Shown: piece after piece, positions 1-64,000 of the stretch
Numbering within the stretch: position 1 is the first letter of the stretch
Layout of the letters: each line of letters begins with the position of its first letter
IMG/VR virus record: IMGVR_UViG_3300042402_003952
Strand: one strand, 5' to 3'
Length of the DNA: 64,000 nucleotides
DNA from: a virus
Taxonomy: Duplodnaviria > Caudoviricetes
The notes under the pieces: model-generated
Told to the model about the DNA's origin: nothing
The model's database searches: none
What the model saw: only the letters and a program-made list of their open reading frames with translations
Translations under genes and position numbers: made by a program

Positions 1-4
1 GATT

Positions 5-190
5 ATGTCTGAAATTAACCGCGACCAACTTGTTCAAGAATACATTGACCGTGTTCTTGATAATATGAGCACCAAGGATTTGATGCGAATTGTTGGAGAC
101 CAACTGGAAGAGAATCTTTCTGCTTACACTGATGAAGAATTGATTGCTGAAGTTACAGATTATTATCCTGAACTTCTGGAATCTGCCTGA
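5..190 (+). CDS. hypothetical early protein (61 aa, acidic)
   Basis: ORF co-oriented with neighbouring early genes; helical acidic composition. Confidence 0.75.
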   Translation: MSEINRDQLVQEYIDRVLDNMSTKDLMRIVGDQLEENLSAYTDEELIAEVTDYYPELLESA

Positions 191-372
191 TTCTCAACAG
201 TTTCAGATGGACCGTCGATGAGACTGCGGCGGATGACCTAGGGCACCTGTGACGCCAAATTGCAGGTTTTTGGGTTTTTGATGCTTCCCAAACCCCTTGC
301 GCCGCAAGGGTTCTCGTTTGGGACTCAAATGAGTCTAGGTGCCCCTGGTGCCTTCTGCCCAAACCCTAGCAC

Positions 373-467
373 TGTGCCAGTTGGGGGACTGACCACTAAA
401 CCCCCTGCTGGGTCGGTTCCGTGGTATTGTATATGGGTGGTGAGGGAAGGGCAACCAACTCACCCCA
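373..467 (+). promoter_or_regulatory. early promoter cassette copy A (degenerate palindrome, extended -10 TGGTATTGT, leader hairpin)
   Basis: TGTGCCAG-N8-CTGACCAC at 373-396, -10 hexamer at 425 (same spacing as copies B-D), GGTGAG/CTCACC hairpin downstream. Confidence 0.65.
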
Positions 468-493
468 CAAACGTCAAACTAAATCAAACTAAA

Positions 494-691
494 ATGTCTG
501 TTGATTTCTCTAAAGATGTGATGCTCGGTATGCTCCGCAAGGGTGCTACTGGTAATCAGATTCTGGACATTCTTGATGTGATTGTTCCTGATCAAACTGA
601 ACTCACCCGTGAGCAAGTTTGTGAAGATCTTGCGATTGCTGACTGTCCCGAGAATGATGATGAGATTGAAGCATACCTTGCTGCAGTCTGA
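494..691 (+). CDS. hypothetical early protein (65 aa, MSVDFSKD...)
   Basis: In-frame ATG at 494; the track's extension to 260 runs across the promoter cassette and is probably non-coding. Confidence 0.75.
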   Translation: MSVDFSKDVMLGMLRKGATGNQILDILDVIVPDQTELTREQVCEDLAIADCPENDDEIEAYLAAV

Positions 692-729
692 GTTTTAATT
701 TTGGGGGGAGATTATTCTCCCCTCTGTGG

Positions 730-801
730 GGCAATGTAGTTCAGTGGTAGAACAAGAGATTCATACCCTCTACGTCGGTGGTTCGATTCCACCCATTGCT
801 A
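730..801 (+). tRNA. tRNA with CAT anticodon (elongator Met or Ile2); CCA not encoded
   Basis: Cloverleaf: acceptor GGCAATG/CATTGCT, D arm GTTC-AGTGGTA-GAAC, anticodon arm AGAGA-TTCATAC-CCTCT, T arm GGTGG-TTCGATT-CCACC, discriminator A. Confidence 0.9.
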
Positions 802-826
802 CTCTATTCCTTTATTCTTGACTTCA

Positions 827-1012
827 ATGTTCATTGCTTGTCCTGTTACATTCATTCTTGAAGATGCAGAATGGTTTGATGATGTTTTTGAAGCAACGGA
901 ATCTGCACTTGATTGGAGTGTGGAACTCTCAGGAGAAAATGTGATTGTTTATGAAGCAATCGAAGGAAATTATGGTTATGATTTCAAACCACTTTCTTCA
1001 ATTTCTGCCTAA
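827..1012 (+). CDS. hypothetical early protein (61 aa)
   Basis: In-frame ATG at 827 within the 818-1012 ORF. Confidence 0.7.
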   Translation: MFIACPVTFILEDAEWFDDVFEATESALDWSVELSGENVIVYEAIEGNYGYDFKPLSSISA

Positions 1013-1039
1013 TTTCACTCACTCACTCACTAAACTTAA

Positions 1040-1249
1040 ATGAAAGTCAAAGTTAATTCAATCGAAATTGATTTCACTGATGATGTTTGTGATTGTCCCC
1101 CTGATATGAATTATCAAAAAGGACTGATTCAATCTGTTCTTGATAGTGAGTGGATTGTTGATGATGAAGAGGAAATTGTAGATATGATTAGTGATGAAAT
1201 TGGTTGGTGCATCTATAAAATAGATTACACAACTTCACCTGAAAACTGA
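1040..1249 (+). CDS. hypothetical early protein (69 aa)
   Basis: ORF track; acidic small protein in co-directional cluster. Confidence 0.75.
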   Translation: MKVKVNSIEIDFTDDVCDCPPDMNYQKGLIQSVLDSEWIVDDEEEIVDMISDEIGWCIYKIDYTTSPEN

Positions 1250-1274
1250 AAGAGCAAGCGAGGCACTACAAATT

Positions 1275-1595
1275 ATGAATCGTCAAATCATCAACTATCC
1301 TGAAACTCAAGAAGAATGGAATAATCTTCCTCAAGATTTTCTTGATTATCTTGATGTTTTGGATGAGGTAAAGAGTATCAAAGCAGAGCATTCAAATAAT
1401 CCGGTAGATCCACTTTATCCTAATTATGATTATGAGTGGGAACTTGATAGCAAACTTGCATTGGAGACTATTCTTTATTATTGGAATCAAGTCGATAAAG
1501 AACTTCCTTCTAACGATGAAATTCTTGATGGAATCAATGAAGGATACGCAGAGGCAGCATATGATGATTATGTAAGTTCTGCTTATTCTTATTGA
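1275..1595 (+). CDS. hypothetical early protein (106 aa, very acidic)
   Basis: ORF track. Confidence 0.75.
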   Translation: MNRQIINYPETQEEWNNLPQDFLDYLDVLDEVKSIKAEHSNNPVDPLYPNYDYEWELDSKLALETILYYWNQVDKELPSNDEILDGINEGYAEAAYDDYVSSAYSY

Positions 1596-1598
1596 TGA

Positions 1599-1700
1599 TG
1601 TGCCACTTGTAGGGGTGGCACACTAAACGGGCACTGGAACTTTTTTCTGGTAGATTAAGAGGGTGGAAGGGGTCAGTCCCACCCGAGTCCAATTCTTTAC
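1599..1700 (+). promoter_or_regulatory. early promoter cassette copy B
   Basis: Perfect palindrome TGTGCCAC-N8-GTGGCACA (1599-1622), extended -10 TGGTAGATT (hexamer 1651-1656), GGGTGG/CCACCC hairpin; 1615-1667 identical to 2781-2833. Confidence 0.85.
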
Positions 1701-1708
1701 TTCTTGTT

Positions 1709-2383
1709 ATGGATCGTTCGCAAGTTATCGCAAAGATTCAATCCATTCTGAAACTGCAGAATGGTACTGACTTTGAGGGTGAAGCATCTGCTGCTGCCCG
1801 AATGATTGATAAACTGTGCAAACAGTATGGAATCACTGTAAGCGAAGCAACTGAAACTCAAGTTCTTGATGAAGAGTTTGTTTCTTTCAAAAGAATCAAT
1901 GTTGCTCTTTCTACTCTTGCCAATGCGATTGCAACGTTCTATGATGCAAAAGCATATCTGAAGAATGGAGATACAAAGTCTCTTCAAATCATTGGTAGTG
2001 AAGCACAACAAATCCAAGTGCGACTCTATTATGATTACCTTGTTCAGGTGATGGAGAAAGAGGCAGAAGTTGCACATAAAGCAGAGAAAATCCTTTGCTC
2101 TCTGCGTGGTGATTCTGTTTCCCGTTCTTTCAAACTTAATTTCCGCAAGGCATTTGCAGATAAAGTTGCAGAACGTCTGAAGGAAATGAAACTGGCAGAG
2201 AACCGAGTTCATGATGATGCCGAAGCAGTGAGTAATAAACTCTCCACAATGCGATTTGGACGTGCCAAGAAGATGAATGGTGCAAACGGTGCTGGTGCTT
2301 ATTCTGGCGCAAACGTAGGTGCTGGTGTTTCTTTGAACCGTCAAGCATCTGGTTCTGTGACCAAACAACTCTGTGGGGTGTGA
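1709..2383 (+). CDS. DUF2786-domain protein (224 aa)
   Basis: N-terminal KIQSIL...EGEASAAARMIDKLCKQYGI resembles the DUF2786 helical hairpin motif. Confidence 0.75.
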   Translation: MDRSQVIAKIQSILKLQNGTDFEGEASAAARMIDKLCKQYGITVSEATETQVLDEEFVSFKRINVALSTLANAIATFYDAKAYLKNGDTKSLQIIGSEAQQIQVRLYYDYLVQVMEKEAEVAHKAEKILCSLRGDSVSRSFKLNFRKAFADKVAERLKEMKLAENRVHDDAEAVSNKLSTMRFGRAKKMNGANGAGAYSGANVGAGVSLNRQASGSVTKQLCGV

Positions 2384-2420
2384 GTTAATCACCCCTTTCT
2401 TTTCCTTTATTCTTGATACA

Positions 2421-2750
2421 ATGAACGCACAACTTTCGATTGATGAATGCAAAGTGATGTGGGTTGTTGGTGCCCTCGAACGTCTTGCAACTTTGGGTAT
2501 GATTGGACCTGATATTCCATTGCAACTGTCTGTTGATGCAGTGGAAGATTATATGGAGATTGATAATCACCGAAATCTGCTGTTTGAATCAGACTTTGAG
2601 ATTGTGAGTATTTTTAATGCACTTTCAAAAGATGAGTGTGTTCCTGAACCTGAACCTGAAGATGTTGATGCGATTGTAGATTTGATTTTGCAATATAAGA
2701 ACAATCGCACAGAGATTGTGAAGTTTGCACTGTCGCATCAGACTGTGTGA
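2421..2750 (+). CDS. hypothetical early protein (109 aa)
   Basis: In-frame ATG at 2421 after a pyrimidine-rich leader. Confidence 0.75.
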   Translation: MNAQLSIDECKVMWVVGALERLATLGMIGPDIPLQLSVDAVEDYMEIDNHRNLLFESDFEIVSIFNALSKDECVPEPEPEDVDAIVDLILQYKNNRTEIVKFALSHQTV

Positions 2751-2764
2751 GTCCAATGATGCGA

Positions 2765-2890
2765 TGTGCCAGTTGTAGCAGTGGCACACTAAACGGGCAC
2801 TGGAACTTTTTTCTGGTAGATTAAGAGGGTGGAGGGAGCGGGTCTCACCGTCCCACCCAAGTCCCATTCTTTATTTGAATTAAGATGACT
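2765..2890 (+). promoter_or_regulatory. early promoter cassette copy C
   Basis: TGTGCCAG-N8-GTGGCACA (2765-2788), -10 TAGATT at 2817, hairpin, leader TTATTTGAATTAAGATGACT shared with copy D. Confidence 0.85.
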
Positions 2891-3463
2891 TCTTTCATTG
2901 TTGAAAAGCAAGGCGAAGAGATTGCTTTTGATAGCAAGTTTGAGTCTCTGAATGATGCAAAAGCATATATCAAAGATAAACTGAACTATAATAATTTCGC
3001 AATGAATCTGGTTGAGAAGAAGAAAGTGTCTGAAAAGCAAATTGCTTGGATGCACTATCTTGCAACTCAAAGTGTGATTGATTCTCAAACTCCTGTTGAG
3101 AATGGTGAGTATATCAATCTGGTGGAGAAAATGTATGATGCAGGTGCAAACCGTCGCACCAAGTTTCAAGTGCGACTGCCTGGTATTACTCTCTCCACTG
3201 TGAATAAGGGTGCAAATATCGGTTGTGTTTATGTTTTTGAGAACAACCAATATGTTGGTAAGATTACTCAAAACGGTGAGTTGAAAGGTAATGTCTCCGA
3301 AGATGTTAAAAATCTGCTAGAGGACGCTAATGACAATCTCCTGCAACTGGCAAAGATTTATGGGCACGAGACTGGTTCTTGCTCTATTTGCGGTCGCACT
3401 CTGAATGACCCTCTCTCTGTACAGATGGGAATTGGTCCTGTTTGTGAAAAGCGCCTTGCCTAG
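2885..3463 (+). CDS. DUF6011-like zinc-binding domain protein (192 aa)
   Basis: C-terminal GSCSICGRTLNDPLSVQMGIGPVCEKR matches the CxxCGRxLxDxxS...GIGPxC motif. Confidence 0.75.
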   Translation: MTSFIVEKQGEEIAFDSKFESLNDAKAYIKDKLNYNNFAMNLVEKKKVSEKQIAWMHYLATQSVIDSQTPVENGEYINLVEKMYDAGANRRTKFQVRLPGITLSTVNKGANIGCVYVFENNQYVGKITQNGELKGNVSEDVKNLLEDANDNLLQLAKIYGHETGSCSICGRTLNDPLSVQMGIGPVCEKRLA

Positions 3464-3499
3464 TTTCTAATTCATCTGTCCCACATAACAACAACTCCA

Positions 3500-3748
3500 A
3501 TGTTCGATCAACTCCAATTCGAAGCACACCCTATTCCTGGTGCAATTCAAGCAAGGTATAAGTTCAGCAATGAATGGAGTATTTCTGTTGTTTCTGGACT
3601 TCCTGGAAGTGGATTATATGGTAATGTGACGGATAATACATATGAAGTTGCAATCTTTCGACCCAATGGAAATATGACTGAAGATGTAATTGCTTGGAAT
3701 ACAAAAGCAGAAGTTTCTGCAATGATGAAAGTACTGGTTCAACTCTAG
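3500..3748 (+). CDS. conserved phage hypothetical protein (82 aa)
   Basis: ORF track; YKFSNEWSISVV...YEVAIF pattern typical of small myovirus proteins. Confidence 0.75.
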   Translation: MFDQLQFEAHPIPGAIQARYKFSNEWSISVVSGLPGSGLYGNVTDNTYEVAIFRPNGNMTEDVIAWNTKAEVSAMMKVLVQL

Positions 3749-3780
3749 TCTTTCGACCAATTCACAATACACTTTCAAAA

Positions 3781-3963
3781 ATGACTAAAACTGAAACAAT
3801 CAAATTTTTCATCAAACAAATTGAAGGTGATTTAGAAGACCTGTCTTGGCAGATTCGAGAGGAGACAAATTATGAAGATAATTCTGTTGATGATTTGAGT
3901 GAAGAATATGATGAGAAGAAAGAACATCTAGAGAATCTCAAAATCATTCTTTCTCAACTCTGA
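3781..3963 (+). CDS. hypothetical coiled-coil protein (60 aa)
   Basis: In-frame ATG at 3781 within the 3694-3963 ORF. Confidence 0.7.
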   Translation: MTKTETIKFFIKQIEGDLEDLSWQIREETNYEDNSVDDLSEEYDEKKEHLENLKIILSQL

Positions 3964-3988
3964 CCTAAATTAACAAAAGGAAAAACCA

Positions 3989-4219
3989 ATGTCTAAAACA
4001 CAACGCAAAGGTAATTCTTCTGATTATTACCCATACCGCCGACCAAAGACATTTAATGAAATCAAGCAACTTGAAACTTTACTCCACGATAATGAGGTAG
4101 AACTTCGGAATAGGGATAAGGCAAAGATTCATAATCTTCCCACTGTTTATGATGACATTGTAAAGAGTGGATATTATGAGGATTATGATTGGAAGCATCA
4201 TTGGGATAAAGTATCATAG
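3989..4219 (+). CDS. hypothetical protein (76 aa)
   Basis: ORF track; AAAGGA Shine-Dalgarno-like sequence upstream. Confidence 0.75.
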   Translation: MSKTQRKGNSSDYYPYRRPKTFNEIKQLETLLHDNEVELRNRDKAKIHNLPTVYDDIVKSGYYEDYDWKHHWDKVS

Positions 4220-4243
4220 TCTCAAGGTGAGTCTCTGATACCA

Positions 4244-4369
4244 TGTGCCACCTGTAGCGCTGGCACACTAAAAGAGCACGGTGCTCAAAAGGTGCTATAT
4301 TAAGAGGGTGGAGGGAGCAGGGGTGCCTGTCCCACCCAAGACCCATTGTTTATTTGAATTAAGATGACT
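4244..4369 (+). promoter_or_regulatory. early promoter cassette copy D
   Basis: TGTGCCAC-N8-CTGGCACA (4244-4267), extended -10 TGCTATATT (hexamer 4296), hairpin with compensatory changes versus copy C. Confidence 0.85.
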
Positions 4370-4537
4370 GCTGCTCAACGAATGGAAAAGCAATTCTTCA
4401 TCAGTTTCATTTCTCTTATCAATGAGGTTCAGGGTAAGACTAAACTTCCCTCTCAAGTTGTTAAGAATCGCAAGTCTGCTTGGGTAAAGCAAGTTTCCAA
4501 TCCCAAGCAAAAGAAAGATGCACTTTCTCTTGTGTAG
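4364..4537 (+). CDS. hypothetical protein (57 aa, MTAAQRMEKQFF...), not in ORF track
   Basis: Hand-translated ATG 4364 to TAG 4537, directly behind cassette D. Confidence 0.75.
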   Translation: MTAAQRMEKQFFISFISLINEVQGKTKLPSQVVKNRKSAWVKQVSNPKQKKDALSLV

Positions 4538-4573
4538 TTCTTTCTTTCTTTCCTTCTTCTCTTTCTTCAATCA

Positions 4574-4759
4574 ATGATGAAACTCACCAAAGCACAAAAA
4601 GAAATTCTTCTCACTCTTGAGAATGGTGATGTTGTTAATAATTGGTCGCAACGTATGCGAGCACTTCAACCACTGATTGATGCTGGTATTGTTTATATCA
4701 AGGTGACGAATGATAAGAATGGAATTACAGAAGATGTAAGAGTTGCACTGGTTGATTAG
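4574..4759 (+). CDS. hypothetical protein (61 aa)
   Basis: ORF track. Confidence 0.7.
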   Translation: MMKLTKAQKEILLTLENGDVVNNWSQRMRALQPLIDAGIVYIKVTNDKNGITEDVRVALVD

Positions 4760-4794
4760 TTCTTTTCTTCCTTCCTTTTTCTTTCTTAACAACA

Positions 4795-5034
4795 ATGACT
4801 CAAACTCTCACTGAAACTATCTACTCTGATGCTCTGTTCTTTCTGACTCGCTACTTTAATCAGTTTGATGAATGTGAGTTGCAAGAGTACGATGATTTGA
4901 CTGTTCAAGACATTGTTGATGTTCTTGGTTATGCAAGTTTTGAAGATCATTATCATCCTGATGTAGCATATATTTCTGATGTTCGCAAACTGAAAAGTCT
5001 GCGCGATGAAATTCATAATCGCTTCTATCAATAA
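4795..5034 (+). CDS. hypothetical protein (79 aa)
   Basis: ORF track. Confidence 0.75.
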   Translation: MTQTLTETIYSDALFFLTRYFNQFDECELQEYDDLTVQDIVDVLGYASFEDHYHPDVAYISDVRKLKSLRDEIHNRFYQ

Positions 5035-5074
5035 GTCTTTCTTCTCTTTCATCTGTCCCACATAAAAACAAACA

Positions 5075-5236
5075 ATGCTGATCAAAACCACTTTCGACAT
5101 TCAAGATCGCACTCCTGTCTATGCGATTTGTAATGCAAATCATCAGTGTGGTATGATTACGACTAGCATTATCAATGCAATCAAAGCAGGACAATGTAAG
5201 TCTTTCGATGAAGTGAAAACTCTTATCAATCGCTAA
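5075..5236 (+). CDS. hypothetical protein (53 aa, MLIKTTFDIQ...), not in ORF track
   Basis: Hand-translated; fills the gap between neighbours. Confidence 0.6.
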   Translation: MLIKTTFDIQDRTPVYAICNANHQCGMITTSIINAIKAGQCKSFDEVKTLINR

Positions 5237-5279
5237 ATTATGACTTCGCTTCTTTAATATACCAAACGCCTTACAATCA

Positions 5280-5474
5280 TTGAACAAAGAACAACTGAAT
5301 CTTCAAGCAGAAAACACTCTTCTGCAGATGGAAAAGCGAATGATTAAACTGACGAAGAGCAAGAAGAAAAAGAATAGGTCAAATGCAAGTGCTATTTTTA
5401 TGGAATGGCAAGAAGTATTTCAACAACATAATGAATCAGTAGAACTTCTCTGGGTGCCTAATTTTTACCAATGA
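5280..5474 (+). CDS. hypothetical protein (64 aa)
   Basis: ORF track (TTG start); ATGA overlap with next ORF. Confidence 0.6.
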   Translation: MNKEQLNLQAENTLLQMEKRMIKLTKSKKKKNRSNASAIFMEWQEVFQQHNESVELLWVPNFYQ

Positions 5475-5614
5475 CTGAAATGATTTTCCGATTCACACCT
5501 GAAGAACTTGAAGTTCTGCAATCTCTGATTGGATTCTTTAATGATGTTGGTATTCCTGATGGTGTAGACCAAGAATCATATGATTCATTGTTCAACAAAG
5601 TGATGTCTAATTAA
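5471..5614 (+). CDS. hypothetical protein (47 aa, MTEMIFRF...), not in ORF track
   Basis: Hand-translated; ATGA overlap with previous ORF. Confidence 0.65.
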   Translation: MTEMIFRFTPEELEVLQSLIGFFNDVGIPDGVDQESYDSLFNKVMSN

Positions 5615-5619
5615 ACAAA

Positions 5620-5823
5620 ATGACACTTTCATCTCAAACACTTCACAACTTGTCTGATGCACTTAAATCAGAAGTGCTTGATTATATTCGATACAATGAT
5701 CGCTATGTTTCGACAATGTATGAATTGATTTCAGATGCAATTCATGATAAACTTGGTCCAGTTGATGATGATGTTTTAACTGAACTTACTTTTATTACTT
5801 TTGATTCTCTGACATTAGAATGA
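5620..5823 (+). CDS. hypothetical protein (67 aa)
   Basis: ORF track; overlaps next gene. Confidence 0.75.
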   Translation: MTLSSQTLHNLSDALKSEVLDYIRYNDRYVSTMYELISDAIHDKLGPVDDDVLTELTFITFDSLTLE

Positions 5824-6032
5824 TGAAACTCTCTCAAATGATTATTCTTCAAAAACAAGATCACGGTTGTGTTTATACTCTTGATCCTGATGAGAATGAA
5901 TTGTATTATGCTCCTATCTACAAAGATAACACTGTAAATCTTTCTGAATTTGCACCTGTTGATCTTGCTGATGTAGATGATATTTACGATATACTGACTA
6001 TTCAAAAAGAACTCATCAAACTGAACAAATGA
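5820..6032 (+). CDS. hypothetical protein (70 aa)
   Basis: ORF track; coupled by ATGA overlaps. Confidence 0.75.
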   Translation: MMKLSQMIILQKQDHGCVYTLDPDENELYYAPIYKDNTVNLSEFAPVDLADVDDIYDILTIQKELIKLNK

Positions 6033-6172
6033 CTTTTATGAATGAATCTACACTGGATCTTTTCTGCCAGCACGAAGATGAAACTTATGCTGATGAATAT
6101 GCAATGGAATTTGAAAGAAAAGCAGCAGAGTTGGAGATTACTGTTGATTATTTCCTAATGGAATTTGTGTAA
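6029..6172 (+). CDS. small acidic protein (47 aa, ...KAAELEITVDYFLMEFV), not in ORF track
   Basis: Hand-translated; ATGA overlap; C-terminal motif of a type recurrent in cyanomyovirus small ORFs. Confidence 0.7.
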   Translation: MTFMNESTLDLFCQHEDETYADEYAMEFERKAAELEITVDYFLMEFV

Positions 6173-6229
6173 TACCAAATAGATTTCTCTTTTGATTGCT
6201 TGATATAAAGGATGCTTTGAATCTTAATT

Positions 6230-6418
6230 ATGACATTTGACTCACTTCTTCACGATCTTGATTTCATCTACGATGCTCAAGCAGGATCCTATTTTCAGGA
6301 AGATCATCAACAAAATCTACACACCTATGCTCACATCAGAAACAATCAATGGTTATATGAAAAGTATGATACAAACGATCAAGTAATCTCTACTATTCCT
6401 TTTTACACTTATGATTGA
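6230..6418 (+). CDS. hypothetical protein (62 aa)
   Basis: ORF track. Confidence 0.7.
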   Translation: MTFDSLLHDLDFIYDAQAGSYFQEDHQQNLHTYAHIRNNQWLYEKYDTNDQVISTIPFYTYD

Positions 6419-6572
6419 ACTGATTCTAGCAACTACAATTACATCTATTCCATATCAAGAAAAAGTTAATCGTAGTTGTTCTTATATTGTAGGAATCCCT
6501 TATGCTTCTGATAACTTTACTGATGAAGAATGGAAAAGATTTGAGTTATGTAGGAAGTTGATTAAGATTTAG
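6411..6572 (+). CDS. hypothetical protein (53 aa, MIELILATT...GIPYASDNFTDEEW), not in ORF track
   Basis: Hand-translated; converges on the HNH gene with 11-bp overlap. Confidence 0.65.
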   Translation: MIELILATTITSIPYQEKVNRSCSYIVGIPYASDNFTDEEWKRFELCRKLIKI

Positions 6573-7092
6573 GTGAAGTATTCATTACTTTACGAAGTCC
6601 ATATTGATTGATATATTGTTCCAGTGCGCTTTCAATCATATTATTCATAAATTCATAAGAGTTAGGAACTGGTAATCCTTTTCTTATGCTTGCAGAATGA
6701 ACTTCTTTTACTTTTTCTAATATAAACTTATCTATTTCAAAACCATTTACAACTGCTTTATATTCTACATTTGCTTTTTTAGTTACCCATTCTAGATTTT
6801 CTAATCTATTATCTGCACTGTTTTTATTTCGATGATTTACTTCCATTGTAATATCTTCTGTTGGAATGAAAGCAAGAGCAACTAATCTATGAACTAGAAA
6901 GTTTCTTTTTTTACCGTATTTGTCAGATAGTAATACTGCTCTATATCCACAATTTCTTTTCTTCCAACCAGGAGAAAGTATCTTTGGTTTCTTATACTTA
7001 AAAGACCATATATTTCCTTCTGTGTCTACACCATATTCAGGGTAATCTTTTAAGTATTTTGTATCTTCAAGTTTCAGTAATCTGGTTTCCAT
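6562..7092 (-). CDS. free-standing HNH homing endonuclease (NUMOD4-like N-terminus, 176 aa)
   Basis: YGVDTEGNIWS (NUMOD4-like), VHRLVALAF, EVNHRNKNSADNRLENLEWVT (HNH motif). Confidence 0.9.
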   Translation of the reverse strand: METRLLKLEDTKYLKDYPEYGVDTEGNIWSFKYKKPKILSPGWKKRNCGYRAVLLSDKYGKKRNFLVHRLVALAFIPTEDITMEVNHRNKNSADNRLENLEWVTKKANVEYKAVVNGFEIDKFILEKVKEVHSASIRKGLPVPNSYEFMNNMIESALEQYINQYGLRKVMNTSPKS

Positions 7093-7209
7093 TTGATTGA
7101 GTTTACCACTAAAAGGTATATAGTGGTAAATGCTATTTAAGAAAAGGTTAATATTGAGAATTACTATGATTAGAGATTGATAAATTGATATAATGGTAGT
7201 GTTATATTG

Positions 7210-7330
7210 TTAATACCTTAAAGAATGTGAGTTCTTATGATTAATACCTTAAAGAATGTAGTTAATACCTTAAGAAACCTTAAAGAATGTAGTTAATACC
7301 TTAAGAAACCTTAAAGAATGTGAGTTCTTG
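7210..7330. repeat. phased direct repeats ACCTTAAAGAATGT x4, 31-bp period
   Basis: Copies start at 7215, 7246, 7277, 7308; half copies ACCTTAAG at 7267 and 7298. Confidence 0.9.
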
Positions 7331-7347
7331 TCGCGGTCTTGGCCTGC

Positions 7348-7376
7348 ATTATAACACATCAGCGCTGTTTTGTCAA
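7348..7376 (-). promoter_or_regulatory. consensus sigma70 promoter (TTGACA-17-TATAAT), minus strand
   Basis: Plus strand ATTATA 7348-7353 and TGTCAA 7371-7376, 17-bp spacer; points across the 31-bp repeats toward the HNH gene. Confidence 0.85.
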
Positions 7377-7918
7377 TACCCCCAGGACACTCCAAAAATC
7401 GGCACACCACTATAAAATTATAAACACTCCCAGACACGTCTATATGCCCCTGCAAGGCACTTATAAACTCATTTAGGGGTCAGAGTACCGAAGTGCTGGT
7501 TTTTGTGATTAAATCAGCATAGGATAGAACTACAAAAACCAGCAAGAACTTGTATAAATAAACATAACAATTCAATTCATAGTGCGAATTTGAACTTTCC
7601 TACGGGGTCAAAAGTCAAATTCTACAGAAGCGAAAAGTTAATAAAACATTTGATAATTTATAGAATCAAAGTTCTCATAGGGTCTTTATAAAAACCCTCT
7701 CTCCAAAGTCAATGAAATAAAACCATTGATGGAGAAAACAAATACTGAAAGAGATTATCAAAACTGAATACTCACCGAAACCCAATAAAAGCACATAATT
7801 CCTGCTTTAGATTCTTATGCGAATTTCTAAAGATGTCAGGAAGGTTTTATACTATCAAAAATTATTTAATTATCAAGGTTTTATCAGAACTCTTTTATTC
7901 TATCACATAATCTTCTAG

Positions 7919-7947
7919 TTGACAAGTACTCATAATGTCGCTAGAGT
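7919..7947 (+). promoter_or_regulatory. sigma70 promoter (TTGACA-17-TAGAGT)
   Basis: -35 at 7919-7924, -10 at 7942-7947. Confidence 0.7.
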
Positions 7948-8044
7948 ATGTTTGTTGCTGTTAAAGAGAAATAATAACATCAAGAACTTAAAGACCCGTC
8001 CGAAGGACAACACGACCGAAGGGAGTGTTTCTATAAGGCACTGG

Positions 8045-8073
8045 TTGACAATTATAATAAGACCTGATAGAAT
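8045..8073 (+). promoter_or_regulatory. sigma70 promoter (TTGACA-17-TAGAAT) just upstream of the 72-bp array
   Basis: -35 at 8045-8050, -10 at 8068-8073. Confidence 0.85.
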
Positions 8074-8090
8074 ATAACAATCAGAACAAA

Positions 8091-8345
8091 CAAAAGTCAT
8101 TCGTGATTAGATAAGATTCGTATCATTATAAAAGACACAAGCACTAATGATAAGAATGAATCACAAAGTCATTCGTGATTAGATAAGATTCGTATAGAAA
8201 AATCATAATACTTAAGACTGGCAATAAAGAACTCATAAGTTCATTCGTGATTAGATAAGATTCGTATAGAAAATTGATAATACAACACAACTGTGAGATT
8301 ATAATCACAAAGTCATTCGTGATTAGATAAGATTCGTATAGAGAT
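8091..8345 (+). repeat. array of four invariant 27-bp cores (TCATTCGTGATTAGATAAGATTCGTAT) at exact 72-bp period with variable interspersed sequence
   Basis: Cores start at 8097, 8169, 8241, 8313; the three 45-bp intervening segments differ. Confidence 0.95.
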
Positions 8346-8423
8346 TCGATCTTATCAGAATCTCAAAGAAATCATAAGAAGAAAATATTCGTTTATATCT
8401 CAAGTTCGTTGTGGGGCAAATAC

Positions 8424-8452
8424 TTGACGGGCACTGAAAGGTCTGGTAGAAT
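8424..8452 (+). promoter_or_regulatory. sigma70 promoter (TTGACG-17-TAGAAT)
   Basis: -35 at 8424-8429, extended -10 TGGTAGAAT; shares ACGGGCACTG and CTGGTAGA with cassettes B/C. Confidence 0.75.
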
Positions 8453-8492
8453 TAACCAGTAGAGTTTATTCGTTCTTTCGGTTCTTTAACTT

Positions 8493-8660
8493 ATGGCAAC
8501 TTCTTACCTTAAAGCACAAAGGAATAAGTATCGTATCACTCTGGAATTAAACGTGAATGAAGATTTTAATCCTCATCAGATTAACTGGAAGAAACTATTC
8601 GGGTTAGACAGTAAAGAATCAGTGAAGAGTTATGTAGAAGATCTCTCCGTGCCCTGGTAA
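8493..8660 (+). CDS. small conserved-type cyanomyovirus protein (55 aa, MATSYLKAQRNKYRITLEL...DFNPHQINW), not in ORF track
   Basis: Hand-translated; directly downstream of the 8424 promoter. Confidence 0.75.
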   Translation: MATSYLKAQRNKYRITLELNVNEDFNPHQINWKKLFGLDSKESVKSYVEDLSVPW

Positions 8661-9131
8661 TTAAGAATACAATCCAACATTCCTCTGTTGTATTATACTT
8701 TCGTGGAGTAAGAAACATCGCCTGATAGATGTTTCGTTTATTATTATTACTTTGTCTGATTGTTTTTATCTTTAATGGCAACTTAATTCTTTATACTTAT
8801 TATTATTCGTCGTTAATTGGCGGCAGTTAGTATAAAGAATAGTCAGTTCTTATTAAATAAGTAGAGTTTTTTCGTGCTTAAGTAATAAGAACTTCGTTGT
8901 TTTATTCTAATAACACAGTGATTTGGTGGCAGTTAGTATAAACAACACGAATAACTAATACTTATTCGTTGTCAGTTGTTTATTCGTTATAGCAGTTATT
9001 TTATTTTATTTGTTATTGTTTATATCGGGCGTTGCCCCCGTATATAAAAACGCCCCACTACCCTAACCTACACTGTATGTCTTTTTCGACCTATCTATCA
9101 CTCTCATAAAAAAAAAATTCCATAAAAAAAA

Positions 9132-9269
9132 ATGTCTCCAAAAAGAAAAGTAAATTGCCACGGATGGGGAATCTTCGGAGGTAAGCACAAGAAAAAGAAA
9201 AGTTGCGCAACAGGTATCTTCAGAACTCCTGCTCAAAAAAGAGCATCCTCAAAAAGAAAGAAGAGATGA
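9132..9269 (+). CDS. very basic small protein (45 aa, MSPKRKVNCHGWG...SKRKKR), not in ORF track
   Basis: Hand-translated; 16 K/R, no D/E; ATGA overlap with next ORF. Confidence 0.6.
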   Translation: MSPKRKVNCHGWGIFGGKHKKKKSCATGIFRTPAQKRASSKRKKR

Positions 9270-9409
9270 AAAAATCAGCACCATATTGGAATTTTTGGAG
9301 AGTGATACTTGCAGGATGGATGATCAGATACCCAAAGCAAATGAGTAGAATTTCATTAACATCTCTGGGCATTTTGATTAGTCTGATATATAATGCAATG
9401 GTAAAATAA
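9266..9409 (+). CDS. small putative membrane protein (47 aa, PYWNFWRVILAGWMIRYP)
   Basis: In-frame ATG at 9266 within the 9203-9409 ORF; hydrophobic C-terminus. Confidence 0.7.
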   Translation: MKKSAPYWNFWRVILAGWMIRYPKQMSRISLTSLGILISLIYNAMVK

Positions 9410-9443
9410 CTTTATCATAAAAAAAATTTCGTAAAAATTTTTT

Positions 9444-9641
9444 ATGCAAACGGAAAAAATATATCACATCTACGCAAAAGATAAGTGTTTATTTCATTCT
9501 ATTAAAGAGGATGAATTCGAAACAACTTGGAATACCATTAACAATATGGTAGGAATTATGAAAACTGACTATATTATAGAAGACTTATCCTATGAGGAAT
9601 TGATTTTTCAGAAAGAAATGAGTTTAAACTCTTCGCATTGA
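9444..9641 (+). CDS. hypothetical protein (65 aa)
   Basis: ORF track. Confidence 0.75.
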   Translation: MQTEKIYHIYAKDKCLFHSIKEDEFETTWNTINNMVGIMKTDYIIEDLSYEELIFQKEMSLNSSH

Positions 9642-9667
9642 CAACTGCATATATAGACTGTTAAAAT
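9638..9667 (+). promoter_or_regulatory. sigma70 promoter (TTGACA-18-TAAAAT, extended -10)
   Basis: -35 at 9638-9643, TG at 9659-9660, -10 at 9662-9667, upstream of the glycosyltransferase-like gene. Confidence 0.65.
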
Positions 9668-9690
9668 TGATCTGAAGGTTTTATTTTTTT

Positions 9691-10458
9691 ATGGCAAAAG
9701 GATTTACTGTAAAAGCAACAGCACCAACATCCAAAAAAGAAGACTGGGATATTGATGCGATTAAAGAAAGGATGCGAGGAAAGTCAATTGTATTTTGTCT
9801 TCCTGGTCGTGGGTGTTCCTTTATTTTTCTGAAGAACTTTGTGCAACTGTGCTTTGATATGGTACAGAATGGAATGAGTATTCAAATCTCTCAAGATTAT
9901 TCATCAATGGTTAATTTTGCACGTTGCAAATGTTTGGGTGCAAATGTACTTCGTGGACCAAAGCAAATTCCTTGGGATGGAAAACTGCAATATGATTATC
10001 AACTTTGGATTGACTCGGATATTGTCTTTGACACAAACAAATTCTGGCAACTTTGTGATCTTTCTCTGAGTGAAGATGGTACTGAGCGGGAAATCACTGC
10101 TGGTTGGTATGCTACAGAGGATGGGCACACAACTTCTGTCGCACACTGGTTGGAGGAAGATGATTTCCGCAAGAATGGTGGAGTGATGAATCATGAAACC
10201 GTTGAGTCTATTCAAAAACGTCGGAAACCTTTCACTGTTGATTACACTGGTTTTGGTTGGGTACTCATCAAGAATGGTGTTTTTGAAAACCTCGAATATC
10301 CTTGGTTTGCACCTAAAATGCAAGTCTTTGAGTCTGGTCAAGTTCAAGATATGTGCGGTGAAGATGTTTCATTCTGTCTTGATGCAAAAGAGGCAGGATT
10401 TGAAATCTGGTGCGATCCTCGTATCAGAGTGGGGCATGAGAAAACTCGTATTATCTGA
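9691..10458 (+). CDS. GT-A fold glycosyltransferase-like protein (255 aa)
   Basis: LWIDSDIVF (DxD motif), YTGFGWVLIK, GEDVSFC, CDPRIRVGH. Confidence 0.75.
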   Translation: MAKGFTVKATAPTSKKEDWDIDAIKERMRGKSIVFCLPGRGCSFIFLKNFVQLCFDMVQNGMSIQISQDYSSMVNFARCKCLGANVLRGPKQIPWDGKLQYDYQLWIDSDIVFDTNKFWQLCDLSLSEDGTEREITAGWYATEDGHTTSVAHWLEEDDFRKNGGVMNHETVESIQKRRKPFTVDYTGFGWVLIKNGVFENLEYPWFAPKMQVFESGQVQDMCGEDVSFCLDAKEAGFEIWCDPRIRVGHEKTRII

Positions 10459-10622
10459 TGACAAAAAAACTCTACAATCTTTTATATAAAGGTCGTAAAA
10501 TTTATACAAATCTCACTATAGATGACTGTAGTGAGATTCTTGAAGACTTCTCAGAGCGTTTCTACTCGGGAGAAGACATTGATCCAACTTTAATTGAAAT
10601 GGAGGAAATTACAAATGGCTAA
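10458..10622 (+). CDS. hypothetical protein (54 aa, MTKKLYNLLYKGRKIY...), not in ORF track
   Basis: Hand-translated; TGATG overlap with upstream gene. Confidence 0.7.
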   Translation: MTKKLYNLLYKGRKIYTNLTIDDCSEILEDFSERFYSGEDIDPTLIEMEEITNG

Positions 10623-10758
10623 AGGTGGAAGTAATAAAGTACTGTTTCAACCAGGAGCACCGAAGAAGACACGTCAAGGACGTTCTCCACGTACATTGTT
10701 GAGTGCAACCTCTCGTAATGGACGTAAAAAGAAATATCGCGGACAAGGTAAAGGTTAA
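10615..10758 (+). CDS. very basic small protein (47 aa, ...RNGRKKKYRGQGKG), not in ORF track
   Basis: Hand-translated; GGAGG SD upstream; 14 K/R, no D/E. Confidence 0.75.
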   Translation: MAKGGSNKVLFQPGAPKKTRQGRSPRTLLSATSRNGRKKKYRGQGKG

Positions 10759-10768
10759 TATTATAGAT

Positions 10769-10795
10769 AAGCAGGAAGTAATTCCTGCTTTTTTT
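10769..10795 (+). terminator. intrinsic terminator
   Basis: AAGCAGGAA-GTAA-TTCCTGCTT stem-loop followed by a T-run. Confidence 0.8.
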
Positions 10796-10805
10796 GTTAG
10801 GTGTT

Positions 10806-11501
10806 ATGGCATATTTAAATCACAATCTTCCAACAATTACTTGTTATATTCGCAATGAATTTCTCTACAATCATAAAAAAGGTCACGGAGAGGTAACTTT
10901 ATGCGATGTACACTCTGTAGCGTCCTTAGAGAAGCATGTACCTCTCTTTGAAGCATTTTTAGAGAATGGTGTTAACTGGACTCGTAGACCTATTCATGCA
11001 TTTTGTTGGAAATCTGATGCACCAGTTCCTCAATTAGAAGAATGCATGTGGTGGGATTGCTTTTCTCCTTATATTGATGTTCAAGTTCGTTCAAGGTTGG
11101 CTAACTTACGTGCTGAACTTATCAATTATCGAGGAGAAAAAAATGAAGGGACATATCTTTTTACGCTCGATTGGTCATGGGAGTCAAAATCTACTCTGAA
11201 TACTAACTTTAGTGAGACTCCAGAGCACAAATGTGCCCATCTTTTCAAAATGGACAATGGAAATTTCTATGCATATCCAAATAATAAGATATTATGGTAT
11301 GATGATGCATGGACTAAGAACAGAATTACCAAAAATCCAGGTTATGAAATTGATTTGACCGAATATTCTGTTGAAAATCGTCGCAAAATTGAGACCTCCG
11401 ACGATTTTATGTACGAAATCACAAATATTCGGGATAGCAACCCCGTAAAAAGTTCTGATTTAACAAATCAGGAGAAAAAAAATGACCAAACAAGTGGATA
11501 A
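10806..11501 (+). CDS. conserved hypothetical protein (231 aa, MAYLNHNLP...)
   Basis: In-frame ATG at 10806 within the 10794-11501 ORF. Confidence 0.8.
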   Translation: MAYLNHNLPTITCYIRNEFLYNHKKGHGEVTLCDVHSVASLEKHVPLFEAFLENGVNWTRRPIHAFCWKSDAPVPQLEECMWWDCFSPYIDVQVRSRLANLRAELINYRGEKNEGTYLFTLDWSWESKSTLNTNFSETPEHKCAHLFKMDNGNFYAYPNNKILWYDDAWTKNRITKNPGYEIDLTEYSVENRRKIETSDDFMYEITNIRDSNPVKSSDLTNQEKKNDQTSG

Positions 11502-11736
11502 AGACCAGAATTTTATGAAAAATGAGTGGGGAACTCAGTACTTATCTTCAGAATATGGTTGGGAAGAGAAAGTTGAGAAGCAAAAAATGCTTCGAGAGAT
11601 TGCAAGTGATGATTTAACTCCCAAAAAGCACGATTTCTTCTATCAAAATGAAATTCATTCACAAATTCGCAATGATAATGACTATGATGACTGGGAATAT
11701 GGCACTGAACCACTTTATGAATCAAAAAATCTCTAA
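11482..11736 (+). CDS. hypothetical protein (84 aa)
   Basis: ORF track; GGAG SD upstream. Confidence 0.75.
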   Translation: MTKQVDKDQNFMKNEWGTQYLSSEYGWEEKVEKQKMLREIASDDLTPKKHDFFYQNEIHSQIRNDNDYDDWEYGTEPLYESKNL

Positions 11737-11763
11737 TAAATAAGACAGAATTACTTATTTTTC

Positions 11764-12165
11764 ATGCCCGCTGAAAGGATAAGCAAGTCATTTAAAGATA
11801 TTAGTTTATCCTTTCAGGTTAATCCTCTGAATTATGATCTGATTGCGATTAAAAATGAGACGGCTATTGCCAGATCACTTCGCAATCTTGTTTTAACTCA
11901 ACCGGGTGAAAGATTTTTTAACCAAAATCTTGGTTCTAGGATTAATCAGTCTCTTTTTGAAATGCTTGATGAAATAAGTGCCTCTGTTATAAGAGACGAA
12001 ATCAAAAATACAATTGAAAATTATGAACCAAGAGTGAGTTTAATTGACGTTGAAGTAACTCCAAATGATGAAAATTATGAATTCAATGTAACTATTAAAT
12101 ATTACATCGTTGGTGCTGATGTATTACCTCAACAATTATCATTTGCATTACAACCAACACGATAA
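11764..12165 (+). CDS. gp25: baseplate wedge subunit gp25
   Basis: SLRNLVLTQPGERFF...GSRI...LFE and IENYEPRV motifs; precedes gp6; TAAATA late promoter upstream. Confidence 0.92.
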   Translation: MPAERISKSFKDISLSFQVNPLNYDLIAIKNETAIARSLRNLVLTQPGERFFNQNLGSRINQSLFEMLDEISASVIRDEIKNTIENYEPRVSLIDVEVTPNDENYEFNVTIKYYIVGADVLPQQLSFALQPTR

Positions 12166-14079
12166 ATGGCACTAGTCAACTTCACCAATCTAGATTTCGA
12201 TCAAATTAAGACTTCTCTTAGAGATTATCTAAGATCGAATTCAAATTTTACAGACTATGATTTCGAAGGATCCAATCTTTCAGTCATACTAGATGTTCTT
12301 GCATATAATACATATATTTCCTCATATAACGCTAATATGATTAGCAATGAGGTGTTTATTGATAGCGCGACTCTAAGAGAAAATGTAGTATCTCTTGCAA
12401 GAAGCATTGGATATGTTCCGAGATCCAGAACTGCATCAAAAGCCAATGTTTCTTTCTTTGTAGATACATCTACCACTACTTCCCCACAAAAACCTCTTAC
12501 ACTTACTCTTAAAAAAGGAATTGTTGCGACTTCAACCGGAACATTTAGTGGAATAAGTTACGTTTATTCAATTCCAGATGATATTACCGTTCCAGTCAAC
12601 AATGGTATTGCCGAATTTAATAATATAGACATTTATGAAGGAACATATATTACTGAGACATATACTGTAGATTCATTAACGCCTAATCAAAGATACATTT
12701 TAAATAATGAAAATGTTGATAGTTCTTTAATTAGAGTAGATGTAAGAGATGGTCAACTTGGACCAAGAAAGAAATACATTCAATCTAATAATATTTTATC
12801 AGTAAATTCTGATTCAAAAATATTCTTTATTCAAGAGATTGAAGATCAAAGATATGAGTTATTATTTGGCGATGGAATACTCGGAAGAAAACTTGTTAGT
12901 GGTGAAATAGTAGATATTTCTTACATTATAACAGGTGGAGAAACTGCAAATGGAGTATCTTCATTTACTTTCAATGGAACAATTGTTGATAATTCTTCAT
13001 TTAATATAATTAGCGGGATTTCTTTAATTACTACAAATATTGTTTCTGGTGGAGGTAGAGAAATTGAATCCGTTGATTCAATCAAAAAATATGCAACTAA
13101 AATCTATGCAGCACAAAATCGTGCCGTAACTGCAAGTGATTTTGAGGCGATTATACCTCAGATATATCCAGAGACGGAATCGGTTTCTGCTTTTGGTGGG
13201 GAAGATTTGAGTCCTCCACAATACGGAAAGGTTTTTATTACAATTAAACCAGAAAATGGATTTTTTGTTCCTAATAGTATAAAGGATTCTATCAAAGAAA
13301 AATTAAAGCAATATTCGGTTGCTGGAATTATTCCAGAAATAATGGATCTTAAGTACCTTATACTAGAGATAAACTCTACAATTTACTATAATAATAATCT
13401 AGCACCTTCATCAGAATATATTACAAGTACAGTTTCTAATAATATCAAAAAGTATGCAAATTCATCGGAGTTGAATAAGTATGGAGCAAGGTTTAAGTAT
13501 AGTAAATTCCTAAAGATTATTGATGATGGTCATGAATCAATCACGTCCAATATTACAACTGTTCAAATGAGACGCGATTTAAAACCAGAGTTAAATAGAT
13601 TAGCGACATATGAAATATGTTTTGGAAATGAATTTCACATAAAAGATCTCAGAGGATTTAATATTAAATCTTCTGGTTTTAAGATTCCTGGTGTACAAGA
13701 TACAGTTTACTTAAGTGATATTCCAAATGAAGGTAAACTTACTGGCACTATTTTTATTTTCAAATTAGATTCAATTCAGGGGTCCAAAACAATTAAAGCA
13801 AATGCAGGAACAATAGATTATGTAAAGGGCGAAATAAACTTAAGTGCAATCACAATTGAATCTACGAGTAAAGATAGTGGCGGAGAACCAATTATTGAAA
13901 TCTCTGCAATACCAGAATCAAATGATGTAATCGGACTACAAGATCTTTATTTGAATTTAAGCATTGATAATGTAACGTTAAATACTTTATCAGACAAAAT
14001 ATCTTCTGGAGAAGATCCTTCAGGGTCTACCTACACAAAAACAGCAAGCTATAGCAACGGAACAATCGTAAGAGAATAA
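12166..14079 (+). CDS. gp6: baseplate wedge subunit gp6
   Basis: LDFDQIK...DYDFEGS...LDVLAYNT, DSATLRENVVSLA, QNRAVTASDF. Confidence 0.93.
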   Translation: MALVNFTNLDFDQIKTSLRDYLRSNSNFTDYDFEGSNLSVILDVLAYNTYISSYNANMISNEVFIDSATLRENVVSLARSIGYVPRSRTASKANVSFFVDTSTTTSPQKPLTLTLKKGIVATSTGTFSGISYVYSIPDDITVPVNNGIAEFNNIDIYEGTYITETYTVDSLTPNQRYILNNENVDSSLIRVDVRDGQLGPRKKYIQSNNILSVNSDSKIFFIQEIEDQRYELLFGDGILGRKLVSGEIVDISYIITGGETANGVSSFTFNGTIVDNSSFNIISGISLITTNIVSGGGREIESVDSIKKYATKIYAAQNRAVTASDFEAIIPQIYPETESVSAFGGEDLSPPQYGKVFITIKPENGFFVPNSIKDSIKEKLKQYSVAGIIPEIMDLKYLILEINSTIYYNNNLAPSSEYITSTVSNNIKKYANSSELNKYGARFKYSKFLKIIDDGHESITSNITTVQMRRDLKPELNRLATYEICFGNEFHIKDLRGFNIKSSGFKIPGVQDTVYLSDIPNEGKLTGTIFIFKLDSIQGSKTIKANAGTIDYVKGEINLSAITIESTSKDSGGEPIIEISAIPESNDVIGLQDLYLNLSIDNVTLNTLSDKISSGEDPSGSTYTKTASYSNGTIVRE

Positions 14080-14080
14080 G

Positions 14081-17000
14081 ATGGCAGATACAAGAATTAA
14101 AATTGGTTCAATCGTACAAAATCAACTTCCCGATTTTGTACTAGAAGAATATCCTCTTGTTAGTGAATTCCTTAAGGAGTATTACAACTCTGTAGAAGGT
14201 CAAGGATCAACACTTGATATTCTTCAAAATATTGATCAATATTTAAAAGTTGATGAACTTTATAAATCAACATTTGCCAGAACAATTACTGTAAAACCAC
14301 AATCTCCACAAACTTTCTTTCAAATTAGTGGTGGTTATTCGGTAAATGATCTTATTGTCTTAAAAAATGGCACTAAATTACTGAAAGATACTGACTATTT
14401 TGCTACAGATGGATCTTCAGTAATACTAGTTACTCCTGCTGTTCCCGGTGATGTTTTAGAGTTTGTTGTAGAATCTCCATCTTCAACTATTTTGACAAGT
14501 GATGTTGAATTTGTAGACACTACAATTAACGTCGCATCTACATATGGATTTCCCGATACCAATGGAATTATCCAAATTGATTCGGAAATCATACTTTATT
14601 CATCAAAAACTTCTACTTCCTTCAAAGATTGTACTAGAGGGTTTAGCGGTATAACTTCTTATAGAGCAAGTAATCAACCAGATCAACTCGTATTTTCAAC
14701 ATCTGAAATTGCAGAACATACCTCAAAAACAACTGTTGCAAACTTAAGTTCTTTATTCTTAAAAGAATTTTTAACAAAAATAAAATCACAATTAGTTCCT
14801 GGATTTGAAAATAGAACGCTTGCAGAAGGTCTGGATGAAAGAAATTTTATTAAAAATGCAAAGAGTTTTTATTCATCAAAAGGAACTGATGATTCCTACA
14901 AATTACTTTTCAAGGCATTATTTGGACAGGAAGTAAGTGTAATTAAGCCAAGAGATTATTTACTCAAACCATCTGATGCTCAATATAGAGTTGTTAGAGA
15001 TTTGGTTGTTGAGTCTATTTCTGGAGATCCAATGGATCTTGAGAATAGGACTTTATATCAAGACCAAGTTGGAGGCTATAATAAGGCTTATGGATCTGTT
15101 ACTAAAGTTGAGAAAATTCAAAGATCCGGAAGAACCTTTTATGTCTTAAGTCTTGACTATGATTATAATAAAGATCTTACTGTTAGTGGATCTATTTACG
15201 GAAACTTTTCAATACATCCGTCTACGAAAGTAATTGCAGGAGTATCTACTAGTAGCACTGTTATTGATGCTGATTCTACTATTGGATTTCCCTCAAATGG
15301 ACAATTAGATTTTAATGTAAATGGAATTGATTATACTATTTCATATTTCAACAAAAATACTACTCAATTTTACATTACATCATCACCTTCTATTTCTATT
15401 CCAACAGGAACTGATCTAAAATTAAATCAGTATGCTTATGCTAATGTTGGTGTTTCAACTGTAAAGGTTAGAATAACTGGTGTTCTATCTGAAGTCGATT
15501 ATGACTCAAGAAACACATTAATGAAAAAAGGCGACTCACTGAGTGCGGTTTCTTTAGGATACAATCCAAAAGGTATATTAGCAAATAATTGGATTTTTAA
15601 TCTTGCTACAAAGTATAACGTCAAAACTATTAGTGGACCTAATTCTTCTAATCTAATAACAAATGTTTTTACTTACGAAGTAAGTACTTACGATCCACAT
15701 TCATTTTCACTTGGCGATAATTTAAGATTAATAAATCCAAATGGCGATAAAGATAATTATAAAGTTGTAAGTGTTAATAATGAATATTCGATTGTAGTAG
15801 AAGGAGTAAAGATTAATAATCTTACCCTGAAGTATGTAATTGAGAGGATTTTGAAAAAACCAAAATTCACCAATTACACAGATGTCAATTCATACTCTGC
15901 TAATATTCAAAATGTCTATTTAAACAATGAAGACGAAATATATGTCACATCCAATTCATTGCCAAATTATTTGGACGAAGATGTAAATACAAAGAATACT
16001 AATGTTATTTTCTCTGGAATTTTTAATGGAGAAACTTTAGATTTAAGTTCTGGAAATCCAACCAATTTACATGGATTTATCACTGGTGATGCTATTGTTT
16101 ACAGTAGAAATGCTTTTAATCCAGATGAATACTTGAATATTTCTGAAAAAACTTATTTTGTAAAAAGAGTAGATAATACTACAATAAAAATTGCAAGCAG
16201 TAAAACGGATTTATATAAAAATAAATTTGTAACTGTATCTGGAACTGCAAAAAATAATATTTTTAAAAGATTAAAATTTAATATATCACCACTATCGCAG
16301 CAAGGTTATATAAAAAAAATATCAAAACCTGTTTCTGCAGATGTAGTATCAGAGACTCCAACAGGTCCAGTTGGAATATTTGTGAATGGTGTAGAAGCTT
16401 ATAGTTATAAATCTACAGATAAAGTTTTTTATGGTGGAATTCAATCCATAAACGTCATTGGTGGCGGAGAAAATTATGATGTAATTAACACACCTACTGT
16501 ATTGGTAGAAGATAGTGTTGGTTATGGTGCATCTGCTTTTGCTCACGTTGTTGGAAAATTAGAAAAAATAGATGTAATAGATGGTGGATTTGATTATCTT
16601 GAAGATCCAATTATAACCATAACAGGTGGAAATGGATATGGAGCATATGCTAAACCTAATATGACTTCATTTAGGCATAGTGTATCATTCAATTCAATTC
16701 AAAGTTCTGGATTTGTTAATCTAACTACTAATACAATTGGTTTTTCATCTTATCATAAATTTAGAGATTATGAAAGAGTTACATATCTAACTGAGGGACA
16801 AACTGGAGTTGGCGGATTATCAACAAATGCACAGTATCATGTTTCTGTTCAAGATGCATATAATGTTAGGTTGCATAAAACTTTAGATGATGCTGTTTCT
16901 GGTATAAACACAGTAGATTTAACTTCTTATGGTGTTGGAATTCATCTAATAGAATCCACACTATCAAAGAGAAAAATATCAAATGTTAGTGTATTGAATT

Positions 17001-20000
17001 TAGGTTCTGGATATACTAATAAAAAAATTTCTTGCGCCATCTCCGGAATTCACACTTCATCAAATACTATTAAAATAATTGATCATGGTTATAAAACTGG
17101 AGAAATTGTTGTATATAATTCGACAGGTTCTGCAGTTGGCGGATTATCAAATAATCAATCATATTATATTACCGCAGTAAATAAAGATGAATTCAAATTA
17201 TCTCAAGTTGGAATTGCTACTACAAATAAAGATTTTTATTTTAAAACCAAACAGTTTATAAATCTGACTTCGGTAGGATCTTCATACCATACATTTAACT
17301 ACCCCAACATAGTTGTAAGTGTATCTGGAAAAATTGGTGTATCTACACTAACTGGACAAGATTTTAGTGCTAAACTACAACCAAGTTTTAAAGGAGAAAT
17401 TAGCAACATCTTTATTAAAGATTCTGGTGTTGGATATGGGTCTTCTGAAATCATTAATTACGAAAGACAACCAAAAATTACTTTGGGTATTGGATCAGGA
17501 GCTCAACTTTCACCCGTACTTAATGGAGGAAGAATAACAGAAGTTATAGTTCTCAATAGTGGTAATAATTATACTTCCGCACCAAAAATTGAAGTTTTGG
17601 GAATAGGAACCGGTGCAGTTTTAACTCCTATTGTAAATTCTGGTAAAATTGTTGAAGTAAAGGTTGTTAATGGCGGAGTCGGATTTAATACTACGGGAAC
17701 TTTCTTAAATATAGTTCCTTCTGGAAATGGATTCTCACACGAAGTAAAAATAAAATCTTGGACTATTAACACTGTAGAAAGATATTTAAATGATGAACAA
17801 ATTGTGGATGATGATGGTGTAGTTGAGGTCTCTTCATATACTGTAAGTGGTTCACAATATTGTCATTTATATGCACCAAGAAAGTTAAGAAGAAGTGTAT
17901 TTGGTATTGATTATGTAAATGGGAACAAAGTTTATGTACCAGATTTAAAATTAGTAAACAATAGAGAGGTAGTTTCTACCACACACTCACCTATAATTGG
18001 ATGGGCATACGATGGAAATCCAATTTACGGACCATATGGTTATAGCGAAAAAACAGGAGGATCTGTAAGAGAACTTACATCTGGATATATTTCATTGCCT
18101 TCTAGTGATAGACCAGATCCAATTTCTACTACAGGACAAAGAATATATCCAGAAGGATTTTTTGTTGAAGATTATCAATATAATGCAAGTGGAGATTTAG
18201 ATGAGCATAATGGAAGATTTTGTGTAACACCAGAGTATCCAAACGGAACTTATGCATATTTTACTACAATTAATAATGGATTAACAGAAACTGCCGGTGT
18301 CTTCAGGAATTACAAAAAACCAGTTTTCCCTTACATAGTTGGTAATACTTTTAAATCTACTCCAATTGATGTAAATTATGATAGAAACATAAACCAAAAT
18401 AATTTTAATTATACAGAATCTGGAATTTGGAGGAACACTAAACCATACAATCTAAAAAGCAATAACTCTGGATATGATTTCGTATTTGATCCATTAAAAG
18501 TTAGAAAACCAGTAGTTACTGTAAGATCAACTTCTGTTGGACAACTATCTAATGTTGGAGTTGTTACTGGAGGTTCTGGATATAAAGTAGGAGATACTAT
18601 CAATTTTAATAATACTAATTCTGGCGGGTTCAATGCTTACGGTCAAGTATCGTTTGTAAAAGGAAAAGAAATAAAATCAATTAGTTTTGCTTCTACCTAC
18701 ACTCAAGGAGTTGAATTTTATCCATATAATAATGGAAATAAACTTGTAGGATTTTCTTCATTACCACATAGTTTTATAAGCAATGATATTGTTTCAATAT
18801 CTGGTTTAAGCACTTCTGTTAAGATTTTTAATTCGTTTTTTGTAGTTGGAGTTAATACTCACACTTTAGTTCTATCAAAAGCAGTAGGAAATTCTACATC
18901 TACCGGAATTGTCACTTATTTTGATATAAATGGATCTTTAGACTTCTCATATATTAGAGAAAATGACGTTTATAAAGTTGAAAATGAAAAGGTTAAAGTT
19001 CTTTCTGTAGATGAACTTTCCTCTAGAATTAAGGTTTTAAGAGGATATGATTCAACTGTAGGAGTTTCTCATACAGCATCTACGGTTTTATATGAACAAA
19101 CAAGAAAATTTACCATAGGATTTAGAAATAATAACAGCAATTTTAACTTTAATTTTAATAGAGAACTATATTTTAATCCAACAGAGTCACTCAGTCTTGG
19201 TACGACTTCTGGAGTGGGAATCGGATCAACTTTATATTTTTCAAATCCAGGTGCTGGAATCACTAATATTTTTGTTCCGACTAAAACAATATATCTACAA
19301 TCACATTCATTAAACACTGGAGATGAGTTAATTTACTCTAGTAATGGAGGATCTCCATTCTTTGTTTCTGATGATGGCGCTTCAAGTTTCCAATTACTTG
19401 ATAATCAAGTAATTTATGTTGCAAAAGTATCTGATGATTTAATCGGTATTTCTACAAATAAAGTTGGATTGGGATCAACAGGATCATTTGTAGGAATAAA
19501 CAGCAGTATCTTAACATCAACAGTTTATTTTACAAATGTAGGATCTGGTGTTAATCACAGTTTTAAGACAAATTACTCCAATGTTCTAACTGGAGAAGTT
19601 TTAAGAAACACAGTTACTGTTGCCGCGGCTTCAACTCATGGATTAGAAAGAGGAGATAGTATTTTTATTGATTCTCTTCCAGGAATTACCACCAATGTAG
19701 TAATTAAATATAATGATGAAAACAAAAGACTTCTTGTTAACCCAAGATCTTTCACTGCATCTGCAGTAAATTTATCAGACAATAAGATATACATTGAAAA
19801 TCATGAGTATACTACAGGACAAAAAGTAGTTTATAATGCGACAACTTCAATTGGAGGTTTGGAAAATGATAAAATTTATTATATTGTGAGATATAATAAA
19901 GATTACATTAGATTATCTTCAAGTTATTACAATGCGACTAAAGAAGTTCCAGAAATTATAGACTTTACGAGTACTTCTGAAGGATCTATTTCATTAGTCA

Positions 20001-23000
20001 ATCCTAGTATTCCTATTATTCCCAATCAAACAATAAATTTTGATCTATCAGATAGATCACTTTCCTTTACAAAGAATGCTAATTTATATTCAGCATTTGA
20101 TTTTGTAATCTATTCTAATTCTAATTTTACTAAGGTTTTTGATAAAATTGAAGGATCTTCTAATTTTAGTGTAATAAAAACAGGAAAAATTGGTATTGAT
20201 TCTACTTCTTCTGTCAAATTAACTACTTCTGGCGTAGAGACAGATTTGTACTATCGTTTGGTTCCTGTTGATTTGTTCAACAACTCAACGGTTAAAAAGG
20301 AAATTATAATAGACGATGAGAATGTAGATTCTAATAACACATTAAAACTAACAAGAAGTTCATACTCTGGTTTTCATAATGTAGTTGGAGTTGGACAAAC
20401 GACTTTCACATTCAATATAATTGATTATCCAGAAAAAACATCCTACACAAGTTCTGATGGACTTTTTGAATATTTTACAGACTCTAAAACAGCAATTGGT
20501 GCAATTAGTGAAATTGATTTATTGTCCGGCGGTAAAAATTATCAGTCTTTACCCGGAATAACTTCAGTATTTTCAGAGATTGGAAGAGATGCAATTTTAA
20601 ATCCAAACACTAGTTCAATTGGAAACATTAATCGAATTGACATTGATGATATTGGATTTGATTATCCATCAGATATTACTCTGAGTCCATCTTCCAAACT
20701 ACCTCAAGTATTAAAAGTTAAACCACTTTCCACTTTTGATAACATCGGCGTTTCTTCTGTTGGAATTAACTACACATTATCTCCAAATTTAGTAGTTATT
20801 GATTCAGTTACAAATAAAGTCGTTACTGATGTTGATTTGAAATTTAATATAAAAACAAAAGAAGTTGATATTATAAAAAATACTGATGGAATTAATAATG
20901 CAACACCACGTATTGTGCCTATTAATAACTCAAATGGAGTATCCATTGACAATGTAACATTTAACAATTCCACAAAAGATGTAACTATAGAACTTGGTGT
21001 AAACTATAGTTTTGGTCAGACTTTTCCATTTAATGTTGGCGATAGAGTTCTGGTTGAAAATGTAAGTGTTGGCATAGCAACAACTGCAAAGGGATATAAC
21101 TCAAAGAATTATGATTATGCATTATTTACATTAACTTCAGTAAGTCCGCAATATGGAGGATCTGGAGCTTCTATTACATATAATCTTTCAAATTACTTAT
21201 CTGGATCAGAAATTCCCGGAACATTTAATGCAGAAAATTCTGCAGGCATCGTTGTTCCTGAAAAATACTTTCCAGTTTTTAATCCTGTATTGAAACCAGG
21301 TGCATTTATAGTAGGTGAAAAGGTTACTAGCGAATCTTATTCTGGAACTGTATTAGAGTGGAATTCTGACACAGAACAGATTAAAGTTTCTTCTTCAGAT
21401 TCATTTGATCAAGGTAAATTTATTAGAGGAGAAACTTCAAACGCCAAAGGAACTATTGGAGATGTGCAAGATTTTAATGCTGTCTATTTAATAGGCCCAT
21501 CTGCAGTAGTGAACAAGGGGTGGAATAAAGAAACTGGATTCTTAAATAATGCACTACAAGTAACTTCAGATAATAATTATTATCAGTATTTTTCATATTC
21601 TATTAAATCGAAAGTTGATTATGAAACTTGGAATGAATCTATTGGTAATTTAAACCACACAGTTGGTTTCAAAAAATTTGGTGACTTGGAAATTGAGTCT
21701 ATTGATGCATCTTTTACGGGAATATCTACTGCACAAAACGAAGGAAGTTTTATTGGCATATCAGATTTAATTCAAGAAATAGATCTAAATTGTGTTAATG
21801 ATTTTGATCTTGCTAGAGAAAAAACTATAAAAATTTCTGATAATTATATTTCAAATGAAATTATTCTCAATACAGTCTCTCTCCAAGATGAATTCCAATC
21901 ACTTGGAAATAGAGTTTTAATGATTGATGATTTCAGTGATCAGTTTTCAAATGTTCCTGCAGAAAATAACTATGCAAATGCTGATACCTTTAGACTATCT
22001 GATATAAGATCCAAAAAATATGTAACTTATGTAAGAGACAAAAGATTTACTGGTCTGAGGCAGGTCTATCTAGTTTCATTATTACATGATGGACTAGAAG
22101 GTTATTTGAGTCAATATGCAAGAGTTGAAACTAATAGAGATTTAGGATCTTTTGATTTTTCTATTTTTGGATCTGAAGGAACTTTAAGATTTTATCCATT
22201 GAACTTCTTAGTTAATGATTATGATATTAGTGTGATGTCTTATGGAATTACTGATATTATTTCTGGAATTGGAAGTACATCTCTTGGAAATATTGTTGAA
22301 TTAAAATCATCCACTGCGACTATACCATCAGGAACTTCTTCACAAACAACTATTGTTGGTATCGGATCAACATATAGAGCATCTAAAGTATTAGTAGAAC
22401 TTTCGTCCACAAATGGAGAATATTATGAATTTAACGAGTTGACTCTTATTCACGATGGAAATAATGTAAGTATTCTTGAATATGGACAACTTTCAAACGA
22501 AAGTAGAGTTAGATATGTTGGAGATGGAATAGGTTCTTACACCGCTTATATTTCTGGATCCAATATAAACTTAGATTTTACTCCAAATGTTGGATTAGGA
22601 ACAACATATATTGCCAATACAGTTAGAGTTTCTGTAGCAAGCACTATAGGAACTAATACGGGATCATTGACATTTAATACCGGTCAAGTCCAGTCCAGTT
22701 ATGTTTCAATATCATCGTCTCCCACACCAACACAAAATAAAATTTCAACTTATAGTTTAGATCATTCTGGAGCATATTATTTTGTAGTAGTTGAGGACAA
22801 AACAAATAATACATATCAAGCATCAGAGATTACAGTTGTTGATGATGATACTGATGCATATCTTGCTGAGTTTGGTATAGTTGAGTCTTCCTCTGGACTA
22901 GGTACAATGGGAGTTGGTGTTGGTGCTACAGGAACCAGTTTGTATTTTACACCAAATCCAAATATAAATGTTGATGTTAGAGTTTATCAGCACGCTATGC

Positions 23001-26000
23001 GCGTTGTTGATGTAGATAATTCTTTTGAATTCTATAGTTTGGAAAATGCAAGAATTGATTCCAAGTTTACAGGTTATCAAGGGACTTACAATTCGATTAA
23101 AAAATCATTCAACCTATATCATCAACAAAATCCTATTTTCCAAAGAGTATTTAATGCTTCAGATTCTACAATTGTAGATATTACAAAAGATACAATAAGA
23201 ATTCCTAAGCATTATTTTGTTACTGGAGAAGAATTGGCATATAGTGAAGGTGATGGATCTCCAATTGGGATTGCAACCACAACTATCACTGGAATAGGAA
23301 CAACTGATAAACTACCATCAAGTGTTTTTGTTGTTAAAGTAAATGATCTTAATATTAAATTAGCATCTTCTGCTCAAAATGCACTAAAAACAGTTCCAGA
23401 AGTGTTTAGTTTGACTTCTGTTGGTATTGGCACTACTCATAAATTAACTTCATTAAAGCAGAATGCAAAGTCTTTAATTTCTATTGATAATTTGATTCAA
23501 ACGCCAATTGTATCAACATCAACTACTACATTTCTATCGAGGTCATCTTCATTAAATGAGAATACTATTACTCTTTCTGGAATAACTTCGATATTTGGAG
23601 GAGATTTGCTTAAGGTTGATAATGAAATTATAAAGGTCAATACAGTTGGATTTGGAAGTACTAATGTTCTTCTAGTTGATAGAGGTTGGATGGGAACTGA
23701 TCCAGCAAACCATTTAAATGGATCTCTAATAACAAAAATTACTGGAAACTATAATATCATTGATAACACTATACATTTCGTAGAAGCACCTTATGGAAAC
23801 TCTCCAATAGGAACAATCACAAATAAACCAGATTCTAGAGACTATACTGGAATTACGACAAGATCCACATTTAGTGGAAGAGTTTTTTTAAGATCTGGTC
23901 TTGAAAATGGAACTCTTGATTCATATGACAAAAATTATATTTTTGATGGATTATCTGAACAATTTACTGGAATTCAAACACAATTTAAATTAACTTCAAA
24001 TAAATCTGATGTAAGTGGAATTTCTACAGGATCTATAATTCTTCTTATTAATAATATATTCCAAGAACCACAAAGACTTGGAACTATTAGCATTCAAGGT
24101 GATTATAAGATGTCCGATGGCGCCGGAATAACAACATTAGCATTCACCGGAAGTATTTCATCTACATCATATGATGTTAATACTGCAAGTATACCTAGAG
24201 GTGGAGTGATTGTTTCCGTTGCTTCTTCTCAAGGATTTGGATATCAACCGCTAGTATCTGCAGGAGGAACATCAATAGTTTCAGTTGGAGGAACAATTTC
24301 TTCAATTAGTGTTGGAAATATTGGATCTGGATATAGGGGTCAATCAAAGTATGAAATAATTACTCAAACCTCCACTTCAATTAGTGCTGGATCTACCATT
24401 ATTCCTATCAATAATTCAAATGGTGTTATTCAAAAATTGAGTTTATCTTCATCTAATACTATTAATATAGGATCTACATTCATAGACGTTCCCATAGTTG
24501 GTGTAGGAATATCACATGTATTGATAGGTAGTGGAAATACATCATCACAGGGAATCACTGCAGATTCCACAGTATTGATAAGTCTGAATTCACCAACTAT
24601 TGGGTTTGTGGATGTTGGAGTAAAAACTGCAAGCATTGGAAATGTTAATTATGAATTTATTGGATTTGCAACCATTTCTTCTGGACATGTTTCCAATAAT
24701 GTTACTATCACTAATCCAGGTTCAGGATATACTTCATCCAATCCTCCTGTAGTAGTATTTGATTCTCCATTAAGTTATTCAAATATTCCTCTAATATATG
24801 CTCCTGGATACTCGGGTATAGGAACTGCAGCAACTGTAAACATTGTTGTTGGTCAGGCATCTAGTATTACTGATTTTGAAATTAAAAATCTTGGATATGC
24901 TTATAAGGTCTCGGAGGTATTAACTGTACCTACTGGAGGATTGACTGGAATACCAACTGATCCTTCTAAACCATTTAGAAATTTTGAATTATCAATTGAT
25001 CAAGTATTTTCCGATGCGTTTTCTGCCTGGTCAGTAGGAGACCTTCAAGTAATTGATAAAATAGAAAACTTATTTAATGGAACAAGAAGAACATTCCCAA
25101 TAAAGATAAATGGAACACAAACTTCAATTAGAGCAAGAGTTGGATCAAATATTGATGTTCAAGCGACTTTATTGGTCTTTATCAATGATGTACTACAAGT
25201 TCCAGGATCTGGATATATCTTCAAAGGTGGTAGTATTATAACATTTACAGAAGCTCCAAAAGAAGGAGATAGTTGTAAGATTATATTCTATAAAGGAACC
25301 GAGTCTGTAGATGTTCTTTTTGCTGATATTTTAGAAACTATAAAAATTGGAGATGATGTAAGACTGAATAGTGATAACGTTCTACTTAAAGAAGATGACA
25401 GACTTGTTACCGAAATAGTTGCTTCTGATACCATTCAAACAAATTCATATCCGGGACCAGGATTAACTCTTGATGAAGATCTATCTAGACCACTTATTTG
25501 GTGTAGACAAACTGAGGATAAGATTATTAATGGAAAGGAAATTGGAAAGGATAGAGAGTTATATGAGCCACTCATCCAACCACTATCAAATATTATTAGT
25601 AACGTTGGTATTGGTTCAACTGAGATATTTGTACAAAGCGTAAAGATATTCTTTGATGATTCTAGAGAAAACGCAACAATACCATTCAAGACGAAGATTT
25701 TAGTAACTTCTCAGGACACTATTGTAGGTGCTTCAGCAACTGCAATAGTATCTGCCGCAGGAACAGTTTCCTCTATTTCTTTATCTAATAGTGGATCTGG
25801 ATTTACAACTACACCTTCAGTTACTATCTCAAATCCAATTGGATTTGGAACTTCTGTAGGAATAGGAAGTACTGCTTTAGCGATTTCTTCTATCACTTCT
25901 GGTATTGTTACTTCATTTACAATTACAAATCCTGGATTCGGATATACTTCATCCAAACCACCTCAAGTTTTAATTGAGTATCCAGCACTTAATTATGAGA

Positions 26001-26575
26001 AAATTGAAGATGTTACTTATGAAGGTGATTTTGGAATTATAGTTGGCATAAAAACTACCACTGTTGGTGTTGCATCCACTGGAATTGTATTTGATTTATT
26101 TGTTCCAACAGATTCTTACTTAAGAAATACTAACATTAATGTTGGAATTGCAACGACTGGTATTAGTGGTATTAAGACAGATTATTACTTTACAGTTTTC
26201 AATTCTAATATTGGATTTGGTATTACTTCTCTAGATTCCAACTCATCAATTGTTGGCGTTGGTACAACTTGTTTAGATAATGTTTATAAGGTTGCATCAG
26301 TTTCTATAGCATCTACAAGCGTTCCTGGAGTCGGCGTAACTAACGTTTCAAGAGTTGTGGTTAGTGTCTTGAATTATAATGGATTGACTGGAACTGGATT
26401 TAGTAATTTCTATGGTGAATTTAGTTGGGGCAGAATAAGTGTTCCTACAAGAAAGAATCCTACAATCTTTACAGCATATACTCGAAATGGCATATCTGGT
26501 CTTTCTACATCACCAATTGTTCAAAGATTAAATCCATTGAGATACGTTGGATATTCAACTACATTACAACAATAA
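14081..26575 (+). CDS. gp7: giant baseplate wedge/structural protein, gp7-like (4164 aa)
   Basis: Between gp6 and gp8; N-terminal QLPDFVLEEYP...FLKEYY and FYSSKGT...YKLLFKALF motifs; internal YHYH-type segment; many G-x-G-Y beta repeats. Confidence 0.75.
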   Translation: MADTRIKIGSIVQNQLPDFVLEEYPLVSEFLKEYYNSVEGQGSTLDILQNIDQYLKVDELYKSTFARTITVKPQSPQTFFQISGGYSVNDLIVLKNGTKLLKDTDYFATDGSSVILVTPAVPGDVLEFVVESPSSTILTSDVEFVDTTINVASTYGFPDTNGIIQIDSEIILYSSKTSTSFKDCTRGFSGITSYRASNQPDQLVFSTSEIAEHTSKTTVANLSSLFLKEFLTKIKSQLVPGFENRTLAEGLDERNFIKNAKSFYSSKGTDDSYKLLFKALFGQEVSVIKPRDYLLKPSDAQYRVVRDLVVESISGDPMDLENRTLYQDQVGGYNKAYGSVTKVEKIQRSGRTFYVLSLDYDYNKDLTVSGSIYGNFSIHPSTKVIAGVSTSSTVIDADSTIGFPSNGQLDFNVNGIDYTISYFNKNTTQFYITSSPSISIPTGTDLKLNQYAYANVGVSTVKVRITGVLSEVDYDSRNTLMKKGDSLSAVSLGYNPKGILANNWIFNLATKYNVKTISGPNSSNLITNVFTYEVSTYDPHSFSLGDNLRLINPNGDKDNYKVVSVNNEYSIVVEGVKINNLTLKYVIERILKKPKFTNYTDVNSYSANIQNVYLNNEDEIYVTSNSLPNYLDEDVNTKNTNVIFSGIFNGETLDLSSGNPTNLHGFITGDAIVYSRNAFNPDEYLNISEKTYFVKRVDNTTIKIASSKTDLYKNKFVTVSGTAKNNIFKRLKFNISPLSQQGYIKKISKPVSADVVSETPTGPVGIFVNGVEAYSYKSTDKVFYGGIQSINVIGGGENYDVINTPTVLVEDSVGYGASAFAHVVGKLEKIDVIDGGFDYLEDPIITITGGNGYGAYAKPNMTSFRHSVSFNSIQSSGFVNLTTNTIGFSSYHKFRDYERVTYLTEGQTGVGGLSTNAQYHVSVQDAYNVRLHKTLDDAVSGINTVDLTSYGVGIHLIESTLSKRKISNVSVLNLGSGYTNKKISCAISGIHTSSNTIKIIDHGYKTGEIVVYNSTGSAVGGLSNNQSYYITAVNKDEFKLSQVGIATTNKDFYFKTKQFINLTSVGSSYHTFNYPNIVVSVSGKIGVSTLTGQDFSAKLQPSFKGEISNIFIKDSGVGYGSSEIINYERQPKITLGIGSGAQLSPVLNGGRITEVIVLNSGNNYTSAPKIEVLGIGTGAVLTPIVNSGKIVEVKVVNGGVGFNTTGTFLNIVPSGNGFSHEVKIKSWTINTVERYLNDEQIVDDDGVVEVSSYTVSGSQYCHLYAPRKLRRSVFGIDYVNGNKVYVPDLKLVNNREVVSTTHSPIIGWAYDGNPIYGPYGYSEKTGGSVRELTSGYISLPSSDRPDPISTTGQRIYPEGFFVEDYQYNASGDLDEHNGRFCVTPEYPNGTYAYFTTINNGLTETAGVFRNYKKPVFPYIVGNTFKSTPIDVNYDRNINQNNFNYTESGIWRNTKPYNLKSNNSGYDFVFDPLKVRKPVVTVRSTSVGQLSNVGVVTGGSGYKVGDTINFNNTNSGGFNAYGQVSFVKGKEIKSISFASTYTQGVEFYPYNNGNKLVGFSSLPHSFISNDIVSISGLSTSVKIFNSFFVVGVNTHTLVLSKAVGNSTSTGIVTYFDINGSLDFSYIRENDVYKVENEKVKVLSVDELSSRIKVLRGYDSTVGVSHTASTVLYEQTRKFTIGFRNNNSNFNFNFNRELYFNPTESLSLGTTSGVGIGSTLYFSNPGAGITNIFVPTKTIYLQSHSLNTGDELIYSSNGGSPFFVSDDGASSFQLLDNQVIYVAKVSDDLIGISTNKVGLGSTGSFVGINSSILTSTVYFTNVGSGVNHSFKTNYSNVLTGEVLRNTVTVAAASTHGLERGDSIFIDSLPGITTNVVIKYNDENKRLLVNPRSFTASAVNLSDNKIYIENHEYTTGQKVVYNATTSIGGLENDKIYYIVRYNKDYIRLSSSYYNATKEVPEIIDFTSTSEGSISLVNPSIPIIPNQTINFDLSDRSLSFTKNANLYSAFDFVIYSNSNFTKVFDKIEGSSNFSVIKTGKIGIDSTSSVKLTTSGVETDLYYRLVPVDLFNNSTVKKEIIIDDENVDSNNTLKLTRSSYSGFHNVVGVGQTTFTFNIIDYPEKTSYTSSDGLFEYFTDSKTAIGAISEIDLLSGGKNYQSLPGITSVFSEIGRDAILNPNTSSIGNINRIDIDDIGFDYPSDITLSPSSKLPQVLKVKPLSTFDNIGVSSVGINYTLSPNLVVIDSVTNKVVTDVDLKFNIKTKEVDIIKNTDGINNATPRIVPINNSNGVSIDNVTFNNSTKDVTIELGVNYSFGQTFPFNVGDRVLVENVSVGIATTAKGYNSKNYDYALFTLTSVSPQYGGSGASITYNLSNYLSGSEIPGTFNAENSAGIVVPEKYFPVFNPVLKPGAFIVGEKVTSESYSGTVLEWNSDTEQIKVSSSDSFDQGKFIRGETSNAKGTIGDVQDFNAVYLIGPSAVVNKGWNKETGFLNNALQVTSDNNYYQYFSYSIKSKVDYETWNESIGNLNHTVGFKKFGDLEIESIDASFTGISTAQNEGSFIGISDLIQEIDLNCVNDFDLAREKTIKISDNYISNEIILNTVSLQDEFQSLGNRVLMIDDFSDQFSNVPAENNYANADTFRLSDIRSKKYVTYVRDKRFTGLRQVYLVSLLHDGLEGYLSQYARVETNRDLGSFDFSIFGSEGTLRFYPLNFLVNDYDISVMSYGITDIISGIGSTSLGNIVELKSSTATIPSGTSSQTTIVGIGSTYRASKVLVELSSTNGEYYEFNELTLIHDGNNVSILEYGQLSNESRVRYVGDGIGSYTAYISGSNINLDFTPNVGLGTTYIANTVRVSVASTIGTNTGSLTFNTGQVQSSYVSISSSPTPTQNKISTYSLDHSGAYYFVVVEDKTNNTYQASEITVVDDDTDAYLAEFGIVESSSGLGTMGVGVGATGTSLYFTPNPNINVDVRVYQHAMRVVDVDNSFEFYSLENARIDSKFTGYQGTYNSIKKSFNLYHQQNPIFQRVFNASDSTIVDITKDTIRIPKHYFVTGEELAYSEGDGSPIGIATTTITGIGTTDKLPSSVFVVKVNDLNIKLASSAQNALKTVPEVFSLTSVGIGTTHKLTSLKQNAKSLISIDNLIQTPIVSTSTTTFLSRSSSLNENTITLSGITSIFGGDLLKVDNEIIKVNTVGFGSTNVLLVDRGWMGTDPANHLNGSLITKITGNYNIIDNTIHFVEAPYGNSPIGTITNKPDSRDYTGITTRSTFSGRVFLRSGLENGTLDSYDKNYIFDGLSEQFTGIQTQFKLTSNKSDVSGISTGSIILLINNIFQEPQRLGTISIQGDYKMSDGAGITTLAFTGSISSTSYDVNTASIPRGGVIVSVASSQGFGYQPLVSAGGTSIVSVGGTISSISVGNIGSGYRGQSKYEIITQTSTSISAGSTIIPINNSNGVIQKLSLSSSNTINIGSTFIDVPIVGVGISHVLIGSGNTSSQGITADSTVLISLNSPTIGFVDVGVKTASIGNVNYEFIGFATISSGHVSNNVTITNPGSGYTSSNPPVVVFDSPLSYSNIPLIYAPGYSGIGTAATVNIVVGQASSITDFEIKNLGYAYKVSEVLTVPTGGLTGIPTDPSKPFRNFELSIDQVFSDAFSAWSVGDLQVIDKIENLFNGTRRTFPIKINGTQTSIRARVGSNIDVQATLLVFINDVLQVPGSGYIFKGGSIITFTEAPKEGDSCKIIFYKGTESVDVLFADILETIKIGDDVRLNSDNVLLKEDDRLVTEIVASDTIQTNSYPGPGLTLDEDLSRPLIWCRQTEDKIINGKEIGKDRELYEPLIQPLSNIISNVGIGSTEIFVQSVKIFFDDSRENATIPFKTKILVTSQDTIVGASATAIVSAAGTVSSISLSNSGSGFTTTPSVTISNPIGFGTSVGIGSTALAISSITSGIVTSFTITNPGFGYTSSKPPQVLIEYPALNYEKIEDVTYEGDFGIIVGIKTTTVGVASTGIVFDLFVPTDSYLRNTNINVGIATTGISGIKTDYYFTVFNSNIGFGITSLDSNSSIVGVGTTCLDNVYKVASVSIASTSVPGVGVTNVSRVVVSVLNYNGLTGTGFSNFYGEFSWGRISVPTRKNPTIFTAYTRNGISGLSTSPIVQRLNPLRYVGYSTTLQQ

Positions 26576-26576
26576 C

Positions 26577-26584
26577 TATAAATA
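26577..26584 (+). promoter_or_regulatory. T4-type late promoter TATAAATA
   Basis: Exact consensus 17 bp upstream of gp8. Confidence 0.8.
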
Positions 26585-26600
26585 GATAAAAAACGGTAAA

Positions 26601-28157
26601 ATGTCTGCAATTATAACTGATCAACTTAGAGTATTAAACGCAAAGAATTTTGTCGCAGCAGCTACTTCAACCACAAGTAGCTATTATACCTTTGTAGGTC
26701 TTCCAAATGCATCAAATTACGATGCAAATTGGGATTCTGTTCCTCCAGCACCAAAAGATTCTTTTGATGAACAGAATGATTACTGGGATACAATGATTGC
26801 ATTGAAGAAAATTTTGAGTAGTGATGTTCGTCAAGTGGTTAGAAAAGTCACTTGGACAACAGGAACAATTTATGATATGTATAGGCATGATATTAATAGA
26901 ACTAAAGTATCAGTACCATCAAATTCCACAAATTTATATTCAGCAAACTACTATGTAGTTAATAGTGATTATAGAGTTTATATTTGTCTTTATAATGGTG
27001 TTGATCCAGAAAATCCTAGCGGAAAACCATCTCTAGATGAGCCAACTTTTACTGATTTAGAACCAAGATCAGCGGGAGACAGCGAAGACGGTTATATATG
27101 GAAATATTTGTTTACCATTAAACCAAGTGAACTGGTAAAATTTGATTCTACTAATTTTATTCCTGTTCCTTCTGATTGGGAAACAAATTCAGATTATTCT
27201 GCAGTTAGAAATAATGCGCTAACAAGTGGTCAAATTAAAATTGTAACAGTAACTAATAGAGGCGTAGGTTTAGGAACTGCAAGTAGAACTTATACCAGAG
27301 TTCCTATTTACGGCGATGGCGCTGGAGCTGAGTGTACTATTACAGTCAATGCCGACTCAAAAGTAGGATCTGTAATAGTCACAAATGGTGGTTCTGGATA
27401 TACTTATGGAACAATTGATTTAGTTTCTGGAACTGTTCCAACTGGATCATCTAGTCCAGTTTTTGATGTTATTATTCCACCACAAAACGGACATGGATAT
27501 GACATTTATAGAGAGTTGGGTGCGTACAGAGTTTTAGTTTATTCAAGGATTGAAAATGATAATGAAAATCCAGACTTTATAACAGGAAATCAAATAGCAA
27601 GAGTTGGAATAGTACAAAATCCTTTGTCTTATAATTCAGACTCGGTTTTAAATGAGAGTAAAGCTAGTTCACTATCTGCCTTAAAATTAGTAGGAACTGG
27701 ATATAGCACCGCAAATTTTATTGCTGACAGTTTAATATCTCAAACTATTGGTGTAGGATCTACTGCAGTTGGTAGAGTAGTTTCTTATGATAAGAATACT
27801 GGAGTATTAAAGTATTGGCAAGATAGAACTTTGGTTGGATTTAATAGTGATGGATCTAAAAATCCAGATACGTTGTATGGATTTAAATTGCATAGATTTA
27901 CAGCATTTCCAGAAACAGGTGGATCATTGACAATTACAGCATCTGGAGTTAGTGGTCTTGGTATTGATACATCATTTACAGGTGTCTCTACCACAATAAA
28001 TAATAGAAAGTATTACCTTGGGCAAACATTTTTTAATGGAACCTCAAATCCAGAGGTTGAGAAGTATTCCGGTAATATAATTTATGTTGATAATAGACCT
28101 TCCATAACTAGGTCGTCTAATCAAAAAGAAGATATCAAAGTCATTTTGCAATTCTAA
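26601..28157 (+). CDS. gp8: baseplate wedge subunit gp8
   Basis: RKVTWTTGTIYDMYRHD, YRVYICLYNG, DGYIWKYLF, C-terminal YSGNIIYVDNR...QKEDIKVILQF. Confidence 0.92.
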   Translation: MSAIITDQLRVLNAKNFVAAATSTTSSYYTFVGLPNASNYDANWDSVPPAPKDSFDEQNDYWDTMIALKKILSSDVRQVVRKVTWTTGTIYDMYRHDINRTKVSVPSNSTNLYSANYYVVNSDYRVYICLYNGVDPENPSGKPSLDEPTFTDLEPRSAGDSEDGYIWKYLFTIKPSELVKFDSTNFIPVPSDWETNSDYSAVRNNALTSGQIKIVTVTNRGVGLGTASRTYTRVPIYGDGAGAECTITVNADSKVGSVIVTNGGSGYTYGTIDLVSGTVPTGSSSPVFDVIIPPQNGHGYDIYRELGAYRVLVYSRIENDNENPDFITGNQIARVGIVQNPLSYNSDSVLNESKASSLSALKLVGTGYSTANFIADSLISQTIGVGSTAVGRVVSYDKNTGVLKYWQDRTLVGFNSDGSKNPDTLYGFKLHRFTAFPETGGSLTITASGVSGLGIDTSFTGVSTTINNRKYYLGQTFFNGTSNPEVEKYSGNIIYVDNRPSITRSSNQKEDIKVILQF

Positions 28158-28163
28158 AGAATT

Positions 28164-31100
28164 ATGCCACAGCAAACTAACCTAAACGTATTTCCATATT
28201 TTGATGACTTTGATCGAGAAAATCAATACTATAGAGTTCTTTTTAAGCCAGGTTATCCAGTACAGGCTAGAGAACTAACAACATTACAATCAACTCTCCA
28301 AAGTCAAATAGAACAACTTGGAGATCACTTTTTTAAGGAAGGATCGGTTGTAATTCCTGGAAATATTAACTATGTTGATAATTATTATGCAGTAGAACTC
28401 CAAGAAAATTATCTTGGATCGGCAGTTTTAGATTATTTGCCATACTTGATTGGAGCAAGAATTAGAGGATCTAGTAGTGGTGTTAGAGCTCAGGTAGTTG
28501 GAATTTTAGATTTAACTAATTCGGAAAGAGGAAATAATACACTATATGTAAATTTTTTAGGATCAGATACTGCTACTAATAGTTTACAAGGTTTTGCTGC
28601 GGATGAAATTTTAATCGTAGAAGACGGAATATTTGAAACAAGTACCATAAATGAAGATAATTCAGTAATTATTCAACCCGGAGATGGATTTGCACTGACT
28701 ATAGGTGGAAATCCAAATTCAATTGCCTCTTCTGCTCACATATCTAATGGTGTTTATTATTTAAGAGGACATTTTGTAGATGTTGAAGAACAATCAATTC
28801 TTCTAGATCAATATGGAAATAAACCAAGTTATAAAGTTGGTTTAGAAGTTACAGAAACTATCGTAAATTCCGATTTTGATATTGATATTAATGACAATGC
28901 TCAGGGATTTTCAAATTATGCGGCACCAGGTGCTGACAGATTGCAGATTCAGGCAATACTTACAAAAATACCATTAGATAATACATCTTCAGAATTAACT
29001 TCTAATTTTGTACAACTTTTAGAAGTTAGAAATGGAATTTTACAACAACAGATTACCAATCCCGATTATAATATTTTTGAGAAGGAGCTAGCAAGAAGAA
29101 CATATGACGAATCTGGAAATTATTATGTAAAACCACCAACTCTTGTTGTTAATGAAACTCTAGATGATCTAAAAGGAAATAATGGTGTGTTTAGAGATGG
29201 ACAATTAACATACAATAATAATAAAGCATCTGATGAGTTAGGAACTTATGTTATATCTCCATTAAAGGCATTTGTAAGCGGATATGAAATAGATGTAGTA
29301 GGAACAACATATCTTGATTTTGAAAAACCAAGAACTACAAAATTACTAGAAGATCAAAGCGTAAATTATGTTACAGGACCAACTTATACTCTCAACAGAG
29401 TATATGGATCACCATCACTTGGAATTTCAACTTCATATGCATTAAGTTTAAGAGATCGTAGAGTAGGGTCAAACCAGACTAGTGCTGCAGGAAAAGAAAT
29501 AGGACTAGCAAGAGTATATGATTTTGCACTGGAGTCTGGATCTTATAACACTTCCACTCCAAATGCTAATGAGTGGGATATTGCTTTATATGATATTCAA
29601 ACTTATACTGAAATTTCTTTAAATGAACCAATCACACTTACTACACCAACTTATATTAAAGGAAAATCTAGTGGGGCAACTGGTTTCCTAAGATATAATG
29701 CTTCTAATTCAGGTATTATAACAGCATATAATACGAAAGGATCATTTTTAGTTGGTGAAAGATTTATATTTGATGGTATAGAAAATACAAGAGTTTCCAC
29801 TGCTCTCACTGCATATTCTACAAATGAAGTAAGATCTTTGTATGGAATAGTGGGAAGTGGATCAACATTTACTGCAGATATTAAGCAATCTGTACTAGCA
29901 AATGTTGGACAAGTAAAAATAACTGCTACTGGCGGTGGAATTAGCACTGTAACCTCCTCTGACTTTATCTTCACAGGAATTGCAACTGTTGGAGGAACTG
30001 TTGCATTTTCAAATCCAGGTCTATCGGTAAATACCTTTGCTAAAATAGAAACAGTTTCTCAGAGTTCTATTACAATTTCTGGTGTAACTACAGTTTCTGG
30101 TGTCTGTGATGGTGGACTACCTACATCTGACATTAACCCAAGTGATTTTAGAGTTTTATATTCTAATTTCCAGTCATCAATTGATAATACATTATATACA
30201 ACACTACCAAAGAGAAATATTGCTTCAGTGGACTTGACGGACTCATCATTAACCGTAAGAAATCAATATAATGTAACTATTACTACCAATTCTACGAATA
30301 CAGTTTCTGCAGAATCCACTGAAACTTTCTTACCATTTGATGAAGAAAGATATGTACTTATCACTAATTCTGGTGTTACTGAGAGTTTAAGTTCAGATAA
30401 ACTTGTATTTTCTAATGGCGGCAGAGAATTAACGATTAATGGATTACAAACTACTTCTGGAACAGGAAGATTAATTGCAACACTAAGAAAAACGAATATT
30501 AAGTCAAAAGTTAAGAATAAAAATAGAGTAAAGACAATTGTAGTTGATAAGTCTAAGTATGCTTATTCCGGTGTAGGTGCCACTACGAATAATGATGGAC
30601 TTACTTATGGAACTTATCCATATGGAACAAGAGTTCAGGACGAAGATATTTGTTTACTTGAACCAGATGTAACAATACTATATGGAATATATGAATCAAA
30701 TGATACATCTGAACCAGAACTTCCAAATCTAACACTTTCTTCAATTATCAGTCCAACAGGAAAAACTGATGATTTGTTAGTTGGCGAAGAATTTGTAGGA
30801 TCTACCAGTAGTGCAGTTGGTGTTTATGCAGAAAAACTAAATGCAACAAAAATATCATATGTGGTATTGAATTCTAATAGATTCCAAGTGGGTGAAATAA
30901 TTACATTTAAAGAATCAGGCATAACAGCTACTGTTACTGCGTTTGATGCTGGTGATAATAACATCACTGCAAATTATACTTTTGATAATGGTCAAAGAAA
31001 TACAATTTATGACTACTCTAGAATTACAAGAAAATCAAATTCAAAGGAACCAGTTAGAAAACTAAAGATTGCTTACGAATCTGCAAGTTTTTCAACTTCA

Positions 31101-33848
31101 GATACTGGAAATATTACCACTGCAGATTCATATAATCAATTTGATTATTGCGACATTCCAAGTGTAAATGGAATTAGAAACACAGATATTCTTGATATTA
31201 GACCAAGAGTTTCAAACTTTGCAGTAACTACATCGGCATTATCTCCATTTGAATTTAATGCTAGAAGTTTCACATCAAGTGGAAATTCTGCTTCTAATGT
31301 TTTAGCATCCGATGAATCTATACTGTTAAACTATTCTTATTACTTACCAAGAATTGATAAAATTTATTTAACAAAAGATGGCGTATTCCAACTAAACAAA
31401 GGAGAACCTGCAGATAATCCACAACCTCCAGTGGATATTGACGATGCATTAAATATTGCAACCATTACATTACCAGCATATCTCTGTAATGTTAATGATG
31501 CAAGTCTAAATCTTGCAGAACACAAGAGATATAGGATGAAGGATATTCATTCTCTTGAAAATAGAATCAAGAACTTAGAATATTATACTTCACTTTCTCT
31601 ATTAGAAACTGATACTTCAAATCTATTCATTAGAGATGTAAATGGTCTTAATAGATTTAAGTCAGGATTTTTTGTAGATGACTTCTCAACAACTTCTGCA
31701 CAGAAAAAAGTAACTATAGTAAAGAATAGTATTGATATTGAGAATTCTGAATTAAGACCTTCACATTATACCACAGAAGTTGACTTAATTATTGGATCCA
31801 ATTCATTAATCGGTTTAGGAGTTACTGCCAATCCACAAGCAGATCTTAGATACGTAACAGATCTTAATGGAACTAATATTGCAAAAAGCAAAGAGTTAGT
31901 AACTTTGAATTATGTTGAAGTTGAGGAAATAGTTCAACCATACGCAACTAGAATTGAAAGCGTATCTCCATTTAGAGTAGGATATTATGGAGGAACTATT
32001 AATCTTATTCCTTCATCAGATGTTTGGGTTGATACTGTAAGACTCCTAGCGAATACAACTGAAATATCAACAAACTATATTCAGTCCGAGTCTCAAATTA
32101 CTGCGGCAGAACTGGATAAACAATCTGGATTTGGTCCTGTAACCTGGGGATCTTGGGAGACTGTATGGACTGGATCCACAAAAGCAGTAGATACAAGAAC
32201 TGTTAATGTTGGATATTATATTATCAAAGAAGATCTTGAGACAACCACAAAAACAGGAACTAGTACCAGAACTGGCGTTAGAAAGATCACTAAAGACGAG
32301 TTTAAGAATGTTTCTCTCGGAGATACTGTTCTCAGCACAGAAATAAGTTCTTATATGAGATCCAGAAATATTGAATTTGTTGCTAAGAGACTAAAACCAA
32401 TTACTAGAGTTTATTCATTCTTTAATGGTGTTGATGTTAATAGGTATATTACTCCGAAATTACTAGAAATCAGTATGATTTCTGGAACATTCCAAGTAGG
32501 AGAAACAGTTGAAGGAACGATAGTATCATCTTCAACATCCGGACTAGGAGTAATTCAATCTGATCCAAAAATAACCTTTAGAGTTGCAACTGCTAATCAT
32601 AGATATGGTCCATATAATTTACCTACTGATATATCCAAAGCTAATCCATATAATGTAGCAGAAACACTACCTTCTGAGTATTCTTCTACTTCAACAGTAT
32701 TAAATATTGATACTTTTAGTCTTTCACAACAACCTCAAGGTGAATTTAGTGGATTTGTCCAATCTGGAATGAAATTAAGAGGTCAAACAAGTGGAGCAGA
32801 GGCAACAATAACTCAGGTCAGGCTAGTAACTGATCGCAATGGAGTCGTGATGGGATCGTTCTTTATTCCCAATCCAAATGTATTTGGTAATCCCACATTC
32901 CAAACAGGAACAAAACTGTTTAGAATGACTAGTAGTTCAACCAATTCGTTGATAGATTCAACTATCACTAGTGCTGAAGAAAAATTCTATTCGGAAGGAA
33001 AAATTAATAGAGTTCAAGAAAATATTCTTTCTGTGAGAACAGTAAGAACTGAAACTCAGACAGTAATTGAGAGTAAAGTAGAATCTTCAACTGGACCTAC
33101 TGCTGTTGTTGCTACAACTATTGTCGGAAATACATTACCACCTTATGTACCACCTGCACCTCCAGTTCTACCTACACCAAATGATGATGGAATTGTTCCA
33201 TTAGATGAGAGTCTTGGATCACAAGAACCTCAATCTACTTACCCAGAACCAGAACCACCGATTGATCCTCCTATAGAATCTGATCCTCCAGTCAATGATG
33301 TTCCACCACCACCATCTATACCAGAGGACGGCACACCAAAAGATCCTAAAAAGAATAAAAATGTTAGAACTTCTTATACTAATGTAGATGGAGTATCAAC
33401 TCCATTTACACAAGTAAAATATAAAGGTAAGTGGTACACTGGTCCAGAATTGATCAAGAAGATAGGTAAGAAAGCAGCTGCATCAGAGTTTAGAAAAAAT
33501 AATGTTAAACTAACTGAACTTGACAAAAATCCAATTTATGCAGCACTTTCTCTTAACAACAAAGAAACTAAAGTGTCTAAAGGTACTGTTTTTACACTAC
33601 AAAATACTTTACCAGGAACACCTGAACGAGCACAAGCAGAACTATTGAGAAAGAATAAACTAACAGGACAGCAAAAAATTAAACAAGGTTCTACTGGATT
33701 TAAAGCGACAGCTCTTGGTGTAGTTAAGGTTCCTGCTATTAAAAACAAGGGTAGTAATTCAACAAGAACAAATCCACCACCGGCACCGCCAACACAGCAA
33801 CAGCAACAGCAACAAAAACAACAACAAAATAAGAACAAAAGAAGATGA
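28164..33848 (+). CDS. VrlC-like / DUF4815-type virion structural protein (1894 aa)
   Basis: NLNVFPYFDDF...YYRVLFKPGYPVQARELTTLQS, NYAAPGADRL, RFKSGFFVDDF. Confidence 0.85.
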   Translation: MPQQTNLNVFPYFDDFDRENQYYRVLFKPGYPVQARELTTLQSTLQSQIEQLGDHFFKEGSVVIPGNINYVDNYYAVELQENYLGSAVLDYLPYLIGARIRGSSSGVRAQVVGILDLTNSERGNNTLYVNFLGSDTATNSLQGFAADEILIVEDGIFETSTINEDNSVIIQPGDGFALTIGGNPNSIASSAHISNGVYYLRGHFVDVEEQSILLDQYGNKPSYKVGLEVTETIVNSDFDIDINDNAQGFSNYAAPGADRLQIQAILTKIPLDNTSSELTSNFVQLLEVRNGILQQQITNPDYNIFEKELARRTYDESGNYYVKPPTLVVNETLDDLKGNNGVFRDGQLTYNNNKASDELGTYVISPLKAFVSGYEIDVVGTTYLDFEKPRTTKLLEDQSVNYVTGPTYTLNRVYGSPSLGISTSYALSLRDRRVGSNQTSAAGKEIGLARVYDFALESGSYNTSTPNANEWDIALYDIQTYTEISLNEPITLTTPTYIKGKSSGATGFLRYNASNSGIITAYNTKGSFLVGERFIFDGIENTRVSTALTAYSTNEVRSLYGIVGSGSTFTADIKQSVLANVGQVKITATGGGISTVTSSDFIFTGIATVGGTVAFSNPGLSVNTFAKIETVSQSSITISGVTTVSGVCDGGLPTSDINPSDFRVLYSNFQSSIDNTLYTTLPKRNIASVDLTDSSLTVRNQYNVTITTNSTNTVSAESTETFLPFDEERYVLITNSGVTESLSSDKLVFSNGGRELTINGLQTTSGTGRLIATLRKTNIKSKVKNKNRVKTIVVDKSKYAYSGVGATTNNDGLTYGTYPYGTRVQDEDICLLEPDVTILYGIYESNDTSEPELPNLTLSSIISPTGKTDDLLVGEEFVGSTSSAVGVYAEKLNATKISYVVLNSNRFQVGEIITFKESGITATVTAFDAGDNNITANYTFDNGQRNTIYDYSRITRKSNSKEPVRKLKIAYESASFSTSDTGNITTADSYNQFDYCDIPSVNGIRNTDILDIRPRVSNFAVTTSALSPFEFNARSFTSSGNSASNVLASDESILLNYSYYLPRIDKIYLTKDGVFQLNKGEPADNPQPPVDIDDALNIATITLPAYLCNVNDASLNLAEHKRYRMKDIHSLENRIKNLEYYTSLSLLETDTSNLFIRDVNGLNRFKSGFFVDDFSTTSAQKKVTIVKNSIDIENSELRPSHYTTEVDLIIGSNSLIGLGVTANPQADLRYVTDLNGTNIAKSKELVTLNYVEVEEIVQPYATRIESVSPFRVGYYGGTINLIPSSDVWVDTVRLLANTTEISTNYIQSESQITAAELDKQSGFGPVTWGSWETVWTGSTKAVDTRTVNVGYYIIKEDLETTTKTGTSTRTGVRKITKDEFKNVSLGDTVLSTEISSYMRSRNIEFVAKRLKPITRVYSFFNGVDVNRYITPKLLEISMISGTFQVGETVEGTIVSSSTSGLGVIQSDPKITFRVATANHRYGPYNLPTDISKANPYNVAETLPSEYSSTSTVLNIDTFSLSQQPQGEFSGFVQSGMKLRGQTSGAEATITQVRLVTDRNGVVMGSFFIPNPNVFGNPTFQTGTKLFRMTSSSTNSLIDSTITSAEEKFYSEGKINRVQENILSVRTVRTETQTVIESKVESSTGPTAVVATTIVGNTLPPYVPPAPPVLPTPNDDGIVPLDESLGSQEPQSTYPEPEPPIDPPIESDPPVNDVPPPPSIPEDGTPKDPKKNKNVRTSYTNVDGVSTPFTQVKYKGKWYTGPELIKKIGKKAAASEFRKNNVKLTELDKNPIYAALSLNNKETKVSKGTVFTLQNTLPGTPERAQAELLRKNKLTGQQKIKQGSTGFKATALGVVKVPAIKNKGSNSTRTNPPPAPPTQQQQQQQKQQQNKNKRR

Positions 33849-33895
33849 TAGACAACAGCAATAGAAATAAATAATCTTATCAAAAAGTATTTAAA

Positions 33896-36397
33896 ATGAA
33901 ATTAATAGATCCTTTAGCACAAACTTTTTATGTAGAACCTGATAGTGGTATTTTTGTAACCTCACTTGATTTATATTTTTATTCTCGTGATCAAGAATTG
34001 CCAGTAACAGTTCAACTCAGACCTGTGCAACTTGGACAACCAACAGATCAGATTTATCCATTTGGCGAAGTTGTAATTGAACCATCCGATGTTATTATTT
34101 CTGAGGATGCGTCTTTACCAACTAGAGTTACTTTTGACTCTCCGGTGTACCTTGCAGGAAAACAATTTCATTCAATAGCAATACTTTCAAACTCTAGTTC
34201 TTATTCTGTTTGGATTTCTAGAATTTCCGAATTTGATGTAAGTACTACTACATTATCAGAGTCTCAACAAACATTAGTAACTAAACAACCTTCAAGCGGT
34301 TCTCTATTTAAGTCACAAAATGGATCTACTTGGAATCCAAGCCAATTAGAAGATTTAAAATTTAAACTTTACAGAGCAGATTTTGTTAGTAGCGGAAATA
34401 TAAATTTTTATAATCCAAACTTAAGCGTAGGAAATGATCAAATTGCTACTTTAGTAAAAGATTCTTTAGAAGTTAATTCTAAAAAAATCAAAGTAGGAAT
34501 TGGAACCACAATTGCAACAGCAAATCTTCCTACTTTAGGAAACACTATTATCCAACAAAATAGTAATGCAACTGGTAATTTTGTTGGATATGCTGGATCT
34601 GCATTTAGCACCTTAGGAATTATAAATGCAGGAATTGGATACACTCCCTCTTCTGGAACGTTTGTTTTTTCTAATGTTTCTTTAGATAGTGTAACTGGAA
34701 GTGGTAGAGATGCAAGAGCAAATATAACTATCTCTAATGGAGTTGCAGTAGCCGCTACAATTTCTAACGGAGGAACCGGATATTCTGCTGGTGATGTTCT
34801 TGGAATTACCACTATAGGATCACAAAATTTAGGAAGAAATCTAAGATTATCAGTATCTCAAATTTCTGGAGTAAACGAACTAATAATTGATCAAGTTCAA
34901 GGAGAATATGTAACTGGAGTTGGAAACACTGTTAGGTACATTAATAACCTTGGAATATCTACTGACTTAAATAGAACTGGAGCAAACGTAATCATCCCAA
35001 CAGGTGGAATTACAGAAATCTCCGATGGTTTACATATTAAAGTAAACCATAAAAATCACGGAATGAACTCAGTTCAAAACTTAGTTACTATTAGTAATGT
35101 TACATCAGATTTAAAACCAACAAAACTTTTCTTAGATTATACTGCTGCTTCAACTGGCAATATTTCAATTGAAAGTACACAAATAGCAAATTTTGATACA
35201 TTTGAAAATGTTTCTGTTGGAGCAACAAATCCAGGTTATGTTTTAATTGAAAGTGAAATTATTTCTTATACTGGCATAAATTCCACATCATCTCCTCCAC
35301 AACTCACAGGAATTACAAGAGGAGTAGATCAAACAAAATCGTTTGGTTATGTTGCAGGAACACTAGTGTACAAATATGAGTTGTCAGGAGTTTCTCTAAG
35401 AAGAATTAATAAAACTCATAATCTGGAAGATGTAACGATTTCAAATCCAAGAGATTTAGATTACTATCATATTAAATTAGACATGACTGATCAAAGTTCT
35501 ACTATGGTCAATAGATCTTTATCAGTTGGATATCCAAAATTATTTTTAAATGAAACAAAATCAACTGGGGGATCTTCTGCGAATGCAACGCAAAATATTC
35601 CTTTTGAAATAATCAAACCTATTGTTCAGACTATGACACTTAGAGGTACAAATATTAATGCCTCAATGAGAACCGTGAGTGGAACTAGTATTGGTGGAAA
35701 TGAAATATCTTTCTTAGATCAGGGATTTGAGCCAATTAATCTAAATGCAACTAACTATTTGACCTCACCAAGAGTAATTTCTTCAAAGATTAATGAAACT
35801 TCAAAACTCACCAATCTGCCTGCAAATAAGTCATTCACATTAAATCTTAACTTATCAACAACAAATTCATATCTATCTCCAGTTATTGACCTTGATAGAG
35901 TTGGTATGATATTTACGACTAACAGAGTTAATAAAGCAATTGAAAATTATGCAACGGATGACAGAGTATCTACATTGAAAGATGATCCTTCTTCTTTCGT
36001 TTATGCTACTAAACCTATAGCATTGGAGACTCCAGCATCATCAATCAAAGTTTATATGAGTGCCTATGTAAACACTCAAAATGACATTAGATGTTTCTAT
36101 TCCATTACTGACGATCCAAATTCAGATCTAATATACTATCCATTCCCAGGATATACTAATCTAACAACAAATGGTGATATTATTAACTTATCTGATAGCA
36201 ATGGATTACCAGATAAATCTATTTCAAAAACAGATGTAATTGGTTTTGATAGTGATGTTTTAGATTTTAGAGAGTATGAATTTACTATTGATAATTTACC
36301 AAACTTTAGATATTTTGGAATTAAACTTGTAGGAACTGCTACAAACCAAGCATATCCACCAAGAATTAAAGACCTAAGAGTGATTGCATTGGCATGA
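33896..36397 (+). CDS. virion structural protein (833 aa), VrlC C-terminal-like partner
   Basis: IDPLAQTF...GIFVTSLDLYF, GSLFKSQNGSTW, DLKFKLYRADF, PPRIKDLRVIALA. Confidence 0.85.
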   Translation: MKLIDPLAQTFYVEPDSGIFVTSLDLYFYSRDQELPVTVQLRPVQLGQPTDQIYPFGEVVIEPSDVIISEDASLPTRVTFDSPVYLAGKQFHSIAILSNSSSYSVWISRISEFDVSTTTLSESQQTLVTKQPSSGSLFKSQNGSTWNPSQLEDLKFKLYRADFVSSGNINFYNPNLSVGNDQIATLVKDSLEVNSKKIKVGIGTTIATANLPTLGNTIIQQNSNATGNFVGYAGSAFSTLGIINAGIGYTPSSGTFVFSNVSLDSVTGSGRDARANITISNGVAVAATISNGGTGYSAGDVLGITTIGSQNLGRNLRLSVSQISGVNELIIDQVQGEYVTGVGNTVRYINNLGISTDLNRTGANVIIPTGGITEISDGLHIKVNHKNHGMNSVQNLVTISNVTSDLKPTKLFLDYTAASTGNISIESTQIANFDTFENVSVGATNPGYVLIESEIISYTGINSTSSPPQLTGITRGVDQTKSFGYVAGTLVYKYELSGVSLRRINKTHNLEDVTISNPRDLDYYHIKLDMTDQSSTMVNRSLSVGYPKLFLNETKSTGGSSANATQNIPFEIIKPIVQTMTLRGTNINASMRTVSGTSIGGNEISFLDQGFEPINLNATNYLTSPRVISSKINETSKLTNLPANKSFTLNLNLSTTNSYLSPVIDLDRVGMIFTTNRVNKAIENYATDDRVSTLKDDPSSFVYATKPIALETPASSIKVYMSAYVNTQNDIRCFYSITDDPNSDLIYYPFPGYTNLTTNGDIINLSDSNGLPDKSISKTDVIGFDSDVLDFREYEFTIDNLPNFRYFGIKLVGTATNQAYPPRIKDLRVIALA

Positions 36398-36398
36398 T

Positions 36399-36626
36399 AT
36401 GGAACACTCCAGAATTGATGGATACTCAAATTTAATCCGCGATGAAGAAACCAAAGCAGTTATTAATACTAGTATGACTGAGTATAATTCATATATGTCT
36501 CAGAAAAGGATTAAAGAAAAAGAAAATCAGAAAATACAAAATCTTGAGCAAGATCTTTCTAGTATGAAAGATGATTTAGATGAAATTAAAGTCTTATTAA
36601 GGAGTTTATTAAATGAATCCAAATGA
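36399..36626 (+). CDS. conserved hypothetical coiled-coil protein (75 aa)
   Basis: In-frame ATG at 36399; LIRDEETKAVINT...LDEIKVLLRSL. Confidence 0.8.
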   Translation: MEHSRIDGYSNLIRDEETKAVINTSMTEYNSYMSQKRIKEKENQKIQNLEQDLSSMKDDLDEIKVLLRSLLNESK

Positions 36627-36777
36627 CATATCTCTTGAAGATCTTAGTAAAAATTTTGAATATTTCAAAATTTCTGCAGAGATAGATAATATAACTGATA
36701 TTGAAGAAGCAAAAACTCTTGCAAAATGTTATTTTAAACTTTATTTAAAACAGCAAGAAGTTATTTCTAAATTCTAA
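36613..36777 (+). CDS. NblA-like small protein (54 aa), not in ORF track
   Basis: MNPNDISLEDLSKNFEYFKISAEIDNITDIEEAKTLAKCYFKLYLKQQEVISKF; size and hydrophobic pattern resemble NblA; overlaps both neighbours. Confidence 0.5.
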   Translation: MNPNDISLEDLSKNFEYFKISAEIDNITDIEEAKTLAKCYFKLYLKQQEVISKF

Positions 36778-37163
36778 TGGCAAAGCACACAATCACATTT
36801 GATCCAGAAACTGGAGTTTCTTACGGTGTTAATTTAGTAATTAACACCGGATCTAACTTTAATGACTCTTTTACAGTACTAACAACATCAGGAAGTCCTT
36901 TTAACTTTACAAGTTGGACTGGATCTTCACAAATGGCAAAGAGTGTTTCAATAGGATCTTCTTCATATGCTGTTGCTACTTTTAACGTTGGTTTCACAAG
37001 TGCTGCTGGCGGAAGATTTAACATATCACTTGGATCTACTGCTACAAGAAATTTAAAAGAAGGTAGATATGTTTATGATATTTTAGTCAGTTCTGGTTCA
37101 ACAACATATAGAATTGCAGACGGAAATATTTTAGTTAGACCGGGAATTTCTTCCGCACTATAA
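36777..37163 (+). CDS. conserved virion-associated beta-sandwich protein (128 aa)
   Basis: NLVINTGSNF...GRYVYDILV motif; directly before gp13. Confidence 0.75.
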   Translation: MAKHTITFDPETGVSYGVNLVINTGSNFNDSFTVLTTSGSPFNFTSWTGSSQMAKSVSIGSSSYAVATFNVGFTSAAGGRFNISLGSTATRNLKEGRYVYDILVSSGSTTYRIADGNILVRPGISSAL

Positions 37164-37166
37164 ATA
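37159..37166 (+). promoter_or_regulatory. T4-type late promoter TATAAATA
   Basis: Exact consensus upstream of gp13. Confidence 0.8.
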
Positions 37167-37188
37167 TCTTTTAGGAATAAAAGAATAA

Positions 37189-38037
37189 ATGGCACAACCA
37201 TCTACTAGACAAGAACTTATTGATTATTGTAAGAGGAAACTTGGTGCTCCTGTTCTGGAAATTAATGTTGCAGATGAACAGATTGAAGATTTGGTAGATG
37301 ATGCTGTTCAATTTTTCCAGGAAAGACACTTTGATGGTGTTTATCCTGCCTTTTTTAAATATAAATTAACGCAGAATGATATTGATAGAGGTAGAGCAAG
37401 AGGAGGCAATGCTCCTGCAGTTGGAATTACTACAACAAGTGTAACTACCACTATTGCAGGGATTACCACTACTTTTAACTATGAGGAAAATGGAAACTAT
37501 TTACAAATGCCACCGTCTGTGATCGGAGTAAATAAAATATTTCTTTTTGATGGAGCAAATACTATTACTCACAACATGTTTAGTGTGAAGTATCAGTTAT
37601 TTTTAAATGATGTTTATTATTGGGGATCAACTGAACTTTTAACATATGCAATGGTAAAAACTTATCTTGAAGATCTTGATTTCCTATTGAATACTCAAAA
37701 GCAGATTAGATTTAACAAGAGACAAGATAGATTATATTTGGATATTGATTGGGCATCAGTTAGAGATGGGCAATATATTATTATTGATTGTTATTCAACA
37801 CTAGATCCAAATGATTATAGTAGAGTTTGGAATGATTCATTTATAAAACCATATCTAACTTCTCTGATTAAAAGGCAGTGGGGACAAAATATGATGAAAT
37901 TTACCGGAGTTAAACTTCCAGGTGGAGTTGAACTTAATGGAAGACAAATGTATGACGATGCTCAAAGAGAAATTGATGTTTTAATGGAAAAAATGTCTAA
38001 TACATATGAACTTCCCCCACTAGATATGATAGGATGA
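37189..38037 (+). CDS. gp13: neck protein gp13
   Basis: RQELIDYCKRKLGAPVLEINV, KRQWGQN...KF.GV.LPGGV.LNG. Confidence 0.95.
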   Translation: MAQPSTRQELIDYCKRKLGAPVLEINVADEQIEDLVDDAVQFFQERHFDGVYPAFFKYKLTQNDIDRGRARGGNAPAVGITTTSVTTTIAGITTTFNYEENGNYLQMPPSVIGVNKIFLFDGANTITHNMFSVKYQLFLNDVYYWGSTELLTYAMVKTYLEDLDFLLNTQKQIRFNKRQDRLYLDIDWASVRDGQYIIIDCYSTLDPNDYSRVWNDSFIKPYLTSLIKRQWGQNMMKFTGVKLPGGVELNGRQMYDDAQREIDVLMEKMSNTYELPPLDMIG

Positions 38038-38041
38038 TCAA

Positions 38042-39418
38042 ATGCTTAATCCATTTTTTCAGCAAGGATCTAAAAGTGAACAAGGTTTAATCCAAGACCT
38101 AATAAATGAGCAATTAAGAATGTATGGCGTTGAAATATATTATATTCCTAGGCAATATTTAACTAAAAAGACTGTAATAAGAGAAGTTATACAATCTAAA
38201 TTTGACAATGCATATCCAATAGAAGCATATGTGAACAGCTACGATGGATATAGTGGAGCAGGTACTATATTGTCAAAATTTGGAATTCAAGAACTAGATG
38301 ATCTGAGTTTGATTATCTCAAGAGAAAGATTTGAAACTTACATTTCTCCACTTATAAGAGATGTACCAAATATAGAATTATCTACTAGACCAAAAGAAGG
38401 AGATTTAGTTTATTTTCCTTTGGGTGATAGGTTGTTTGAAATAAAATATGTTGAACATGAACAACCTTTCTACCAGTTACAAAAGAACTATGTTTATGAA
38501 TTAAGATGCGAACTCTTTAGATACGAAGATGAGATTATTGATACTAATGTAGATGAAATTGATGATAATATTAAAGATCAAGGTTATATTCAAACACTGA
38601 CTTTGGTTGGATCAGGTGTAACTGCTTCTGCTTATACAAATATTGTAAATAGTGGAATAAGGTTTATTCGCATCACGAATAGAGGTGATGGATATACCTC
38701 AGTACCTAGAGTTGCAATATCTTCTGCTCCTGCTGGAGGAATTAATGCAGTTGGTGTTGCAACAATGATTGGAAATATTATTGATTGTAACGGAACTACT
38801 TCATTAAAAGTTCAAGGAGTTGAATTAGTTAATGTGGGATCTGGATATACGGTAGCACCGGGAGTAGTTTTTATTGGCGGTGGTGGATCTGGAGCTGCTG
38901 CAACTTCGGTAATTGGAGAGGGATTAGTAGGAGTAGTGACAATTACATCCGGTGGTTCTGGATATACTACTTCTCCAACAGTTACATTTACTGGTCCTGG
39001 AATTGGAACAACCGCTAAAGCATATGCTGTAGTAAGTTCTGCAGGAACTATTTCTCAAATAAGAATAATAGATGCTGGAATAGGATATACTGTAGCACCA
39101 ACAATTACCATAGAGTCTCCATTTACAGGCGGAACAGGAACCTATCAATTTAATGAAATAATTACCGGATCAGTAAGTGGAGCAACTGCAAGAGTCAACT
39201 CCTGGAATAGTGTGACTAATGAACTTCAAATATTTGTAATATCTGGAACTTTTAAATCAGGAGATGTAATAGTTGGATCTGCAAGTAGTGCATCATATAA
39301 ATTAAATACTATTAACACAGATAATATAGTAGATCCTTACGCGGAAAATGATGTTATAGAAAGCGAAGCAGATTCAATAATTGATTTTACTGAAAAAAAT
39401 CCTTTTGGTACTCCATAA
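38042..39418 (+). CDS. gp14: neck protein gp14 with inserted repeat domain
   Basis: LNPFF...EQ.LIQDL..EQ..MYG, RPKEGDLVYFPL, FEIKYVEHEQPFYQL, DFTEKNPFG. Confidence 0.93.
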   Translation: MLNPFFQQGSKSEQGLIQDLINEQLRMYGVEIYYIPRQYLTKKTVIREVIQSKFDNAYPIEAYVNSYDGYSGAGTILSKFGIQELDDLSLIISRERFETYISPLIRDVPNIELSTRPKEGDLVYFPLGDRLFEIKYVEHEQPFYQLQKNYVYELRCELFRYEDEIIDTNVDEIDDNIKDQGYIQTLTLVGSGVTASAYTNIVNSGIRFIRITNRGDGYTSVPRVAISSAPAGGINAVGVATMIGNIIDCNGTTSLKVQGVELVNVGSGYTVAPGVVFIGGGGSGAAATSVIGEGLVGVVTITSGGSGYTTSPTVTFTGPGIGTTAKAYAVVSSAGTISQIRIIDAGIGYTVAPTITIESPFTGGTGTYQFNEIITGSVSGATARVNSWNSVTNELQIFVISGTFKSGDVIVGSASSASYKLNTINTDNIVDPYAENDVIESEADSIIDFTEKNPFGTP

Positions 39419-39443
39419 ATAGTATATCTAATTTTTTCTAATA

Positions 39444-40445
39444 ATGTTTGAGTATTTTTATCACGAGATATTAAGAAGAACAGTAATTTCTTTTGGTTCT
39501 TTATTCAATAATATCTCAATTAAACATACAGACAACAGTGGAAATGTTGTTAGTGTTATAAAAGTACCTTTTGCATACGGTCCTACTCAAAAATTCTTGG
39601 CCAGACTAGAACAGTCTCCAAATTTAAATAAACCAGTTCAGATGACTTTGCCTAGAATGTCATTTGAACTGGTTGGTTTATCATATGATCCTACCAGAAA
39701 AGCCACTACAACTCAATCATTCCTAACTACATCTTCAACAAACAAAACTCAAGAAAAAAAGGCATATTTGCCTGTTCCATATAACCTTGATTTTGAGTTG
39801 AGTATAATGACAAAATTGAATGATGATATGCTCCAAATTATAGAGCAAATTATACCATATTTCCAACCAGCATATACAATCAGTATTGATTTAGTAAAAG
39901 AGATTGGAGAGAAGAGAGATATACCTGTTATTCTAAACAGCATTTCAATGTCTGATGATTATGAAGGTGATTTTTCAACTAGGAGAGCACTAATTTATAC
40001 ATTGAGATTTACTGCAAAAACTTATCTGTTTGGACCTATTTCTACTGCTTCTTCAGATGTTATCAAAAAAGTTTCTATTGGTCTTGTTGCAGGAGATTCA
40101 ACCAAAACACCAACGAGAGAGGTTGTGTATACAGTAGAACCAAGAGCAACAAAGAATTATACTGGAACTATCACTACAACTCTTTCAAAAGATATATCTT
40201 TATCTGATACTCTAGTAGAAGTTGTAGATGCATCCAATATTCCAGAAAATACATACATATATGTTGATGAAGAAGAAATGTATGTTGATTCTAAAGCAGG
40301 AAATCTTCTTACTGTTAAAAGAGGATCAGATGAAACAATTGCAGCACCTCATGTTTTAGGATCATCTGTTAAGAAAATTACAACCGAAGATAATGATCTC
40401 ATAGAAGTTGGCGATGATTTTGGATTTAGTGGTACATTATCATGA
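39444..40445 (+). CDS. gp15: tail sheath stabiliser/terminator gp15
   Basis: YFYHEILRRTVISFGSLFN, VPFAYGP.QKFL, LPRMSFE, EQIIPYFQP. Confidence 0.95.
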   Translation: MFEYFYHEILRRTVISFGSLFNNISIKHTDNSGNVVSVIKVPFAYGPTQKFLARLEQSPNLNKPVQMTLPRMSFELVGLSYDPTRKATTTQSFLTTSSTNKTQEKKAYLPVPYNLDFELSIMTKLNDDMLQIIEQIIPYFQPAYTISIDLVKEIGEKRDIPVILNSISMSDDYEGDFSTRRALIYTLRFTAKTYLFGPISTASSDVIKKVSIGLVAGDSTKTPTREVVYTVEPRATKNYTGTITTTLSKDISLSDTLVEVVDASNIPENTYIYVDEEEMYVDSKAGNLLTVKRGSDETIAAPHVLGSSVKKITTEDNDLIEVGDDFGFSGTLS

Positions 40446-40879
40446 AAATGACAAAGAAATTTAAAGACCTAAACGATACCTTCAATGTTTCCGACGAAAA
40501 TGTTGAAATTATATCTAGTCCCGAAATTATTGAGGAAAAAATTCAAAAAGCAGATACTATTGGCAATGAAATAAAAAAAGATTATGAATATACTAGAGGA
40601 AATTTATACTCTTTAATTGAAAAGGGTCAAGAGGCAATTAATGGAATATTGGAACTGGCTCAAGAAAGTGAGATGCCTAGAGCATATGAAGTAGCTGGTC
40701 AATTAATTAAAAATGTTGCTGACGCAACAGATAAACTAATGGATCTTCAAAAGAAGTTAAAAGATATTGAAGAGGATAGGTCATCAAAATCTCCAACAAA
40801 TGTAACAAATGCATTGTTTGTTGGATCGACATCCGAACTTGCAAAATTATTAAAAAATCAAGATCTAAAAAATCAGTGA
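40442..40879 (+). CDS. gp16: terminase small subunit gp16
   Basis: DYEYTRGNLY, ESEMPRAYEVAGQLIK, NALFVGSTSEL. Confidence 0.92.
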   Translation: MKMTKKFKDLNDTFNVSDENVEIISSPEIIEEKIQKADTIGNEIKKDYEYTRGNLYSLIEKGQEAINGILELAQESEMPRAYEVAGQLIKNVADATDKLMDLQKKLKDIEEDRSSKSPTNVTNALFVGSTSELAKLLKNQDLKNQ

Positions 40880-40923
40880 TTTTTTCTTAAAATAAATACT
40901 CTTATATACAAAGTACGAAGTTA

Positions 40924-42954
40924 TTGAGAGAAATATCACTTTTAAATATGGGAAAAAAAGTACTATCTCCATCAGAATTAATAGAACTTCGTGCTCGGCA
41001 AAAAGAAGAGGAAGAAATTTTTGCGGCAAAATTAAAAGAAGAAAATAAATTACAAGAAAAACTTAAAAGAATTTTATCTCCCAGCGATCTTCTAGATCCA
41101 AAACAAGAGTCTGAACCAGTAATAGAAGAAGTAATAGAGTTCATAGAAAAAATAAAAGATCCAATTGAGGTTCTTCATGAAAGAATTGAAGAGGTTTCTT
41201 CGACCATTAAAGAACCAAAGTACTATGATAAAGAAATCTCTCAAGTAAATACAGTAATTGAAGAGATTAAAAAAAGTATTCCAAAGGTCCCAGAAGTAAA
41301 ATATTACGACAGAGAGATTCAATCGATTATTGAAAAATTAGATTCTCTTGATATTCGTTATTACGAATCTGATATACAATTTATTAATGATAGATTAAAC
41401 AAACTTCGTGATTTTGATGTTAGAAACAATAAAGAGATAAGACTTGCTATTAGTAGAATAGTAGAGGATGTTGAAAAGTTTTATGAGTTGGAGATACTTG
41501 ATCCAAAAGAAACTCACAAGTATATTGATCTAATAAAAGAATCTTTTTATAAAAAAGTAGAAGATTTAAAATTACAACTTTCTGAAATTCCAGAAGTTAA
41601 GTATTATGATGATGAATTATTAGAACTCAAAGAAAAGATTGAATCCGTCAGAGTTTCTATTCCAAAAATTCCAGAAATTCCAGAAGTTAAGTATTATGAT
41701 GATGAATTATTAGAACTCAAAGAAAAGATTGAATCCGTCAGAGTTTCTATTCCAAAAATTCCAGAAATTCCAGAAGTTAAGTATTATGATGATGAATTAT
41801 TAGAACTCAAAGAAAAGATTGAATCCGTCAGAGTTTCTATTCCAAAAATTCCAGAAATTCCAGAAGTTAAGTATTATGATGATGAACTAAAGTGTATTAT
41901 TAACACTATTGAAGAAGTTCGTTCTAGTATTCCAGAACTTCCTGAAGTTCGTTATTATGAGAATGAAATTTTTAAATTAGAAGAATCTATTAAAGATGTT
42001 GAGACAAGACTTTCGAAGATTCACTATTATGATGAACAAATTAATGAGTTAAATGAGTCTATAAAAAATGTAGAGAATAAGATTCCGATAGTTCCTAAAT
42101 TTCCAAAAGTTAAGTACTACGATAATGAGATTTCTGAACTTAATAACATTCTTGAGAAAATTAAAAAAGACATTTATCAACTTCAAAAATCTGTTGATAA
42201 TATTGAGATTCCGGAACAAATAGATTGGTCTATTGAAATTGAAAATATTTATGAACAAATAGAAAAACTTAAAGAAGTTCCAGTTATTACAGAAAGCACC
42301 GATCCTCTTATTCCATTAGATCAAAATTTTGTAACTCTTGATGATCTTCAAAGTCACTATAAACTTTTTATCAATCGCATCCAACAACAACTTTCTACTT
42401 TAGGTGGTGGTGGAGAAACGCGATTAGAATTTCTTGATGATATTGATAGAAATACAGCCAAAACAAATAACTATTATCTAAAATATGATGCATCTTTAGA
42501 TAAATGGGTTGGTGACGCTGGAAGTGGAGGTGGTGGAGGAGGTTCTCAGACTTTAGATCAAACACTATTACTTGGCAACACATCATCTCTAGGAATGAAT
42601 GTTGGAATAGTTACTGCAACTTCTTTTGTTTTGAATGGCGGAACTATATCCTCAGGAGTTGTTACAACCACTTCAATATCAGAAACTACAATAGTATCTT
42701 TGAACTCTTCAATTTACAGATCTGCCACATATCAAATACAAATCACTGACGGAACTAATTATAATATGACATCAATCAATGTAATTCATGATGGAACTAC
42801 AACTTATATGACAGAATATGGAACCATCAACCAACCGATTGGAATTGCTACATTCTCAACTGATATTAATTCTGGATCACTAAGACTTCTTGCATATCCT
42901 AGTTCTACTAATAATACAACTTTTAAAGTTATTTTGACCTCAATATCCATATGA
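40924..42954 (+). CDS. repeat-containing coiled-coil protein (PEVKYYD repeats) with C-terminal beta domain
   Basis: 676-aa ORF (TTG start; ATG at 40948 possible); multiple PEVKYYDxE heptad units; QQQLSTLGGGGE..LEFLDD motif. Confidence 0.8.
   Translation: MREISLLNMGKKVLSPSELIELRARQKEEEEIFAAKLKEENKLQEKLKRILSPSDLLDPKQESEPVIEEVIEFIEKIKDPIEVLHERIEEVSSTIKEPKYYDKEISQVNTVIEEIKKSIPKVPEVKYYDREIQSIIEKLDSLDIRYYESDIQFINDRLNKLRDFDVRNNKEIRLAISRIVEDVEKFYELEILDPKETHKYIDLIKESFYKKVEDLKLQLSEIPEVKYYDDELLELKEKIESVRVSIPKIPEIPEVKYYDDELLELKEKIESVRVSIPKIPEIPEVKYYDDELLELKEKIESVRVSIPKIPEIPEVKYYDDELKCIINTIEEVRSSIPELPEVRYYENEIFKLEESIKDVETRLSKIHYYDEQINELNESIKNVENKIPIVPKFPKVKYYDNEISELNNILEKIKKDIYQLQKSVDNIEIPEQIDWSIEIENIYEQIEKLKEVPVITESTDPLIPLDQNFVTLDDLQSHYKLFINRIQQQLSTLGGGGETRLEFLDDIDRNTAKTNNYYLKYDASLDKWVGDAGSGGGGGGSQTLDQTLLLGNTSSLGMNVGIVTATSFVLNGGTISSGVVTTTSISETTIVSLNSSIYRSATYQIQITDGTNYNMTSINVIHDGTTTYMTEYGTINQPIGIATFSTDINSGSLRLLAYPSSTNNTTFKVILTSISI
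41584..41886 (+). repeat. perfect 90-bp tandem repeat (~3.4 copies) within CDS
   Basis: GAAATTCCAGAAGTTAAGTATTATGATGATGAA recurs at 41584, 41674, 41764, 41854. Confidence 0.95.
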
Positions 42955-43106
42955 AAACTTTCAAACAGTTTCAAGAAGAGTGGAGTAATAAATATAAAAA
43001 GAGTATTGACTGCTCAAATCCAAAAGGATTTTCTCAACGTGCTCACTGTGCAGCGAGAAGGAAAAGAGCGAAAGGTGAAGAGACTAAATCAAACCCAGTT
43101 GAGTAA
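42951..43106 (+). CDS. putative internal head protein (51 aa, MKTFKQFQEEWSNKYKKSIDCSNPKGFSQRAHC...), not in ORF track
   Basis: Hand-translated; N-terminus resembles the T4 capsid-targeting sequence; overlaps both neighbours. Confidence 0.75.
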   Translation: MKTFKQFQEEWSNKYKKSIDCSNPKGFSQRAHCAARRKRAKGEETKSNPVE

Positions 43107-44947
43107 TGCCCAAGATCAAACCACACAAAACAGTTGAGCAAATTGCAAAAAAGCATCGTCTTGATGTTTCTTTCATACAAAAGCAGCTTGATATGGGGGA
43201 ACCTATTGAACATGAGCACACTCAAGATCATGAACTTGCAATGTATATTGCTCTCCAGCATCTTGATGAAATTCCAGATTATTACACTCGTTTGAAAAAA
43301 ATGGAAGCAGATGCTAAAAAGCACCATAAAAAATTTAAGGATGTAAATGTAAACGAAGAAGGTCTTCGTGATTGGTTTGGCAAATCAAAATCAAAAGATA
43401 AAAAACCGGGTTGGGTTGATGTTGTAGATGGTGATGCTTGTGCCAGAGAAGAAGGGGAAACTGCTACTCCAAAATGCGTTTCATCCGAAAAACGTGCTTC
43501 AATGAGTAAAGCAGAAAGACTTGCCGCACAAGCAGCAAAAAGAAGAGAAGATCCAAATCAACCGCAAAAATCTAGCGCCGCTAAACCAACTATGGTAAGA
43601 ACAGATAGAAAAACAAGGAAAGAGGAAATGGATTTGCAAGAAGTCAAAGACAAACCAGGTAAAGGTAGTGGTAAAAAAGATGTTTGTTATCACAAAGTAA
43701 AGTCAAGGTATAGCGTTTGGCCAAGTGCATATGCGTCGGGAGCATTGGTCAAGTGCCGTAAAGTTGGTGCAGATAACTGGGGAATTAAATCAGAAGCAAC
43801 TGAAGAGCAAAGATATTGTCCATTATGCGACAAAAGAGAAACTAGATCTGAATGTTCTTATGGTGGAAAAGCATGGGATAAAGTTTCCATCAAAGATCAT
43901 GAATATTCAATGGCAAGATCTGAACTAAAAACTATTGCCGATGCCGTAAAGAGACTTCAGATGAAGGTAGGAAAGGGTGAAGGAGATCTTGAAGCATGGG
44001 TTCAATCAAAAATTACCAAAGCTGCAGACTATATTGATACTGCAGCAGACTATGTTGCGAGTGGAGAAATGGACGAAAGTGTTTCTAAAGAACCAAAATT
44101 AAAACCAAAATCTGGACTTGGTGGAGGAAATCCAACATATCCGCCAGGAAAAGATCCAAAACCGACAGGTGCAAAACTTCCAAAAATAAGAGAAGAAAAA
44201 TTAGTAGATAAAATTACTAAAGAAATTCTTGATGAAAAATGTTGGACTGGATATAAAAGAAAAAAAGGAACTACTAAATTTGAAAAGGGTTCTTGCGTAA
44301 AATCAGAAAATGTTACTATTGAAGATGCAAATGGAAATGCATTTGCAGAAGTTGTTGATATTATTAAACCCGAACCAATTAAAGGATTTAAATCTCAAGT
44401 AGATGAGGCGACAAGACTTCAGGCACAAACTGGAAACGTAATTGCAGTTACTTTAAATTGGAGAGGAAAATATTATTCACTTAGAATGTTTTTTCCTCAA
44501 GTAAAACTTCCAACTCGTAAAGAAATTAATGCCGAACTTCAAAAAGTTTATCCCGGATCAATAGTTGTTTATCATTCAGTTTCTGAAATTCAACCAGGAC
44601 AACCATTGATTCAAACATTTGGTCCTCAAGGTGGAAGTTCTGCTAAACTAGGTTCAAATAAAAATTATGTAAAACCTATGGGAATGATGGGTGAAGAAGT
44701 TGAGGTTGATGAAGATTGGCAGAAAGTCAATCGTCAAGATAGAACTGATGGTTTGAGTTCTGCTGCAGTTAAAGCATATCGTCGTGAAAATCCAGGTTCA
44801 AAACTCAAAACTGCCGTTACCACACCTCCTTCAGAATTAAAACCAGGTTCGGCAGACTGGAAAAGGAGAAGAGATTTCTGTAATCGTTCTAGAAGTTGGA
44901 CTGGAGAAAGAGGTAAGGCAGCACGTAAACGTTGGAATTGTAACTAA
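43106..44947 (+). CDS. modular protein (613 aa): DUF5661-like N-terminus, several small modules, DUF6321-like C-terminus
   Basis: IEHEHT...IALQHLDEIPDYYTRL; WPSAYASGALVKCRK; GLSSAAVKAYRRENPGSKLK...RRRDFC...RKRWNC. Confidence 0.75.
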   Translation: MPKIKPHKTVEQIAKKHRLDVSFIQKQLDMGEPIEHEHTQDHELAMYIALQHLDEIPDYYTRLKKMEADAKKHHKKFKDVNVNEEGLRDWFGKSKSKDKKPGWVDVVDGDACAREEGETATPKCVSSEKRASMSKAERLAAQAAKRREDPNQPQKSSAAKPTMVRTDRKTRKEEMDLQEVKDKPGKGSGKKDVCYHKVKSRYSVWPSAYASGALVKCRKVGADNWGIKSEATEEQRYCPLCDKRETRSECSYGGKAWDKVSIKDHEYSMARSELKTIADAVKRLQMKVGKGEGDLEAWVQSKITKAADYIDTAADYVASGEMDESVSKEPKLKPKSGLGGGNPTYPPGKDPKPTGAKLPKIREEKLVDKITKEILDEKCWTGYKRKKGTTKFEKGSCVKSENVTIEDANGNAFAEVVDIIKPEPIKGFKSQVDEATRLQAQTGNVIAVTLNWRGKYYSLRMFFPQVKLPTRKEINAELQKVYPGSIVVYHSVSEIQPGQPLIQTFGPQGGSSAKLGSNKNYVKPMGMMGEEVEVDEDWQKVNRQDRTDGLSSAAVKAYRRENPGSKLKTAVTTPPSELKPGSADWKRRRDFCNRSRSWTGERGKAARKRWNCN

Positions 44948-44963
44948 TCAATAGGTCTTTATT

Positions 44964-46613
44964 ATGCCAAATAATGATGTATATCTTGGTAATCCTTTAT
45001 TAAAAAAGGCAAACACTACTCACGAATTTACAGAAGAACAGGTTCTTGAGATTGTCAAGTGCATGAATGACCCTGTTTATTTTGCCAATAATTATGTAAA
45101 AATTGTTACTCTAGATCATGGTTTACAGACATTCAAACCATATGATTTCCAAGAGAAGTTAATTAATAACTTCCATAAGCATAGATTTAATATCTGCAAG
45201 ATGCCACGGCAGACTGGAAAATCAACCACTGTTGTATCTTTCCTGCTCCATTATGCAGTCTTTAATGACAATGTTAATATAGGTATCCTAGCAAACAAAG
45301 CAGCAACAGCCAGGGAGCTCCTGGATAGGTTACAGACTGCTTATGAGAATCTACCGAAGTGGATGCAGCAAGGTATTATCTCCTGGAATAAAGGATCGCT
45401 TGAACTTGAGAATGGTTCTAAGATTTTAGCAGCATCAACATCTGCATCTGCTGTCCGAGGAATGTCATTCAACATTCTATTCTTGGACGAATTTGCGTTC
45501 GTTCCAAATCATATTGCAGACTCTTTCTTTGCATCTGTTTATCCTACTATTACATCAGGTAAACAAACAAAAGTTATTATAGTCTCTACTCCACACGGTA
45601 TGAATCATTTCTACCGAATGTGGCATGATGCTGAGAAAGGAAAAAATGAATATGTTTTTACCGATGTTCATTGGAGTGAAGTTCCTGGTCGTGACGAAGA
45701 GTGGAAAAAGCAAACGATTGCGAATACGTCAGATCAACAATTTAAGGTTGAGTTTGAATGCGAATTCTTAGGTTCTGTTGATACACTCATTGCACCATCT
45801 AAACTCAGAACACTCGTGTATGACCATCCCAAGACACGTAGCGCAGGTTTAGATGTCTATGAGGATCCAATTGAGAATCACGACTATTTAATCACTGTAG
45901 ACGTTGCTAGAGGCGTTGGAAACGACTACTCAGCATTTACTGTTGTGGACATAACGCAGTTTCCACATAAAGTCGTTGCAAAATATAGAAACAACGAAAT
46001 CAAACCAATGCTTTTTCCAAGCATTATTCATGAGGTTGCAAAAAGTTATAATGATTCTTATGTTTTATGTGAGGTAAACGACGTGGGTGATCAAGTAGCA
46101 TCCATTCTTCAATATGATTTGGAATATAATAATTTACTCATGTGTTCTATGAGAGGTAGAGCAGGTCAAATTGTGGGTCAAGGATTTTCTGGAAAGAAAA
46201 CTCAACTTGGTGTAAAGATGTCTAAAACTGTTAAAAAGGTTGGATGTCTAAACTTAAAAACAATGATTGAAGAGAACAAGTTGTTTTTAAATGACTATGA
46301 AATCATTGCAGAACTTACAACATTCATCCAGAAACACAATTCATTTGAAGCTGAAGAAGGATGCAATGATGACTTGGCAATGTGCTTGGTGATCTATGCA
46401 TGGTTAGTTGCACAAGACTATTTTAAAGAACTTACAGATCAGGATGTTAGAAAAAGATTATATGAGGAACAAAAAAATCAAATAGAACAAGATATGGCAC
46501 CATTTGGTTTTGTTTCTGATGGATTAAATGAAGGTAGTTTTATTGATGCTGATGGTGACAGGTGGTTTGTAGATGAATATGGCGATAGATCTTACATGTG
46601 GGAATATATGTGA
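44964..46613 (+). CDS. gp17: terminase large subunit gp17
   Basis: PRQTGKST (Walker A), FLDEFAF (Walker B), STPHG, DVARG, DDLAM. Confidence 0.97.
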   Translation: MPNNDVYLGNPLLKKANTTHEFTEEQVLEIVKCMNDPVYFANNYVKIVTLDHGLQTFKPYDFQEKLINNFHKHRFNICKMPRQTGKSTTVVSFLLHYAVFNDNVNIGILANKAATARELLDRLQTAYENLPKWMQQGIISWNKGSLELENGSKILAASTSASAVRGMSFNILFLDEFAFVPNHIADSFFASVYPTITSGKQTKVIIVSTPHGMNHFYRMWHDAEKGKNEYVFTDVHWSEVPGRDEEWKKQTIANTSDQQFKVEFECEFLGSVDTLIAPSKLRTLVYDHPKTRSAGLDVYEDPIENHDYLITVDVARGVGNDYSAFTVVDITQFPHKVVAKYRNNEIKPMLFPSIIHEVAKSYNDSYVLCEVNDVGDQVASILQYDLEYNNLLMCSMRGRAGQIVGQGFSGKKTQLGVKMSKTVKKVGCLNLKTMIEENKLFLNDYEIIAELTTFIQKHNSFEAEEGCNDDLAMCLVIYAWLVAQDYFKELTDQDVRKRLYEEQKNQIEQDMAPFGFVSDGLNEGSFIDADGDRWFVDEYGDRSYMWEYM

Positions 46614-46843
46614 TGGATTTAGATAAACAAATCAAACTAGGACATTTATTGCTTACAGATAGAAGATGTAGAAAATGTGGAGAAATCAAAAACTTAATTG
46701 AAAACTTTTACAGAACAAGAAAGGATAAAGGTCCGGTTTTATCCTCATACTCATATGAGTGTAAAGAATGTTCTATAAAAAGAATAGTTTGTAATAGGAT
46801 GACAACAAAAGTTTTTGATAAATGGGAGTATCCAGACTGGTAA
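46613..46843 (+). CDS. zinc-finger protein (76 aa; CxxC...CxxC)
   Basis: RRCRKCGEIKNL..FYRTRK...YECKEC; ATG at 46613 overlaps the gp17 stop. Confidence 0.75.
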   Translation: MDLDKQIKLGHLLLTDRRCRKCGEIKNLIENFYRTRKDKGPVLSSYSYECKECSIKRIVCNRMTTKVFDKWEYPDW

Positions 46844-46928
46844 ATATATTAACGTCTTGTTTTCGTCTTCGTAAAGTATCTTTTTAATAAATATTTTGTA
46901 GATAAACTGAGACTTTACGGAGAAAAAC

Positions 46929-49115
46929 ATGGCGACTCCTCAATTATCTCCAGGCGTACTCGTCAGAGAGGTTGATTTAACTGTCGGGAGAGCTGATAAT
47001 GTTTTAGATAATATTGGAGCAATTGCGGGTCCTTTTGCAATTGGTCCTATTGAACAGGCGATTGATATTACTACCGAGCAAGATTTAATTAACGTTTTCG
47101 GAAGACCAATTTCAACCGATGCTCAATATGAGTATTGGATGAGTGCATCATCATATCTTTCATATGGTGGCGTATTAAAAGTAGTAAGAGTTGATGGAAG
47201 CTCACTAAACACCGCAAATGCGGGTGTTGGCATCGCTTCTACTACTTCGCTAAAAATCAAGAACTACGAAAACTATAACTCATCATATTCTACTGCAACT
47301 AATTTCACATTTGCAGCAAAAACTCCAGGTTCTTGGGCAAATGGTCTGAAAGTTTGTGTTATCGATGATTTAGCTGACCAAAGAATTGGAGTTTCTACAA
47401 CCAATCTTTCAACTCTTGGAGCAGTTGTTGGATATGGCGTCACCGCCGCAATCACCAATGCTGTTTTGCCGGGTGCAGGATCAACTTCAACATTCAATGG
47501 TTATTTGAAAGGTATTATTACTGGAGTGTCAACTGATGCTACAAACGGTAATAGCATAATTGATGTTAAAATTCTATCTAGAGTTTCTGCAGCAGGAACT
47601 GAGACAAGCATCACTTATGCTCAAGGAAATGGAGTTGCTTCCTTTGAAGCGACTGACTCACTAACATTCGTAAACAACTCTGGAATTAATACAGGTTCAT
47701 CTGCATCAGCAGTTACTATAGTAGATTGGTACGATCAACAGACACTCGGATTAACAAATTCGGTTATTTTCTGGAAGTCAATTGCACCCAAACCAATCTC
47801 TAATAACTATGCAGCTCAGAGAAATGGTAAAAATGATGCACTTCACGTTGTAGTTATTGACGACAAGGGATCTATTACTGGTGTTCAAGGAAATATTCTT
47901 GAAAAGCATCTGAGTCTTTCAAAAGCAGCAGATGCAGTATCCTCAGTCAATTCTCCACAAAAAATCTGGTACAAGAACTATCTTGCAGATTTCTCCAACA
48001 ACATTTATGCTGGATATAATCCATCACTTGCAAATGATTCCGTTTGGGGAACAGTTCCAGTTCCAACAGGATTCTCCGCATCTTATACCAAGTATACAAC
48101 TGGTGAAGGTCTATGGGGACAAAATGCACAGAATATAACTTATAGTGCAATTGGAAACGTAAGCTACACTTTAGGGGGTGGTGTTGATTATTCTGCAAAT
48201 GGCGGAATGACTGCTACTCTTGGTAGTCTTTCGACGGCATATGATCTATTTGCAAATAAGGATGAAATTCAAGTTGATTTCTTAATTAATGGACCTGGAC
48301 TTTCTGAAGAATCTGAGTCGCAAGCAAAAGCAAATAAGTTGATTTCTATTGCAGAAGGCAGAAAGGACTGTATTGCTGTTGTTTCTCCACACCGAGCAAA
48401 TGTAGTTGACCTAACAAATACAACTACTCAGACAACCAACGTCATTAGATTCTTCAGTGCATTGTCATCTTCATCGTATACAGTTTTTGATAGTGGGTAT
48501 AAGTACACCTACGATAGATTCAATAATCTCTTTAGATATATTCCTTGCAATGCTGATATTGCAGGTTTGATGATGAGAACAAACATTAACTCTTTCCCAT
48601 GGTACTCACCCGCTGGACAGCAAAGAGGTGTTCTCAACAATGCAATTAAACTTGCATATAATCCATCTAAACCACAAAGAGATTTACTCTATACCTCAAG
48701 AGTTAATGCAATTATTAGTCAACCTGGAATTGGCATTTATCTATTCGGCGACAAGACTGCACTTGCTTATGCATCAGCATTTGATCGCATTAATGTTCGC
48801 AGACTGTTCCTAACAGTAGAACAGGCACTCGAAAGAGCATCTCAAGCACAACTGTTTGAACTTAATGATCAAGTCACCAGATCAAACTTCGTAAATATTG
48901 TTGAACCATATCTCCGTGATGTTCAGGCAAAGAGAGGTCTTTTTGATTTCTTAGTTGTATGTGATGAGACAAATAACACTCCAGATGTAATTGACAATAA
49001 TGAGTTTAGGGCAGACATCTTCCTCAAACCAACTAAATCAATTAACTACGTTACACTGACTTTTGTAGCCACACGTACTGGCATAAGTTTTGAAGAAGTT
49101 GCTGGTAGAGTTTAA
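46929..49115 (+). CDS. gp18: tail sheath protein gp18
   Basis: QLSPGVLVREVDLT, FPWYSPAGQQRG, SAFDRINVRRLF. Confidence 0.97.
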   Translation: MATPQLSPGVLVREVDLTVGRADNVLDNIGAIAGPFAIGPIEQAIDITTEQDLINVFGRPISTDAQYEYWMSASSYLSYGGVLKVVRVDGSSLNTANAGVGIASTTSLKIKNYENYNSSYSTATNFTFAAKTPGSWANGLKVCVIDDLADQRIGVSTTNLSTLGAVVGYGVTAAITNAVLPGAGSTSTFNGYLKGIITGVSTDATNGNSIIDVKILSRVSAAGTETSITYAQGNGVASFEATDSLTFVNNSGINTGSSASAVTIVDWYDQQTLGLTNSVIFWKSIAPKPISNNYAAQRNGKNDALHVVVIDDKGSITGVQGNILEKHLSLSKAADAVSSVNSPQKIWYKNYLADFSNNIYAGYNPSLANDSVWGTVPVPTGFSASYTKYTTGEGLWGQNAQNITYSAIGNVSYTLGGGVDYSANGGMTATLGSLSTAYDLFANKDEIQVDFLINGPGLSEESESQAKANKLISIAEGRKDCIAVVSPHRANVVDLTNTTTQTTNVIRFFSALSSSSYTVFDSGYKYTYDRFNNLFRYIPCNADIAGLMMRTNINSFPWYSPAGQQRGVLNNAIKLAYNPSKPQRDLLYTSRVNAIISQPGIGIYLFGDKTALAYASAFDRINVRRLFLTVEQALERASQAQLFELNDQVTRSNFVNIVEPYLRDVQAKRGLFDFLVVCDETNNTPDVIDNNEFRADIFLKPTKSINYVTLTFVATRTGISFEEVAGRV

Positions 49116-49150
49116 TTAACTTAAATTAATCACAAAAGGAGGAACTAAAA

Positions 49151-49795
49151 ATGTCTACTTTAAGAACAATCTCTGGATTCAAAGAAAGACTTGCTGGTGG
49201 TGGTGCAAGACCTAATCTATTTGAAGTTGAAATTCCATCTTTTCCAGATCCAATTCAAAATTTTTGGAAAACTGGTGCAGCAAATGAAATAGAAACGTTC
49301 AAGTTTTTGTGCAAAACAGCACAACTTCCAGCATCAAACGTTGCTCCAATCGATGTTCCTTTTAGAGGAAGAATTCTAAAAGTTGCTGGAGATAGAACCT
49401 TTGATGCTTGGACTGTTACTATTATTAATGATGAGGACTTCCAGCTAAGAACTGCATTTGAAAAGTGGATGAACCATATCAGTAAATTGGACAACAACAG
49501 TGGTGCAACAAATCCAGGTTCTTATATGACCGATGCATTTGTTCATCAACTTGGGAGAGGGTATGACAAAGGAAGATTCTCGGACAGAAACAATGGTGGA
49601 GCAGCTCTTCCATCAATTCCAACAAAACCACTAAGAACATATAAATTCTTTGATATTTTCCCAACTAATGTTTCGCCAATTGATCTTTCATATGATTCTT
49701 CAGACGCCATTGAGGAATATACAGTTGAATTCCAAGTTCAATACTGGACTGCTGGTAATGGTGATCAAACCGGCGGTACCGGAGTAATTAACTGA
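49151..49795 (+). CDS. gp19: tail tube protein gp19
   Basis: GGGARPNLFEV, VPFRGRILKVAGDRTF..WTVT, IEEYTVEFQVQYW. Confidence 0.96.
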   Translation: MSTLRTISGFKERLAGGGARPNLFEVEIPSFPDPIQNFWKTGAANEIETFKFLCKTAQLPASNVAPIDVPFRGRILKVAGDRTFDAWTVTIINDEDFQLRTAFEKWMNHISKLDNNSGATNPGSYMTDAFVHQLGRGYDKGRFSDRNNGGAALPSIPTKPLRTYKFFDIFPTNVSPIDLSYDSSDAIEEYTVEFQVQYWTAGNGDQTGGTGVIN

Positions 49796-49827
49796 TAAAT
49801 AATTTATCATAAAGTTCAAAATTAATA

Positions 49828-51507
49828 ATGGCAAAATTATTTGGATTCTCTATTGAGGATAACGAACCATTATCTCCATCTACAATTTCCCCCGTTCCTC
49901 CTAATAATGAGGACGGGGTTGATCACTATTTAGCAAGTGGTTTTTTTGGTTCATATGTTGACATTGAAGGTGTTTATAGAACAGAGTTTGATTTAATCAA
50001 AAGATATCGTGAAATGGCACTTCATCCAGAGTGTGATAGTGCCATTGAAGATATTGTAAACGAAGCGATTGTATCGGATACAAATGATAGCCCTGTAGAA
50101 ATAGAACTATCAAATTTAAACGCAAGTGATGGTATTAAGAAAAAAATAAGACAAGAGTTTAAATATATTCTTTCTCTCTTAGATTTTGATAAAAAATCTC
50201 ATGAGATTTACAGAAATTGGTATATTGATGGAAGATTATTTTATCATAAAGTCATTGATTTAAAAAATCCACAAGAAGGAATTCAAGAGTTACGTTACAT
50301 TGACGCAATGAAAATGCGTTATGTACGTCAACAAAAGAAATCTGAGAAAGATAAATATCGTCTTTCTAACATGAATAGTGATAATCCAATGGATTACGAA
50401 TTTCCTCAGATTGAGGAATATTTCATTTATAATCCTAAAATGTCATATCCAACTACCAATCCATCATCACTTGGAGGGAATGGCGGCGTAAAAATTGCAA
50501 AAGATGCAATTACATATTGTACTTCCGGATTGGTTGACAGAAATAAGGGATCAACACTTTCATATCTCCATAAAGCAATTAAGTCACTCAATCAACTTAG
50601 AATGATTGAAGACTCTCTTGTTATCTACAGATTGTCTCGTGCTCCAGAACGTCGTATTTTCTATATTGATGTAGGAAATCTACCTAAGGTAAAGGCAGAG
50701 CAATATCTTCGTGATGTTATGATGCGTTATAGAAATAAACTTGTTTATGATGCAAACACGGGAGAAATCCGTGATGATAAAAAATTCATGAGTATGCTTG
50801 AAGATTTTTGGTTGCCTCGCCGTGAAGGCGGTAGAGGAACAGAAATTTCTACACTTCCAGGTGGACAAAACCTTGGAGAAATTACTGATATTAATTATTT
50901 TCAAGAAAAACTTTATAGATCTTTAAATGTTCCTACAACAAGAATTGGTGGAGACAGTGGATTTAATCTTGGACGTTCATCTGAAATCTTAAGAGATGAA
51001 GTAAAGTTTAGTAAGTTCGTTGCTCGTCTGAGAAAAAGATTCTCTTATATGTTCCATGACATGTTAAGAACTCAATTAATTCTTAAGAACATCATTACTC
51101 CTGAAGATTGGGAGATCATGAGTGAGCATATCCAGTATGATTTCCTCTATGATAATCATTTTGCAGAACTTAAGGATGCAGAGCTATTGAACGAGAGATT
51201 AAATATGGTTCAAATTGCTGAACCTTACGTTGGTAAGTACTTCTCTCAGGATTATGTTCGTCGTAAAATTCTTCGCCAAACTGATATTGAAATTATTGAG
51301 CAAGATGCAATTATTAAAAAAGAAATCAAAGATGGAATTATTCCTGATCCTAGTCAACCAGTAGACCCACAAACTGGTTTACCATTAGATCAAACTGCAC
51401 AAATGGATTTGGGTCAACCAGTGATGGAACCGGATTTGGAAGCACAAGGAAAAACAACTGAGGCAAGTGGAAAACAAGTAGAAATGCCCAAAGGCGGTGA
51501 GATATAA
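49828..51507 (+). CDS. gp20: portal protein gp20
   Basis: WYIDGRLF, IYRLSRAPERRIFYIDVGNLP, LEDFWLPRREGGRGTEI. Confidence 0.98.
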   Translation: MAKLFGFSIEDNEPLSPSTISPVPPNNEDGVDHYLASGFFGSYVDIEGVYRTEFDLIKRYREMALHPECDSAIEDIVNEAIVSDTNDSPVEIELSNLNASDGIKKKIRQEFKYILSLLDFDKKSHEIYRNWYIDGRLFYHKVIDLKNPQEGIQELRYIDAMKMRYVRQQKKSEKDKYRLSNMNSDNPMDYEFPQIEEYFIYNPKMSYPTTNPSSLGGNGGVKIAKDAITYCTSGLVDRNKGSTLSYLHKAIKSLNQLRMIEDSLVIYRLSRAPERRIFYIDVGNLPKVKAEQYLRDVMMRYRNKLVYDANTGEIRDDKKFMSMLEDFWLPRREGGRGTEISTLPGGQNLGEITDINYFQEKLYRSLNVPTTRIGGDSGFNLGRSSEILRDEVKFSKFVARLRKRFSYMFHDMLRTQLILKNIITPEDWEIMSEHIQYDFLYDNHFAELKDAELLNERLNMVQIAEPYVGKYFSQDYVRRKILRQTDIEIIEQDAIIKKEIKDGIIPDPSQPVDPQTGLPLDQTAQMDLGQPVMEPDLEAQGKTTEASGKQVEMPKGGEI

Positions 51508-51510
51508 ATA
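51503..51510 (+). promoter_or_regulatory. T4-type late promoter TATAAATA
   Basis: Exact consensus overlapping the gp20 stop. Confidence 0.8.
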
Positions 51511-51535
51511 AAAACGATTATTGATAGGTATTAAA

Positions 51536-51688
51536 ATGGATGATCTTATGGATATGATTGCATCTGACGAGTCACCCTCTCAGATTAGCGATAAAATTAA
51601 ACAACTACTTTTTGCCAAATCAGCAGAAAAAATTGATGAATTTCGTCCTACAGTAGCATCTAGTATGTTTGCCCAAGAAGAGGAATGA
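51536..51688 (+). CDS. small prohead-core-like protein (50 aa, MDDLMDMIASDESPSQISDKIK...), not in ORF track
   Basis: Hand-translated; position after gp20 equals T4 gp67; acidic and helical. Confidence 0.7.
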   Translation: MDDLMDMIASDESPSQISDKIKQLLFAKSAEKIDEFRPTVASSMFAQEEE

Positions 51689-51689
51689 T

Positions 51690-52010
51690 ATGAAATCTTT
51701 CAAGCAATTTATCTCAGAATCAGTTAATATTGCTGGCGATTTCACAGGAAATCTTTATATTGGTGCTCAACCAGAACAACCACAACAAGTCGGCGAAGGA
51801 TATGTTGCTGATGTTATGTGGCAAGGAAGTCTATATCGTTTAGAGTTAGTCACTAAAACTGGAGTTCCTTCTCCAAGAGAACTAGGTGAGCAACTGCAAT
51901 CTGATTATCCAGGAGCAGTTGTTCATCAAATTTATCCAGTGATGGAAAAAAACTTTAACATTAAAAACGTACAAAGATACCACCCATCAAAGTTAGAATG
52001 GATTGATTGA
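51690..52010 (+). CDS. putative internal head protein (106 aa, MKSFKQFISE...)
   Basis: In-frame ATG at 51690; CTS-like N-terminus; domain paralogous to a module of 43106-44947. Confidence 0.75.
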   Translation: MKSFKQFISESVNIAGDFTGNLYIGAQPEQPQQVGEGYVADVMWQGSLYRLELVTKTGVPSPRELGEQLQSDYPGAVVHQIYPVMEKNFNIKNVQRYHPSKLEWID

Positions 52011-52013
52011 TAA

Positions 52014-53381
52014 ATGGCTCAGTGGAATATAACAACTCAAGATTATTTAAATCAAGAAAGATCTCTATTTGAAGTTGTTGGAGTTGCAACAAGTGACGGT
52101 CAAATAGTTAGTCTCCAAAACCCATTTCCAGTTACTGGAACAATGGGAATTTCTACATCATCAACAGTATCAGTTATTTTACCTACAACATCAACTGATG
52201 CATTTGGTAGACAAAGGACATCATCTCCACTTACACTTTTTGATTCATCTCACAGATATAGAGATAATAATCTTTGGAGTGGTTTAATTGTCGGCAGTGG
52301 TTCTACAGTTGGTTTTTCAACAGCAGAAGGTTTGATTAATATGACTGTTGGGGTGGGAAGTACCGCATCAGTCATCAGAGAAACGACAAAAGTATTCTCA
52401 TATCAACCAGGAAAATCATTACTTGTAATGAATACAGTTGTAATGAACCCCAAGAAGACAAATCTTCGTCAAAGGGCAGGATATTATGGTGCAGATAATG
52501 GAATTTATTTTGAAGTTGATGGTTCTACTGTAAATTTTGTAGAAAGAAGTATAGTATCTGGAATTACATCAGAAACTCGCATACCACAATCATCTTGGTT
52601 ATATGATAAATTAGATGGGACTGGCACATCAGGTATTACATTAGATATTTCCAAAGCACAAATCTTTTGGATGGATATTGAATGGTTAGGAGTTGGAGAT
52701 GTAAGAGTTGGATTTATAATTGATGGTAAGTTTATTCTTTGCCACACATTCCATCACGCAAACCTAATTTCATCAACTTATATTACAACAGCATCACTAC
52801 CATTAAGATATGAAATTGCAAACACTGGAATTACAACCAGTGCAAGTACACTTAAACAAGTTTGTTCTACTGTAATTTCAGAGGGTGGTTATGAACTTCG
52901 TGGATTGCAACAAGCAATAGGAACACCAGTCCAAACACCAGTTGATTTAACAACAGCAGGAACTTATTATACAGTTGCATCAATTCGTCTTAAAGCAACT
53001 CCAAATAGATTAGATGCAATCGTAATTCTAACTGCACTTTCTATTTTAGGTATTACAAACAATGCAACCTATAACTGGCAAGTAAGAGCATCTGGAACAT
53101 CTAATGGTGGAACTTGGACTGATGCTGGTGGTGATAGTTCTGTTGAATATAAGATTGGTGGAGGAACTTATACTGGTGGAAGAATACTAGCATCTGGATA
53201 TACGTATGGTTCCAATCAAGGTTCATCATCAGTAGATATTCTTAAAGAGGCATTATTTAAGTTTCAGTTAGAAAGAAATGCACTAACTGGAACACCTTAT
53301 GAACTTTCTATCGTATGTGCTTCTGATGCCAATGGTGCAGATATTCACGCATCTATGGACTGGGAAGAAATCAGTAGGTAA
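52014..53381 (+). CDS. hypothetical beta-rich protein (455 aa), probably structural
   Basis: ORF track; TDAFGRQRTSSPLTLFDS and YQPGKS motifs; lies in the head gene cluster. Confidence 0.75.
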   Translation: MAQWNITTQDYLNQERSLFEVVGVATSDGQIVSLQNPFPVTGTMGISTSSTVSVILPTTSTDAFGRQRTSSPLTLFDSSHRYRDNNLWSGLIVGSGSTVGFSTAEGLINMTVGVGSTASVIRETTKVFSYQPGKSLLVMNTVVMNPKKTNLRQRAGYYGADNGIYFEVDGSTVNFVERSIVSGITSETRIPQSSWLYDKLDGTGTSGITLDISKAQIFWMDIEWLGVGDVRVGFIIDGKFILCHTFHHANLISSTYITTASLPLRYEIANTGITTSASTLKQVCSTVISEGGYELRGLQQAIGTPVQTPVDLTTAGTYYTVASIRLKATPNRLDAIVILTALSILGITNNATYNWQVRASGTSNGGTWTDAGGDSSVEYKIGGGTYTGGRILASGYTYGSNQGSSSVDILKEALFKFQLERNALTGTPYELSIVCASDANGADIHASMDWEEISR

Positions 53382-53389
53382 TTGCAATT

Positions 53390-53397
53390 TATAAATA
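53390..53397 (+). promoter_or_regulatory. T4-type late promoter TATAAATA
   Basis: Exact consensus upstream of 53422. Confidence 0.8.
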
Positions 53398-53421
53398 ACT
53401 AAAAGTGTACTATAAAAAATA

Positions 53422-53973
53422 ATGGCTCATAGACCAGTTGGAGCTGGAGCATCGTTTGCATTTACTGCAGGAGCTGCATCCACATCATCCACATTTTCAG
53501 TTCAATCAAGTGTTTTGAGAGTTGTCGCTGTTACTGCAGGTGCTCATATTGCAGTAGGATCAACTCCTTCTGCAACTAATGCTGATTATTATGTTCCTGC
53601 AGGTGGAACAGCAACTCTTGCTCTGACTAAAGCATCTAATCGTGTAGTTGGTGTAACAACAGGAACTACTACAATCGTAACTGTTCCAGAAGGAACACAA
53701 GTTCCATTTGGTGTTGGTGATTATGTCAGCTTAAGTGCAACAGGTCAATCATATTATGATTTCACTCATAAAGAAGTTTTGTCAGTGAATACTACGCAAG
53801 GAGTGAATGGATATTATCATACAAGAATGACGGTTGCACATAATTCAAGTGGTATTTCAACTGCATTTGGACCATCAGATGCATCAGTAACAGCATCAAA
53901 TAAAGTTTCTGCCTATGGTGCTGGCGCAGGAACTCTCTATTACCAACAAGTACAAATCACGGGAGACGCCTGA
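53422..53973 (+). CDS. conserved hypothetical virion protein (183 aa) upstream of gp21
   Basis: ORF track; late promoter; overlaps the gp21 start. Confidence 0.8.
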   Translation: MAHRPVGAGASFAFTAGAASTSSTFSVQSSVLRVVAVTAGAHIAVGSTPSATNADYYVPAGGTATLALTKASNRVVGVTTGTTTIVTVPEGTQVPFGVGDYVSLSATGQSYYDFTHKEVLSVNTTQGVNGYYHTRMTVAHNSSGISTAFGPSDASVTASNKVSAYGAGAGTLYYQQVQITGDA

Positions 53974-54620
53974 TGAAACTCATTACGGAAGAAATCGAAA
54001 AGGTAGAAGTTCTTAAAGAAGGAACTGGAAAAAATCAAAAACTTTATATTAAAGGTCCATTCCTACAAGCAGAATGCGTAAATCGCAATGGACGTATGTA
54101 TCCCATGTCCATTATGGAAAGAGAAGTGCAGCGTTATACCGAACAGTACGTTCAAAAAGGACGTGCTTTAGGTGAACTTGGACACCCAGATGGTCCAACC
54201 GTAAACCTTGATAGAGTTTCTCACAAGATTGTTGAACTATGTCGTGAAGGTAACAATTTCATCGGCAAAGCACAAATTCTTTCAACTCCTATGGGTAAGA
54301 TTGCAGAATCTCTACTCAAAGATGGAGTATGTCTTGGCGTTTCTTCTCGTGGTATTGGATCACTAAGAGAAAACAGCAAAGGATACAAAGAAGTCGGCGA
54401 AGATTTTATGCTCGCAACTGCTGCTGATATTGTAGCAGATCCTTCTGCACCTGATGCTTTTGTTCAGGGAATCATGGAAGGTGTTGAATGGATATGGAAT
54501 AATGGAGTTCTAGAGCAAAAAGTTGCTAACTTTGAGAAAAAAATCAATATATATGTAGACAAAGGTATTCTAGAACAATATAAACTGAGTCTATTCAATG
54601 AGTTTTTAAACTCATTGTAA
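53973..54620 (+). CDS. gp21: prohead protease gp21
   Basis: NRNGRMYP, ALGELGHPDGP, LGVSSRGIGS, DIVADPSAPDAFV. Confidence 0.97.
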   Translation: MKLITEEIEKVEVLKEGTGKNQKLYIKGPFLQAECVNRNGRMYPMSIMEREVQRYTEQYVQKGRALGELGHPDGPTVNLDRVSHKIVELCREGNNFIGKAQILSTPMGKIAESLLKDGVCLGVSSRGIGSLRENSKGYKEVGEDFMLATAADIVADPSAPDAFVQGIMEGVEWIWNNGVLEQKVANFEKKINIYVDKGILEQYKLSLFNEFLNSL

Positions 54621-54630
54621 TTTATTAAAT

Positions 54631-54638
54631 TATAAATA
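54631..54638 (+). promoter_or_regulatory. T4-type late promoter TATAAATA
   Basis: Exact consensus upstream of gp22. Confidence 0.8.
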
Positions 54639-54676
54639 AATATAGTTTATAACGTAAGGTTAAACGGAGAGTTCAA

Positions 54677-55828
54677 ATGTCTCGTGGAGATTTACAAGAA
54701 ATGGAAGTAGGCACAAAGCAATCCAGAACCGCTGTTAATGCTAATGCAAAAGCAGCGGATGCAATGCCACATCTTTCTGGCGCAACGCCAGGACAAACTG
54801 GAGGATGGGAAGATCTTGGAGGACCAGATCCTTCCAATTATCGTCCAGATGATGATTCGGCAAGGCTGAAAACCCCAGGCGCAACTCTTAAGCAAGTTAA
54901 GGATGTTGTGAATAAGAGTGCTAAGCCAGCTGAAGCAATGAAAGGTGTAAAAGAAGAAGAAGAACTCGAAGATGAAGACCTCATCGAGGAAGAGAATGAA
55001 GAATATGATGAAGAAGAGATTGTAGAAGCAAAGCACAAAAATGATGATGAAGAAGATGATGAAGATGATGAAGAAGATGAAGATGAAGAAGAAGTAGAGG
55101 AAGAGTTTGACATCGATGAAGATGTAAATGCTCTTCTTGAAGGCGAAAATCTTTCCGAAGAGTTTCAAGATAAGGCACGTACCATCTTCGAAGCTGCTCT
55201 TCGCTCTAAAGTTTTTCAGATTCAAGAAAAAATTGAAGAGCAGTATGCAGTTGCTCTCGCAGAGGAAGTTGAAGAAATTAAGACTGAACTTGCAGAGCGC
55301 GTAGACTCTTATTTAGAGTATGTTGCTGATGAGTGGTTTAATGAAAACTCACTCGTAATCGAAAATGGTCTTAAGACCGAGATGACCGAATCATTCCTCC
55401 AAGGAATGAAGGGTCTTTTTGAAGAACATTATGTAACAATCCCTGAAGATAAATATGATGTGCTTGAGAGCATGGTAGAAAAACTTGATGATATGGAGAC
55501 AAAACTCAACGAGCAAATTGAGAAAAACGTTTTCCTAAACAAGCGTCTCGCAGAGTCGGTTGCTGATGGAATCTTTGAACAGGTCGCTGATGGTCTTGCA
55601 GACACTCAGAAAGACAAGCTCGCTTCACTTGCCGAAAGTGTTGAGTTTGAAAGTGAAATAGAATATCGTGAAAAACTGGAGACATTGAAGGAATCATATT
55701 TTCCTTCAAGAGTAGTTTCTCCATTGGCTAAAACTGAAACTCTATCGGAAAGCACCGAAATGACACCAGAACATGTTTCTGATTCAATGGCTGCTTATCT
55801 GAAGACTCTTTCAGCATTCAGCAAATAA
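54677..55828 (+). CDS. gp22: prohead core scaffold protein gp22
   Basis: Between gp21 and gp23; acidic; LSEEFQDKARTIFEAA, YLEYVADEW, KLETLKESYF. Confidence 0.93.
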   Translation: MSRGDLQEMEVGTKQSRTAVNANAKAADAMPHLSGATPGQTGGWEDLGGPDPSNYRPDDDSARLKTPGATLKQVKDVVNKSAKPAEAMKGVKEEEELEDEDLIEEENEEYDEEEIVEAKHKNDDEEDDEDDEEDEDEEEVEEEFDIDEDVNALLEGENLSEEFQDKARTIFEAALRSKVFQIQEKIEEQYAVALAEEVEEIKTELAERVDSYLEYVADEWFNENSLVIENGLKTEMTESFLQGMKGLFEEHYVTIPEDKYDVLESMVEKLDDMETKLNEQIEKNVFLNKRLAESVADGIFEQVADGLADTQKDKLASLAESVEFESEIEYREKLETLKESYFPSRVVSPLAKTETLSESTEMTPEHVSDSMAAYLKTLSAFSK

Positions 55829-55884
55829 TTGAATTTAATATAATTCAAACACAAAAACGCACTTTAGTAAAAGGTAAAAAGCAA

Positions 55885-57321
55885 ATGTTCCATTCCGAGC
55901 ATCTGCAGGAAAAGTGGGCACCTCTCCTCAACTATGAGGGTCTTGATCCAATCAAAGATTCGCATCGTAAGGCTGTAACCGCTGTCCTGCTAGAAAACCA
56001 AGAAAGATTTTTAAGAGAAGAGCAGTCATTCCAAGCTGGAAATCTATCCAACTTAATGGAATCACCAACCATGTCAGCTAACGCTGCTGGTGCTGGTGGT
56101 GGTTTCGGTGGTGGTGCTGGTCTTGCTGCTGGTCCTAACGCTGGTTTCGATCCCGTTCTGATCTCACTGATCAGACGTTCAATGCCTAACCTGGTCGCTT
56201 ATGACCTCGCTGGCGTTCAACCAATGAGTGGTCCTACTGGACTCATCTTTGCAATGCGTTCTCAGTACTACAAAGAAGGCGCAAGAAGTGAAGCCTTCTA
56301 TAATGAAGCTGATAGTGCATTCTCTGGTCAGGATTATGGATTTGACGAATCTGCTGGATTTACCGATGCCAACGTTGGTATGGGTACTACCACTCAATCG
56401 GGTAGCAATCCAAGCGTATTAAACCCAGTTGGAACTGGTTCATCACTTGGATATAATGTAGGCCAAGGAATGGTCACCGGTGATGCAGAGAACCTTGACG
56501 GTTCTGCGAATGATGCATTCAACCAGATGGCTTTCTCGATCGAGAAAGTTACTGTTACTGCAAAGTCACGCGCACTGAAGGCTGAGTACTCACTTGAGCT
56601 TGCTCAAGACCTTAAGGCAATCCATGGTCTGAATGCTGAAGCGGAACTCGCAAACATTCTCTCAACTGAGATTCTTGCCGAGATCAACCGCGAAGTTATC
56701 AGAACCATCTATAAGGTTGCTGAGCAAGGTGCTGTACAAAACGTTGCAACTCCTGGTATTTTCGACCTAGACATCGACTCCAATGGTCGTTGGTCTGTTG
56801 AGAAGTTCAAGGGTCTTCTGTTCCAGATTGAGCGTGATGCTAACGCAATCGCTCAGAGAACTCGTCGTGGAAAGGGCAACATCATCATGTGCTCTGCTGA
56901 CGTTGCTTCAGCACTGACCATGGCTGGTGTTCTCGATTACACCCCAGCACTCAACGCTAACCTGAACGTTGATGATACTGGCAATACTTTTGCTGGTACT
57001 CTGATGGGCAAATTCCGCGTCTACATCGACCCATATTCTGCTAACCTAACTTCCGCAAACGGAACTCCAGGCAACCAGTACTATGTTGTTGGTTATAAGG
57101 GTTCTTCACCTTATGACGCTGGACTCTTCTATTGTCCTTATGTTCCTCTCCAAATGGTTCGTGCCGTTGGTGAGAACTCCTTCCAGCCTAAGATTGGCTT
57201 TAAGACCCGTTATGGTCTTGTTGCTAACCCATTTGCAGAAGGAACCAATCAGGGTCTTGGCCGTCTTCAGACCAACCAGAACCGTTATTACAGACGTGTT
57301 GCTGTGAAAAATCTCATGTGA
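55885..57321 (+). CDS. gp23: major capsid protein gp23
   Basis: LQEKWAPLL, LIRRSMPNL, GVQPMSGPTGLIFAMR, SRALKAEYSLELAQDLKAIHGL, FQPKIGFKTRYG. Confidence 0.99.
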   Translation: MFHSEHLQEKWAPLLNYEGLDPIKDSHRKAVTAVLLENQERFLREEQSFQAGNLSNLMESPTMSANAAGAGGGFGGGAGLAAGPNAGFDPVLISLIRRSMPNLVAYDLAGVQPMSGPTGLIFAMRSQYYKEGARSEAFYNEADSAFSGQDYGFDESAGFTDANVGMGTTTQSGSNPSVLNPVGTGSSLGYNVGQGMVTGDAENLDGSANDAFNQMAFSIEKVTVTAKSRALKAEYSLELAQDLKAIHGLNAEAELANILSTEILAEINREVIRTIYKVAEQGAVQNVATPGIFDLDIDSNGRWSVEKFKGLLFQIERDANAIAQRTRRGKGNIIMCSADVASALTMAGVLDYTPALNANLNVDDTGNTFAGTLMGKFRVYIDPYSANLTSANGTPGNQYYVVGYKGSSPYDAGLFYCPYVPLQMVRAVGENSFQPKIGFKTRYGLVANPFAEGTNQGLGRLQTNQNRYYRRVAVKNLM

Positions 57322-57342
57322 TTTAAATTCACAGAGTTATTC

Positions 57343-57371
57343 AGAGGATCCTTCGGGATCCTCTTTTTTTA
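57343..57371 (+). terminator. intrinsic terminator with cUUCGg tetraloop after gp23
   Basis: AGAGGATCC-TTCG-GGATCCTCT then T-run. Confidence 0.95.
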
Positions 57372-57388
57372 TCTAAATAATTAAAAAA

Positions 57389-57949
57389 ATGGCAACGAAC
57401 ATTTTTAAAAACCAGATAAAAAATAGAAACTTTTTATCTCCAGTTGGGTTTAAATTTATCTTAAATAGGGCACCAAAAACTGCTTTTTTTAGTAATTCGG
57501 CAAATATACCAGGATTAACTTTAGGTATTGCAAATCAACCAACATATCTAAGAGATATTCCTCAACCTGGGGAAAAAATAGATTTCGAAGATTTTACTCT
57601 TCGATTTTTAGTTGATGAAGATTTAGAAAACTACAATGAAATTTCCAATTGGATTCGCGGTCTTGGATTTCCAGAATCATTAGAAGAAATTTACAATTTA
57701 CAAGCATCAAATCCAAATTTAGATCAACCGACAAAAGGACAGTTAAATTTGTATTCTGATGGAACATTAAATGTTCTTACAAGCAGCCAAAATACAAACT
57801 TTAAAATTAAATTTAAAGATTTATTTCCGTACAATTTGACAACGTTACAATTTGATGCTACAGACACTGATATTCAATACTTTACAGCAGAGGTATCTTT
57901 CAAGTATACTATGTTCAATATAACTGATTTAAATGGTGATCCTTTATGA
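57389..57949 (+). CDS. gp3: tail completion protein gp3
   Basis: NRNFLSPVGFKF, F.VDEDLENY.EI.NW, LFPYNLTTLQFD; follows gp23 as in cyanomyoviruses. Confidence 0.88.
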   Translation: MATNIFKNQIKNRNFLSPVGFKFILNRAPKTAFFSNSANIPGLTLGIANQPTYLRDIPQPGEKIDFEDFTLRFLVDEDLENYNEISNWIRGLGFPESLEEIYNLQASNPNLDQPTKGQLNLYSDGTLNVLTSSQNTNFKIKFKDLFPYNLTTLQFDATDTDIQYFTAEVSFKYTMFNITDLNGDPL

Positions 57950-58383
57950 GTTTTGATCTTGATACCATTCAAAAAATGTGGGAACAAGATTCTAAGATGG
58001 ACATTGATAATCTTCATACAGAATCTTTAAATATTCCCATTCTTCATGCAAAATATTTTGAACTTTATAATACTATATTTCTCTTAAGAAAAAAGGCGGA
58101 ACAACAAAAAAGAAATATCAGACACGAAAGATATGAATATTATTCGGGTAAAGCAGATCCAGAAATATATGTAGATAATCCCTTTCCAAAGAAAATTCGT
58201 GATAAAGATACGATGCAAAAATATCTTGATGCGGATGAGAAATTATCTACAGTGTGTCTAAAGATAGATTATTATGATACTATGTTGGTTTATATTGAAA
58301 GCATTCTCAAAATGATTCAGAATAGGACATATCAAATTAAAAATTCAATTGAGTTTGTTCGTTTTCAGTCTGGACTAGGGTAA
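57946..58383 (+). CDS. uvsY: recombination mediator UvsY
   Basis: LHTESLNIPILHAKY, YYSGKADPE, RTYQIKNSIEF; precedes uvsW. Confidence 0.92.
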   Translation: MSFDLDTIQKMWEQDSKMDIDNLHTESLNIPILHAKYFELYNTIFLLRKKAEQQKRNIRHERYEYYSGKADPEIYVDNPFPKKIRDKDTMQKYLDADEKLSTVCLKIDYYDTMLVYIESILKMIQNRTYQIKNSIEFVRFQSGLG

Positions 58384-58410
58384 ATAAATACTCATAGCAA
58401 TCATAATGCT

Positions 58411-59877
58411 ATGAGTGACGTAATTATTGAAAAGAAAAATGAAGTTTTCCTAAAACTTCAATGCGAACCACATATTCTACATGAACTTCAACCATATTTT
58501 ACTTTTGAAGTTGAGTCTGCAAAATTCATGTCTCAGTATAGAAGCCGACACTGGGACGGAAAAATCAGACTACTAAGCACTCACACCGGAGAAATTTATG
58601 CCGGATTGCTTGATAAGGTAATTGACAAACTTTCTATACACAACTATCAATATCAGTTCAAAGAAAATAAATTCTATGGACAACCTTTTGAGGTAAATGA
58701 AAATATCTCATATGAAGGTGTCAAGGATTATATGGCATCTATATGTTCTCATTCTCCACGTCAATATCAAATTGAGGGAGTATATGATGCTTTAAGACAC
58801 AACCGAAAACTGCTGATATCACCAACTGCCTCAGGCAAATCTCTGATGATTTATTCAATCGTAAGATATTATGTAGATAAAGGACAAAAAATTCTTTTAG
58901 TTGTTCCGACGACATCGCTAGTAGAGCAGATGTATAAGGATTTTCAGGATTATGGTTGGGATGTTGATTCATATTGTCACAGAATCTATTCTGGTAGAGA
59001 AAAAACAAATGAACATCCGGTTACGATTACTACTTGGCAATCTGTTTATAAATTAGAGCGTTCATTCTTTGAAGATTATAGCGTAATTATAGGAGATGAG
59101 GCTCATTTATTCAAGAGCAAATCTCTTATTGAAATTATGACAAAACTTCATCATGCAAAGTATCGGTTTGGATTTACTGGAACTCTAGATGGAACTCAAA
59201 CCCACAAATGGGTTCTTGAAGGATTGTTTGGTCCGTCATATAAAGTAACCAAAACTGATGAACTGATGAGACAAGGACATCTTTCGCAATTAGATATTCA
59301 GTGCATTGTTCTCAAACATCCACCGCAAAAATTTGAAAACTATGAAGATGAAATACAATATCTAATATCACACGAACAAAGAAATAAATTTATTACAAAT
59401 CTTTCTTTGGATTTAAAAGGAAACACTTTGGTATTATTTTCTAGAGTAGAGGCACATGGAGCAATACTCTACGAAAAGATAAATACTAATAAGCGAGGTG
59501 ATCGTAAAGTATTTTTCATTCATGGTGGTGTTGATACCGAAGAAAGAGAATTAGTCAGAGAAATTACAGAGAGAGAAAACAATGCAATCATCGTTGCTTC
59601 TTACGGCACTTTTTCTACTGGTATTAACATTAGAAATCTACATAACGTTATCTTTGCTTCCCCTAGTAAATCAAGAATCCGAAATCTCCAATCAATCGGA
59701 AGAGTTTTAAGAAAAGGAAGAAATAAAACTAAAGCGGTTCTTTACGATATTGCTGATGATTGTAGTTATAATTCTAGGAAAAATTATACTTTAAATCACC
59801 TTATTGAAAGAATCAAAATCTATAATGAAGAAAATTTTAACTATGAAATAACCACCATACAACTTAAGAAAAAATGA
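58411..59877 (+). CDS. uvsW: SF2 helicase UvsW
   Basis: SPTASGKS, IGDEAH, GFTGT, QSIGRVLR. Confidence 0.97.
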   Translation: MSDVIIEKKNEVFLKLQCEPHILHELQPYFTFEVESAKFMSQYRSRHWDGKIRLLSTHTGEIYAGLLDKVIDKLSIHNYQYQFKENKFYGQPFEVNENISYEGVKDYMASICSHSPRQYQIEGVYDALRHNRKLLISPTASGKSLMIYSIVRYYVDKGQKILLVVPTTSLVEQMYKDFQDYGWDVDSYCHRIYSGREKTNEHPVTITTWQSVYKLERSFFEDYSVIIGDEAHLFKSKSLIEIMTKLHHAKYRFGFTGTLDGTQTHKWVLEGLFGPSYKVTKTDELMRQGHLSQLDIQCIVLKHPPQKFENYEDEIQYLISHEQRNKFITNLSLDLKGNTLVLFSRVEAHGAILYEKINTNKRGDRKVFFIHGGVDTEERELVREITERENNAIIVASYGTFSTGINIRNLHNVIFASPSKSRIRNLQSIGRVLRKGRNKTKAVLYDIADDCSYNSRKNYTLNHLIERIKIYNEENFNYEITTIQLKKK

Positions 59878-60374
59878 ACTATTACACTTACGCATACCTT
59901 AGAGAAGATGGAACTCCTTATTATATTGGTAAAGGAAAAGATAATCGTATTCATTCAAAATCTAATAGGATTTTTAATCCCCCATCAAAAGAAAGAAGAA
60001 TATTCTTAAAGAAAAATTTAACAGAAGAAGATGCATTTAAACATGAAGTTTACATGATATCAATTCTTGGGAGAAAGGATTTGGAAACTGGAATTCTTCA
60101 CAACAAATCTAATGGTGGAATAGGTGGTGGTGCTATGAAGGGAAAAATTCAAAGTGAAGAAACTAAAATTAAAATCGGTAATGCAAATAGAGGAAGAATT
60201 CACTCAAAAAAATCAAGAGAAAATATGAGTAAATCTCATTTAGGAAAACCTAATCCAAAATCTGGTGCATCCAGGAGAGGCAAACCATTATCAGAAGAAC
60301 ACAGAAAAAATAAAAGTGAAGCAGCAAAGTTATGGTGGAAGAAAAGAAAGGAGGAACAACTAAATGGGAATTGA
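59874..60374 (+). CDS. free-standing GIY-YIG-type homing endonuclease with NUMOD3-like repeats (166 aa)
   Basis: YYTYAY...YYIGKG, R (DNR), E (KHE), N (LHN); QSEETKIKIG, HSKKSRENMS, LSEEHRKN motifs. Confidence 0.88.
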   Translation: MNYYTYAYLREDGTPYYIGKGKDNRIHSKSNRIFNPPSKERRIFLKKNLTEEDAFKHEVYMISILGRKDLETGILHNKSNGGIGGGAMKGKIQSEETKIKIGNANRGRIHSKKSRENMSKSHLGKPNPKSGASRRGKPLSEEHRKNKSEAAKLWWKKRKEEQLNGN

Positions 60375-60762
60375 AGATGATTTTTACTGCACACTTAAAT
60401 TAAAAACAGGTGAAGAGATCTTTGCTAAAGTAGCAGCCTCTGAAGAAGAAGATAGAACTATGTTGATAGTTAGTAATCCAATTATTGTAAGTGAGATTAA
60501 AACAAAATTAGGTGTTGTTGGATATAAATTAGAACCTTGGTTAAAAACTACGACTGATGATATGTTTATTATTAACTTAGAAGATGTCATCACAATGTCT
60601 GAATCTTCTGATGTTGAAATGATAATGATGTATCAAAATTACATACGTCAAGAAAGTAAGAATAATTCAAGTAAACATTCTCAGATCAATCGTAGAATGG
60701 GGTATATTGCTAATGTGAATGATGCTAAAGAGATTTTAGAGAAGCTTTATAAAAATAGCTAA
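60364..60762 (+). CDS. conserved Sm-like fold hypothetical protein (132 aa)
   Basis: TLKLKTGEEIFAKV...LEPWLK..DDMF..VITMSE; usual position between uvsW and gp55. Confidence 0.75.
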   Translation: MGIEDDFYCTLKLKTGEEIFAKVAASEEEDRTMLIVSNPIIVSEIKTKLGVVGYKLEPWLKTTTDDMFIINLEDVITMSESSDVEMIMMYQNYIRQESKNNSSKHSQINRRMGYIANVNDAKEILEKLYKNS

Positions 60763-60791
60763 ATCTAATCTTTTGAACCTCCACAAAGGTA

Positions 60792-60842
60792 ATTGTACAG
60801 GGTTTGAAGCACCTTGTCAAGCATTTTTATAAATGGTATAAT
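60792..60842. promoter_or_regulatory. overlapping divergent sigma70 promoters sharing a TTGTCAA -35 element
   Basis: Plus: TTGTCA(60814)-17-TATAAT(60837) toward gp55; minus: TTGACA(60820-60815)-17-TACAAT(60797-60792), antisense. Confidence 0.75.
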
Positions 60843-60867
60843 CTATACATAATAATGATAAAAACTT

Positions 60868-61365
60868 ATGATAACCACAGCAGTCATGACCAAAAGAAAG
60901 AGGTCAGAGCATTACGTCAACAACAAAGAGTTTCTTGCTGCTCTAATTAAGTACCGCGAAGATAAAGAAATTGCAGAGATTCAAGGAAAACCAAAGCCCC
61001 CCATTCCCCGCTACATTGGAGAGTGTTTCCTGAAGATTGCTAATCACTTATCATTCAAACCAAACTTCGTGAACTATATGTTTAAGGAAGATATGATTTC
61101 TGATGGTATTGAGAATTGCGTTCAATACATTCATAACTTCAATCCAGAGAAGTCACAAAACCCTTTTGCATACTTCACTCAAATCATTCATTACGCTTTC
61201 CTTCGCAGAATCCAAAGAGAGAAGCGTCAATTGGAAATCAAAAACAAAATCCTTGAGCGTTCTGGGTATTCTGAAGTCTTCACTGACGATAACAATGTTG
61301 ACGGCGGGAACTATTCCGATTACAACTCAATTAAAGATGGTGTACATAGTAAGTTGAGATATTAA
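60868..61365 (+). CDS. gp55: late sigma factor gp55
   Basis: HYVNNKEFL, YIGECFLKIA, NFVNYMF, NPFAYFTQII..AFLRRI. Confidence 0.96.
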   Translation: MITTAVMTKRKRSEHYVNNKEFLAALIKYREDKEIAEIQGKPKPPIPRYIGECFLKIANHLSFKPNFVNYMFKEDMISDGIENCVQYIHNFNPEKSQNPFAYFTQIIHYAFLRRIQREKRQLEIKNKILERSGYSEVFTDDNNVDGGNYSDYNSIKDGVHSKLRY

Positions 61366-61382
61366 ACTATAATATTTTATTT

Positions 61383-61390
61383 TATAAATA
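61383..61390 (+). promoter_or_regulatory. late promoter TATAAATA inside the loop of a 13-bp hairpin
   Basis: Arms TTAAACTATAATA (61362-61374) and TATTATAGTTTAA (61397-61409); ATG at 61415. Confidence 0.85.
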
Positions 61391-61414
61391 TTATAGTATT
61401 ATAGTTTAAATCTA

Positions 61415-61924
61415 ATGCACCCAAGACAAATTGCTGCAGAAAAAGGTGAAAAGTTTTATCAAGGCAAACCATGCAAAAAATGCAGAAATACTTTGAGATA
61501 TACTTCTATGACAGGATGTGTTAATTGTACTAAAGAGAATTCAATAAAAAGATTTGAGAATGGTGATGTAAAAGAATGGGTTCAAAAAAATAGGGAAAAA
61601 GTAAATGCTTCTAATAGAAAAAGATATAATTTATTAAGTCTTGAAGAAAAAAGAAAAAGAAATAGAAAGCAACAAATTTCTTTATATGGATTGACAGTTG
61701 AGCAATATGATGATATTCTCATACAACAAAACTGTGTTTGTGCTATATGTGGTAAACCAGAAAAATCCTCCTCAAAGGGAGTTTTGTCTATTGACCACGA
61801 TCACACAACTGGTAAAGTTAGAGGATTGCTCTGTGATACCTGTAATAGTGGATTGGGACACTTTTATGATAGCATTGACTTACTACAAGGTGCTATGCTA
61901 TACTTGAAACAACACTCTGAATGA
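61415..61924 (+). CDS. endonuclease VII-family (His-Me) free-standing endonuclease (169 aa)
   Basis: YGLTVEQYD, CAICGK, LSIDHDHTTGKVRGLLCDTCNSGLGHF. Confidence 0.92.
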   Translation: MHPRQIAAEKGEKFYQGKPCKKCRNTLRYTSMTGCVNCTKENSIKRFENGDVKEWVQKNREKVNASNRKRYNLLSLEEKRKRNRKQQISLYGLTVEQYDDILIQQNCVCAICGKPEKSSSKGVLSIDHDHTTGKVRGLLCDTCNSGLGHFYDSIDLLQGAMLYLKQHSE

Positions 61925-61925
61925 T

Positions 61926-62966
61926 ATGAAAGTCGCAATTATTACAGACCAGCACTTCGGATGTCGTAAGAATTCTAAACTCTTTCATGATTATTTTCTA
62001 AAGTTTTACAATGATGTATTTTTCCCTACACTCGAAGAGCAAGGGATTACTACTGTTGTAGACATGGGAGATACTTTTGATAGTCGTAAAGGTATTGACT
62101 TTTCTGCTCTTTCTTGGGCTAAAAATAATTATTATGACCGTCTCCAAGAAATGGGAGTAAAAGTTCATACAATTGTTGGTAATCATACATCTTACTATAA
62201 GAATACTAATAATGTAAATGCGGTTGACTTGCTTCTGCGTGAATATGATAACGTAACCGTTTATTCTGACCCAACAGAAGTGATGTTGGGTCAACTACCC
62301 GTACTTTTTATACCTTGGATTAATCAAGAAAATGAAGCAAAAACTCTTAAACTTATTGAAAAGACAACTTGCCCGTGCGCGATGGGGCATCTTGAACTCC
62401 AAGGATTTAGAGTTAATAAACAAATCGTCATGGAGCATGGTTTGGAAAGCAAACTATTTGGTAAGTTCTCCAGAGTCTACTCGGGACACTATCACACTAG
62501 ATCGGACAATGGTGTAGTTTATTATCTTGGAAATCCTTATGAGATGTTTTGGGCAGACGTTGGAGATACGAGAGGATTTCATATTTTTGATACTGAAACA
62601 ATAACTCACGAACCAATCAATAATCCTTATAGACTTTTTTATAATATCTATTATGAAGATGAAAATTATCAAACTTTTGATACTAGGGAGTATGAAAATA
62701 AAATTGTAAAAGTAGTTGTTCGCAAAAAATCAGATACTAAAAAGTTTGAAAAATTTATTGATAAACTTTATGCAGATAATGTTGCAGAACTTAAAGTAAT
62801 TGAGAATTTTAATATTCAAGAATCTGAAGATTTTGAAGCATTTGAATCTGAAGATACACTTTCAATCCTGAATAGATATATTGAGGAGGCAGAAGTTAAT
62901 CTTGATAAATCAGTAGTTCAAAAACTACTTCAAGAAGTATATCAAGAGGCATGTGAACTGATTTAA
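61926..62966 (+). CDS. gp47: recombination nuclease gp47 (Mre11/SbcD-like)
   Basis: ITDQHFG, DMGDTFD, VGNH, GHLEL, SGHYH, YLGNPYE. Confidence 0.96.
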   Translation: MKVAIITDQHFGCRKNSKLFHDYFLKFYNDVFFPTLEEQGITTVVDMGDTFDSRKGIDFSALSWAKNNYYDRLQEMGVKVHTIVGNHTSYYKNTNNVNAVDLLLREYDNVTVYSDPTEVMLGQLPVLFIPWINQENEAKTLKLIEKTTCPCAMGHLELQGFRVNKQIVMEHGLESKLFGKFSRVYSGHYHTRSDNGVVYYLGNPYEMFWADVGDTRGFHIFDTETITHEPINNPYRLFYNIYYEDENYQTFDTREYENKIVKVVVRKKSDTKKFEKFIDKLYADNVAELKVIENFNIQESEDFEAFESEDTLSILNRYIEEAEVNLDKSVVQKLLQEVYQEACELI

Positions 62967-63241
62967 TGTTTATTCTAACAATCAATGGTAGAGAAAAGGA
63001 AGGTGCATATTCTGTAATGAACGATGAAGGTGAGCATATCCTTTATTTGTTTCAAGAGGAAGATGATGCTATGAGATATGCCATGATGTTAGAAGAAGAT
63101 GGATACCCAGAAATGCATGTAATTGAAATAGAAGATCATGTAATGATAAAAACTTGTGAACTTCATGATTATCAATACACTATAATAACTCCGGATGATA
63201 TTGTTATTCCTCCAAATAATGTGACTTATGATTATTTTTAA
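62966..63241 (+). CDS. DUF3110-family protein (91 aa)
   Basis: EGAYSV...LYLFQEEDDAMRYAMMLE resembles cyanobacterial DUF3110 (FEEEDDA.RYA.LLE). Confidence 0.7.
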   Translation: MFILTINGREKEGAYSVMNDEGEHILYLFQEEDDAMRYAMMLEEDGYPEMHVIEIEDHVMIKTCELHDYQYTIITPDDIVIPPNNVTYDYF

Positions 63242-64000
63242 AACTATAAAATGGCGCAATTTCTTAAGTACTGGCAATCAATACACAGAAGTAGATTTTA
63301 CAAAAAATAAAACAAATCTAATCATAGGTTCTAATGGAGCAGGAAAAAGTACTGTTCTTGATGCACTTACTTTTTCTTTGTTTGGCAAACCATTTCGTAA
63401 GATTAATAAACCACAACTTATTAATTCTGTAAATGATAGAGATTGTAGAGTTGAAGTTGAGTTTGATATTGGTAATATTTCTTGGAAAGTAGTAAGGGGT
63501 ATTAAACCAAATATTTTCGAAATTTATCGTGATAATTCTCTTTTGGATCAATCATCAGCAGCATTGGACCAACAAAAATGGTTGGAACAAAATGTTTTAA
63601 AAATGAATTATAAGTCTTTTACTCAGATTGTAATTCTTGGGTCTAGTACTTTTGTTCCTTTCATGCAACTTTCATCTGCTCATCGTCGTGAGGTGATTGA
63701 AGATCTTCTAGATATTAAGATTTTTTCTTCTATGAATCTTGTCATTAAACAAAAGATTCGTTCCATTAAGGATGAAATAAAAACTTTTGAATTGAAGAAA
63801 GAATCTCTCAGTGATAAAGTTAAGATGCAGAAAGAGTTTATTGAAGAACTTGAAAACCGTGGAAATGCCAACATAAATGCCAATAAAGAAAAGATTGCCA
63901 ATTTAGATGAAGAAATTGGCAATTATACTCGGGAAAACGAGTCCGTAGAAGAACCTCTTAGAGTACTTATTCGTGAGCAAGATGCTATCACAGGATATGC
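63228..64000 (+). CDS. gp46: recombination ATPase gp46 (Rad50/SbcC-like), truncated by window end
   Basis: Hand-translated MIIFKTIKWRNFLSTGN...GSNGAGKSTVLDAL...FTQIVILGSSTFVPFMQL; open to window end. Confidence 0.95.
   Translation, partial: MIIFKTIKWRNFLSTGNQYTEVDFTKNKTNLIIGSNGAGKSTVLDALTFSLFGKPFRKINKPQLINSVNDRDCRVEVEFDIGNISWKVVRGIKPNIFEIYRDNSLLDQSSAALDQQKWLEQNVLKMNYKSFTQIVILGSSTFVPFMQLSSAHRREVIEDLLDIKIFSSMNLVIKQKIRSIKDEIKTFELKKESLSDKVKMQKEFIEELENRGNANINANKEKIANLDEEIGNYTRENESVEEPLRVLIREQDAITGY

What the first reader, a model, noticed from the sequence alone, without database searches (positions are those of the whole stretch)
8045..8375. Promoter-driven array of invariant 27-bp cores at exact 72-bp spacing: CRISPR-like orphan array or repeat ncRNA
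A near-perfect sigma70 promoter (TTGACA-17-TAGAAT, predicted TSS ~8080) sits just before four identical cores TCATTCGTGATTAGATAAGATTCGTAT at 8097, 8169, 8241 and 8313, separated by different 45-bp segments of constant length. Copies 2 and 4 extend to a hairpin-capable ATCAC...GTGAT, and the last copy can pair with CGATCTTATC downstream, closing the array. There is no ORF and no cas gene in the window. Candidate roles: (a) processed guide/decoy RNAs, as in phage CRISPR mini-arrays or RNA anti-CRISPRs; (b) mimic of a type III toxin-antitoxin RNA antitoxin; (c) phased iterons (72 bp is ~7 turns). Caveat: the spacers share fragments (ATAATAC, ACACAA, ATCACAAAG) and the ends lack typical GTT/AAC CRISPR termini, so a diverged tandem repeat with a selected core is equally plausible.
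Basis: partly seen in the sequence, partly recalled or inferred. Interest (0 to 1): 0.8.

Follow-up and report, generated by a model that had tools for sequence, protein, structure and literature searches.

The report
Conserved repeat array in freshwater cyanophages
The four evenly spaced identical 27-base cores are real, but they are not a CRISPR array: they are the strongest sites of a conserved, undescribed non-coding field of TTCGT motifs found only in uncultured lake cyanophages, most likely a platform where a sequence-specific protein assembles.

Summary
In detail: four exact 27-nt cores sit at 8097, 8169, 8241 and 8313, behind an 11/12 sigma70-type promoter.

The window is a T4-like cyanomyophage recovered from lake metagenomes. 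The same array (2-5 units, period 69-73 nt, about 31 nt conserved) occurs in about 48 IMG/VR contigs. It always lies upstream of one 55-aa ORF and about 3.5 kb before baseplate gene gp25.

- **Not CRISPR.** The "spacers" are orthologous between contigs and change only by point substitutions. Within the closest clade, cores 2-4 show 0/81 variable columns against 44/180 in spacers.
- **Not a type III antitoxin.** No Cas or ToxN-like gene lies nearby, and the units show no conserved RNA fold.
- **Part of a larger field.** The pentamer TTCGT, often paired 16-17 nt apart, reaches 11.4/kb on the plus strand over about 1.5 kb, against 0.47/kb outside. The field flanks the ORF's promoter, its 5'UTR and a conserved inverted repeat.
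- **Restricted distribution.** Marine relatives keep the ORF but lack the field. No copy turned up in prokaryote genomes, Rfam or the papers searched.

Best reading (about 0.42): a DNA-level, iteron-like array of protein-binding sites in a transcribed control or origin region. Main rival (about 0.33): a multi-site, unstructured "sponge" RNA. Which applies is unresolved.

The parts
7553..7560 (+). T4-type late-promoter-like TATAAATA, followed by a conserved non-coding element. In relatives that lack the P0/P1 cassette, this is the nearest promoter-like site upstream of the array.
   Evidence: Read from the sequence. The same 'cttgtataaataaa' context lies about 200 nt upstream of the arrays in L011, L026, L037 and L049. 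Assignment as a late promoter is inference from the T4 consensus.
7875..8096 (+). Inserted early-promoter cassette carrying P0 (7919-7947, TTGACA-17-TAGAGT) and P1 (8045-8073, TTGACA-17-TAGAAT, TG-extended). The predicted P1 start at about 8080 lies 17-20 nt before core 1.
   Evidence: Promoter scan. The cassette is absent from the closest relatives (alignment A1) but sits in the same place before divergent arrays in L024, L032, L050 and L061. It is flanked by the direct repeat AAGGTTTTAT at 7841 and 7875.
8097..8123 (+). Core 1. It is exact here but degenerate (3-4 changes) in the closest relatives.
8169..8195 (+). Core 2
   Evidence: Cores 2-4 show 0/81 variable columns in the closest clade.
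8241..8267 (+). Core 3. This whole unit is deleted in L020.
8313..8339 (+). Core 4
8326..8356 (+). Closing inverted repeat. The 3' half of core 4 (8326-8336) pairs with 8347-8356.
   Evidence: Variants CGATCTTATC and CGAACTTATC both keep a 10-bp stem with one bulge. Last-unit segments fold better than internal ones (mean z -1.33 against -0.44).
8385..8412 (+). Degenerate fifth unit. The TTCGT pair at 8388 and 8405 lies in 72-nt register with the cores and abuts the -35 of P2.
   Evidence: These columns are invariant in alignment A1.
8424..8452 (+). P2, the promoter of the 55-aa ORF (TTGACG-17-TAGAAT). It is conserved in nearly all family loci.
8469..8473 (+). TTCGT in the 5'UTR of the ORF, at about +12 from the predicted P2 start. 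It sits in an invariant context in all clades.
8493..8660 (+). 55-aa ORF (phrog_12516; no Pfam family, no fold match). It always lies 150-250 nt downstream of the array.
8700..8987 (+). Downstream part of the TTCGT field, with seven further plus-strand copies. It includes the inverted repeat ACGAATAA (8947-8954) / TTATTCGT (8962-8969) and a TTCGT pair 18 nt apart (8965, 8983).
   Evidence: Conserved across clades in alignment A3.
8990..9058 (+). Conserved T/AT-rich tract followed by a GC-rich inverted repeat, then a late-promoter-like TATATAAAAA and a leader shared with marine relatives.

Best explanation
The array is the high-affinity end of a roughly 1-kb non-coding field of same-strand TTCGT motifs. 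I read it as working mainly at the DNA level, as an iteron-like set of binding sites for one sequence-specific protein.

Each 31-bp core is an asymmetric site with two direct TTCGT half-sites 17 bp apart. Four to five such sites are held 69-73 bp apart, so bound proteins can build one nucleoprotein complex. Weaker sites bracket the promoter and 5'UTR of the adjacent 55-aa gene. An inverted copy of the motif lies next to an AT-rich tract further downstream. Transcription from early (P1) or late promoters runs through the field.

I think the complex controls this early/late junction, either as a transcription-activated replication origin or as a promoter-control hub. It is comparable in grammar, not in sequence, to iteron origins and to T4 oriE.

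Shown here: the anatomy, the conservation, the uniqueness of the locus, the synteny and the absence from hosts.
For: - The family is real and under selection. About 48 IMG/VR loci carry it. Cores 2-4 show 0/81 variable columns against 44/180 in spacers, Fisher p = 1.5e-8.
- Invariance is long and contiguous. TTCGT-TTAG is fixed, by the search criterion, and the flanking 7 and 12 nt are conserved in 119 distinct units. That fits a 2.5-3-turn DNA footprint better than a single-stranded RNA motif.
- There is one locus per genome in contigs of 71-156 kb.
- TTCGT reaches 11.4/kb on the + strand in the field, against 0.47/kb outside and 0.97/kb on the other strand, across 48 loci. It is the top-enriched 5-mer, at 33-fold.
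- Sites lie at about -70, -52 and +12 of P2. An inverted repeat of the same motif sits beside a conserved AT-rich tract.
- The units have no conserved RNA structure. RNAalifold gives 0.0 kcal/mol and the plus-strand fold has z = -0.04.
- Strong promoters end 25-43 nt before the first core in at least six array types. This is compatible with transcriptional activation of an origin, as reviewed for T4 in PMC3016281.
- Unit-precise copy-number change occurs: L020 lacks one unit, and L056 has a recent duplication.
Against: - Unit periods of 69-73 bp are not in a common helical phase, so strict face-of-the-helix cooperativity is unlikely.
- The units show no AA periodicity near 10.5 bp.
- No initiator or DNA-binding gene was identified. 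The 55-aa ORF has no family or fold match, and marine phages that lack the field also carry it.
- No DnaA boxes occur in the region.
- T4-type phages are not known to need iteron-binding initiators, and the role of the T4 oriE repeats is itself undefined (PMC3016281).
- Nearly all isolated motif copies point the same way, and the field starts just after a predicted transcription start. An RNA-level reader would explain both equally well or better.
Confidence: 0.42

Rival explanations
1. RNA-level multi-site element. The plus-strand transcript running from P1 or upstream promoters to about 9040 is an unstructured RNA carrying about 19 UUCGU sites, with four or five high-affinity 31-nt cores spaced by a roughly 70-nt ruler. 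It would bind many copies of a host or phage RNA-binding protein, possibly a dimer bridging sites 16-17 nt apart. It would act as a sponge or scaffold, or as a cis-regulatory leader and trailer of the 55-aa gene. This works like CsrB/RsmZ without being related to them.
For: - Motif copies are 12:1 on the transcribed strand in 48 loci.
- The field begins 17-20 nt after the predicted P1 start and ends before a GC-rich hairpin.
- A mobile early-promoter cassette sits directly before the array in several divergent lineages.
- The RNA has no excess structure, so motifs would be accessible.
- The spacing constraint of 69-73 nt does not follow helical phase.
- Contigs of relatives from two metatranscriptomic libraries cover 8243-8342 and 8255-8404. 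This is a weak point, because DNA carry-over is not excluded.
Against: - Twelve or more contiguous invariant nucleotides within a 31-nt conserved block is long for recognition of unstructured single-stranded RNA.
- No cognate RNA-binding protein is known or identified.
- Many lineages have no promoter close to the array, and no intrinsic terminator follows it.
- TTCGT is not avoided in the phage's mRNAs, with 35 observed against 30-38 expected.
- Sites around P2 and the inverted repeat look like DNA operator grammar.
Confidence: 0.33
2. CRISPR-like mini-array or RNA anti-CRISPR. The cores are CRISPR repeats and the 45-nt segments are spacers or decoys, used with a Cas system supplied in trans.
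For: Repeat length (27-31 nt) and constant spacer length (41-45 nt) fall in the CRISPR range. A promoter acts as a leader in this genome.
Against: - Spacers are positionally orthologous in all close relatives and differ only by substitutions. No spacer turnover is seen.
- Spacers resemble each other, at 25/45 for spacers 2 and 3.
- No match of the region exists in 50,697 phage records.
- No Cas-like neighbour was found.
- The repeat has no conserved hairpin.
- The first unit, not the last, is the degenerate one.
- The core is absent from the 401 cyanobacterial genomes searched.
Confidence: 0.02
3. Type III toxin-antitoxin-like module or pseudo-antitoxin. The repeat RNA would neutralise an endoribonuclease toxin, either the downstream ORF or a host abortive-infection toxin.
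For: The layout of promoter, tandem repeats, hairpin and downstream gene resembles toxIN.
Against: - The downstream gene encodes 55 aa with no ToxN, CptN, TenpN or PADLOC hit.
- That ORF exists without any array in marine relatives.
- Units are 69-73 nt with only 27-31 nt conserved, and they have no fold.
- No similar array was found in 185,579 prokaryote species genomes.
Confidence: 0.03
4. Decaying tandem duplication without function. The cores would look conserved only because of recent duplication or gene conversion.
For: Spacers are distantly related to each other. Units are gained and lost, and L056 shows the same 1-nt insertion in three cores, which indicates some concerted evolution.
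Against: The core is maintained in lineages whose spacers have diverged to about 34% identity, which is chance level. Unit length stays within 69-73 nt. The array position, the TTCGT field and the promoter context are conserved in about 48 loci.
Confidence: 0.05

Closest known systems
Iteron-type replication origins (plasmid R6K gamma, P1, phage lambda ori) and the T4 oriE region
   Same: Both have a unique non-coding locus and several same-orientation direct repeats. Both have an inverted copy of the motif, a nearby AT-rich tract, a sigma70-type early promoter reading through, and tiny ORFs inside the region. T4 RepEA and RepEB are 50 and 45 aa, against 55 aa here. The position is also similar, a few kb upstream of baseplate genes.
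   Different: Spacing here is 69-73 bp, not about 22 bp. T4 oriE repeats are 12-mers every 24 nt inside the gene 5 coding sequence. The 55-aa ORF shows no similarity to RepEA or RepEB. There is no recognisable initiator, no DnaA boxes and no helical phasing.
CsrB/RsmZ-type protein-sponge RNAs
   Same: Both carry about 19 copies of a short motif on one transcribed strand within under 1 kb. Many copies are paired at about 17 nt, near the distance a dimeric binder can bridge (that figure is from my own knowledge of CsrA). Here the element also lies next to a small gene.
   Different: The motif is UUCGU inside a 31-nt conserved block, not GGA in hairpin loops. There is no conserved structure, no known binding protein and no clear terminator. 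No Rfam family matched the region.
CRISPR arrays, including phage-borne mini-arrays
   Same: Identical 27-nt repeats are separated by different segments of constant length behind a promoter.
   Different: Spacers are inherited vertically and mutate in place. There is no acquisition, no cas gene, no protospacer match and no repeat hairpin.
Type III toxin-antitoxin antitoxin arrays (toxI, cptI, tenpI)
   Same: A promoter-proximal tandem RNA-like repeat is followed by a hairpin and a gene.
   Different: No endoribonuclease toxin is present. Units are about twice as long, with only a core conserved. The neighbouring gene occurs without the array in other phages.
Plasmid F sopC-type centromere arrays
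   Same: Both are tandem units of tens of bp, each carrying one protein-binding core, and form a unique cis site. This comparison comes from my own knowledge.
   Different: sopC units are near-identical over their whole length and each carries an inverted repeat. No ParA/ParB-like genes lie near this array, and T4-like lytic phages are not known to need partition.

Membership tests
CRISPR array | Near-identical direct repeats of 23-55 nt at regular spacing | tested here: met
   Four exact 27-nt cores occur at a 72-nt period.
CRISPR array | Spacers are unrelated captured sequences that differ between strains (turnover) | tested here: not met
   Spacers are orthologous in 10 close relatives and differ only by substitutions. 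Spacers 2 and 3 share 25/45 positions.
CRISPR array | Protospacer matches in foreign or host DNA | tested here: not met
   The 601-nt region has no match in 50,697 phage records at E <= 0.01. Spacers were not searched against host genomes.
CRISPR array | Associated cas genes, or a matching host CRISPR repeat | tested here: not met
   Neighbouring ORFs have no Pfam or PADLOC Cas hit. The 24-nt core occurs at control rate in 401 cyanobacterial genomes. The rest of the window was not scanned with Cas models.
Type III toxin-antitoxin (ToxIN-like) | Adjacent ToxN/CptN/TenpN-type endoribonuclease gene | tested here: not met
   The downstream ORF is 55 aa with no Pfam or PADLOC family and no fold match.
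Type III toxin-antitoxin (ToxIN-like) | Whole units repeated (about 34-45 nt) and folding into a conserved pseudoknot or hairpin | tested here: not met
   Units are 69-73 nt with a 27-31-nt core only. RNAalifold on 119 units gives no structure.
Iteron replication origin | Several same-orientation direct repeats at a unique locus | tested here: met
   Each array has 2-5 units plus a degenerate one. There is one locus per 71-156-kb contig.
Iteron replication origin | Adjacent AT-rich unwinding element | tested here: inconclusive
   A conserved T/AT-rich tract at 8990-9025 lies about 650 nt from the array, beside the inverted repeat.
Iteron replication origin | Cognate initiator protein encoded nearby and binding the repeats | not testable with these tools
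   The only adjacent gene is the 55-aa ORF of unknown fold, and binding cannot be computed here.
Iteron replication origin | Repeats in helical phase (multiples of about 10.5-11 bp) | tested here: not met
   Periods of 69, 70, 71, 72 and 73 occur, sometimes within one array. There is no 10.5-bp AA periodicity.
CsrB/RsmZ-type sponge RNA | Many copies of one short motif on the transcribed strand | tested here: met
   The window has 18-19 TTCGT on the + strand against 1 on the other strand. Enrichment is 24-fold across 48 loci.
CsrB/RsmZ-type sponge RNA | Discrete RNA with its own promoter and terminator | tested here: inconclusive
   A strong promoter lies before the first core in this window and at least five other array types, but not in many others. 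No intrinsic terminator follows. RNA-library contigs cover part of the array.
CsrB/RsmZ-type sponge RNA | Motifs displayed in conserved hairpin loops; known cognate protein | tested here: not met
   No conserved structure was found. No cognate protein is known.
Any Rfam family | Match to a curated covariance model | tested here: not met
   cmscan of 6500-10000 at E <= 10 gave only chance-level hits, none on the array.

The most novel reading that the evidence does not exclude
The field is transcribed into an unstructured, roughly 1-kb early RNA. Its 19 or so UUCGU sites include four or five 31-nt high-affinity cores set about 70 nt apart. These sites soak up or scaffold a host or phage RNA-binding protein during infection of lake picocyanobacteria. 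That would be a phage-encoded protein-sponge RNA in a host group without the Csr system, with the adjacent 55-aa protein as a candidate partner.
Probability: 0.3. Interest if true: 0.8.

Novelty: new variant of a known kind. Interest (0 to 1): 0.52.

Why it matters
Non-coding control elements of cyanophages are almost unknown beyond a few Rfam motifs, and no replication origin or protein-titrating RNA has been defined for T4-like cyanophages. This family offers a sharply defined cis element: a 31-nt core, a 5-nt motif field, a fixed genomic position, and natural variants with 2-5 units. Binding assays, origin mapping and RNA-end mapping can test it directly. It also separates lake cyanomyophages from their marine relatives, which keep the neighbouring gene but not the element.

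Tried and rejected
- **Named phage records.** Megablast and blastn of the region against 50,697 phage records gave no match. Arrays from two other clades also found nothing meaningful there.
- **Closest named phages.** Bellamy, S-SM2 and SynMITS9220M01, and the nearest held virus record, lack the paired pattern and have no tandem repeat at the syntenic site.
- **Rfam.** No match.
- **tRNA-like units.** None found.
- **Host copy or antisense target.** A scan of 185,579 species genomes returned only unrelated repeats, mostly Chryseobacterium coding repeats, and none had the second half of the core. In 401 cyanobacterial genomes the 24-nt core with up to 3 mismatches gave 1 hit, against 3 for the reversed control.
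- **Unit-level RNA structure and covariation.** None found; the top mutual-information pairs are neighbouring positions.
- **Pairing of the core with the downstream block.** Not better than shuffles, p = 0.39.
- **Each unit as its own promoter.** A -10-like hexamer at the right distance occurs in 17/119 units, the same as at shifted offsets.
- **Avoidance of TTCGT elsewhere in the phage.** Not seen.
- **Curved-DNA periodicity.** Not seen.
- **DnaA boxes.** None in the region.
- **The 55-aa ORF.** No Pfam or PADLOC family, no Foldseek, VIA or AFDB fold match, and only unnamed Atlas clusters. No similarity to T4 RepEA or RepEB.
- **Sequencing runs.** The first search listed no RNA holder. The second found two metatranscriptomic runs with small shares. 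Laid as contigs, they cover parts of the array and neighbours, but they cannot show strand, ends or level, and DNA carry-over is possible.
- **Long-range register.** The downstream TTCGT pair lies near an integer number of periods from the first core in about 10 of 15 array types. The types are not independent and several do not fit, so I draw no conclusion.
- **Papers.** Searches for cyanophage repeat, non-coding RNA, origin and UUCGU binders found nothing describing this element.
- **Steps not run.** I did not run the complex-prediction job, because no protein-protein claim is made. The T4 oriE primary paper (PMC94188) is not held.

Full report
**What is there.** The core TCATTCGTGATTAGATAAGATTCGTAT occurs exactly four times, at 8097, 8169, 8241 and 8313 on the plus strand. 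It occurs nowhere else in the window with up to three mismatches, and no match appeared in shuffles. TRF reports a 72-nt period. A TG-extended TTGACA-17-TAGAAT promoter lies at 8045-8073. The window is a T4-like cyanomyophage. Downstream lie gp25-, gp6- and gp7-like baseplate genes, and the neighbouring 255-aa ORF is 86-91% identical to proteins of Synechococcus phages Bellamy, SynMITS9220M01 and S-SM2. Near-identical DNA occurs in lake and freshwater metagenomes from 16 studies.

**A family, not a singleton.** An exact-core scan of IMG/VR found 18 contigs, and a degenerate two-core pattern raised this to about 48 true members once chance hits were removed. Arrays have 2-5 units with periods of 69, 70, 71, 72 or 73 nt, which excludes coding repeats. 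Across 119 distinct units the consensus is AAAnTCA-TTCGTGATTAGA-(6 nt)-TCGTAT. The array always occupies the same place. Small early genes come first, then the array, then one or two sigma70-type promoters, then a 55-aa ORF. About 800 nt of mostly non-coding DNA follows, then two conserved genes, then gp25. In contigs of 71-156 kb the 12-nt core centre occurs only at this locus.

The closest named (marine) phages keep the 55-aa ORF but have neither the array nor any tandem repeat there. Nothing comparable was found in 50,697 phage records, in Rfam, in 185,579 prokaryote species genomes or in 401 cyanobacterial genomes. The papers searched did not describe it either.

**Why it is not CRISPR or a type III antitoxin.** The segments between cores are positionally orthologous between contigs and differ only by substitutions. 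In the 11 closest arrays, cores 2-4 have 0/81 variable columns against 44/180 in spacers (p = 1.5e-8). Within the window, spacers 2 and 3 still share 25/45 positions. The array is therefore an old tandem duplication whose spacers drifted while the core and the unit length were held.

Copy number changes by whole units. L020 lacks one unit, and L056 has a fresh duplication and a shared 1-nt insertion in three cores. The degenerate unit is the first, not the last. No Cas- or ToxN-like gene is nearby. The units have no consensus RNA fold, and the plus-strand RNA folds no better than shuffles (z = -0.04).

**The array is part of a larger motif field.** TTCGT occurs 18 times on the plus strand between 8100 and 8983, of 53 such copies in the whole 64 kb, and once on the other strand. 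It is the most enriched 5-mer in this region, at 33-fold. Across 48 loci the density is 11.4/kb on the plus strand in the field, 0.97/kb on the minus strand, and 0.47/kb outside. The array-less marine relatives have 1-2 copies.

Copies are often paired 16-18 nt apart. Each core holds such a pair. A degenerate fifth unit (8388, 8405) lies in 72-nt register, immediately upstream of the -35 of the ORF promoter P2. One copy lies at about +12 in the invariant 5'UTR. Seven more lie downstream of the ORF, including a conserved inverted repeat (8947-8954 and 8962-8969) next to a conserved T/AT-rich tract and a GC-rich inverted repeat. TTCGT is not avoided elsewhere in the phage.

**Promoters.** Two upstream architectures exist. 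In this window, L024, L032, L050 and L061, a conserved cassette with two early promoters ends 25-26 nt before the first core. L040 and L043 have other strong promoters 25-43 nt upstream. The closest relatives of the window lack the cassette, and only a late-promoter-like TATAAATA with a conserved element lies about 200-540 nt upstream (present here at 7553). In this genome the cassette looks like an insertion flanked by AAGGTTTTAT. Individual units do not carry promoters above background.

Contigs of relatives from two metatranscriptomic libraries cover 8243-8342 and 8255-8404. This is only a hint that the region is transcribed.

**Weighing DNA against RNA.**

For a DNA-level reader:
- The conserved block is long and contiguous.
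- The direct half-sites suit an asymmetric, iteron-like site.
- Sites bracket a promoter.
- An inverted copy of the motif lies by an AT-rich tract.
- The locus is unique in the genome.
- The grammar parallels iteron origins and T4 oriE, with an early promoter, evenly spaced repeats, tiny ORFs and baseplate genes nearby (PMC3016281).

Against a DNA-level reader:
- Periods of 69-73 bp are not in helical phase, and there is no A-tract periodicity.
- There are no DnaA boxes.
- No binding protein was identified.
- T4's own oriE repeats are 24-nt-spaced coding repeats of undefined role.
- The 55-aa ORF is unrelated to RepEA or RepEB and has no recognisable fold.

For an RNA-level reader:
- The strand bias is 12:1.
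- The field starts just after the predicted P1 start.
- Promoter cassettes recur in front of the array.
- The RNA is unstructured, so motifs would be accessible.
- The spacing behaves like a ruler rather than following helical phase.

I put the DNA-level binding-site array at about 0.42 and the multi-site RNA at about 0.33. CRISPR-like, antitoxin-like and non-functional readings together come to about 0.1, and the remainder is unassigned.

**Verdict.** The element is a conserved, apparently undescribed cis-acting repeat field of uncultured freshwater cyanomyophages. Its mechanism can now be tested with simple binding, origin-mapping and RNA-end experiments.

Noticed in passing
window 7875-8096 (direct repeat AAGGTTTTAT at 7841 and 7875): The two-promoter cassette (P0 at 7919-7947, P1 at 8045-8073, with two small CCGAAGG hairpin-like words between them) is absent from the closest relatives. 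It is present at the same spot in divergent array lineages (L024, L032, L050, L061). It behaves like a mobile early-promoter cassette, reminiscent of the promoter-early stem-loop modules described for T4-type phages (that comparison is from memory).
   Followed up: partly
window 7246-7326 and 7348-7376 (minus strand): A separate 31-nt tandem repeat (2.6 copies, 98% identical) lies beside a perfect 12/12 TTGACA-17-TATAAT promoter with a TG extension on the minus strand. Both sit in the same ORF-poor region.
   Followed up: no
window 7553-7640; L011, L026, L037, L049, L056 upstream of their arrays: A late-promoter-like TATAAATA is followed by a conserved non-coding element (GGCGAACAGGGTTTAAC ... 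CCCGATGTGCC in relatives). This may be a separate conserved RNA or leader.
   Followed up: no
window 6562-7092 (minus strand): An HNH_3 homing-endonuclease gene is the only minus-strand gene in this part of the window. It is not at this position in the related contigs, so it is probably a recent mobile insertion.
   Followed up: partly
window 9266-9409: A small ORF (47 aa, PYWNFW..., hydrophobic) is conserved at the protein level across the family. It lies inside what looks at first like non-coding DNA.
   Followed up: partly
whole window outside 7100-9130: Words containing GGCC and AGCT are strongly under-represented on the sense strand. GGGCC occurs 0 times against 8.9 expected, GGCCT 0 against 15.7, and TAGCT 4 against 43. 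This suggests avoidance of HaeIII- and AluI-type restriction sites.
   Followed up: no
window 8100 to 8965; family loci: The downstream TTCGT pair lies at nearly an integer number of array periods from the first core in about 10 of 15 array types (for example 12.01, 12.00, 12.04, 13.02 and 16.06). Several types do not fit, and the lineages are not independent.
   Followed up: partly
L028, L033, L047, L053, L059 (for example L059:5700-6570 in array orientation): One clade has a much longer field (up to 1.8 kb) with extra half-units, an internal consensus promoter between units, and a second enriched word, TATAAGA, repeated more than 15 times.
   Followed up: no
window 41584-41886: A perfect 90-nt tandem repeat (3.4 copies, 100% identical) lies inside the 676-aa ORF at 40924-42954. 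It is presumably a coding repeat of a structural protein.
   Followed up: no

Follow-up and report, generated by a model that had tools for sequence, protein, structure and literature searches.

A shuffled chain of small modules encoded among the late structural genes of a T4-like cyanophage, with hydrophobic-x-Glu sites conserved at its module borders and a possible role as head cargo

The source phage is a T4-like cyanomyovirus, and the gene described here sits in its late structural operon. We analysed a stretch of 64,000 nucleotides from this virus, referred to below as the window. The plus-strand ORF at 43106-44947 is a real gene, as the preliminary description had it. It encodes a Lys-rich protein (13.4% K) of 613 aa (69 kDa, pI 9.4) and lies between two DNA-packaging genes, those for the small and large terminase subunits (gp16, 40442-40879; gp17, 44964-46613). 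The operon runs gp13, gp14, gp15, gp16, a fibre-like ORF, a 51-aa ORF, the chain gene, gp17, gp18, gp19 and gp20, and further on gp21, gp22 and gp23. The genes on which the argument turns are the following.

42951..43106, plus strand: 51-aa ORF, with a T4-CTS-like leader MKTFKQFQEE and then a two-Cys module WSNKYKKSIDCSNPKGFSQRAHC (X1)
43106..44947, plus strand: the chain gene, a member of T4-GC119 / phrog_727
51690..52010, plus strand: 106-aa stand-alone paralog of module M7b, leader MKSFKQFISE, phrog_1742, between the portal and protease genes
53973..54620, plus strand: prohead protease of the gp21 type, proposed here to do the processing (phrog_207, E 4.5e-79)
54677..55828, plus strand: gp22 scaffold, presumed docking partner of the leaders and positive control for the site statistic (phrog_237)

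The 51-aa ORF overlaps both the fibre-like ORF (ATGA) and the chain gene (TAATG). A frameshift fusing it to the chain is ruled out by a TGA at 43100-43102, in the frame of the chain and two codons upstream of its ATG, and no slippery run was found in the sequence read at this junction. The 55-aa ORF after gp20 was considered as a homolog of T4 gp67 and rejected, BLASTP against T4 gp67 having aligned nothing.

The chain protein matches the profiles of phrog_727 (E 1.8e-71) and phrog_3477 (E 3.2e-46), and tblastn with it found matches in 387 phage records; the family (T4-GC119, phrog_727) comprises 8588 clusters at 50% identity. The syntenic gene of S-SM2 is annotated T4-GC119, and the position between gp16 and gp17 recurs in S-SM2, S-SRM01 and ACG-2014f. 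T4-GC119 (Sullivan 2010), phrog_727/phrog_3477 and Pfam DUF5661/DUF6321/DUF5872 represent the same gene family at the same genome place as our chain. GC119 was reported from 15 of 16 cyanophages with very variable length, 276-2985 nt (Sullivan 2010); in the literature available to us the family goes by the name of hypothetical or structural protein, and its modular make-up and any link to leaders or protease sites go unmentioned.

The chain is made up of mini-modules, about nine in all, each autonomous and 30-80 aa long. Most are basic, several have a conserved Cys pair, and they are joined by variable acidic or Pro-rich spacers (residue numbers in brackets).

43127..43339, plus strand: M1, DUF5661 module with an EHEHT motif (8-78; Pfam DUF5661)
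43361..43603, plus strand: M2, GLRDWF...C...C module (86-166; phrog_3477/12753)
43667..43792, plus strand: M3, WPSAYAS two-Cys module (188-229; invariant columns)
43808..43891, plus strand: M4, CPLC...C mini-module (235-262; extra copies in P0011, P0013, P0014 and P0051)
43895..44068, plus strand: M5, helical module EYSMARSEL...WVQSKITKAADYID (264-321; P0059 has an extra N-terminal copy)
44069..44194, plus strand: hypervariable Pro/Lys-rich spacer (322-363), with the MDE and IRE sites at its flanks
44195..44305, plus strand: M6, short helix and CWxGY...C module (364-400)
44309..44401, plus strand: M7a, IEDANG...KGFKSQ module (402-432; in 63 of 150 relatives)
44411..44620, plus strand: M7b, WRGKYYSL...YPG beta-beta-alpha-beta module (436-505; paralog of the 106-aa ORF)
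44711..44944, plus strand: M8, DUF6321-like C-terminal module (536-613), ending RKRWNCN

The ORF is as the preliminary description gave it, and all the motifs listed there were found in the translation. Pfam DUF5661 covers residues 11-67 at 49.2 bits, above its cut-off of 27, and DUF6321 covers residues 545-601 at 26.8 bits, slightly below its cut-off of 28.5; the precomputed domain list of P0001, which is 99% identical to our chain, names PF19846. ESM Atlas returned for residues 84-232 solely viral hypothetical clusters with DUF5872, DUF6321, DUF5661 or DUF192. Neither Pfam nor PHROGs identified a protease-like module in the chain. The spacer at 322-363 reaches an identity of just 0-4 (on a 0-9 scale) over 120 relatives, with many gaps and pLDDT <50. 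For the whole chain, AF2 (mean pLDDT 46, pTM 0.21) and the ESM Atlas model (pTM 0.18) gave no confident global fold, and a model of such low confidence is in itself no proof that the modules are independent.

Module order differs widely within the family. Among 150 diverse relatives there are 123 different architectures, with module insertions, duplications and transpositions, and 76 of the 150 are non-colinear with our chain. M2 is present in 109 relatives and directly followed by M3 in 85, M8 is present in 105 and is the last module in every one of them, and X1 lies inside or at the start of 21 chains. The per-module HMM search for shuffling across phages, suggested earlier as a check, found modules permuted and shared; taken with the low AF2 pTM, these counts favor a chain of autonomous modules over one obligate fold.

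The same kinds of module also occur as separate genes, often behind a T4-type leader. A six-frame scan of the window gave just two ORFs with the start MK[ST]FKQF..E, those at 42951 and 51690. The leader-X1 ORF directly adjoins the chain gene also in Bellamy, in S-SM2 and in two further records (G008 and G017), and in S-SRM01 X1 is fused into the chain, without leader. Residues 441-487 of the chain match the ORF at 51690-52010 with 30% identity over 47 aa (BLASTP, E 2e-5), and hhalign of the M7b and 106-aa ORF alignments gave a probability of 94.7% (E 5.9e-8), against 0.5% for unrelated module pairs (n = 2), so the paralogy proposed for this pair is borne out. In searches for the fold of the 106-aa paralog (AF2 pLDDT 72), the best Foldseek match in the PDB had E 0.77, and a wide VIA-align search gave a top Z of 4.5, which is within noise.

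Seven of eight records carry the leader pattern, with 1-8 copies per genome and on the forward strand every time, and it is absent from the eighth, a 36-kb fragment (G001); the reversed pattern, run as a control, had zero matches. HMMs derived from the chain match 24 of 126 leader ORFs (M7b 15, M6 4, M8 3, M2 1, M1 1). Leader-tagged stand-alone forms include DUF5661, CWxGY, DUF6321, WSNKYKK and WRGKYY/phrog_1742 modules, among them M1 (L080), M6 (L027, L042, L110, L122) and M8 (L038, L064, L097). M8 also stands alone without leader in pelagiphage HTVC024P, and Roseobacter phage CRP-902 has M3, likewise leaderless, as a separate gene of 56 aa; both are small phages and belong to other types. 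That separate modules are always leader-tagged is ruled out by ACG-2014f, where M2 is a separate leaderless ORF at the same locus (start MGNLHKWF). The NMNAT of S-SCSM1, detected in virions by MS, starts MKSFLQFLKE, in keeping with the leader acting as a head tag. We found gp21 in just 8 of 20 leader-bearing records of at least 31 kb, most of these records being fragments; in one 53-kb, 93%-complete record without gp21, the leader match is probably due to chance.

Our chain starts MPKIKPHKTVEQ (MPKIKPHK), without an N-terminal leader. Such a leader is present in 4 of the 150 relatives and missing from 146; 13 start M[SG]WS, which is X1 minus its leader. Strict leader-like remnants were found inside 9 of the 150 chains (0.6 expected), and in some relatives they stand at the pre-M8 site (KSFAKFMAE/A, RTFLQFMDE/A; here and below a slash marks the position after the site Glu). 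The enrichment is confined to the strict form, the loose internal pattern F..hydrophobic..E being not clearly enriched (z 1.7-2.2). The exchange of modules between the chain and stand-alone genes, also put forward in the preliminary description, is supported by the leader-tagged single modules and by the fusion of X1 into the chains of relatives.

With the T4 capsid targeting sequence, targeting depends on residues 4 and 7 and processing on residues 8 and 10 (PMC9026906). The T4 ipI, ipII and ipIII starts, read from NC_000866, are MKTFKEF (IPI) and MKTYQEFIAE (IPII/IPIII), which the leaders MKTFKQFQEE and MKSFKQFISE of the two ORFs in the window resemble; both leaders agree with the T4 rules in having aromatics at positions 4 and 7 and a Glu at 9 or 10. 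T-even phages place diverse cargo behind a constant tag (PMC3012670), and the modules share this arrangement as well as the character of small, mostly basic proteins. Unlike the T4 internal proteins, which carry a single cargo each, our chain is leaderless and concatenates about nine cargo modules; no module is similar in sequence to a T4 internal protein, and the chain is known from sequence and from whole-virion records of homologs.

Seven hydrophobic-x-Glu sites lie at module junctions of our chain. Their retention was counted in 120 close relatives, in which P3 and P2 vary.

43349..43357, plus strand: VNE (82-84; VNEE 82-85), directly before M2; hydrophobic-x-E kept in 120/120 (VTEE, VKEE, IKEE, LKEE)
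43634..43642, plus strand: LQE (177-179), nine residues upstream of M3; kept in 120/120
44069..44077, plus strand: MDE (322-324; MDES 322-325), right after M5; kept in 116/120
44186..44194, plus strand: IRE (361-363; IREE 361-364), at the spacer end; kept in 99/120
44228..44236, plus strand: LDE (375-377; LDEK 375-378), right before KCW of M6; kept in 120/120
44399..44407, plus strand: VDE/A (432-434; VDEA 432-435), before M7b; kept in 120/120, as VEEA, VDEA, VSEA, VNEA or IEEA
44705..44713, plus strand: VDE (534-536; VDED 534-537), before M8; kept in 118/120

A -9 peak in the histogram for the whole family comes from the LQE site before M3, and LDE has the same register to M6 as FTE/ACW in a stand-alone leader form (L042). 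No hydrophobic-x-E site was found at the M3/M4 border (ATEEQ) or the M4/M5 border of our chain. The linker motifs that had been likened to gp21 sites are all present, conserved and placed at borders, but their number in this one protein is at chance: [LI]xE occurs 4 times (4.2 expected), [LIVM]xE 11 times (8.6+-2.6) and [LIVMF]xE 12 times (9.6; z 0.9). The signal is confined to the placement of the sites and to the family-wide picture.

In the 510 unique linkers of the family there are 840 hydrophobic-x-E sites against 536+-20 expected, a number reached in 0 of 1000 shuffles, with site z-scores inflated because related sequences are not independent. Inside modules such sites are depleted (387 vs. 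483 expected), and 83% of linkers have at least one (56% expected). At P1' the residues A, D, E, G and S are over-represented, and hydrophobic-x-D, -x-K and -x-Q show no enrichment. The site Glu peaks at -2, -1 and 0 from the module start (72, 87 and 69 of 581 junctions), and all eight internal X1 copies have it at -2, the register of the leader form. Split and fused forms likewise break at a site: the window reads ...PVE, stop and then the chain start, and S-SRM01 reads ...KLKE/QFKPFKTVEE. The gp22 of the window, whose T4 counterpart is degraded by gp21, is similarly enriched, with a hydrophobic-x-E ratio of 1.65 (z 3.6). The enrichment is unspecific: E-x-hydrophobic is also raised (1.41), and the neighbouring coiled-coil fibre-like protein has a ratio of 1.78 (z 5.1). 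P3 in the chain sites is often V, M or F, unlike the T4 motif, which is L/I-X-E; the predicted gp23 site of the source phage, aligned by eye to T4 LTE65/A66, is NLME/S.

Family members are recorded as virion proteins, in line with the earlier proposal that the chain is packaged. GC119 was detected in purified S-SM1 virions with 13 peptide counts in a table that gives counts only, which also has the Syn9 homolog as annotated yet undetected in virions (Sullivan 2010, Table S8). For S-SCSM1 the annotation of the homolog is 'virion protein', and for several other isolates it is 'structural protein'. The S-SCSM2R homolog has no virion note, and the text of the S-SCSM2R paper, as far as available to us, holds no per-protein data; the S-SCSM1 supplement has no entry on peptides, coverage or ORF29.

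The observation that started this work is confirmed, and its interpretation, a cassette of small effectors cut by the prohead protease and delivered at infection, is partly supported. We read the chain as a GC119 virion protein that serves as cargo of the internal-head type, is cut by gp21 at module borders and sends its pieces into the host with the DNA, a reading that falls a little short of even probability. The chain is best understood as concatenated cargo of the internal-head-protein type because the same modules are separate genes, many with an MK[ST]F.[QE]F..E leader. Its loading into the virus head is probable, and cutting there into separate small proteins is possible. It would be made late, together with the structural genes, and built into the prohead core; at the module borders, gp21 would then cut after the conserved hydrophobic-x-Glu, and the resulting pieces, with predicted masses of ~10, 10.6, 16, 4, 1.7, 6.4, 11.3 and 8.9 kDa, would remain with the DNA and enter the host along with it.

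Two known groups of head proteins offer partial parallels. The T4 core proteins (gp22, gp67, gp68, Alt) share with the chain multiple L/I-X-E-like sites, the lack of an MKTY-type leader (T4 gp67 and gp68 start without one) and a head-gene neighbourhood, and the gp22 of the window has the same site enrichment as the family linkers. There is no homology, however, and whereas gp21 cleavage of the T4 core yields fragments that are mostly discarded, making room for DNA, the segments between the chain sites look like products and not waste because they are conserved modules that occur independently, as separate genes and in freely permuted order. The inner-body and ejection proteins of phiKZ and SPN3US are likewise large head-internal sets cut after Glu at short motifs, some of them multiply; they differ in being encoded by separate genes with propeptides instead of as shuffled mini-module chains, in motif and in phage lineage.

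The chain could instead stay intact in the virion, whether within the head, at the neck or on the outside. It would then act as a flexible protein of several domains, such as a Lys-rich DNA-binding or condensing protein or an adaptor, and its border sites would be no more than domain caps, spacers or fusion relics; we consider this possible, if unlikely. Virion detection came without size information and would suit an uncut chain, as would the leaderless start of most chains, and T4 internal proteins touch DNA through lysines (PMC3012670), in which our chain is rich. The invariable last place of DUF6321 is expected for a fixed anchor in a single working molecule, but free permutation of order in half of the relatives (76/150) is hard to square with spatially cooperating parts. 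A coiled-coil protein that is no substrate likewise scores high in the site statistic, and E-x-hydrophobic is raised too. Relics, however, ought to decay, and the P1 Glu and P3 hydrophobic residue persist across clusters of <50% identity while P2 varies. Asp is not tolerated in place of Glu (ratio 0.63-0.97), which matches the block of T4 processing by Asp at the cut position; sites are depleted within modules, and ORF boundaries of split forms fall at sites.

It is improbable that the chain is no true virion component and that, as a protein expressed late inside the cell or as a string of host-takeover modules at work there, it contaminates particles or sticks loosely to them, its kinship with the leader genes reflecting no more than a shared pool of small phage domains. 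Homologous single modules do occur as ordinary small genes outside the structural regions of a pelagiphage (HTVC024P) and a roseophage (CRP-902), the Syn9 homolog went undetected in particles, and GC119 copies have been noted in a mobile cassette that also carries zwf, gnd, petE and PTOX (Sullivan 2010). Against this, the gene is tied by overlapping codons into the gp13-gp20 structural operon, its gp16-gp17 synteny is conserved, and homologs were detected in S-SM1 virions or annotated as virion or structural proteins elsewhere. Cutting by something other than gp21, or outside the prohead, with self-processing or host proteases freeing the modules as soluble factors, is very improbable: the conserved border sites speak for it in a general way only, and likeness to the T4 motif is the sole tie to gp21, but Pfam and PHROGs gave no protease-like module in the chain, its motif fits the T4 gp21 L/I-X-E rule and the predicted gp23 site, and the same register is found behind a T4-type leader.

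Returning to the chain as cut head cargo, we can sketch a more far-reaching and rather doubtful version. The chain would be a poly-cargo precursor of interchangeable mini-effectors, linked through protease-site joints, from which the head protease frees at least six small proteins in the capsid that enter the host along with the DNA. Through recombination at these joints, and through free movement of modules between leader-tagged genes and leaderless chain positions, it would become a fast-evolving injected arsenal, for example against host defences, which thousands of phage lineages in oceans and lakes would share. Literature searches on DUF5661 and on DUF6321, on capsid targeting sequences including those of cyanophages (judged by title), and on cyanophage internal proteins together with the prohead protease found no relevant paper.

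The T4-like cyanophages rank with the most abundant viruses of oceans and lakes. Even if the chain is uncut, the domain shuffling in a virion protein is striking. If it is cut head cargo, the capsid-targeting and protease system of T4 would be widened from single proteins to a polyprotein format, the widespread domains DUF5661, DUF6321 and DUF5872-like would gain a function class, and a large set of proteins would act in the first seconds of Synechococcus and Prochlorococcus infection.

The 613-aa ORF at 43106-44947 (+), which the preliminary description read as a chain of small modules with a stand-alone paralog, is confirmed as an ORF and in both respects. PHROG and Pfam scans place it among the late structural genes of a T4-like cyanomyovirus.

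Features around the 613-aa ORF, from PHROG and Pfam scans.
37189, gp13
38042, gp14
39444, gp15
40442, gp16 (small terminase)
40924-42954 (+), tail-fiber-like protein, 676 aa
42951-43106, 51-aa ORF
43106-44947 (+), 613-aa ORF (target)
44964, gp17
46598, endonuclease-VII-like ORF
46929, gp18
49151, gp19
49828, gp20
51521 and 51690 (starts), two small ORFs
52014, virion protein, 455 aa
53422, DUF7243 protein
53973, gp21 prohead protease
54677, gp22
55885, gp23

ATGA and TAATG overlaps join the fiber-like ORF, the 51-aa ORF and the target, and a gap of 16 bases separates the target from gp17; it therefore belongs to the structural operon. Its upstream neighbor in the gp16-gp17 variable region, the fiber-like protein, repeats IPEVKYYDDELLELKEKIESVRVSIPK about four times, nearly identically and in tandem, within a coiled-coil-like N-terminal half. 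The endonuclease-VII-like zinc-ribbon ORF (81 aa, phrog_4723; 46598-46843, +) lies between gp17 and gp18 and overlaps the end of gp17; S-SM2 and S-SCSM1 have a gene at the same place. The window also encodes two giant ORFs, one of 4164 aa (14081-26575, +; phrog_2885, baseplate wedge subunit/virion structural protein) and one of 1894 aa (28164-33848, +; phrog_358, unknown function).

Aligned with 120 close relatives (59-99% identity), the target shows conserved blocks and hypervariable, gap-rich spacers at residues ~80-86, 167-187, 322-363 and 525-535. Relatives differ by whole modules: in P0006 the GLxDWF module is duplicated in tandem, four others (P0011, P0013, P0014, P0051) have an additional CxxC module behind DUF5661, P0059 an additional N-terminal helical module, and P0098 an inserted WSDKYKKSIDC...GFSQRAHC module. 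Hidden Markov models of nine target modules (M1, DUF5661; M2, GLRDWF two-Cys; M3, WPSAYAS; M4, CPLC; M5, helical EYSMARSEL; M6, CWxGY; M7a and M7b, IEDANG...KGFKSQ and WRGKYYSL; M8, DUF6321-like) and of neighboring X1 (the two-Cys module of the 51-aa ORF) and X2 were run on the 150 best representatives. This per-module search for shuffling, proposed in the preliminary description, gave 123 distinct architectures with 2-9 modules per protein (median 5), 76 of the 150 not colinear with the target; fragments possibly among the representatives would inflate the architecture count, not the permutations. M3 comes next after M2 in 85 cases, and DUF6321, found in 105 representatives, is the terminal module in all 105. 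AlphaFold2 (40-sequence alignment) modeled the target with mean pLDDT 46 and pTM 0.21, exceeding a pLDDT of ~55 only at residues 91-150, 380-400, 442-495 and 540-613, and the Atlas's own model of the chain has pTM 0.18; the models give no sign of a single obligate fold, a poor model being weak evidence. Architectures, permutations and pTM together argue for modules that are separate units.

M8/DUF6321 alone is fixed in place in those representatives (among P0124-P0273) that have it, all other modules moving freely, and it may be the part that anchors the chain to something. Cysteine pairs are invariant at C112/C124, C194/C217, C379/C397 and C592/C612. M2, M3, M6, M8 and the 51-aa ORF each have exactly one conserved pair, and M4 has three cysteines; one disulfide or half a metal site in each would suit small proteins that have to remain stable in open-water particles.

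The paralogy rests on residues 441-487 of the target, which match the ORF at 51690-52010 by BLASTP (E 2e-5, 30% over 47 aa) and profile against profile (probability 94.7%, E 5.9e-8; two unrelated module pairs gave 0.5%). The paralog is predicted to form a beta-beta-alpha-beta unit (pLDDT 72), for which structure searches returned no significant neighbor; Atlas matches to residues 84-232 of the target were viral hypothetical proteins only. The paralog opens with MKSFKQFISE, the 51-aa ORF with MKTFKQFQEE, the only two such leader starts in all six frames of the window. In T4 (NC_000866), MKTYQEFIAEA opens ipII and ipIII, and MKTFKEFTST opens ipI. As described in PMC9026906, the initial 10 residues of IPIII are enough for loading into the head; within the capsid-targeting sequence (CTS), targeting depends on residues 4 and 7 and processing on 8 and 10, and the cut made by gp21 follows L/I-X-E. 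In the cyanophage leader, positions 4 and 7 are still aromatic, and Glu stands at 9 or 10. A direct link between leader and virion comes from the NMN adenylyltransferase of S-SCSM1, whose annotation as a virion protein rests on mass spectrometry; it begins MKSFLQFLKE exactly at the leader-pattern match (88819-90048, locus L139/L147 of record W01). Its S-SM2 homolog (130761, L137) starts MKSFFQFLSE, and at least five leader ORFs sampled from IMG/VR (L014, L018, L040, L046, L087) are HxGH nucleotidyltransferases as well; a "citidylyltransferase" (T4-GC190) is reported from S-SM1 virions (Sullivan 2010, PMC3037559).

A looser leader pattern, run on eight records, matched only on the forward strand, and a reversed control pattern had no match in the same records. 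Matches numbered none in G001 (a 36-kb fragment), one each in G015 and S-SM2, two each in G017, G008 and S-SCSM1, three in G006 and eight in S-SRM01. Among 20 leader-bearing viral records of at least 31 kb, eight have a gp21 homolog; most others are fragments, estimated 12-44% complete. G006 (168.5 kb, terminal repeats) carries three leader-tagged ORFs in 2.2 kb at 125783-128700 (L130, L134, L135), two sharing an HxHLPAYTSTS stretch that is reminiscent of ADP-ribosyltransferase STS motifs and recalls the packaged T4 Alt enzyme. In the freshwater phage S-SRM01 (W03) the starts are at 47292, 81722, 82315, 83142, 126582, 138614, 157606 and 176324, three of which form a tandem group with Arg/Ala-rich cargo at 81.7-83.2 kb. 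An MKTFKQF start on an ankyrin-repeat protein (L006), on an 84-kb IMG/VR contig whose CheckV completeness of 12% implies a very large genome, may reflect chance or wider use of the tag.

Scanning IMG/VR with the back-translated leader gave at least 123 stretches and from them at least 126 ORF starts, 122 unique. Chain-derived models recognize 24 leader ORFs among the matches listed: 15 for M7b, four for M6 (L027, L042, L110, L122), three for M8/DUF6321 (L038, L064, L097) and one each for M2 (L025) and M1/DUF5661 (L080). A further 16 among the matches listed are X1 and 11 more X2 only, by models derived from these same leader ORFs, and 75 carry other cargo. Conversely, X1 occurs in 21 of the 150 chains. 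In the window, as in Bellamy, S-SM2, G008 and G017, a leader-X1 ORF adjoins the chain gene, and in S-SRM01 X1 is the fused first module of the chain without leader (MGWSEKYKK...). Leaderless small genes also occur: DUF6321 in pelagiphage HTVC024P (93 aa), a WPSAYGS module in roseophage CRP-902 (56 aa) and a separate M2 ORF in ACG-2014f. The exchange between chain and stand-alone genes suggested earlier is borne out by the 24 leader ORFs and the 21 chains with X1, and the reading of the target as a modular, exchangeable cassette is well supported. Two-module leader proteins, L055 and S-SM2 locus L002 (5276-5704), have X1 as their second module, with a leader-like remnant without Met before it (RKNFRQFRE↓SWTNKYKK), and look intermediate between tagged single genes and long chains.

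A tblastn search with the target found relatives in 387 phage records, almost all from myoviruses of Synechococcus or Prochlorococcus; in only one record do the matches span 80% or more of the query, and among isolates S-SRM01 matches best (66.9% identity across 65% of its length). A word-indexed search placed 7956 of 8000 candidates at E <= 0.001, and an exhaustive search of 50%-identity representatives gave 8588 clusters at E <= 0.001, 3596 at <= 1e-10 and 477 at <= 1e-30. The syntenic S-SM2 gene is annotated "T4-LIKE GC: 119". In PMC3037559, T4-GC119 is named "Structural protein", is present in all but one of 16 cyanophages (15 of 16), ranges in length from 276 to 2985 nt, and was detected in S-SM1 virions (13 counts); it is listed there as absent from S-PM2, and in Syn9 as annotated yet undetected. 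The S-SCSM1 homolog is annotated "virion protein", and mass spectrometry found 45 proteins in S-SCSM1 virions (PMC9602691). Homolog proteomics and kinship with leader-tagged cargo make head loading of the target plausible.

The resemblance of the linkers to gp21 sites stood in position, not in number. Counts in the target are at chance (observed vs. expected: [LI]xE, 4 vs. 4.2; [LIVM]xE, 11 vs. 8.6+-2.6; [LIVMF]xE, 12 vs. 9.6), but eight of the 12 putative sites lie on a module border or just ahead of one (82, 177, 322, 361, 375, 432, 528, 534), the other four inside modules. Seven junction sites are kept in 99-120 of the 120 close relatives while P3 and P2 vary (VEEA, VDEA, VSEA, VNEA, IEEA); the M3/M4 (ATEEQ↓RYC, arrow marking border or presumed cut) and M4/M5 borders have no hydrophobic-x-E. 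Use of all seven would give predicted products of 10.1, 10.6, 16.1, 4.1, 1.7, 6.4, 11.3 and 8.9 kDa, with pI 8.6-10.9 except for the first and the 14-residue piece. In gp23 of the window, NLME↓S at about residue 59 is a candidate site by analogy with T4 gp23 (LTE65↓A66).

Across the 150 representatives, 510 unique linkers hold 840 sites vs. 536+-20 expected, a number reached in none of 1000 shuffles, the test treating related sequences as independent; 812 module segments hold 387 vs. 483 expected, and 83% of linkers have at least one site vs. 56% expected. P1' favors A (2.1x), D, E, G and S, and P3 favors M, I, V, F and L.

Observed/expected ratios of the tested and control motifs in all linkers and in linkers <=40 aa.
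hydrophobic-x-E (tested): 1.57; 1.93
E-x-hydrophobic: 1.41; 1.61
hydrophobic-x-x-E: 1.20; 1.29
hydrophobic-x-Q: 1.07; 0.94
hydrophobic-x-K: 1.01; 0.62
hydrophobic-x-D: 0.97; 0.63
hydrophobic-E: 0.93; 0.84

Of 581 junctions, 72, 87 and 69 have the motif Glu at its peak positions of -2, -1 and 0 relative to the start of the module; a further peak at -9 stems from the M3 pattern LQE-VKDKPGKG, and 114 long linkers have 4.9, 1.8 and 4.5 sites per 100 residues in the first 14 residues, the middle and the last 14. All eight internal X1 copies have hydrophobic/x-x-E-[GED]↓WS, in register with F-x-E-[ESD]↓WS of the leader form. For M6 the sequence is ILDE↓KCW in the target, and FTE↓ACW where the module follows a leader; for M8 it is VDE↓DWQ in the target, and relatives have whole leader-like remnants (KSFAKFMAE↓ASAAWQ or RTFLQFMDE↓AAAAWQ). 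Strict remnants occur inside nine of 150 chains vs. 0.6 expected. The same statistic within the window is 1.65 (z 3.6) for gp22 and 1.75 (z 2.6) for gp21, and equally high (1.78, z 5.1) for the repeat-rich coiled-coil fiber-like protein, no known substrate, so enrichment alone proves no protease sites. We infer that the target may be cleaved and injected. The N-terminal leader is absent from it and from 146 of the 150 relatives; our guesses at a route into the prohead are the constant C-terminal DUF6321, the KKFKDV.EE element inside the chain, or assembly together with the product of the coupled leader-X1 ORF.

T4 internal proteins are described as a diverse, defense-related set with only the CTS in common (PMC3012670), and in the open-access literature we found no paper on the modular chain or the cyanophage leader. 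By analogy, the cyanophage system would resemble them in its constant leader, diverse cargo and gp21 trimming. Unlike them, the target is without the leader, their defining feature, and because of this it falls outside their class. Judged by its sequence, it is a variant in which cargo-type modules are concatenated into one leaderless chain with putative protease-type joints.
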